38,511 bases of DNA from Fonticula-like sp. SCN 57-25 (lineage: Eukaryota). The stretch lies in the NCBI GenBank assembly GCA_001724245.1, contig MEDX01000033.1, positions 1 to 38,511 on the forward strand, read 5' to 3'. The translations under genes were made by a program, and so were the position numbers. This document shows positions 1 through 38,511 of the stretch, in pieces. Within the stretch, counting starts at the first letter, position 1; each line of letters starts with the position of its first letter. The notes beneath the pieces are model-generated. The model had not been told where the DNA came from. It worked only from the letters and a program-made list of their open reading frames with translations, and ran no database searches.

Positions 1-1111
1 CTTCGTCTTTGCCCTCGTGTCTCTTTTTGAGCTCTACTCTCTGCAAGTCAATAAACCTCTACAACCTCAGCAAGGTGTATTACCTCCTCCCTCATCACAC
101 AATCTTCTCACCGCATTTCGGTACTCCGGCTCCTAGCCTGTAAAGTCTCGCCGCACTCGACCTGCAGGGCACCCCCCCACATTCTCAAAGCATCCTCGAG
201 AATACAGCATTTCGAGTTCCGGTATGCAGCGGTCTTTCTGTCAGGGACCACCCCTCCCTATACGTGCAGCGCCCTCCTGCAGGCACCGCACGTATAGGTC
301 TCGCGAGTGGCGTCACCCGACTCGTCTCGTCGCGAGCTCTCGAACGCACCCTGAACCATCGCTCTACGACACGTATTCGCTGAGATATGAGCACCCGCTG
401 TACGCGGTCATCAGTCGCCGTTCGGTCTACTATCGGACCAGACGACGCCCCTCCATCGAGTCAATGCCATCGCTGCTCCGACTGGTCGATCCCTTTGTAT
501 ATAAAAAGGTCTTTGCCTCGTGGCACTGTTCTTTTGTGTTGTTTCCTTTGCGGTATAAGACAAGCTCGAGCACACTGTCACACAAGCCCGGGTAGACTGT
601 TGTTCATTGTATAGTACTCTCGTTCGGACTGATTCTCTACCCACGTAAACGCAGCGTAGTCAGAAACACTTGAATTACCTCAAATCTATGCACACGATAC
701 GATAATAGGGCTTCCTGTCCCCCAAAGCAACGGCCCAGGCAAGTGGCACAAAGATATACGTATAGAAACAAAACAGCCCCATAGCCGCAAGCAGCAGTCT
801 TCCCAAGGCGGCGCTAACGGCCAGTTTTTTATGCATTGAAATGCGAGGCACCACCCCGACGAAGGAACGGGCTGCCATCCCTAGCATTTACGTTGTACGG
901 CTGGCGTATTCACAGCCAAGCAGACGGAATCGATGAGACACGAGAGCCACAGAAGCACCATGCAACCACAGATAACGTTCCCTTACAAAGCATGGTAAGC
1001 ATGGGTATTATTTTATTTTTATTAATACATCCTACAAAGACCGAGAATTGATGCACGAACATGCAGGAGCACTCGGTTGCATTAATTTTCGATAGTCACC
1101 GCAGTTAACAG

Positions 1112-2350
1112 TCATCGGCGATCCCGGTGCGACGAGCGATAACTCCGCCTCTCCCGCGAAGTTGAGCGCGAGTTGCTTCGTGACCTTCTCCTTGAACGGT
1201 ACTTATCGTCATCATCTCTCCTCCTACGGTCGCCATGACCGTCCCTCCTTCGGTCGCGGTCCCGTTCATGCGAGTCATCTTCGTATTCCCTTTTCCTCCT
1301 TCTCTCTCTTGATTCCTCGTCGTCGTTCCTAGTTTGTCTGCCCCGACGACCATCTTCTCTATCCGCGTCGTGGTCAGGCTCGTCAACTCTATCAGTGATC
1401 TTGGATGAAAGGGCTGCTTGAACCCGTTTCAGCGCATCATCAACAGGCTCCCGCCTGCCACGCAATAAAACTGGCTTTGTAATTGGATTCTTGGCAGGGT
1501 TAATGCTGCGACCGCACATGTATTAGCTAAATCAACGTAGGATCAAATCAACCACGAGAATGTCCCAACGTACTTTATTGTGCGACCTTGAATTGTACCT
1601 TTCCCACTGTACGCAAGCGCTTTCTGCAGTTGCGTTAGCAAAGGTAAGAGCAGACAAACCCAATCTACGCACGGCTGCCGTGGCGACGTCCGAAAACTCG
1701 ACAAACGCGTAGCGAAATGGCTGCGATGCGTCGCCAGAGAATTTGATGTAAACTGGAACGCCAATTTGTTGAAGGAACTCAATGACGTCGGCGTCAGTGG
1801 CTGTTGTAGGAACATTCCCAAGATGCACAGTTCGCATAATTTCGTCTATCCTCTGTTGCGGAACAGCAATTCCCGTTCGACCTGCAATGGCAGCTTGGAC
1901 CAAAGGCGTAGTCATCATCATCGGCGGTCCGACAGTCGCGGGAGGTGGTGCCAAGGGGACGGCGATCGCAGGAAGCTGAGCCACTGGAACCGCAAGAGCA
2001 GGCAGCGGAACAATAGCAGGACCCCTGTTTACAGATGCAGGGAATTCAAAGTCCGGCGGTGGCAAGTCGATCCGCAACATCCCGTCGCCAAACTCTACAT
2101 TGTCGAGAAGAAGCGCAGTGCATGCCTCTGCACTGCTCGAAAACTGCACAAAACAAAACCGCGACTCGGATCTGGAGGGCAACAGTTAGCCCGTATCGTG
2201 CGCCTCATGTTCACGACAGTTTGCGTACCCCGATCGCCAAACGACTTGAATCACTCGCCCGATCTGCTCAAACAACTGAACCAACGCAGATTCTGGCACT
2301 GCTGGCGAAATGCCCTGGACTCGTACACCGCACTTTTCGTGTCCCATCAT
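1112..2350 (-). CDS. SR-related splicing factor, SREK1/SRSF11 (Srp54)-like; two RRMs plus RS domain; 4 exons
   Basis: ATG at 2350 (MMGHEKCGVRVQGISPAV). RRM1 RNP1 is RFCFVQF; RRM2 has RTVHLGNV...RYAFVEF, followed by INPAKNPITKP and an RD/RS-rich tail (RSRRRSRSNSRSTSRERR). Three GT-AG introns restore the frame. Confidence 0.8.
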
Positions 2351-2725
2351 TGACTGCCCTTGACGTGGGGTGGCCTACTGGTGTCACCGGGAACGGCAGG
2401 TATAGTTGACAGTCACGCTCGCGTGATCGAGAGTGGTCGCACAGTCACAGATGCAGGATGCTGCGAGAGCACTCACGTGACTAACGCGATGATTGTCGAA
2501 TATGCCATAATATGGTCATAGTGTGCCATGTTAAAGTGATTTTGGTCTCCATGCCCCTGGGGGCTGCCTGGGGGTATGCATAGGAGCTTTACTTAATTGT
2601 ATGGTCAAAGGAAAGAAACGACACGTATGTATATATTAGTCCCTTCCCCAATATTACATAACGCAACAGGACTAACGCAATATAACACGACATTAATAAT
2701 AGCGTCGAAACAGGTGCGGCAATTT

Positions 2726-3048
2726 TCAGCTAAAGTCAATCATAAGAAGATCGTCTTGAGCCGAACCCGACGGTGGCGACTGCGTGTACCCGGACGGCTG
2801 CTGCGAATATTGGGCCTGCCCATCCGCAGAGTAGTTGGCCGGTGCGCCAGGTGACACATAAGGTCCGCCTGAAGGCTGGGCTTGCCCTGGAAGCAAATGC
2901 AAATCGTGTGAGCAACGGCTGACATGCATCGACATGTACGCACATCCTTCATCGTAGCGAGGTCCTCCTTGCCAGTTGCTGCCTGGTTGCTGTTGCAGGG
3001 GCGCGGTCGCGTGGCTGGGCTGAGACGAATTTACCAGAGGATAGATAC

Positions 3049-3080
<32 letters not shown>

Positions 3081-4774
3081 ACAGGCGGTGTCGACACAGG
3101 CCCATAAGATGCAAGAGGCTGTGCGTACGACGAAGTCGGCTGGACAAACGGCGCGGGACGCTGCTGCTGCTGCTGTACAGGTGCGCCATACGTACTCCCT
3201 TGCGAGTACTGACCTCCGGGCGACACCGGAGGATACGCCACGGGTTGCTGCACTTGCTGCTGCGCTGGAGCGGGATGACCGGATCCTGCCGCTGCATACG
3301 TAGTGGGCGCAGGCATGGGCTCTGCGAAGCAGTTAGAAAATACATAGATAATAGAATAGGGAGCATACTTCGAGTCAGAGCCGCTGCAAGCATTTTGTCG
3401 TAGGAGGCGCGGGCTTTAGCAAAGTCGGCATTAATAGCAACAAGCTCGTCGCGCTTCTTTTCGTATTCGCAGATGACCTCGACTAGGCGAGGCTTCAAGG
3501 CAGTGCAAGCGGCGACGAGCTCCTGAATCGTATCGTCGTCGGCAACATTGACTCGAGATGGATCCACGGAGCTCAACAGCTGATGTAGCAGTGAAATTTT
3601 GTCCGTCTGCAGCTGGGCCTCGAGGTCGGCAAGCTGCTCGCCGGCGGGAACTGCAGGCTTCTCCAGTGGTACTGGCTTCACCTCTGCTGATACAGGCGAC
3701 TGAGCAGGCGCCTCCTTCTGCAAAACGAGAAAAATAGGTCAACATCCTTATGAACACTGAGCGCAAGGGCACGAGAGAATGCGAACCACATAGTTTGCCG
3801 GAAACACGCCGACGGCACCATCAAGCCTCCCTTTCCACCAGTCTTGATGATTCTTTTCAATGACATCAATAGTGTCGCCGCGCTTAAACGCAAGCTCGCC
3901 TGCTTCACGGCCAACAAAGTCATACGCGGCCACAACACGGCAGAGCGAAGGGGCCGCCGAGGAAGGGCGCGCCACGGGGGCAGGCTCCGGCGGCTTTGTA
4001 ATCTCCTTTGTCTTCACCGCGGTCGATGCACGGGACGCGGCTGGCCGCGCTCGAGCCTCCGTCTCAGAAAGCGAGATAGCCAAAGCCAGCTGAATTTCCT
4101 CGTCTTCCTTCAGCTTGTCAGCAGCCGACTGCTTGCTCTTGGTCGCCTGGGCGTCGGCGGCCTGAGCAGGGAACGCATATCCCTTTCGACGAAGGGAATC
4201 AACTTCCTGCACAACGGCAGCAACGAGAGGCTCAAAGGTGGTCCACCCAAGAAGGACCGAGGCAATGCGCAAGCGGACGCTCTCGTTCACCCCGGGAAGC
4301 GTAAACATCCGTGACAAAACAAAAAGCAGGCCTGTAGTGGGCTGTACCACCTCTATGTGAAATTTCTCACCGCAGTTCTTGTAGCATGCGTCAATAACCT
4401 ATACGCGACATAGTCAGTACACGCGCCTTCATTATGAGCGCGTAAAAACACGTACATTAACTGCCTGCAGAACGACATTCGGGTTGCGATGCTGAAGACG
4501 GACAGCCAGACTATCCGCGCAAGCCTTGGCGCTGCTAAAGTAGTCAGAAAACTGCCGCGCCGTACAAACAGGTACGCACGTGAAAGGGGAAGTACACACG
4601 GCGTCGGTCAATGCAAATGTAGCTGCCCAATCTACCGAAGTCAAGTTCTCGTTTGTTGCCCTCTCTACACAGCTAGGATTAGATGGCAAAAAGCAAAGAC
4701 CTCCTCATACCAACTAGCTGTTCAGTGACAGTGTCTTTAGGCGGAGCTCCACCGCCTGTCAGTCGGCTAAACAT
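2726..4774 (-). CDS. HSE1: ESCRT-0 subunit STAM/Hse1-like (VHS-UIM-SH3-GAT plus P/Q-rich tail)
   Basis: ATG at 4774 (MFSRLTGG). VHS domain: ERATNENLTSVDW...NPNVVLQA...YKNCGEKFH. UIM: EDEEIQLALAISLSE. SH3: AAYDF...ELAFKRGD...WWKG...GVFPANYV. Then a helical GAT-like region and a Q/P/Y-rich tail. About 6 GT-AG introns. Confidence 0.9.
3050..3079 (-). repeat. (CAG)10 microsatellite encoding poly-Q in the Hse1 tail
   Basis: Ten perfect CTG copies on the + strand at 3050-3079. Confidence 0.95.
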
Positions 4775-4991
4775 GCCGGACGTTTTTGGTTACCTGCCGG
4801 TCGCGCGCTGGAATCCACTCCTGCGCCTGCGCACTCGTACGGAGGACAAACAGCAGCAGTTGACGTAGACAATGACGCAAACTGCAAACCACCCAAAATC
4901 TACCCCGATACCCTTCAAGATTCCTTGTCCAATCAAAGCGCGACTGTGTTTTGACGCCGCTCTGTGGAGTAACAAACAGAGGGAGAGAGCC

Positions 4992-6758
4992 ATGGCAAAA
5001 TCTGCCGTAGGTCGTCTCGCCTTGCTGCTTTTGCTGTGCAATGCTGTGCTCTCTGGCGCTCAAAAGCTTGGCTCGTATAATGTGGATCCTAGCAAGGTGA
5101 CCGTGTCGGGCTTATCAGCCGGCGCGTATATGGCTGTCCAGCTTCACGTCGCCTACTCGTCGACTTTCCATGGCGTCGCATCCATTGCCGGAGGGCCCTA
5201 CTACTGCGCCCAGGGCTCCGTCTCTAATGCACTCACCTCATGTATGAGCTCACCGAGTATGATTCGCCTTCCGAGTTTGCTGGACTATACCAGCGAGAGC
5301 GAGGCTTCAGGAGCGATTGACCCCCTCAGCAATCTTGCCGACGATCCAGTATACGTCTACTCTGGCGTGCACGATAGCACAGTGGAGCGCGGCTGCTCGG
5401 AGCTTCTCATTGAATACTACGAGTCGTTCCTGCCGTCGGAACAGATTCTGGCAGAGTTTTCGGTTGAGTCGGGGCATGCCATGATCACCGATTTTTACGG
5501 CAAAGAATGCGACACGAGTGCGACGCCGTACATCAACAACTGCGGCTACGATCAGGCTGGTGTTCTCCTTCAGCATCTCTACAATTCTTCGTTGGTAGAC
5601 CGCGTATCCTTTGTGAGCGAGAACTTGCTGCGCTTTGATCAGACCGAATTCAATGTTGGCAAGTCGATGGACAATGTAGGCTTCGTCTATGTGCCCTTCT
5701 CCTGTTCGAGCGGGAACGGCTCCCCTTGTGCACTGCACGTCGCGCTGCACGGCTGCCTGCAAAACTGGGACGAATTTTCTGTCGGCGAAAAGTATGTATC
5801 TTACTCGGGCTACAACGAGTGGGCCGAGGCCAATGGTATCATTATTTTGTATCCTCAGGCGCAGCCAAACACCATGCTCGGCAATGCAAACGCCTGCTTT
5901 GACTGGTGGGGCTACGAAGACCCCGACTACGCCGTCAAGTCCGGAGTTCAGATGGCAGGCATCAAGGCCATGGTTGACCGCATCATCGGCGACTGGAACG
6001 GCGGCGTTCCGCCACCGGGGCAAGTCACAGTGACCAATGTCTCTGACGACACGATTTCTCTTTCATGGGACCCAGTGGAGGAGGCAGAGGGCTATAGCGT
6101 GTTGCGCAACGGTGTTAGGGCGAACGTTGCCGAACTTTTCGACCCCTTTTTCACGGATGCCGGGCTGGCTTCTGGCACCCTGTACACCTACACGGTGGTC
6201 AGCATCGCTGTGGGCGGAGGAAGCAGCGTGCCATCCGAGCCCGTGTCGGCGACCACGACCGGCACGCCTCCTCCTCTTGCTCAGGTGCAAGGTCTGGCAG
6301 TGACGCGCGTGACAAGCACGCTTATTGGCATTGAGTGGCTTCCCGTGAGCGGCGCGGCTCAGTACGCGGTTCATCGCGACGGCGTCGCGGTTGCCAATGT
6401 TTCCGTCGTAACATTCGAGGACAGCGGGCTGCTCCCGGATACGGAATACACCTACGTTGTCAATGCTGTTGACTCTCTTGGCGCCGATGGGCCCCCTTCA
6501 TCTGTGCGCAATTTGTTTTTATTTGTTCTATCTAACATGAAAGCGTAGCCTCTGATCGCCGAAACAGGGCCGTCCTTCCAATGCCAAACATGGACAGACG
6601 ACAACTACTCGCACGTTGCGGAAGGCCGCGCCTACCAGGTGGCGGGTCAGGTGTACACTATTGGTGGCGAGGATTACTTGGGCCTGTGGAACGTGTTTGA
6701 CAGGTCTACCGTCTCTGAAACCTCGCAGGGTTTCTATGTCGAGGGGGATTGTGCTTAG
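4992..6758 (+). CDS. phaZ: Secreted poly(3-hydroxybutyrate) depolymerase (PhaZ-like): signal peptide, type-2 catalytic domain, 2x fibronectin III, PHB substrate-binding domain; exons 4992-6503 and 6549-6758 (573 aa)
   Basis: Signal peptide MAKSAVGRLALLLLLCNAVLSG. N-proximal lipase box GLSAG, Asp in GVHDSTV, His in SGHAMIT, oxyanion motif ALHGC, and NACFDWWGY. Two Fn3 repeats (LSWDPV...YTYTV; IEWLPV...YTYVV). A 45-nt intron GTGCGC...CTAAC...TAG at 6504-6548 leads to FQCQTWTDDNYSHVAEGRAY...LGLWNVF...GFYVEGDCA*. Confidence 0.88.
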
Positions 6759-6953
6759 TACGATACTATAGCAGCACACGATCTATCCGCTTTCTAGTTT
6801 TACCCGATCATACCCAAATCATACCAGTATAATTATCTCAATGTAGCATTCTTATCAATGTATTTGCAATCCGCAGGCCGCCCGGGACCTGTCGCTCAGC
6901 AATATAGTACAGTATAATGGTAAAACAATCCTAAATGATGACAACAAAACAAG

Positions 6954-9900
6954 CTACCAGCAGGTCATGGCGCGATTCACCTGATCACAAATGCGGGTCA
7001 TCCTCATGCGGCCCGCAGGCGTCTCATCAAGAACTCGCTGCACTCCTTCCTTGATCACACTATCCAAGAGGTGAGCAGCAAGTTTGGCATTATGTAGCGT
7101 GCTTTCGTACCGAGCATTGCCATATTCCACTTCGACCGAGGCGGTGAGACCAACCTCTTCCAAATCACGCAGATCTACACCGAACACTACCTTGAAGCGC
7201 ATTTGCTTGCGGAACGAAAAGAAAGTGACACTGACGTCCTTGGCGGCATCCAACACTGCCGCGGTGTCGTCGGCAGCCGAGGATTCCACCGCCGTTGTAA
7301 AGAAATGTGAAATGCACCGAATGTCACGACCGACTGCATCCTTCACCCCATAGTCGGCCACAGCTTTACGCAAGGAGCGTTCGTATGACGGTAGCGCCTG
7401 CGCCAGCGAATCCATCTCGGCCGAGACGCGCGCATACTCTGCCAGCTCGGCATCGATTACAGAGGCCGTTTGGCTGAGGCTATCGCGCAGAGTTGAAAGC
7501 TTGTCCGCGCGCCAGTCATACCACCGGCTGCGAGCATCAAGCTGCGCAGCATACTTGAGGTGCTTCAGCACCGCTTGGAACTCGACGCGATCTTCGTCAG
7601 TGGCATCATCAAACATGCCCAGCCAATCAGGGTGGCTCGCATCAATCTGTGATTCGAGCTCGCCTGCAGCCGTGCGCTTCAGAGAGCTCTCCTCCTCCAG
7701 TGTCTTGCAGGCCTGCACAGGAACAGATCAGACAAAATAAAGGCAACGGAATAGTCGTACGGATTCAAGAAGGTTAAGCTCGGGCGACACGACAAAGTCG
7801 ATGCGGCCAAATTCAGCCAGGGACTTTACTGGAGGCGCGGGCAAAACAGTGTCGCGGCGACGGCTGTTGGCAATACGATCGTAAAAGACGACGTTAGCGG
7901 CGGTCATAAATGACTGGACAGTTGGATCTGGCACAGCAACCGGAGTGGCAGCAGCAGTCTCAGTCTGGACCGTCGGCTCGGTCTTGGGATCGGAGAGGAC
8001 AAAGCGAGGAACAGCCGTTTCTGCAATAGCGGGGGTCTCGGCCGAATAGTACCGGCTCGACGCAGCTGGCGTGGATGGAGCCGCCAAAATAGTCGCAAAC
8101 GAGAATGACTTGCGCAGTCTGGAAGCAATAGTGCCGGTTGACTCTTTCGCAGGAGTCATGGAGATTGTGCTGGTTTTTTCCACAGCAGAGGCAACAGATT
8201 CCTGCACGTTAACCGGTGCCTGATCCAAAGCCTGCACGCTGTCCACGATGGGCTCCGGCACCTCACTGTCAACCTCCATAGCATCATCATCATGCCAACT
8301 CGGCGCCTCCGGCTCCAAATTCAAAGGCGCAACAGCGGTGAGCTCCATGTCAATAGACTCTTGAAGATGGGTGACGGGTGTTGCAATATTTTCTTCAGAC
8401 TTGAACACATTGACAGCAGTTATCGACGTCAGCTCCATATCGGCTTCTTCTTCCGGCATCGCAGGTGTCGAGTCAGGTTGCGACACAATAGAAATAGGAG
8501 CAACGGCCGTGAATTCCATGTCCGCCTCCTCATGGGCCTCCTCCTTCTCCTGAGGAGCAGCAAGACCCATCAGGGAGCTGATCGCACCAGCAGTGCTCTG
8601 GATCATCTCGGCAAGTGCGCCACCAACGGCCGTAAACTCCATGTCCGCCTCCTCTTCCTCAGTCTCCTTCTCCTCCTCTTTAGGAGCAGCAAGGCCCATA
8701 AGAGAGCTGATCGCGCCGGCAGTGCTCTGGGTCATCTCGGCAAATGCGCCGCCAACGGCCGTAAACTCCATGTCCGCCTCCTCATGGGCCTCCTCCTTCT
8801 CCTGAGGAGCAGCAAGGCCCATCAGGGAGCTGATCGCACCAGCAGTGCTCTCGGTCATCTCGGCAAGTGCGCCGCCAACGGCCGTAAACTCCATGTCCGC
8901 CTCCTCTTCCTCAGTCTCCTTCTCCTCCTCTTTAGGAGCAGCAAGGCCCATAAGAGAGCTGATCGCGCCCGCAGTGCTTTGGGTCATCTCCGCGAATGCG
9001 CCACCAGTGGCAGTAAACTCCATGTCCGCTTCCTCTTCCTCAGCCTCTTTCTCCTCCTCTTGAGGAGCAGCAAGACCCATAAGGGAGCTGATCGCACCCG
9101 CAGTGCTCTGGGTCATCTCCGCGAATGCGCCGCCAGTGGCCGTAAACTCCATATCAGCCTCTTCTTCAGCCTCCTTCTCCTCCTCTTGAGCGGCAAGGCC
9201 CATAAGGGAGCTGATTGCGCCCGCAGTGCTCTGGGTCATCTCGGCAAATGCGCCGCCAGTGGCAGTAAACTCCATGTCTTCCTCCTGTGCTTCATCGTTT
9301 TGGGCCTTGTCGCTCAACCCCAAAAGCGATGCGACAGCCGACGCTGAACCCTGAGTGATATCCTGAGAAGCTACGCTCTCCGCGGCCGTCATTTCAGGCA
9401 GCGAAGAAGATACTGCAGTCATCTCCATATCCTGCTCCTCATCGCTATCGTCCTCCAGAAGAGGTGCCTTGAGATTGAAAGTCATGGACTGCCTTGGCCG
9501 ACGATGTTGAGCAGGCTCCACCGTCTTCTTAATTTCCTCTACAGGGGCCGCCGCCAACTCGGGCTGAATAGGTGCCTCAGCCTGGGCAATAGGCTCAACA
9601 TCGGCGTGAACACCAAACGAGGTAGAGGGGGAGATCTTTCCGGTATCTTCATCTGCCTCGAAAATTAGCATCGAGTTGCGTGGCGCAAAGCTAACACGGC
9701 GAGACGCGCGGTCCGACTTGAACGCAGACTTCAATCTGCAGCACACGTAAAGGTTAGATCGCAGAAAAAGGCAGTAGAGAGTCACATACCCAACAGCCGG
9801 CTAATAGTAGTGTAAGGGGATCAGCGGAAAGGACGTAAGTTAGGATCCATTGACTGCGACAGGATCAACACGTACCGTAGAGGAGTTGGGACCCGTGAGC

Positions 9901-10080
9901 TGGGCTAGGGCGTCATTGTGAATAGTCCCTTTCAAGATCTGTTTCACAATCTCTCGTTAGCGCAAGAGGGAGTCTTGGTCAGGTTGATCGTACCGAGCGC
10001 CTCCGCTTGGCCGCGCTGCTCTTGCTCACAGAGTTTTCATCCTGAAAGATGCGCTTGGCAGCAGGCGACTGGGAAAACAT
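6954..10080 (-). CDS. SPC105: Outer kinetochore scaffold Spc105/Spc7/KNL1
   Basis: ATG at 10080. Spliced N-terminus KRRRS|ILK, then RRVSF (PP1-docking motifs). Ten MELT-like motifs (DMEMT, 7x DMEFT, 2x DMELT). Spc7-type FM..ANVVFYD...RRRDT segment, then a coiled coil with WYDWR and a C-terminal RWD-like region. Exons 9994-10080, 9876-9938, 9790-9800, then a large exon; further introns near 7714-7760 and probably 7060-7110. Confidence 0.88.
8500..9290 (-). repeat. Coding tandem repeat: six full ~123-129 nt MELT units plus a partial seventh
   Basis: Unit DMEFTA(T/V)GGA(F/L)AEMTQSTAGAISSLMGLAA(P)xEE..EA is near-identical at DNA level; a 252-nt two-unit period is visible (8593 vs 8845). Confidence 0.95.
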
Positions 10081-10277
10081 TATGTTGAACCCGCACTCTG
10101 CTTTTCTTGGGTAGAAGAAAGCAGTCAGACAGTATTAGCACTTGCACTCCTCTGTGGTGTGAAAAATCCTGCCTGCTCAACGAGAACCAACGCCGCGTCC
10201 CTCTCCGTTTTTCCCTTTTTTTTTGTGTCTCCCGCCTAAAAATGAGAGTAACGGTTTCCCACACGTCATCTACAGGC

Positions 10278-10316
10278 TTGTGACAATAATTTTGTCACAA
10301 TCTTGTGCACAAGATT
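10278..10316. promoter_or_regulatory. Overlapping palindromes in the divergent Spc105/HAL2 promoter
   Basis: TTGTGACAA-N5-TTGTCACAA (10278-10300) overlaps the perfect 18-bp palindrome AATCTTGTGCACAAGATT (10299-10316). A regulatory role is inferred only from position. Confidence 0.4.
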
Positions 10317-10371
10317 TACGGATCAAGTGTCAAGTGACCATCACAGCATCTCACGCCCTTCCTACATCAAC

Positions 10372-11589
10372 ATGGGTGCGCCGAGTGTGCGTGCTATTAA
10401 CAGCTGTCTTATTCTGGTGTTTTCTAGAGTTTGCTGCTGAGCGTCGCGCGGCCATTCAGGCCGTGACTGTGGCATCGCGTCTCTGCGGTCGTGTTTTTAA
10501 GGCGCTCGTTTCGGCGGAGACGATCACCAAGAAGGACAACTCGCCGGTGACAGGTGCGCGAGCGGCAGCAAGATCGCACGTTCCGCCTTGCTCACAACCG
10601 ATCCACGCATAGTTGCGGACTATGGCGCTCAGGCCGTTGTTTGCCACTACCTTGCCAAGTACTTCCCGAACGATCCCGTTGTGGGCGAGGAGGACTCTAA
10701 GGATCTTCGCGGCGAGGCCGCGACCCCTGTCCGCCAGCGCGTGCTTTCGCTGGTGAACGAGGTGCTCCCTGAGCCCATCGGCGAGACTGATGTATGCATT
10801 GCTTTTGTTCTTACTTGGCTTTGTTGATGGTTAACATGGTTGATCGCTCTTCAGCTGCTCGGCTACATCGATCGCGGCTCGTTCGGCGGAAGCAAGACTG
10901 GCCGCTTCTGGACGCTCGACCCGATCGACGGCACCAAGGGATTCCTCCGCGGCGAGCAGTTTGCGGTCTGCCTTGCGCTCATTGTTGACGGCGTTGTGCG
11001 CGTCGGCGTGATGGGCTGCCCCAACCTTCCCGTGAACGCGGCCGAGCCCAATGGCCCGCGCGGTTGCATCTTTGCCGCCGTCAGCGGACAGGGCGCCTTC
11101 CAGCGCAGCGTCGAGGAGGCGGACACTGCCGAGACCCGCATCCACGTCACCGGTGTTACGTCGACCTCGGAGGCCAACTTTTGCGAGTCCGTGGAGGCCG
11201 GCCACTCCAACCACGACCACTCGGCCATCATCGCCGGCAAGCTGGGCATCACCAAGGAGCCGGTCCGCATGGACAGCCAGTGCAAGTACGCTTCCATCGC
11301 GCGCGGTGACGCCTCCATCTACCTTCGTCTCCCCACCATCAAGGGCTACGAGGAGAAGATCTGGGTGCGGCTCTGTTCTCTGCGCTAAATCTGTACTGAC
11401 GGGATCTGCGCATAGGACCACGCGTCTGGTGCCCTTATTGTTGCCGAGGCAGGCGGCCGCGTATCCGATGTCAACGGCAAGGAGCTCGATTTCACGCAGG
11501 GGCGCACGCTCAAGGCTAACTCGGGAGTGATTGGCACCAACGGACCCATCCACGACAAGGTCGTCGAAACAGTTGTCTCTGTCCTCTAG
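10372..11589 (+). CDS. MET22: 3'(2'),5'-bisphosphate nucleotidase (HAL2/MET22 family); 5 exons
   Basis: Motifs KKDNSPVT|VADYGAQA, VGEEDS, FWTLDPIDGTKGFLRGEQFAVCLAL, ESVEAGHS, MDSQCKY, EKIW|DHA. The first coding exon is only ATGG (10372-10375). Stop TAG at 11587-11589. Confidence 0.93.
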
Positions 11590-11692
11590 TGTACACAAGT
11601 CTCACTTCATTAATAAAACATATGCGGATTGCACTCACCACTACCAAATACGCAACAAATGATTCACACAAAGATCACGCCCTACAAAAGAC

Positions 11693-12219
11693 TCAATTAC
11701 TCCGCTTTCCTTTACGACGACCACCCGAATGTTTCCCAGAGTCATCCTCCTCCGTATTGCGGCTCTCCTTTGACGAGGACGAGCTTTTCATCACACGCTC
11801 CAAAAGCTGTATGGGATCCTCGAGTTAGCAAGCATGTCACCGTGTGGCACGTGGCCTGCGTCGTACAGATTGCTTGGATGTCGTGGTTCCAATTGACTTT
11901 GCGAGAACCGCCGCGCGAGCGTGGCGCTCAAGTGGCACCTGTTGCTCGGCCTTTACATCGTCTACAATATAAGGTAAGGAACCGCACAGCTCACTGACGA
12001 TCGAATCTGCGCGTACCCAAGAGCTGGCGCACAGCTTTCTCGGTCGCGCGCTTGCGAACTTGCACTGGACATCACAGGTGAGCAAATGAGCAACAACCAA
12101 ATGAAAAATAGTTAGAATGGAATCGTACCAGGAAAAGCACGCCTTTGCTTCTTTGTCAGTTGCTCGCGCTCGTCGGGTCGAGCAATGGACAATGCCCGCT
12201 TGACAAGTTTGGCCGACAT
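11693..12219 (-). CDS. Small basic protein, 115 aa, 4 exons; N-terminus resembles AROS/RPS19BP1-like ribosome biogenesis factors
   Basis: Exons 12129-12219, 12017-12064, 11867-11961 and 11693-11806 are joined by three GTACG-AG introns into one open frame: MSAKLVKRALSIARPDEREQLTKKQRRAF...SGGRRKGKRSN*. The family assignment rests only on the MSAxLV+RAL start and the basic composition. Confidence 0.6.
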
Positions 12220-12459
12220 CGGCGAGTCGTCTGTATGGTGAAAATATCAATGGTGGATATAGCAGTAATCATGGATGATAAATTGGAAAATAGTACAATT
12301 GCGTCTTGTGTTCCTCAGAGACTCAGACATTGGTAAAGCATAACTCGAAAATTTATTGCATACGTTTACATTCATATACTTTTTATGATTCCACGATTAG
12401 CATTAATTCTACTTACTCAACTAGTATACTGATGAACTGGTTAATTATATAATGTCGGT

Positions 12460-15400
12460 TTACACCACCGCAGCCATAGCCATCGCATAGGCACCGCTGT
12501 GGCTAATGCTTAGCTTGACGTCGGCGACACCAAGCGATCCAACCACCTGCGCGGCTTTTCCGTGGAAGACAATAGTGGGCGCGCCGGACGCGGCCATGAC
12601 GACCTCAATGTCTCTTAGCGGAGCCCCCGCGCCGTCCCACAGGCTGCCTCGATCGGGGTACTTGTTCGAGATAGCCTTAAGGGTCGCCTCTTTGGCGCAC
12701 CAGCGCCCTGCAAATGACGCACGCGGATCGGGCTGAGCGAGGCAGTATGCGACCTCGGCATCGGTGAAATTGCGACTGAGATAGTGTTAGCGAAACGAAC
12801 GGCGAATTGCTGGGCAGCAGCATACCTGACAAAGGTGTCATTGTCCACGTTGACGGCGGACAAAAGCTCAATATCCACTCCGATACCCTTTGCCACGCCA
12901 TCCGCCAAATTGCTCGAAGGTAGCGCGGACGCGGAGCGCGTCAGCGCCAGGTGTTCATCTTCAAAGCTGAACTGGTCTGAAATGCCCGGTGAATCCGGCT
13001 TGAGGCTTTTGAAGAGGTGCTGCGCGCTGGGTGCTTTTAGCAGCAGGCCCTTTGGCGCCCCAGAGTTGCCACTAGATACCACTCCGCTTCCGTCGGTGCT
13101 GCTCGCGCTTCTCGCGCGAACAGCTTCACTAGCTGCGCGCTTGGTGCCGCCGGCAGACGAAGAGCTTGCCTTAGCAGCATGCGGCTTGATCGTCCACTTT
13201 TGCGTTGTAGGATCACGCGTCGCGCGGGCGAGCGGGTCCAGGTAGACGCTTTCCACATCCTTTTTGTCGTACGGCGCTTCATCCTTGATCCGAACGATGG
13301 GCGCGGTCTGAGTAATCCCGTCATGCAGGTGCCTAAAGGCGTCCCTATTCCTCTGACCTCTCTTGTCGCAGTACGCAAGGTACTGGTCTTCGCTGAGGCA
13401 CGCGAGGGCGTAGTCGGGATGAATTACAAGCACCTGGCCTCCCACCTGGCCAAAGCCAAACGATGTCAGCATGGCGGCCTTGATGCCGTCCGTCTTTATA
13501 GCCCGGGAGGGGAAGCAGATGAACTCGTAGTCGCGCAGGCGCTCGTCAATGTTGTCCGCGTTGCGATTCCCGGGAATAATGCCGCTGCCCAGCACCTGCA
13601 GAACGCCGTTAAGCATCCACGCCGCTGCTGCGCCCTTGGGGTGGCCCGTCAGGTACTTTTGCGTTATGGCAGGCATTGTGTTCCCGCGAGACCGGCCCAG
13701 ATGCGACAGTTGCGCGTCGAGCACCGCCGTTTCATTGATGTCGTTGGCCTGCGTGGACGTGCCGTGAAGCGATGCAACGCCAATATCATCAATGGTAAGG
13801 TTGAACACATTGAGCGCTCCGCGAAGAGGGGAAATTCGCGCGTCTTGGCGGTAAAAGTCTGTTCCCCAAAGACGACGGGAGGTCGCCAGCTCAAGGGCTG
13901 CTTGATGCTCAATGTCTCTCAAGCGAGCACGCGCAAACTCGTTCTTCTCATCATCTAGGCGTCACATTAGAACTACAAAGTAATCTGACTCGGCATGCGC
14001 CGTACCACTCGCTTCCATCATGTTGGCGATCTGGCGCTCAAGATGTCTCTTTTCTGCATCAACCCAATCGTCAATCCGCTGGATCTGTAGCTTGACTTGC
14101 CTCGCGCGGTATTCCACACTCATGAGAAGCTCAGCTGCGTGAGCACCGCCGGGACCGTCACCAAAGGTGCTCGACGAGAGCCCTAGCGATGGCGCCCTGA
14201 CAAACGGCAGAGGTGCGCCGCCTGCCACGCGAGCAGCCGGCGATGCCAGCGAGTCGCTGTCCGCCTTGCTCTCGCGCGCAACAGTTAGGATGCCGCGGCC
14301 CGGAGCGGGAACAGATCGTCCGCTCTTATCGGTCGCCGTGGCCGTCATCGCGAGGATGCCGTAGATTGGCACGCCCATTTCGATTGCGAGACTGGCAGGC
14401 ATGAGCACCTGCATGCCCGCTCCCTGCGCCTCCATGAAGCCGTCGCGCGTTGTGGTTGCAGGTCGAGACATCTCGCGAGGCTCGCGGCCGCGCTCAAGCT
14501 CAGCGCGCGCGTTGCTCGTCGCGCGCATTTGAGCAAACTCGTACGAGCCTTCCTCTTGAAAGTCGTCGTAGCCGCCAACCACCACAATCCGCGCCTTGCC
14601 GCTCAAAATGGTGTCGATGCCAATCTCGACGGAAAGAACAGACGTGGCGCATGCGCCAACAGGGGGCTTGATAGGGCCCGAGCTGCTCAACAGCAGCATG
14701 TTGACCCACGCAGGCATCGTATTGATAAAGTTCTCCTGCAGAATGTCCGACTGGACAGGGCGATCCAAGAAACGCTCACGGTATATGCGCGTGTTTGCCC
14801 GCATGCCACCAACGCCTCCGCCCGAGCAGTTTCCAACCTAGATTACTCTATCAGCACTAGAAACGCACCGGGTGCTCCGTACCTCCGAAACGTGCACGTA
14901 TTTGTAAAATTCGTAGGGGTCGCTTATGCCGGCGGTCATGAGCGCCTCGGCCGTGGCGACGAGCACATAGAGGGTTACGGGATCGACCTGGTTTACAATG
15001 TCATCTGGGATGCCATAGCGTTTGGCGTCCCAGCCGGTAGGAATCTGACCCGCTACAAGGCGATCAAACCGCAGCGCCTTGGGGACATAGAGCGTGGCGC
15101 CCTTGCGGAAGCGAACCGTCCACGTGGCATCTGATAGATTGGCGTGAGCCGAAATCAATCGCCAAAAATTGCGAGCAAAAGAGGGACGCACCGGCATTCG
15201 CAGCCGACGTGGGATAAATATCCACCTGGTCGCCGTGGAAATGCTTAAAGTGCTTGGCTTCGTCGTGCGAGACTTCGAGCGGAGGTAGATCGGCGTCGAG
15301 AACCACCTGCTGGAGGAACTGCTTGCGGTCGGGGTCATATCCATCAAACAGCGCCGGCTCTGCAGCACGTTTAGGACCAGGTGCAACGCAAATAAACGCT

Positions 15401-18400
15401 GAATCCACGTACCAATGAGGCGAATGCCAGAGTGCTTGAGGATCTTCTCTTCGTACTTGGCCTTTACCTCCATGTCCTGAATGGGCATTTCGGTTTGCGA
15501 ATCCACCCAGCCGGCATAGTGGGCGCCCCGTTGGCTCTTGAGGGGGCCATTGTTATGACGAATGAAGCCCATCAGCCACGCCATCTCAATGCATCCCTAC
15601 ACAACACCGCATATAAGCTTGACTAAAGAGCAAAAGAGACGCACCTCAAGACTGAACTGTCCATGCGCTTCCATCTCCCATCGAGTGCGCGAGTTTCCCC
15701 ACGGGCCGACCTCGCCGTATCCAGTGACAACAATGACGCGGTCGAGGTCCACCAAGTCGCGATACACGCCCAGGGATTCGAGCGCACTGTACGGCTTGAG
15801 TTCGGGGAAGGGCATCTGAATATTGGCGCGCGCTGTGACTACGGCAGGCGAGGCGGACGATCCGCTAAGAGCAGACTGATCCTGCTGCGTTTCGCTGTAC
15901 ATTTGCGTAGCGTTAGAAAAAATCACAGATTGCTCAACATGAGCGCACCGAGCGATCGCGCTACGAATCATGGCCGTTTCCTTGATCTCGTCTCTGATAT
16001 TCTTCATTACCTGGTTCAGGTCTTGGACGCGCTCAAGCCCACCGTTGAGGTCGGCCCACACTGGCCCGAGCTCGGCTGCCATCCTGACGACAGAGGTGTG
16101 CAGTAGTCCAATCAGGTTGAAAGCCATATCATGGGAGCTAAACGTGCGAACGTGGCCGCCCGCACCGCTGTTCTCGAGGCCCTCGGCCACAATGTTGTTG
16201 GGCGCCATGAGGCCGGTGCCGCGAGTCCAACCAATTACAGCACCGACGATGGACACGTACGCACTCCACGACTCTGAATGCCACTTGTACAGAAGGGTCT
16301 CAAGGCCAATCTTGGACTCACTGTAGAGCCCATCTCCGCCAAACAGGCCATGGTTGGGGGAAAGTGGAAGCAGCAGTAAAGCCGGACGCGTATCAATGGA
16401 CAGGCGGCGCTTGTGCGACGTAATCGCACCAACCAAACGCAGCACGTTTGTCTACGCAGCGGTGTAAGCGGGCATTTCAAATTCAGCAGGCTCAACGCAC
16501 AAGCATCATCCGATGCGCGACTTCGCTCTTGTCATCGATTTCAGTCATTTCGCGCCCGTTTTCACCGATGGCGGCAAATGGTACGATAAAATCAATATCC
16601 CACCCAAGGCCGTCCGCAGATGTCGAGTAGATATAGTCGGCGAGCGCTTGTACATCAGCCGTGCTGGCCTGGTTAAATGGGACAACTACCAAGCTTGAGC
16701 TGCGCGCGCCGTGCCGTTCATACATGGCTCGGTAATAGTCCGTCGTTGACGCGCTGAAAGATGATGTCGTCGCAATCACGCGAGCACCGCCGGCGAGGAA
16801 CGAACGAAGGAGGTCGGCTCCAATCGATCCGCGGCCGCTTCCGGTAAGAAGCACAGTCTTGTTGGCAAATGAGATGCCATCGCGGGCGATCTGCTCGAGC
16901 GCCTCAAAGTAAACCTTACATATAATTAGTATGTATAGCATGGACTCGGGCAGCAAAAGCGGCGTACATTGGTTTTTGTTTGATCAAACGTCCAGCCGCT
17001 CTCCTCTGCGTGCGACTTTAGGTGCAAAAAGGGAACCGCCTTTTGCTTGCGAGTGGTGTCAACAGCATGCGAGACGGTTTCCAGCAACTTGGTCATCCGG
17101 ACCGCAGTGCGCGAGCCGTCCTTTTGCATGCGAATGAGCCGCCGCAGCCTCTTTGCAGCTCGCATTGCTTCCTTGGCGTTGCCGCCGTTGCTCCTGCCGG
17201 CAGCCCCAGCAGCAAAAACACCCTTGCGCATCTCCTTGACGTAAGTAGATAGATTTCGAACGTCCTTCCTTTCGACTTCCCGATAAATGATCTGGCCATC
17301 GCTGGTTATCTCGGTCTGAGGCGCGCGCGGGATTCCAAGGTCCTTGAAGCGCGGCACAGTCTCCACGGCCTCCTTCAAGCTCAAGGCAAGCATTGTGCCG
17401 AGGCTGTTGGCGCGCTCATAGAGCGCGGCCGTTTCCTCAAAGCCGGGCTTTTGCTTCAGTTCAGCAGCGACCGCGCCGCAGTGACGCATGTAATAGTCAA
17501 AAGTCTCGACGAGCGCCGGGTGAGCGCGTCCCATCAGATCAATACTGCGCTGCATCACAGCGCGATCGACAACCGCCATATGGCCATGAACAAGCGCGTA
17601 GTAGAGCTGAAGCGCCTCTTGAGTGCTCCAGTTCCACCAAGAGTCGTACCGGCGCGCCTTTCGCGTGTCAAACTGACCCGCAATGCCCGCCGCGTATGTG
17701 TCGCCGTGCTCGCTACGCCAACCGTCAAGCTCCGCCATCTGGGCTTGCGAGAGGCTTGAGAGAGCCTGCGAGCGGCGCTCGCCCTCAAGAAGGTCAAGGC
17801 CAATATGTGAAGCAAACATCTCGAGCTGCGCGCGAAGCAAATGATCCTGGCGCGCCTGCAGGCGGGCAAGAATACTGGCATCTAGCGCGGGCGACAATTG
17901 CATTGGCTGTGAAGCACCGCCGCCGCCGCCTGCTCCTCCAAGAGGCACCTTGTTCTCTGCCGCGTACCCGGCCACCACACCATCAAGCCAGGCGTGCGCC
18001 TCCTGCTCGTTGCCAAGGCGCGCCGGAGGCTCCATGGTAAGCGCATGCAGCAGGCAGGCGTCCTGGCGACCAGGCCCCAAGCCCCATCGCGTTGAAAGAT
18101 GTCCGCGAAGAGACGGCACTGTCATGCCGGCGGGCATCTTTGCGCTGGTGAGGCGAGCCAGCATGGCCAGCGAATGGGCGCCAAGCTTTGCGTAGGCTGC
18201 CCCGGACGCAGATGCGAGCTCTGTTAGAGGCGCCTCAGACAGAGTGTCGCTCGTCGCGCCGCCCGTATCGCCAAACTCCTTTTGAATGTCGCCAAGAAGC
18301 TCGTTCGTTAGAGTCGACTTGCCGGCAGACAGCGTCTTGAGAGACGTCGAAGGCGCAATCTCAGCGTACGGTTTCTTTAGCTATGCACATCGTTAGGTTT

Positions 18401-21400
18401 GGCAATTTATAAAGAGCAAAAGGCAAACCTTTGCAGCGATGAGCGCTCGAACAAACTGAATTGCCGTCACCGGTTCGTCGGCCACCGGCCCAACAGCGTT
18501 TGCAGACGGTGCGGGAGCAACAGCGACAGGCGCGCCCTGAGGCATACCGCCTTGTGGAGCAGCCGCGCCAAGAGTTATACCTGCGTACGCTGCGTACGAC
18601 TGGGCAACGGCATCAAGCCACGACTTTACGTCGCCCTCCGAGCCAAAGCGGCTCGCTGGCTCACGAGTGAGCGCATGAAGGAGAAGTCCGTCGGTACGCT
18701 GTGGCCCCAGCCCATAGGCAGACGCAATGAGCGACTTTAGCTGCGTCGGCCCCATGCCCGCAGGCATTTTGGCACCGATAAGCTTGGCAACGAGTGACGA
18801 CGTGTGCGCACCAAGCGCCCCTTGCGTGCGCCATCCGCCCCTGGAAGCAACGGCTTCTGCGAGGTCGCTGAGCGGTAGCTCGTCAGCCTTTTCAATGGAC
18901 GAAACATCGCCAAACTCCTTTTGAAGATCGCCCACGAGCTCGTTCGTGAGCGCGCTCTTTCCTGCCGACACGTCCTTTAGCGTCTGCGTCATGGGTAGAC
19001 TCGCAAGCGGCTTCCGCGTCTTGTACGCAACAATCACATGAACGAGTTCGCGCGCAGTCAGCGGCGCATCCGATACGGCGGACGGTGCTGCCGGCGGAGG
19101 CGGCGGAGGCAGAGCAGCAGTTGGGGACATGGCGGCAATTGTTTGGGGAGCGCCGCTCGGAGCAGGAGCAGCTGCCGCCTTGGCCTTTCCAGCAGCTGGA
19201 GCGGTCGGCGCCGCGGTTGATACCACTTGCGGAACTATTACAAGCTGAGTTTGCAGAAAAAAAAAAAATATCTGCGTACCGGGGTCCGCTTCCTCGTAGT
19301 AAATGCGAGCTTTGTGCGAAGTGTATGCCAGATTCTCGCGTCTAAACGTGACTGCGTCGTCGTATGCCTCATACTTGAACTTTAGCGTCCTTTGCGCCAT
19401 GTTGACAAGCGTCGGGCCCGGGCCGATTTCGATGAGGCGCTCGATGGCAAAGTTTTTGAAAAGCTGGTCCTGGGTCTCGATCCATCGCACGGGCGAAGCA
19501 AACTGGTAAGCAAGCAGTTCCACGAGCAGGGTGTAGCCAAGCTGCTGCTGCTGCTCGGCTGCAAACATGTTGGCCTGAGTTGCTCCAGGTGTCAATGGCG
19601 ACAGAGGAACGCTTAGCTCGTCTGTAGATTCGCTCATCGAGCGGTCGGCGTCCCAATGCCTCAGAATGCGCGCCAGTTTTGGCGATCCCGTAATCTCCCA
19701 CACGCGTTGAACGTAGCTCCGGTCCAAGCTGAAAGGCTCGGCAATCACGTTGGGAATGTACTTGCCAACCAGCAAGGTGACATCAACGTTACGAGGCTCG
19801 ATGCGCTTCAAGAGATACGCGCGGAACGGCGCGACGCCGGAGCGCAGGAAGCGCGAGTGAAAAGGAACATCAATGCCGGTCAAAGGAATCGTTGCCTCGC
19901 CGCGAGTCAGCACAACGTCGCGCGAAACGGCCTCGAGTGCGGCGGCCGCAAGCTGCTCATCTTCGGCGTTCAAGTTGTCGTACGCGCCAGCTTTGCCGCG
20001 CGACTTGGCGCTGCTAATCGTCTCCTCAATAATGGTGCTGCGCTGAGTCGAAACAATGTCGCGAAGCTGCGCCTCGACCTGCTGGCGCGTCATGGATTTA
20101 ATCAGATGCTCAACGTTGATTTTTTTGGCGCGAATAAAGTTGAGGACGCGCGTCAACGTCTCGAGGTTAAGGAGCGTTCCGGCGACAACATACTGCCAGT
20201 GCTCAACATTGTAATTGACGATTTCAAGGAGCGTCTGCGACGACATTTCAATGATGCAATCAATAACAAATTGGAGCGGAATCTAAAATCGCAAGATTAG
20301 TTGGTGCCACAGAAATCCAATTTCAATGCGCGCCTGTCCAAACCCTTGTCCAACGCGCGAAGGGTTGACGGCGGTCATGCCGTACTCGGACCGGCCCTTG
20401 TCGTCACGTCTGACCGCACTCTGCATTGTCATGCCGCGGTAGAACACAACGTCCACCAAACTCTCAATCGGCAGCACATTGCCGATTGAGGCGAGCGCGG
20501 CATACTCACCAAGCGAGTGCCCGGCAAACGGGCGGTTCTGCTGAAGGAGACCGCGGTGCTTCATATCCTCAAACTGCGACTTTTGCAAAAGGGTAAGGGC
20601 CGGTTGAGTAAACTGAGTTGCATTCAGCAGGCCACCGGGCGACCTGCGCGCCGCAAGTTTAGCGTCAAAATAAAATTGTGCGCGGAACGCACTTGAAGGT
20701 ATAACAGTCCGAGTCCGCCGTGATTGTCGGAAACAGCGGAAGCGTGATGAGCGATCCGTCCGGCTGCACAAGCTCATATGTCATTGCCATGTAGGAGCGC
20801 CTGATGCGATCGCCGCGCGGGCCGCCAAAGTGAACCGTGACTTGCGTGGGATTGTTGCGCACAATGTGCAAAATGGAAAACCCATAATTCTGCTTGAAAT
20901 GGGCGTCGGCGAGGTCCCAAATACGACGAGCAACATCAGACGACGCATATAGGTCCATGCCCATATTCTAAAATACCGTGAGCCAACGCTATTGTATCAA
21001 TAAAAATATATCTGTACCTTTTCCTGGCTTCCCTGCCCCGTGAAAATGTACGCAGTGACCGCCTGGTCCACCTCAGCAGTAGCGTCGAGCACCTTGACGC
21101 CGTCCGCATTAAATGTCTCCACCTTTATGATCTTTTTGCCGGCGCGCATCCCCACATGGTACATCTATTTCCCTGCTGTTAGGCTCGGCGGTAGCACGCC
21201 TTTTCACACGCACCTTGGTTTGCAGCGTATCGCCTGGCTGAACCATGGCGACGAACGACGCGCGGAAAAACGAGACCCGCTTGGGGTCGTTATCCGCGGC
21301 AAACACCTCCACAAGCCTGCGCGTAGCAGCAGACGTCCACATGCCATGCGTGATCGTGGAAGGCTGCAAGCCAATTAGCCACACATAAGAGCGGCCCAAA

Positions 21401-24400
21401 AAAACGCACCAAGTCGGCCAGGTCGGCAAAGTAGGGGTTTGTGTGGATGGGATTCAGATCGCGCGACGCTTTGGCATAGACGGCATTGTTGGCAGGCGCG
21501 GCAAATTGAGTCGAGAATGCCGCGGACTCGGGCAAAATATTGGCGCCGCCGTCGGGGAAGTTGATGTCGCGGTCCATCGGCGTTCCGGCGCGTGAAAGGT
21601 ACGCCGTCACAGGGTTGCTCACACACTAGCACGTGTAAGCAACAACGCACGCATCTGCATCTCGCGCACCTCTCCCGTGACAAAGGAAACGCTGCCCACA
21701 ATGATGGTTTCTTTGGCGGCCGTTTCGGTCGAAATCGTTCCCGTCGTTTCGATAGAGGCAAAGCGCTTTGCATCCTTGAACAGCTCAACCGACGTGCACT
21801 TGAAGTCCAGCTTGGCGCCGGCTACCACAAGAGCGTGGGCGTCAACTGCGTCGCGCCAGGCCACCCACGGCTTACTCTTGAGCACAGCGACGTCGGCGGC
21901 CGAGCGGAGATGAAGTCGGTACGGCACCTCCTCGACGCGGCGGAACGTGTGATGATAGGCGTCTGGCGGGTCGCTCGCCGTACGCCGATAGTAAAACGAG
22001 CTGATCACATGCATCATCGCTTGCTCGCGGGATTCAGATTCATCATCCGATGTCGAGCCGGGCGCCCCTTCGGCAGAAGGGAAGGAGCCGCGCCGGTAGA
22101 TAACCGCTTTCACCGTAACTGTCTTGCCCTGAGCATCGTTAATAATCGCTTGGATATGGGCGCGCGTCAGCAGGCAGTCGCCTTCGCTTATTAGCGGGTC
22201 GCTCGGGTCCAGCACGCGGAACTCGTTGGACAGGTGAACCAAGTGCAACAGATCGCCGTTGATTTCGCGCGGGAAGAGGCCGCCAATCACAGCCTTCCAA
22301 CTGGCAACGATCGCATAATCCATCGGCGCCTTAAGGCGCTTGTTGTCGCTTTCTACATACAGCTCGGCCTGATTGCCGACCGACCGACAGAACGCCGTGA
22401 TCGCCTCGCGTGTTACAACATGCTCGGCAACAAACTCTGAAATTTTTTTTTAGAGAATGAGCAAATGAGTGCCTTTGTGCTGTCCATGTGGCGCACCTTT
22501 ATCCATCGGCGTAATCGCTTGATCATTGCTCGCGTCGGCTGCAAAGCGGAGCTCCTGCTCGCCAAACCATAGTCTAAAGTAGAATGCCTTGATGCGTTCA
22601 TTCTTCCCGTCTGTAATTTCGTGGAGCGGCGAAGCGCCCTTCAGAGGCCGGAACGCAAAAAGGAGCGGCAGCGGCAGCGCGCGCTCCGACGCCTCCTCTC
22701 GCGCCACGTACACATTCACAGTGATCACGTCGTCTGTTCCGAGGAAAGCCTCCACGACAGGCGAAGCCGCATCGCTGCCGTCGTAGGTTTGCCCGCCCAA
22801 GGCGTGCGCGTCGTAGATGCGGATGCTCGTCGCGACGCTCTGCGAGCTTTTGCTGGACGCGGGCAGCATGCTCGAGGAGACGACAACGCGCTGGCCCGGC
22901 CGAGGACGGAAAAGCAGCAGGAGCGGCGACCGTACCAAATGGTTGCCGCGCACGACAAACGGCGAGTTCAACAGCGCGTGCAGCCACGTGCTGAAAACAA
23001 CACCATTAGCATACATGTGCTGCACACGTGTGCCCAGCAAACGCACTGTGGTTGTTTGCCCCCTAGAAAGCAGAGCCACGCCGCCGCGTCCGGCAGTTCC
23101 TTTGCCTGCTCGGTGACATCGTATGTCCGCGCAAAGGCGCTAGTGAGCGCGGTGTTGAGCACGACGCCCGGGATTGCGCCTTCCTGGTCGGGGAGCGCCA
23201 GCGGCAGCGCGGTCGCGCCCGTGTACCCGCCCTGGTTTGTCACCAGCGGAACGCGCTCCCTGTCTCCGCCATAGTATCGCTCAAGAAGAGCTGCCACGTG
23301 ATTATCGTAGATTGAATCAAGGATCTCCTTGGCGGACTGCGTGGCCGTCGTAGAGTACCTGGCCGCCACGGGGCCCTGCAGGATGCACACGCGCTGGGCG
23401 TCGCCGTCGATTACCGCATCGAGGTCCTCGCTCTGCCAAAGGGAATCTTTTTTGAACCACGTGGAAAACTCCTCGTTCAAAACCGGGATGAAGGGGACGG
23501 GCTTTTGGCCCCGACGCGAGCACAGATGCAAAAAGTGAAGCACGTCTGAAAAAAAGATACGGACAAAATAAGCACACGGCCTCTTAATATAAAAGGAGCG
23601 CACCCTGCGTATTGAGCGTCTGGGTCTTGCCGTCGGGGAAGCTCTCAAAGAAGAGCGAAACGAGGTTGTCAGGCTCATCTTTTAGACAAGAAGCAATGTC
23701 CTCCCTCTCGAGCACACTTACCTTCTTTCCATTCTCCTTTTCGCCGACAAAGCGCTCCTCGACGCGTGTCAGGTAATCGGTTAGCAGCTTTTTAAAGCTA
23801 GCGTCAATCCAACGCTTCTGATGCGCGACAAAGCAGAGCTTCACCAGCCGGCGCGCGACCTCAAAGTACGTCATATCGCTCAGCTCACACGGCGTCCCCT
23901 CGGAGCCCTTTTCGCAGAACCAAACCTTCTGAAAGTCGGCATTGAGGCGGCGGATCAGGTACGCGCGGTGCTCGCGCAGAAATGCGAGCTGCTGGGGGCG
24001 CGGCAGATTGAACAGTGTGTCATCCAGCTGTGATTAAAAATAAGAAACAATGCAAGCATCATATTAAACTAATGGGCGCACCTCCTTCCACAGCATCACA
24101 CCGCGGGTCGCAATCTTGTGGATGGGCTCACCCAGCTCGGACTTTACGGTAACAACGCCGCCGACGGGTCGGTCGTACGACTGCTCCCACAGCGCCTGGT
24201 CAGACGCACCAGGGGCAGCCACAATGAGCGCCTTGGCCCCGGGGGACGTGCGCGCCTCCCTCGCAACCATCATGCGCGAGCCAATCAGGATGGCGTCAAA
24301 GGGCATTGCAGCGTAGCCAAAGTCGCGCGACCAGTCGCCAACAAGGAACGGAAGCGACTCGGCGCCGTCGCCAAACCCACTCCCTGCAGCAAAAAAGGAG

Positions 24401-27183
24401 CAAAAGAGACACAAAAAATATATCAGAATAAAAGTCAACAGGAAGGAAGCGCGAACCTGCAACGAGAATGATGTTTTTTTGTTTCCGGATAAGGCCGTAT
24501 GTCTCGAGGATGGGACTAAACATGTCTTCGAAGCTGTGGTGTCCGCCTGCGCGTCCGCCCGTCCACTGCAGCATAATGTACACGGATGGGTTGGCCTCTG
24601 CAATGGCCACCACCTGCCGGATGCTCTCGGTTGACCCGGGCTTGAAGGCCACATGGCGGATGCCCGCCTGCGATAGATTAGATACAATCTCATTCGCATT
24701 GTCAAGCGAAGGAACGCCGGCGGCAATGCACAGGCCATCAATAGGCAAGCCCTACCAAAAAATAATGAGTACAAAGAAAAGTCGTTCGTTCACATGTTCG
24801 CACTTCATTCCTCATTTTGATGGCGAGCGGATACTGGAATCCCCACTGGCGCGCATTTAAAAAGAGCACGTTGAGCGTGATCCCCTCACCTTCCCCGGTC
24901 TGCGTCATAATCTTGTCGACGCGCCTGCGCAGCGCATCCTCTGTGTAGTGCCCGCCGCCCGCCAGCTCGCAGTGGTAGCCCGCGTTCATGACCGCCGACA
25001 CAAACTCGTCGTGGACAGATGTCGGCGTCATGCCGGCCACCATGACCGTGGGCCGCCCGAGTACGCGGCTGAAAAGTGTGTCCACATGCAGGCGATTGTC
25101 GTGAGCGGTGCGAACAAGCCGCGGCGCAAACTCTTCGGCCCAGTTGGGTGCATAGCAGACCGACGACGGCGCAGTGTCGTACAGATGCGAGGCGTCCAGC
25201 AACGGCTGCCGCGACTGCAGAGTCCCGCCGAGGATGATCTGCACGCCTGTGCCCTCTGCAAACAATAAAAAAAATTGTAGTTGAGATATAGCATGAATAG
25301 TGGCGCAGACGCACGCTTGTTGCGATTGGTAAGATTGCCAGTACCCGAAGAGCCACCCGGCCCAAAATCAATCATGTGCGTTGCTTCGCACGCCGTGGCT
25401 GCGCAAAAAGGCCGCCGCGTAAGCAACAAGCAAGCGAGCGCAACCGCATACCCTTTGGCCAGTCCACGTGCTTGCAGCAGACGAGCCGCACGACGCTCTC
25501 TGTCAGACTCTCGCTGCCGCCTGCGCGCTCTTCGGCAAGGTCGCGGCCGTCGTCGGTGGCAAACACCGGCATGAGCAGCTGATCAGCGGTAAACACAAGA
25601 CCGCGTTTGTGCAGGTCCCTCATCACTTTGTCAGGTACAGCAGCGAGGTACTCTGAGTGAAAGGGGACGCTGACAGGCAGGAAGCGCGTAGAAAACTTTG
25701 CATTCCGCTTGCTGAATGGAATCCGCGACTGATCGCCGCTCGATTTTGCCTTTAACTTGCGCAGCGTCACGTTCAATCCGTACAGGCTGCGCCGACACAT
25801 TATTTTTAGCATGCCAACCACCCAAATAGTGTGCGCACCTCTGCGGCGCCCCTGAAACAATGACAGAGCGCGGCCCGTTGAGGAGTGATACGTGAATCTG
25901 CCGGTCGGCCGGCAAGTGCCTGTTGGTCGCCTTGACCTGCTCGCGCACGACATTGTGCGGGAGCTGTACAGCCGCAGAATTCGTTAGCAAAATTGAGATA
26001 GTAAATACTGGCTGCGCACCTGATGGATCGCAAGCATGGGCGTTGGCTCGCCTTCGCCTGCAGCGAGCGAGTCCTGCAGGACCTTGGGGTTGAGCGTCGT
26101 CGGGAGGTACGCCTGCTGGCTCCGCAGCCCCATCCAGAAAAGGATGCCAATGACGCGCTCGCAATTGTCCATGAATGTCGCCTCGTCGGTCGAGCACGCC
26201 ACGGCGAGCGCCGATATGAGGCCCTGGCTGTGGCCGGTTACGCCCTTGATACGCTCGCGCACTTCCTGTAGCGTGTACCGCAGACACACGACCATCACCC
26301 AGTAGTTGAGCAGCTGAGCGAGCGCAATGAGCGGCATGCTGATAGGCGCGCTGTATCACACATTGTTTGCCAAATCAGACACCGGGAATCAACGCAAAGT
26401 ATGTTGTTTCGCACCTGACAAGATAGTCGATTGGAGGACGGGACTCTGGCACCGCGAGCCACTTTGACACGTCAAACCCCTTTGAGTAAAAGCCCGTTGC
26501 GGCGGCCTCGGGATCCGCGAGATGTCGCTGAATGGCGCCGACCATGCGGCCGAGGAACGGTCCGACGGCGGACCCGTACACGTCGCAAGTCTCGGCGAGC
26601 TCGTCAAAGTACGCATCGACATTGCCCTGCCCGCCAAAGAGCGCGACAATAGACGCGCGGCCCTTTTTGACAGCGCTTAAGAGCGCGCTGCGCCGCGGCT
26701 TCGGGGCGCCGTCGGCTTCTACAAGGCCAGCACCCGCAGTGAGCGCGGACGCCGCAAGGTACGTCTGAATGATGGCGCCCTGTTGGGCCATCCCGCGCGT
26801 CACAGCATGAATGTCGTTCTGACGCACATAGAGGCCGCGGAACTGCAACAGGACAAACCAGACAACAGGCAGGCGCTGTACGGAAAGATCGGCAGTGGTA
26901 AAGTTCATCGAGTACTGGAGAAACGACGCGGTCAGCTCCATCTCGCGGAGCTCGCGCGCCTGTTCTAGCGGCGGGATCGGCGCGGTCGTGCTTGCGTCAG
27001 CAAACGACTGGCGAATCACGTCCGCAGATGCCCACAGATCTATAGGCACCAGAAACTCGACCTACAAGCGACGCGTCAGCCGATGCGTGCGATCCAGGAG
27101 AAGCGGGAGCGCACTTCGGTGTCCCCGCGGCGAATCAGCAGGGTTCGCTGCTGCAGCGGCTGGGGACGCGCTCCGTCGGCCAT
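12460..27183 (-). CDS. FAS1: Single-chain fungal-type fatty acid synthase I (beta+alpha fused): AT-ER-DH-MPT-ACP-ACP-KR-KS-PPT; 29 exons by manual splicing, roughly 4,400 aa
   Basis: ATG at 27183. [26 protein letters not shown] and [20 protein letters not shown] and [26 protein letters not shown] and [12 protein letters not shown]; two ACPs ([20 protein letters not shown]); [11 protein letters not shown] and YSESK; KS PVGACAT, HGTST and GHPKG; PPT GIGVDIE...SISHSG. Stop TAA at 12460-12462. I traced 28 introns, all frame-consistent; one is GC-AG. Confidence 0.95.
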
Positions 27184-27600
27184 CGTCGTACCGCTCAACT
27201 ACCGCCTTGTAATGCGTGACAGTTGCTGCGAGAGAAAGGTATGTTCAAAAAGAGAGATCTTGGCGACGCGAGTGACAAGAATGACTCGATCGCTTCAGTC
27301 CGGCCGGCTACGTCACTTGCTCCGACGCGCGTTTCAGATCGCGACGGCGATTGTAGGTAGATCACACCGCTGCACCCGCAAGAGCCCCGAACGAGCCAGA
27401 TGTATTCACCGCTTAACCCGCCTTATCAGAGTGGCGCGAGGTAGGCCTTGCCCCAAAAATGTTTCCTAGTCTGCGGCCGTGAGCAACTTCCTGGCCGCCA
27501 CGCCCCCTGCAGCCCACCCCTGGCATTTCCCCATCCATGTGATGCTCCGCCAATCAGAGTGATTTTGCAGTTCAGTTTGCACACCGTGGGAACATTGGCA

Positions 27601-27681
27601 GCCCCAAGGGCCGGTGGAGCGCCCCAAGAGTCGGTGGAGCGCCCCAATAGGCGCCGCCCCAAGGCCTGCGTGACCCCAAGG
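27601..27681. repeat. Degenerate GC-rich minisatellite (CCCCAA core) upstream of FAS
   Basis: GCCCCAA at 27601, 27621, 27641 and 27656, and ACCCCAA at 27673; CGGTGGAGCGCCCCAA is present twice. Confidence 0.7.
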
Positions 27682-28037
27682 TACTGCACGGCGGACTATA
27701 TAGTGCATATGACAGGCTGTCTCTCGCGATCGAATGTGCGTACATTGACGAATGCGCCGGATGCGGTTTTGCATTCGCATGCGATTCAGGAGTGATCATT
27801 TATATTTTGAAACGAATATTTCGTCACAGTGTAACGTTGTACACTGTCAATGTAGAGTATCCACAGGTGTCATATTCAACGCGAATGAATTTATCAGCTT
27901 GCGAATTATACTATACGGCTGCGCATGTGCAGCGGATGCATACGATAGCGTTCATAAACTAGAGTCGTCTTGATTCTTCCAATGCCAAACACAAATATCT
28001 ATACAATGAAAATCGTCTTTCTATACTATTTTCTCCC

Positions 28038-28784
28038 CTATTTGCTTGTAGCGAGCTCCGCCGCCAATTTCCGCGCGATCGCCGCCCTGACGAACGAGAG
28101 AACATTCTGGGCATGCTGCTCACCCTGCTCGCTCGCCTTGCTGAGCTGCGCCGGCGTGAACGACCCGAGGCACTCGGCGCCCACAAGCCCGCTCACCTTG
28201 TGGCCGTACACAAGGCAGAAATTCGCCTCGGCAGCCTCCTCGTCCGATAACGTCGGGTCAAATAAAAGGGAATCCGCCCCAGACTGGGTACAGCTGCAGT
28301 CGACCGCCATAAAGGTCGTGCGCATCGGAACGCCGCCGTCCAACAGAGCAAGACACACGGCATTCAACGCGGTAGAAAGCAACTAGAAAGGAAGTGTCAG
28401 CGACAGCATCACCAAGGGCACGCGGCAATGCACACTGAACTGATCCCACTCCCACCCTTCCTCCACAAGCTAAAGTCGTACCGAACCATTATTCTCGATA
28501 ACTTGAACAAACACAGAAATAGACGTGCGCGGGTGCAGCGCGGCAAGGACAACACCGTCGAGGATCTTTTTGATAAAGTGCTCGAGCAGTTTTTCGCGCG
28601 TGCCGGCGACGCCAACGGCGGGGCGGAACGAAACTTCAATGTACGCCTTGTCGATCAGCTCGTTGCGCAGGCGAACCTCCCCGGGGCCGCTCACGTGAAC
28701 CAGCACGGTTGTCCCACCGCTCGTGAGGCGCGCGGACCCGTCCGCGTGCGCCAGCAACCCAAGCACGCTCGTCGATTCCAGCAT
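28038..28784 (-). CDS. RRP46: Exosome complex component Rrp46/EXOSC5 (RNase PH fold); 2 exons
   Basis: LLAHADGSARL...VSGPGEV...LHPRTSISVFVQVIENNGS|LLSTALNAVCLALLDGGVPM...FDPTLSDE; intron at 28383-28481. Confidence 0.9.
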
Positions 28785-28926
28785 GGCGATGCCCGCGCTG
28801 TCCACCACCACGCCGTCGAGCAGTTTGCAGATTGCGCTATTTATTATTTCCACCATACGTATTGATCGTATCGTGTCCACCAGGTCCACACAGTGACGAG
28901 GCGACATCCTTAACTCGATGTTTGCC

Positions 28927-31413
28927 ATGTCGAGGCTCTGCTTGTCAGCCTGCCTCGGCGTCCTGCTCCTCGCGAGCACGGTCTCGGCTGACTTTCGCAA
29001 CCACAAGTACAAGGCCGGCGATGAGGTTTGCGGCTTTTCCCTTTCGTAGACGTTTTCTCACCGCTCTGTGTCCGCTCCCCTAGGTGCCCGTGTACGTGAA
29101 CACTGTCGGCCCGTACAACAACCCGACCGAGACGTACGGCTACTACGACCGGCTCCCCGTGTGCCGCCCGCCGACGATTAAGCATCGCATCGAGTCGCTC
29201 GGCGAGGTCCTCGAGGGCAACAAGCTGATCACGTCCGGTTATGACGTTCACTTTTTGCGTGCGCATCATCCCACTGTCTTGTGCGATGGAAAGGGCAGAA
29301 TGTGCTAAGGGTTGATTATTAGAAAACATGGACGGCGCGACCGTTTGCTCGCAGCAGATGACGGATGAGCTGCGCGCTGCCTACACCGAGGTCATCAATG
29401 ATCGCTACTACTTTCAGCTTTTGCTCGGTACGCACGGCGCCCATCTGCATTAATTGCGTGTTCCATTGTCGCTGACACCCTTTCTCAGACGATCTCCCCG
29501 TGTGGGCGTTCATCGGCAGCACCTATGAGGGCCGTCCGTACCTCCTCACGCATCTCCACTTTGTGATCGAGTTCAACGGCGAGCGGGTGCGTCTCGCACC
29601 TCTGCCTTGTCGCCGGCACTCACCGCCTTTCTTTAGATTGTGGGCGCCAATTTGACGTACCTGGACAACATTGAGATGTACACCGAGCTGTCGTCGTCGT
29701 CGTCCGCCGAAAACATCAAGTTCAAGTACTCTGTCGAGTGGAAGGAGAACCGGGCGTACGCAATGCTTTGCTTCTCCTTGCCGTCCGTGCTCACTGGCCG
29801 TCTATTTTTCAGCGTGACATTTGACAACCGCCGCGAGCACCACTCGCAGCACTCGTTCTTCCCGCAGGAGCAGGAGGCGCGCACTTTTCCCTTTCCTTTC
29901 CATTCGCTGACATCCTTTTTCCTACTTTAGATCCACTGGTTCATGATCCTCAACTCGCTGTTCCTCGTGCTGCTGCTCACGCTCTTCCTCTTTGTGATCC
30001 TGCTGCGCGTGCTGCGCAATGACTTTTCGCGGTATGCGCACGCGAGCTCCGAGGCCGGGCTGGGGGGCGACGACGGCGAGGACTTTGGGTGGAAGCTCAT
30101 CCACGGCGACGTGTTCCGCGTGCCCAACCACCGCATGATGCTCAGCGTGATCGTCGGCGTTGGCGTGCAGTTCCTCGTTCTCTGCGTCACGCTCGTGCTC
30201 TTTGGCTTTGTGGGGTTGTACTACCCTTATCACAGGGGCGCATTCAAGTCGACCGCGGTGGCCGTCTTTGCCATCACATCGGGTACGCAGTGGCGCACAA
30301 AGGGTGTCTTTTTGGAGGAAAGTTTAGTTTGCATTATGCTTTTGCAGTTGTAATGTGTTGCTTTTGGCGTCGGTTTTTAAGTGACGTGCTTTGTTTCCTT
30401 TCCCTTTTTTTGTGCGCTTACAGTGCGCTTACCTCTTTGTTGCCCAGCTATTTCCGGCTACTATTCTGGCACGCTTTACAAGCAGCTCGGCGGCGAGCGC
30501 TGGGCGTGGAACATTGTGCTCGTTGGCATCCTCGTGCCCGCGCCGCTTGCCCTTGTCTGGTGCGTGCTCAACAGCATTGCTTGGTACCACGGCTCGACCG
30601 TCGCGCTGCCCTTTGGCACCGTCGTCGCCCTCGTCGCCATCTGGCTCGCCGGTGCGAACCCGTTTTTTTTGTACTTTGTCACGTGCTGACCATTTTGTTT
30701 GCAGTGGGATGCTCGCTCACGCTGGTTGGCGGCATTGTCGGGAAGAACCGCGCGCAGCCGTTTGATGCGCCGTGCCGCGTGCGAAACATTCCTCGCGAGA
30801 TCCCCGATGCGCCCTGGTACGCAAAGATGAACATGTTATTTGAAGAAAAGTGTTGTTCTTTATCTATTTTTATGTTGATTTTGGATATATTTTACCTACT
30901 GTTCTGGATACCTTTTTGTTATTTTGGTCATTTTTGTTCCTGTTTTCTCACTCTCCAACCTTTGCTAGGCACACGTCGCTTGCCGCCCAGATGGCCATTG
31001 GCGGCTTTTTGCCGTTCAGCGCAATCTGCATGGAGCTTTACTATGTCTTTGCGACCGTATGGGGCCACAAGACGTACACGCTTTACGGCATTCTTCTTAT
31101 CGTGTTTGGCATCCTTGTTATCGTGACGAGCTTTGTTTCCGTCGCGCTCGCCTACTTTCAGCTGTCGCATGAAGACTACCGCTGGTGGTGGCGCTCGATC
31201 CTCAACGGCGGCGCGTCGGCCTTTTTCATCTATGGATATGGCATCTTTTACTTTGTGTCGCTCTCGGGCATGGACGGCGTATTACAGTCGTCCTTCTTCT
31301 TTGGCTACATGCTCATTATTTGCTTTGTCTTCTTCCTCATGATGGGCGCCGTCGGGTTCCTTTCGACGCTCACTTTCGTACGATACATCTACCGAAACTT
31401 CAAGGCAGACTAG
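28927..31413 (+). CDS. Transmembrane 9 superfamily (nonaspanin/EMP70), TM9SF1/TM9SF3-like
   Basis: Signal peptide, then [71 protein letters not shown] and a C-terminal KAD* (KxD/E) motif. Nine introns, one GC-AG (29877-29930). Confidence 0.92.
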
Positions 31414-31696
31414 CGCGCACGCGTGCGCAGCACCGGCCACGTGCTGCATTGTATTGTATTAGTGGCATTCGATCAGAGTTTATATCCAAAATTATCCAAA
31501 TTTGTGACCCTCATCAACAAAAATATAAAGGCGCCTTTCTCAGCGCGAATAGGGCGACTTTCACTTGTTAATCGACCAAAAGTGCCGTTTTCATGCTTTT
31601 AATCATTCACAAAAAGTAAAAAAAACCTGACATTGGATGGTATTGTATATGGGTTAACAAATGTATCATACACTAAATATGCCTTGCGGCGTCGCT

Positions 31697-33094
31697 TCAC
31701 TCCCACTCTGCCCACCCGTCATCGTCGTCCTCCACCTTTGCCTCTGCCTTTGCCTCTGCCTTTGCCGCCACACCCGGCTCAATCGCGTCCCTGAGCAGCC
31801 GCGAAAGGTCCGCGTCCACTTCTTCGCTGTCGCTGTCGATCGGCCCCGCCGCGGCGGCCACCGGCGTGCGCGACCCGGAAACGACCTCGAAAGACAGTTC
31901 GCTCGACACGCGACGAGGGCGAATAGGCGACGGTTCTTCGCTCGGCGGAGAGAAAGGCGCATGGGCCACGTGGATGGGTGTTTGAGGCGTCGGTTCCCGC
32001 GCGATTTCGTGCTTTTCCCGCTCGATTTCCTGCGTCTCATTGGTCGGTTCCTCTGTTTCCTGGACGATTTCCTCAGTTTCCCGCGTAACTTCATCGTTTT
32101 CCCGCCCAATTTCCATAGTTTCCGCGTCTTCCTCTCGCGCCGCGTCGAGGTCGGTCGACAGCGACGGCAGGTCGAGGTCGTCATCGACGTCCCACCCAAT
32201 GGCATCATCGTCCCCAGAATCATTCGTCTCTGTTCATTCCCGCCAAAAAGTCAGCCAATCAGACACTTTCCTTCTTTCCGCGCACCAAGAATAAGCTTGC
32301 GCTGCGTGTCCTGCTGCTCGATGGCGTCGGCGCGCGCGAGGTACCGCTGCCAGAAGAGGTCGTCCGAGAGGGCCGAAGGGACGAGCGTGGCGTGCATGGC
32401 GCGCAGCTCGGGGAAGGACGCGAGCGACTGCGCAATGTCGGACGAGCGCGCGGCAACGTCGAGGGACGCGGCGAGGTGGCGCTCGTCGGCGGACAGCTCG
32501 CGGCAGAAAGTGTTGGGGTCGCGGCGAAGGGCGTCGAGCGCGGCTTGCTTACGGTCGATCCTGCGAGATGTCAGTGAAACGAAATGAACAATTCAGAAAT
32601 CAAGCAAAGGACATCCTACTTTAACAACACAAAATAGGACAAAAATCATGGAATAAATGCATTTTGGACACAAAATACGTTCACTTTTGAGCATTTAAAG
32701 ACATGGTAAGAATACGAATACGAGCACGATCCATCACACGATCCCAAATACCACACCCAAGGGATCAAGAGATATGAGTTAATGGTGCGTACAAGACAGA
32801 GCGCGTCTCGCTCTCGGAACGCAGCCCCATCGACGATGATCGCAAGTCATCCTGCTGCTCCGACAAAGCCGCGGCGTCGTCTTCGCCCGCCGGGTCAATG
32901 AGCAGTGACCGCACAGACTCGGTCACGCCCTGGATCATCGTGCCCTGCTCGTAGTGCCTCTCGAGGTTCTGCACATGATGCGACGCGTCCGCCGATACAG
33001 AGTCAACAAACTCGCCGACGCCAGTGGAGAGCTCAGTCAAGAGATCCTCTGACTTGGCGACCAGCGTGCTCAGCCACGATCCCCAATCACTCAT
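31697..33094 (-). CDS. BSD domain-containing protein (BSDC1/Dos2-like); 3 exons
   Basis: Starts MSDWGSWLS. Exon 2 reads ALRRDPNTFC...LRAMHATLVPSALSDDLFWQRY (BSD signature FWxRY). Acidic tail ends DDDDGWAEWE*. Intron at 32561-32792. Confidence 0.85.
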
Positions 33095-33527
33095 GACAGG
33101 CGCGCGTCAATGCGGGAAGAAACAGTCAAAGAAGGCGTCAACAAAGTATCAATAAGGAATAGAATGAAGCGAGAATGACGGAACAGCGACTCAAATGCAC
33201 AATAGTGAGACGCTTCTCCTGCCAGGGGACGGCCAAAATCAACGCTGGGCCAAACCAGCTGCTTGGCACGTCACAAGGCAAACTGAATCGAGTTTGCACT
33301 TGTTGAGGGTAAGGTAAACAAGGAGGGCAAGGCAACGACAATGTGCCAAATATTACAAGACTATGCACAATGCAAAGCATTACGCTACAATAGCAGCCGC
33401 TCTAGCAGACCGTCTTTCAAGTCATACCTGAATACGGTCCTTGCACGCATCCGCCATTCCCTCCCACCGTGCTCTTGCAGTATTAGGATACAAAGTGAAC
33501 GTGATTGATTGGTCAGTTGGTACCATC

Positions 33528-34530
33528 ATGCATCCCGTCACGTCAGCGGCAGGGCGGCCGACGCAGCGCCTCGAGAAGGATGGCTGGGTGTTTGAGACGA
33601 AGAAGCTGGTGATGGCGAACGCGCCCGAGCTCGTCCGGTACATTCTTTGTTTGCCGTTCTTCCGCTTCTCATAATGGTACCACAGTCTAGAGTCTGTTAT
33701 CCCCCTCCCGCACCTTCCAGAGATGGTGTTTTCGCACTCGTCTCTCAAGATTGCCCACGAGTCGACCGGCTTCTCGATCGAGTTCCTCGCCGAGGAGGCC
33801 CTTAATGAGGTGGACAGCACGCAAGAGCCTATCAAGGTCGCCGCTGCGGCGGCATGGCAGCGTTCGCGGTACGCATACTGCCATTCGTGTTGCAACCATC
33901 GCGCTGTAAAACTGACAGGACATCATCAGGGATCCCACTGTGACCGAGTACGCCGCCCCGTACGACTGGACTTTTTCGACGCCGTACCGCGGCACAGTAA
34001 AGAGCGCGCGCGCCGCCGAGCCCACCACCGAGCGGATCGACATTGAAAAGCTCAAGAGGCAGGAGCCCATCCTCTTTTACGATGACGTAATTCTGTTCGA
34101 GGACGAGCTCGGCGACAACGGGACATCGCAATTGAGCGCCAAAGTGGTTCGTCATTTTTGCAATTATTCCCTTTCATATTTGTGTATTTATTGCATGTGT
34201 TTTGCTTGTTTCACCTGTGTTTTCCTCATTTTCTGCCACCCACTTGTTCATCACTAACGATCTCGCGATCAGCGCGTGATGCCGTCGGGGTGGTTCGTGC
34301 TGCTGCGCAGCTTTGTGCGCGTCGACGGCGTGCTTACGCGCATGACCGACACTCGTATCCACTACGAGTTTGGCCGCGAGTACGCGCTACGGGAGCACAG
34401 CGTGCGCGAGCAGACGGCGCAGCTGCTCGAGGCCGGCACAAAGGACAAGACGCAGCTCCTCAACCAGCACTACCTACACGAGCACATGCCCGTCAAGACC
34501 GAGCAGACGGACAAGCTCTATATCTCTTAA
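33528..34530 (+). CDS. TIP41: TIP41/TIPRL, PP2A-family phosphatase regulator; 4 exons
   Basis: LPEMVF, AAAWQRSR, PYDWTFSTPYRG, IDIEKLKRQEPILFYDDVILFEDELGDNG, RVMPSGWFVLLRSFVRVDGV. Confidence 0.93.
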
Positions 34531-34794
34531 TGAGCGCTTTCATTGTATAAAAAAATAGGACAACTAACAACAATGTGGATCGTGGAAGGAGTTGTGTGAG
34601 GAACACTGCGAGCCAATATAAAGGACAAAGGAGAGAACATATTAAATATCAATATTCTATTCAACTTGCTGTATTCTTTTCTATTCATGGCATATTACTT
34701 TTTGTTATCTCTCGGTACAGTCTCCAGCAGTACACATTTGCATTGCAGTGTCACTCGCGACAGCCGCACAATCCGAACAATCCACGTGGCCACA

Positions 34795-35560
34795 ATGGGA
34801 GTGGTGGTGGTGCGCCCGGACGGGCTCGATGCCGATCTCGAGTGCGTGCTTCACTACTTGAATGTGCCGGATCTTTCGATTGAGTACAAGGAGGGCATTG
34901 AGGTACCCTTTTCATTCTTTTTGTCTTTTGTTTGTTGCTCACGTATTCAAAGGCGCCCGTTCTGGTGGACGGCGGCATCGATGGCTCGGCGTCGATCGCG
35001 GCCCACTTTGCGTCGTCGGAATCGCCGCGCCTGCTCGGCGAGACCGCCGCTCAGCAGGCCGAGGTGAACCAGTGGGTGAACTTTGGTCTGTACACGCTCA
35101 AGCCGGGCATCGCCGGCAAGGTGCTGCGCGTCGTTCGCGACTCTGCTAGGGTGCGTGCCATCGCCTCTTTTCCCCTCTTTCCAACGTGTAGGCTCACCGA
35201 CATCCCGCTTCCAGGCGATTAACCACACGCTCGAGAAGCGCGACTATCTTGCAGGCGAGTCGCTTTCGCTGGCCGATGTTTTTATGTACGAGCATCTCTA
35301 CGACTATGTGGTGCGTCTGCGGCTCTTTAGGCCTTCTTTCTGCCTGGGCTCACAGTGTGCACGCGCAGCTCAAGCTCAATGACAAGCAAAAGGCCGAGGT
35401 CTCGCACCTCTCGCGCTGGTTTGACCTTGTCCAGCACATTCCCAACCTCGCGACCAAGCCGATCATCAACATGACGCCCGCGCCGGTGCCCGTGGTGGTG
35501 CCCGTGACCAAGGCGCCAAAGGCGTCAAAGAAGGCGCCCGCGCCCAAAACCGATTCGTGA
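34795..35560 (+). CDS. Stand-alone GST-like scaffold protein, AIMP3/EEF1E1- or Arc1p N-domain-like; 4 exons
   Basis: LLGETAAQQAEVNQWVNF, INHTLEKRDYLAGESLSLADVFMY and HLSRWFDLVQH are typical of aminoacyl-tRNA-synthetase-associated GST_C domains. A short P/K/A tail precedes the stop. Confidence 0.75.
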
Positions 35561-35845
35561 TACTGTTTATATGTGATATAATGAATGATTTTGAGAAATA
35601 CGCGGTTATTTTTCTCTCCTTTTGTTCGTGCTTGATGCATGGCCAGTACACCGTCCAGATGCCGTTCATGCCATCACTCGATCAGTACTGTCCACGTGGA
35701 CACTTGGGAATTTGCCAGTGATTCCAAGAGTACGTAACGTGATACATTGTCGTGAAATTTTTGGATTGTTTCACTGCGATTCGGCGTCAGGAGATCGCGC
35801 CTGACCCGAGGAAAAAAAGGGATTCCGCAGTCGATCGCCGGGAGG

Positions 35846-37723
35846 ATGGCGTTCCGCGGTCTCGTCCCGCTTGCGCTCGTCGCAGCTTTCCTGGTTTCGG
35901 CCTCATTTGCCGCTCCCGTACGCATTTCACGCCTCGTTTCGTGTCTTTACCGACATTTTCCCCACGTCTGCAGCTCTCTAGTGAGGTCAAGCTGGCGCGC
36001 CTCAATCAGCGCTCGGCCTCGTCGCCGGTCATCGACATCGCGTCGGCGGAGGAGTTTGACGCTTTCGTTGAAGGCCACCGCAACTTTTCGCTCATCATTC
36101 AGTTTACGGCGTTGAACCGCGCTTGCGGCGTGTGCCGGTGCGTTTTTCATGATGGTCATGTCGTCGCGCTCACCTGCATGTCCATTGCGTAATGTTAGGA
36201 CATTTGCGCCGTCGTTTGACATTGTTGGCAAGTCGTGGAGCAAGATGGGCGAGGAGAACCGCCTGTACTTTGCGACGCTCGACTATGACAAGGGCTCTGA
36301 GATCTTTTCCCGGGTACGGATGCGGAGGAAAATATGGGGCGCTTTTAGAAGACATCCTCTTTTAGTTTCAGTTTTCATACGAAAGCGCATATGAAGCACA
36401 CTTGTCGCTCTGTTTTGGTTTGCATTTTGCACACATATTTGGTATTAACTGTTTTCTTTTGTTGTCATCAGCTCAAGTTCACCACGGCGCCCGTCGTGTC
36501 GCACTACCCGCCGACGCAGGGCCAGCTGGCCAAGGCCGAGTTCCAGGCGGACCCGTCGCGCACCGAGAAATACGACGTGTCGCGGTACGCCTTTATTTAA
36601 ATGATTTTGAGTGTTGATGCTGGTGGGCTGCGATGGATCGTGGCCATTGTCTTATTGGAATTGTGAATTGTGTCTTGTAAAAAGTGTGCCTTGATGAATG
36701 TTTATGGTGTATTTATTTTCATGACCATGAAAGATTCTGCTGATGACCATAATTGTTGATGACCTATATATAATGTTTTGCTCATGTCCTTGCCTCTGAT
36801 ATTGTACTTTTGACCCTTGTATCCCTCTTGTCCCCTCCTGCTCACATTCCTCCGCAGCCTTGGCCTTGATGCGGATGACTTTGGCCGCTGGGTCGAGCAG
36901 ATTGTCGGCCACGAAATCCCTCTTTCCAAGCCGCTTGACTATGAAAAGCTCCTGACGCGCGCCTTTTTCCTCATGCTCGTCATGGTCCTCTTCAGATATG
37001 TCAAGCACCTCAAGGTGCTCACCAGCCACTACTTGCCGTTCGCCCTCATCGCCATCGTACGTGATGACGTCATGAATTAATTTGATGATGTCATTTGGTG
37101 ACTCACGGTTTGGGTAGGTGTTTACGTGCTTTATGATCAGCGGCACCATGTGGAACTCGATCCGGGGGGCGGCCATGAGCGGGCAGAAGGAGATTATCTC
37201 GCCGCAGTTCCAGCAGCAGTACATTATCGAGACAAACATTGTGACGTTTTTGTGTACGCAAAGAAGAAAGAAAGGGGGAAAAAGGAAAAAAAAAGGCATG
37301 AAAAGGGACTCGTTTTGGCTTCTCTTTGTCTTTGCTTTTGCATTGCTTTTTCTTGGTTTTGGCCCAATTGTGCATAATCGCATGCGTTTTTGGCCCAATT
37401 TTGCATTACTGCTTTGCCCAATTGTGCATTATGCCATGCGTGTTTGACCCAATTGTGCATTGGTTTTCGTGGTACTGACCGGCCGTGCAGATGGCGCCGG
37501 TGCAATGACCTTTGTGCTCCTCATGCTTCACCTGCCCAACATCCAGCGCCCCACTGCCCAGCGCATCGCCACTTATGCATACAGCGCGATTTTCTTCCTC
37601 CTGTGCAGCGGAGTCCTCGCTCTCTTCAGATACAAGTACACTGTACGATCACGAACACGATTTGAAGGCGATCGCTAACATGAGATCATCTCGTAGGGGT
37701 ATCCCTTTAGACTGCTTCTCTAA
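35846..37723 (+). CDS. OST3: Oligosaccharyltransferase subunit OST3/OST6 (MAGT1/TUSC3 family); 8 exons
   Basis: Signal peptide; thioredoxin-like FTALNRACGVCR (CxxC); LYFATLDY; FMISGTMWNSIRG; QQYIIET; spliced C-terminus FRYKYT|GYPFRLLL*. Confidence 0.9.
37357..37461. repeat. Intronic imperfect tandem repeat: four CCCAATT(G/T)TGCAT cores arranged as a duplicated 54-bp unit
   Basis: Cores start at 37363, 37394, 37417 and 37448 (spacing 31/23/31), inside OST3 intron 37254-37490. Confidence 0.85.
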
Positions 37724-37898
37724 GACGAAATATCGGAGACGAAAAGGTCGAGAGTATTCCTGTAAGAGTATAATGGACAATATATGCACACTTTCATTTG
37801 CGGCATCAAAGTCGCGCCCCTTTGTAGACTTTCAAAAAAAATTTGGCGCCAAAAATTGCAGACCGACCGAAACCGACCATAACTGACATAGACGGCCG

Positions 37899-38511
37899 AT
37901 GAGCGCTGACGGGATCTACGATGGAGGCGGCGACGAAATCAGCTTGGAAGAAGACTGGAGGCTGCTGATGTCGAGGCCGCTTGATGCGCATATCATGAAT
38001 AAGATGCGAGTGGAGACACCCGCCGGATACGCCAACCTCAATGTCATCGGTACGATGAGTTAGGGCTGATGCATGGTGGATGCGGGGATGGCGGCGGGAT
38101 CGTCATTGCGCTGGATGTTATTGTCGAGTGTGTGAGTGCATATGCAGAGCGTGAAGGTAAAGGGAAACATGTCGTTTTGGTGTCATTTGGATATCTGAAA
38201 CTGGCAGTGAAGCGTTTCGTAATACATTCTGCCATGGTTGTTGGCATGTTGGGATGTTCATGAAACCATGAGGGGATTGCGCCAGCATGTGTCACTTGGC
38301 CATCTTGTCAATACTTATTATTGTCCCTTCTTTTCCTTTCCATTTCCTTTTCCTTTTTTGCTAACCTCACGCGGCTTGAATAGGCGTTGGAAGCCAAGGC
38401 ACCGTCTTCAGCGCCGATGACGTCATCAACAACCGCTCTGTGGCCATCAAGCGCCTCAATGACCCTGGCACTTCCGCCGATCTCGCCAAGCGCATCCACA
38501 GAGAAGTCAAG
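37899..38511 (+). CDS. 5' part of a MAP kinase, stress-activated (Hog1/p38/JNK-like); truncated by the window end
   Basis: Exon 37899-38049 (...YANLNVI), intron 38050-38383, then GVGSQGTVFSADDVINNRSVAIKRLNDPGTSADLAKRIHREVK: glycine loop, VAIK and an alphaC AKRxxRE motif. The start codon could instead be at 37968 or 37995. Confidence 0.8.

What the first reader, a model, noticed from the sequence alone, without database searches (positions are those of the whole stretch)
4992..6758. Eukaryotic PHB depolymerase with the complete bacterial multidomain architecture, including a PHB-binding domain hidden behind an intron
Seen: signal peptide, type-2 catalytic domain (lipase box GLSAG near the N-terminus, HGC oxyanion motif later), two Fn3 domains, then a 45-nt spliceosomal intron. 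The final exon, not in the ORF track, encodes FQCQTWTDDNYSHVAEGRAYQVAGQVYTIGGEDYLGLWNVFDRSTVSETSQGFYVEGDCA. Known: this matches the pattern of the C-terminal type-1 substrate-binding domain of betaproteobacterial extracellular PHB depolymerases (F.C......NY.HV..GRA...G..Y..G....GL.N.F...L....GYY..G.C), whereas the characterised fungal enzyme from Penicillium funiculosum is a single catalytic domain. Inference: a horizontally acquired, domesticated polyester hydrolase that lets this eukaryote digest PHB granules of bacterial prey or environmental PHB; it is also a candidate bioplastic-degrading enzyme.
Basis: partly seen in the sequence, partly recalled or inferred. Interest (0 to 1): 0.85.

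Follow-up and report, generated by a model that had tools for sequence, protein, structure and literature searches.

The report
Eukaryotic multidomain PHB depolymerase gene
A eukaryote's own gene encodes a secreted enzyme that should bind and digest the bacterial storage plastic PHB, built like the bacterial enzymes with a polymer-gripping tail behind a tiny intron, but it is an old resident gene with eukaryotic relatives, not a recent bacterial import.

Summary
Window 4992-6503 plus 6549-6758, joined across a 45-nt GT-AG intron, gives a 573-aa protein. It has a signal-peptide-like start and a type-2 short-chain PHA/PHB depolymerase catalytic domain (NCBIfam NF050059, E 4e-110; triad S42/D128/H162). 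Two Fn3 domains and a 63-aa C-terminal substrate-binding domain (SBD) follow, the SBD lying in exon 2. The exon aligns end to end with the SBDs of homologues (E 6e-24 to 2e-15). The intron carries the donor (GTGCGY) and branch motif seen in the introns of the neighbouring fatty-acid synthase gene. No RNA data could be obtained.

Composition and codon use match the neighbours. The catalytic domain falls outside the clan holding all 16 named bacteria (SH-aLRT 100). It groups with animal, choanoflagellate and protist enzymes and with at least four other eukaryotic loci of the same architecture. A Burkholderiales-clade origin is rejected (p-AU 8e-13). So this is not a lineage-specific recent transfer. 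Eukaryotic PHB depolymerases were already described in 2026, but no Fn3 or C-terminal domain appears in that paper's main text. I found no printed report of the Fn3+SBD form in eukaryotes. Activity is untested.

The parts
4992..6503 (+). Exon 1 (504 codons): signal-peptide-like N-terminus, catalytic domain, two Fn3 domains
   Evidence: Translation; collinear alignment with homologues.
4992..5060 (+). Probable signal peptide (residues 1-23: basic K3/R8, Leu-rich core, S-G-A before Q24)
   Evidence: Read from the sequence. The mature chain of PDB 2d80 starts aligning at residue 26. The AF2 model has low confidence and a lone helix at residues 1-20. No signal-peptide predictor was available.
5067..5990 (+). 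Type-2 extracellular scl-PHA depolymerase catalytic domain (residues ~26-333); Ser42 in GLSAG, Asp128, His162, HGC 253-255
   Evidence: NF050059 E 4.2e-110. PDB 2d80 E 1.9e-53. Foldseek 2d81 E 2.4e-29, TM 0.86 on the target, rmsd 2.6 A. Motif positions; invariant columns.
6012..6251 (+). Fn3 domain 1 (residues 341-420)
   Evidence: Pfam PF00041 best stretch 341-420; beta strands 346-421 in the model; tandem FnIII structures match.
6279..6482 (+). Fn3 domain 2 (residues ~430-497)
   Evidence: Second Pfam fn3 stretch; PDB sequence matches at 430-497; strands 436-493.
6504..6548 (+). 45-nt spliceosomal intron, in frame: GTGCGC donor, CTAAC branch-like motif, TAG acceptor that is also the stop of the unspliced ORF
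   Evidence: Sequence. The same GTGCGY donor occurs in 9 of 12 intron-sized gaps of the neighbouring FAS gene. The composite pattern has 25 matches against 6.0 +/- 2.5 expected, reached by 0 of 100 shuffles. Removing the intron restores collinearity with homologues.
6549..6758 (+). Exon 2 (69 codons plus stop)
   Evidence: Translation.
6567..6755 (+). C-terminal substrate-binding domain (spliced residues 511-573), Cys516...Cys572
   Evidence: HMM built from homologue C-termini gives E 5.1e-28. BLASTP E 6e-24 to 2e-15. Conserved C12, N19, H22, G26, R27, A28, G39, G45, L46, N48, C68 in exon-2 numbering. AF2 model has pLDDT 90.9.

Best explanation
This is a resident two-exon nuclear gene of a eukaryote whose lineage I could not resolve. 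It encodes a secreted, modular poly(3-hydroxybutyrate) / short-chain PHA depolymerase. A signal peptide sends the protein into the secretory pathway. An alpha/beta-hydrolase domain of the 'type 2' kind cleaves the polyester, with lipase-box Ser42, Asp128, His162 and the oxyanion-hole HGC at 253-255. Two Fn3 modules act as a spacer. A 63-residue, probably disulfide-closed beta-rich domain encoded by the last exon anchors the enzyme on the hydrophobic surface of PHB, as the C-terminal SBDs of bacterial enzymes do. The products would be 3-hydroxybutyrate monomers and oligomers that the cell can take up. Shown here: the gene model, domain homologies, conserved catalytic and SBD residues, the fold of the catalytic domain, host-type intron signals, host-like composition, and the phylogenetic position outside the main bacterial clan among eukaryote-associated enzymes. 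Inferred: secretion, splicing in vivo, PHB binding and hydrolysis, and the ecological use (free PHB and necromass, or ingested bacteria).
For: Family and catalysis: NF050059 scores 367.9 bits against a cut-off of 280. P. funiculosum PHB depolymerase 2d80 matches at E 1.9e-53 over residues 26-333, with the Ser, Asp, His and HGC columns matching. D128, H162 and H253-G254-C255 are invariant, and S42 nearly invariant, across 13 relatives. The AF2 model (pLDDT 84.6) matches 2d81 at E 2.4e-29, target TM 0.86.

SBD. In 213 of the 241 sequences (240 related proteins and the window's own) the same domain ends within 16 residues of the C-terminus.

Intron.

Eukaryotic residency: neighbours. Gene GC is 0.569 and GC3 0.666, against neighbour GC3 of 0.59-0.66; codon-fraction r = 0.88 against FAS.

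Relatives: careful IQ-TREE puts the window with Monosiga and 10 unnamed rows (97/97), and with 8 further rows of its own clade, most of them multidomain, at 99/92. Related loci carry eukaryotic marks: L004 has 3 in-frame introns, L012 and L005 have an intron after residue ~72, and L001 sits beside a SYO1-like gene. Owenia, Diphylleia and Namystynia enzymes are 47-49% identical.
Against: No transcript evidence for splicing or expression could be obtained, and no enzymatic assay exists. The publicly predicted protein of this locus (P0003, 518 aa) reads through the intron and lacks the SBD. No signal-peptide predictor was run. Pfam and NCBIfam have no SBD model, so the SBD call rests on homology to the C-termini of annotated PHB depolymerases. 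Most rows on the 'eukaryotic' side of the trees are unnamed. Three of 96 named bacterial rows (two Pseudobdellovibrionaceae MAG contigs and one small MAG contig) also fall on that side. Inner branches there are weak (76-91). The trees are unrooted, so 'clade' and direction of transfer are not established. The Fn3-SBD tail tree places some rows of the bacterial side (P0067, P0035, P0043, P0104) next to the window's group, a mild conflict with the catalytic-domain tree.
Confidence: 0.8

Rival explanations
1. Recent, lineage-specific horizontal transfer of a complete betaproteobacterial PHB depolymerase gene into this eukaryote, later 'domesticated' by intron gain.
For: The architecture is identical to bacterial enzymes. 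The best named full-length hits are Oxalobacteraceae and other Burkholderiales at 43-47% identity. The SBD is 40-45% identical to theirs. The SBD-boundary intron is absent from the three other loci that cover this region (L001, L004, L005), so it is a late gain.
Against: Closer relatives (48-62%) come from eukaryotic loci or from transcript-sized contigs. All 16 named bacterial rows form a clan that excludes the window's clade (SH-aLRT 100). The window clade held with 13 Burkholderiales-clade rows is rejected (p-AU 7.9e-13); that group was fixed after the tree had been seen. Composition is fully host-like.
Confidence: 0.06
2. The intron is not removed, or only sometimes: the main product is the 518-aa SBD-less protein, and exon 2 is a decaying remnant or an alternative isoform.
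For: The intron is in frame and ends in a stop codon, so retention gives a complete catalytic + Fn3 protein. No RNA evidence either way.
Against: Exon 2 is open for 69 codons. It keeps every invariant SBD position, including both cysteines, and folds confidently (pLDDT 90.9). The intron has the host's donor, branch and acceptor signals and a typical host length of 40-64 nt. A remnant would not stay this conserved at 54% identity to a relative whose whole protein is 50% identical.
Confidence: 0.1
3. Assembly artefact or bacterial contamination: a bacterial gene mis-joined to eukaryotic DNA.
For: None beyond the bacterial-looking architecture.
Against: The gene lies 640 bp and 196 bp from intron-bearing eukaryotic genes on either side. 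It shares their GC3 and codon use, carries a host-type intron, and has no bacterial relative above 47% identity among the 80 best genome loci listed of 591 relatives found.
Confidence: 0.01
4. The enzyme has drifted to another substrate, such as other polyesters or a non-PHA ester, and is no longer a PHB depolymerase.
For: Activity is untested. Identity to any characterised enzyme is only 36% (2d81). Related Pfam and TIGR families include feruloyl and other esterases, matched weakly.
Against: It scores well above the curated cut-off of the specific type-2 PHA depolymerase model. It keeps a dedicated PHB-depolymerase-type SBD. Animal enzymes from the eukaryotic PHAD family described in that paper, which includes Owenia, were shown to degrade PHB (PMC13642032: abstract and passages read).
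Confidence: 0.1

Closest known systems
Bacterial extracellular short-chain PHA (PHB) depolymerases with a type-2 catalytic domain, Fn3 linker and C-terminal SBD. [quoted passage not shown] HS. The nearest named hits here are Pseudoduganella, Noviherbaspirillum, Variovorax and a Rhodoferax MAG.
   Same: Same order of modules (signal, type-2 catalytic, Fn3, SBD), same catalytic motifs, and the SBD at the extreme C-terminus. Identity is 43-47% over the protein and 40-45% in the SBD.
   Different: It is encoded in a eukaryotic nucleus with a spliceosomal intron at the linker/SBD boundary. Its catalytic domain falls outside the clan of all named main-group bacteria.
Penicillium funiculosum PHB depolymerase (PDB 2d80/2d81), the only solved type-2 enzyme
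   Same: Same fold and catalytic residues: E 1.9e-53 by sequence, TM 0.86 and rmsd 2.6 A by model.
   Different: The fungal chain is 318 aa and covers only residues 26-333. It has no Fn3 and no C-terminal SBD. Identity is 36%.
Eukaryotic (animal and protist) PHA depolymerases of Zeidler et al. 2026, Nat Ecol Evol (PMC13642032; outline, section 10 and passages read). Examples here: Owenia fusiformis P0395, Monosiga brevicollis P0207, Diphylleia rotans P0400, Namystynia karyoxenos P0386.
   Same: Type-2 catalytic domain at 47-49% identity; same side of the tree; signal peptide.
   Different: The one animal enzyme whose length the paper gives (O. algarvensis) is 333 aa and single-domain, and all are compared with the single-domain fungal enzyme. 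The paper's main text has 0 occurrences of fibronectin, linker, multidomain or C-terminal. The window's protein adds two Fn3 modules and an SBD. The paper's supplements on protists could not be seen.
Unnamed eukaryotic homologues with the same architecture: P0005 (locus L001), L004, P0010/P0006 group (L012, L005), P0004, P0137, and P0012 (fragment, the closest at 62%)
   Same: Same four-module architecture where complete; 45-62% identity; eukaryotic gene structure or neighbours.
   Different: Their introns lie elsewhere; none sits at the Fn3/SBD boundary in L001, L004 or L005. GC ranges from 0.52 to 0.73, so they come from different organisms.

Membership tests
Extracellular type-2 catalytic-domain scl-PHA depolymerase (NCBIfam NF050059) | Score above the curated cut-off of the family model over its full length | tested here: met
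   367.9 bits against a cut-off of 280, profile positions 2-305 of 305.
Extracellular type-2 catalytic-domain scl-PHA depolymerase (NCBIfam NF050059) | Lipase box G-x-S-x-G lies N-terminal to the oxyanion-hole motif (the type-2 order, as defined in PMC2666664 and PMC11893044; passages read) | tested here: met
   GLSAG at 40-44, HGC at 253-255.
Extracellular type-2 catalytic-domain scl-PHA depolymerase (NCBIfam NF050059) | Ser-Asp-His triad conserved and aligned with the solved enzyme | tested here: met
   S42, D128 and H162 align with identical residues of 2d80. D128 and H162 are invariant and S42 nearly invariant in 13 relatives. That these columns are the fungal triad is recalled from the 2d80 literature; it agrees with the Fig. 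2 legend of PMC13642032.
Extracellular type-2 catalytic-domain scl-PHA depolymerase (NCBIfam NF050059) | Alpha/beta-hydrolase fold of the PHB depolymerase type | tested here: met
   AF2 model against 2d81: E 2.4e-29, TM 0.86 (target), rmsd 2.6 A over 327 columns.
Extracellular type-2 catalytic-domain scl-PHA depolymerase (NCBIfam NF050059) | N-terminal signal peptide (extracellular enzyme) | tested here: inconclusive
   A basic-hydrophobic-SGA pattern was read by eye. Homology to the mature 2d80 chain starts at residue 26. No predictor was run.
Extracellular type-2 catalytic-domain scl-PHA depolymerase (NCBIfam NF050059) | Hydrolysis of PHB | not testable with these tools
   Needs expression and a turbidity, clear-zone or 3HB-release assay.
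Fn3 linker of PHB depolymerases | Fibronectin type III domain(s) between the catalytic domain and the SBD | tested here: met
   Pfam PF00041 with two stretches, E 1.2e-13; tandem FnIII structures match the model at E ~1e-11.
C-terminal substrate-binding domain of extracellular PHB depolymerases | Sequence homology to the C-terminal ~60 residues of PHB depolymerases, at the extreme C-terminus | tested here: met
   BLASTP E 6e-24, 3e-20 and 2e-15. HMM E 5.1e-28, ending at the last residue. 213 of 241 sequences carry the domain within 16 aa of the end.
C-terminal substrate-binding domain of extracellular PHB depolymerases | Conserved core positions (two flanking Cys, N-Y-x-H-V, G-R-A, G-L-x-N) | tested here: met
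   C12, N19, A28, G39 and G45 are invariant. H22, G26, R27, L46, N48, G66 and C68 are at least 90% conserved in 30 sequences, and the window has them.
C-terminal substrate-binding domain of extracellular PHB depolymerases | Assignment to SBD type 1 rather than type 2 | not tested
No reference model or typed reference sequence was available. Pfam and NCBIfam give no hit.
C-terminal substrate-binding domain of extracellular PHB depolymerases | Adsorption to PHB | not testable with these tools
   Needs a binding assay with and without exon 2.
Eukaryotic PHA depolymerase family (Zeidler et al. 2026) | Catalytic domain groups with animal and protist enzymes, apart from the main bacterial type-2 group | tested here: met
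   The window is on the same side as Monosiga, Owenia, Diphylleia and Namystynia. The named-bacteria clan has SH-aLRT 100, the FastTree split is 97, and the careful tree with Monosiga gives 97/97. Caveats: unrooted trees, many unnamed rows, and 3 of 96 named bacterial rows on the same side.
Eukaryotic PHA depolymerase family (Zeidler et al. 2026) | Single-domain enzyme of about 330 aa | tested here: not met
   The protein is 573 aa with two Fn3 domains and an SBD.
Spliceosomal intron | GT-AG borders with the host's own donor and branch consensus and length | tested here: met
   GTGCGC...CTAAC...TAG, 45 nt. Gaps in the FAS gene are 30-84 nt (most 42-64), and 9 of 12 have a GTGCGY donor. The pattern is enriched, 25 against 6.0 expected.
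Spliceosomal intron | Spliced junction seen in RNA | not testable with these tools
   No usable RNA data set was on offer for this stretch; see Tried and rejected.

The most novel reading that the evidence does not exclude
The four-module form (catalytic, Fn3, Fn3, SBD) is the ancestral state of the whole eukaryote-associated PHA depolymerase lineage, including the animal enzymes. On this reading one old bacterial-type modular gene entered early eukaryotes and was stripped to the bare catalytic domain many times. This genome and a handful of uncultured eukaryotes are living holdovers. A smaller side idea: because the 45-nt intron is in frame and ends in a stop, intron retention could switch between an SBD-bearing, surface-anchored enzyme and a free SBD-less one.
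Probability: 0.25. Interest if true: 0.55.

Novelty: new member of a known kind. Interest (0 to 1): 0.4.

Why it matters
PHB and related polyesters are a large microbial carbon store and a commercial bioplastic. Until 2026 only bacteria and fungi were credited with degrading them, and the eukaryotic enzymes now known are compared with a bare catalytic domain. A eukaryotic clade that keeps the polymer-anchoring SBD and Fn3 spacers suggests that some eukaryotes attack solid, crystalline PHB, not only granules freed in a food vacuole. It provides material for asking whether the animal and protist enzymes descend from a modular ancestor. It also adds eukaryote-expressible modular enzymes to the candidates for bioplastic degradation. 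Finally, it is a practical warning: prokaryote-style ORF calling on eukaryotic contigs truncated this protein and hid its binding domain.

Tried and rejected
**RNA evidence.** No RNA holder was listed. The three runs laid were contigs. Two 'RNA?' runs flagged 'probably DNA' covered only 5373-5695. One run of unknown kind had a 151-nt contig running from exon 1 into the intron (6372-6522), so it looks like DNA. Nothing bridges or tests the junction.

**Whole genome.** None is held for this window.

**Family models for exon 2.** Pfam and NCBIfam returned 0 families.

**Fold of the SBD.** Foldseek against PDB gave a best E of 1.0. VIA-align against 48,161 chains gave a best Z of 2.6. No solved look-alike was found, which does not show a new fold.

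**Host lineage.**
- A FAS fragment searched against longer proteins gave only 38-50% identity, to chytrids, Microbotryomycetes, Kickxellales and Diplonema.
- The Atlas gave 'commonest Zoopagomycota' for FAS and Streptophyta/Haptophyta for TM9SF.
- The lineage is unresolved, so I do not say whether the organism is a phagotroph or an osmotroph.

**Alternative acceptor.** The CAG at 6567 gives a 64-nt intron, a frame shift and a product with no homology, so it was rejected.

**Upstream ATG at 4872.** It would add 40 residues before the signal peptide, which homologues lack, so it was rejected.

**Exhaustive phmmer search.** The top of the list is crowded by giant Fn3-repeat proteins. It was used only for the rows that carry a catalytic domain.

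**Earlier notes of this scan.** Nothing was found.

**EukProt transcripts.** Those from Lapot gusevi and the one labelled 'Hpha' have the same architecture but fall on the bacterial side with an NCBI bacterial protein. I did not count them as eukaryotic evidence, since contamination or a separate transfer cannot be told apart.

**PMC9020665.** It was read for 'PHB depolymerase' plus 'fibronectin' but holds only InterPro labels of unrelated Fusarium genes.

**Not run.** An AU test of 'window clade plus all bacterial-side rows against all eukaryote-side rows' was not run.
Full report

Yes.
- The + strand ORF from the ATG at 4992 runs to a TAG at 6546-6548.
- Its first 504 codons (4992-6503) match NCBIfam NF050059, 'extracellular catalytic domain type 2 short-chain-length PHA depolymerase'. 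The score is 367.9 bits against a cut-off of 280, E 4.2e-110, over residues 27-331.
- Pfam finds fn3 twice, E 1.2e-13.
- The only solved type-2 enzyme, Penicillium funiculosum PHB depolymerase (2d80), aligns to residues 26-333 at E 1.9e-53.
- GLSAG sits at 40-44 and HGC at 253-255.
- The stretch 6504-6548 is 45 nt and reads GTGCGC...CTAAC...TAG.
- The joined product is 573 aa.

**2. Is the last exon a substrate-binding domain?**

Pfam and NCBIfam have no model that hits it, but the homology evidence is strong.
- It aligns collinearly, from its first residue, with the C-terminal 68 residues of full-length homologues. Identity is 54% (E 6e-24) to P0005, 46% (E 3e-20) to P0043 and 40% (E 2e-15) to a Pseudoduganella enzyme.
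- An HMM of these C-termini finds the domain in 213 of the 241 sequences (240 proteins gathered, plus the window's own), always ending within 16 residues of the C-terminus.
- In a 30-sequence alignment the two flanking cysteines, N19, A28, G39 and G45 are invariant. H22, G26, R27, L46, N48 and others are at least 90% conserved, and the window keeps them.
- AlphaFold2 folds the exon with pLDDT 90.9 into a small beta-rich domain.
- No solved structure resembles it, so the fold adds nothing to function.
- Whether it is 'SBD type 1' was not testable.

**3. Is the intron credible?**

No RNA could be brought to bear (see Tried and rejected). The support is comparative.
- (a) Removing exactly 6504-6548 restores collinearity with homologues at the Fn3/SBD junction.
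- (b) The neighbouring fused fatty-acid synthase gene on the minus strand is broken into homology blocks (tblastn with four FAS proteins), with 12 intron-sized gaps examined (30-84 nt). Nine of the 12 begin GTGCGY and one begins GTACGT. Most end YAG, preceded by a CTNAY-like motif.
- (c) The composite pattern GTGCGY..CTNAY..YAG occurs 25 times in the window against 6.0 +/- 2.5 in shuffles, reached by 0 of 100 shuffles. Many of these sites lie in the FAS gaps, and the target site is one of the 25. The bare hexamer is not enriched, 85 against 82 expected.
- (d) The next acceptor, CAG at 6567, would shift the frame into sequence with no homology.

The public gene call for this locus (P0003, 518 aa) reads through the intron and so lacks the SBD.

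**4. Is it the eukaryote's own gene?**

The flanking genes are ordinary eukaryotic ones, several interrupted by the same short introns:
- an RRM protein;
- a STAM/Hse1-like protein with GAT and SH3 domains (3031-4350, minus strand);
- KNL1/Spc7 with a MELT repeat array (6954-9785, minus strand);
- inositol monophosphatase;
- a fused fungal-type FAS with two ACP domains;
- an exosome RNase PH subunit;
- TM9SF/EMP70.

The gene's GC (0.569) and GC3 (0.666) sit within the neighbours' range (GC3 0.59-0.66). Its synonymous codon fractions correlate with those of FAS at r = 0.88. Contamination or a recent, unameliorated import is therefore very unlikely. The host lineage stayed unresolved.

**5. Relatives and origin**

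*Closest full-length hits.* In the word-indexed search these are unnamed proteins of 565-574 aa at 48-50% identity (P0004, P0005, P0006), plus a 340-aa fragment at about 61% (P0012). Named Burkholderiales enzymes follow at 43-45%.

*Eukaryotic marks on the unnamed relatives.*
- P0005 lies on a GC-rich metagenome contig beside a SYO1-like gene (L001).
- L004 encodes the full architecture interrupted by three short in-frame introns.
- L012 and L005 share an intron after residue ~72, about 900 nt long in L012.
- P0004 and P0006 come from transcript-sized contigs.

*Catalytic-domain trees.*
- A careful IQ-TREE of 51 rows that I picked from 241 groups the window with these proteins, a tandem two-catalytic-domain protein (P0007) and Monosiga brevicollis XP_001745466. 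Support is 97/97, and 99/92 for the 9 rows of the window's own clade, most of them multidomain.
- The exhaustive profile-free search (16,365 hits at E<=1e-3) added many single-domain proteins of about 330-350 aa at 42-49% identity.
- Of the ten I looked up, three carry organism names: Owenia fusiformis (annelid), Diphylleia rotans and Namystynia karyoxenos.
- In a 69-row IQ-TREE of my choosing, all 16 named bacterial rows plus 16 unnamed ones are one side of a branch (SH-aLRT 100). All five named eukaryotic rows and the window's clade are on the other side.
- After adding 80 named bacterial genome loci (identity to the window 36-47%), a FastTree keeps a 40 | 109 split at 97. Ninety-three of 96 named bacterial rows are opposite the window. 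The three exceptions are two Pseudobdellovibrionaceae MAG contigs and one small MAG contig.
- Forcing the window's clade together with 13 Burkholderiales-clade rows costs 175 log-likelihood units (p-AU 7.9e-13).

*Limits.* The trees are unrooted. Inner branches on the eukaryotic side are weak (76-91). Most rows there are unnamed.

*The tail.* The Fn3-Fn3-SBD tails of the window's clade also cluster together, with P0377. This fits inheritance of the whole modular gene as a unit. Four rows of the bacterial side sit next to them, a mild conflict that I leave unexplained.

**6. What is known**

- The modular plan is textbook for bacterial enzymes: signal peptide, type 1 or 2 catalytic domain, a Fn3, Thr-rich or cadherin-like linker, and SBD1 or SBD2 (PMC2666664 and PMC11893044; passages read).
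- Zeidler et al. 2026 (PMC13642032; outline, section 10 and passages read) showed type-2 PHA depolymerases in 66+ animal species and 18-19 protist species. They demonstrated PHB degradation by several animal enzymes and argued for descent from protist ancestors.
- Their comparisons are all with the single-domain fungal enzyme. Their main text contains no occurrence of fibronectin, linker, multidomain, C-terminal or tandem.
- Six full-text searches found no paper describing a eukaryotic PHB depolymerase with Fn3 linkers and a C-terminal SBD.

**7. Verdict**

The sequence observation is confirmed in full. The enzyme most likely works like the bacterial modular PHB depolymerases: it is secreted, anchored on the polymer by the SBD, and cleaves by the Ser42/Asp128/His162 triad.

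The evolutionary claim needs correcting. This is a long-resident gene belonging to a eukaryote-associated branch of the family, and that branch includes other eukaryotes with the same architecture. It is not a recent betaproteobacterial acquisition.

Novelty is taxonomic and architectural within a family whose presence in eukaryotes is now published, so interest is moderate.

Noticed in passing
window ~12500-27100, minus strand: One very long fused fungal-type fatty-acid synthase gene (AT, two tandem ACP domains, FAS_I_H, KS and others), cut by many 40-64-nt introns with an unusual GTGCGY donor consensus. The best named relatives are only 38-50% identical (chytrids, Microbotryomycetes, Kickxellales, Diplonema), so the host lineage is poorly represented in databases.
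   Followed up: partly
window 8501-9286 (within the KNL1/Spc7-like gene 6954-9785, minus strand): Tandem array of about 6.2 copies of a 129-nt unit (85% matches) encoding repeated acidic 'DMEFTA'-type MELT motifs (Pfam MELT_2, Spc7).
   Followed up: partly
P0007 (696 aa, unnamed) and P0520 (Diphylleia rotans isoform, 728 aa): Relatives on the eukaryotic side that carry two complete PHA-depolymerase catalytic domains in tandem and no SBD. This is another unreported architecture.
   Followed up: no
L156 and L158 (Pseudobdellovibrionaceae MAG contigs of 5.4 and 10.4 kb); L148: These named bacterial loci fall on the eukaryote-associated side of the catalytic-domain tree. Either predatory bacteria share this branch, as Zeidler et al. 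hint, or the short contigs are mis-binned.
   Followed up: no
P0043 (EukProt, Lapot gusevi) and P0134 (EukProt label 'Hpha'): Full-architecture PHB depolymerases from protist transcriptomes that group with an NCBI bacterial protein (P0138) on the bacterial side. They may be bacterial contamination of the transcriptomes or a separate transfer.
   Followed up: partly
P0003 (the public protein prediction for window 4992-6548): The deposited gene call reads through the in-frame intron to its TAG and ends 518 aa long without the SBD. This is an example of prokaryote-style ORF calling truncating a eukaryotic protein.
   Followed up: yes
window 5517-5551 and 5733-5763 (run X3, a 2524-nt contig at depth ~109): A much deeper contig in the same run matches only two short conserved pieces of the catalytic domain at 90-95%. 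It is probably a different PHA depolymerase gene from another organism, or a paralogue.
   Followed up: no
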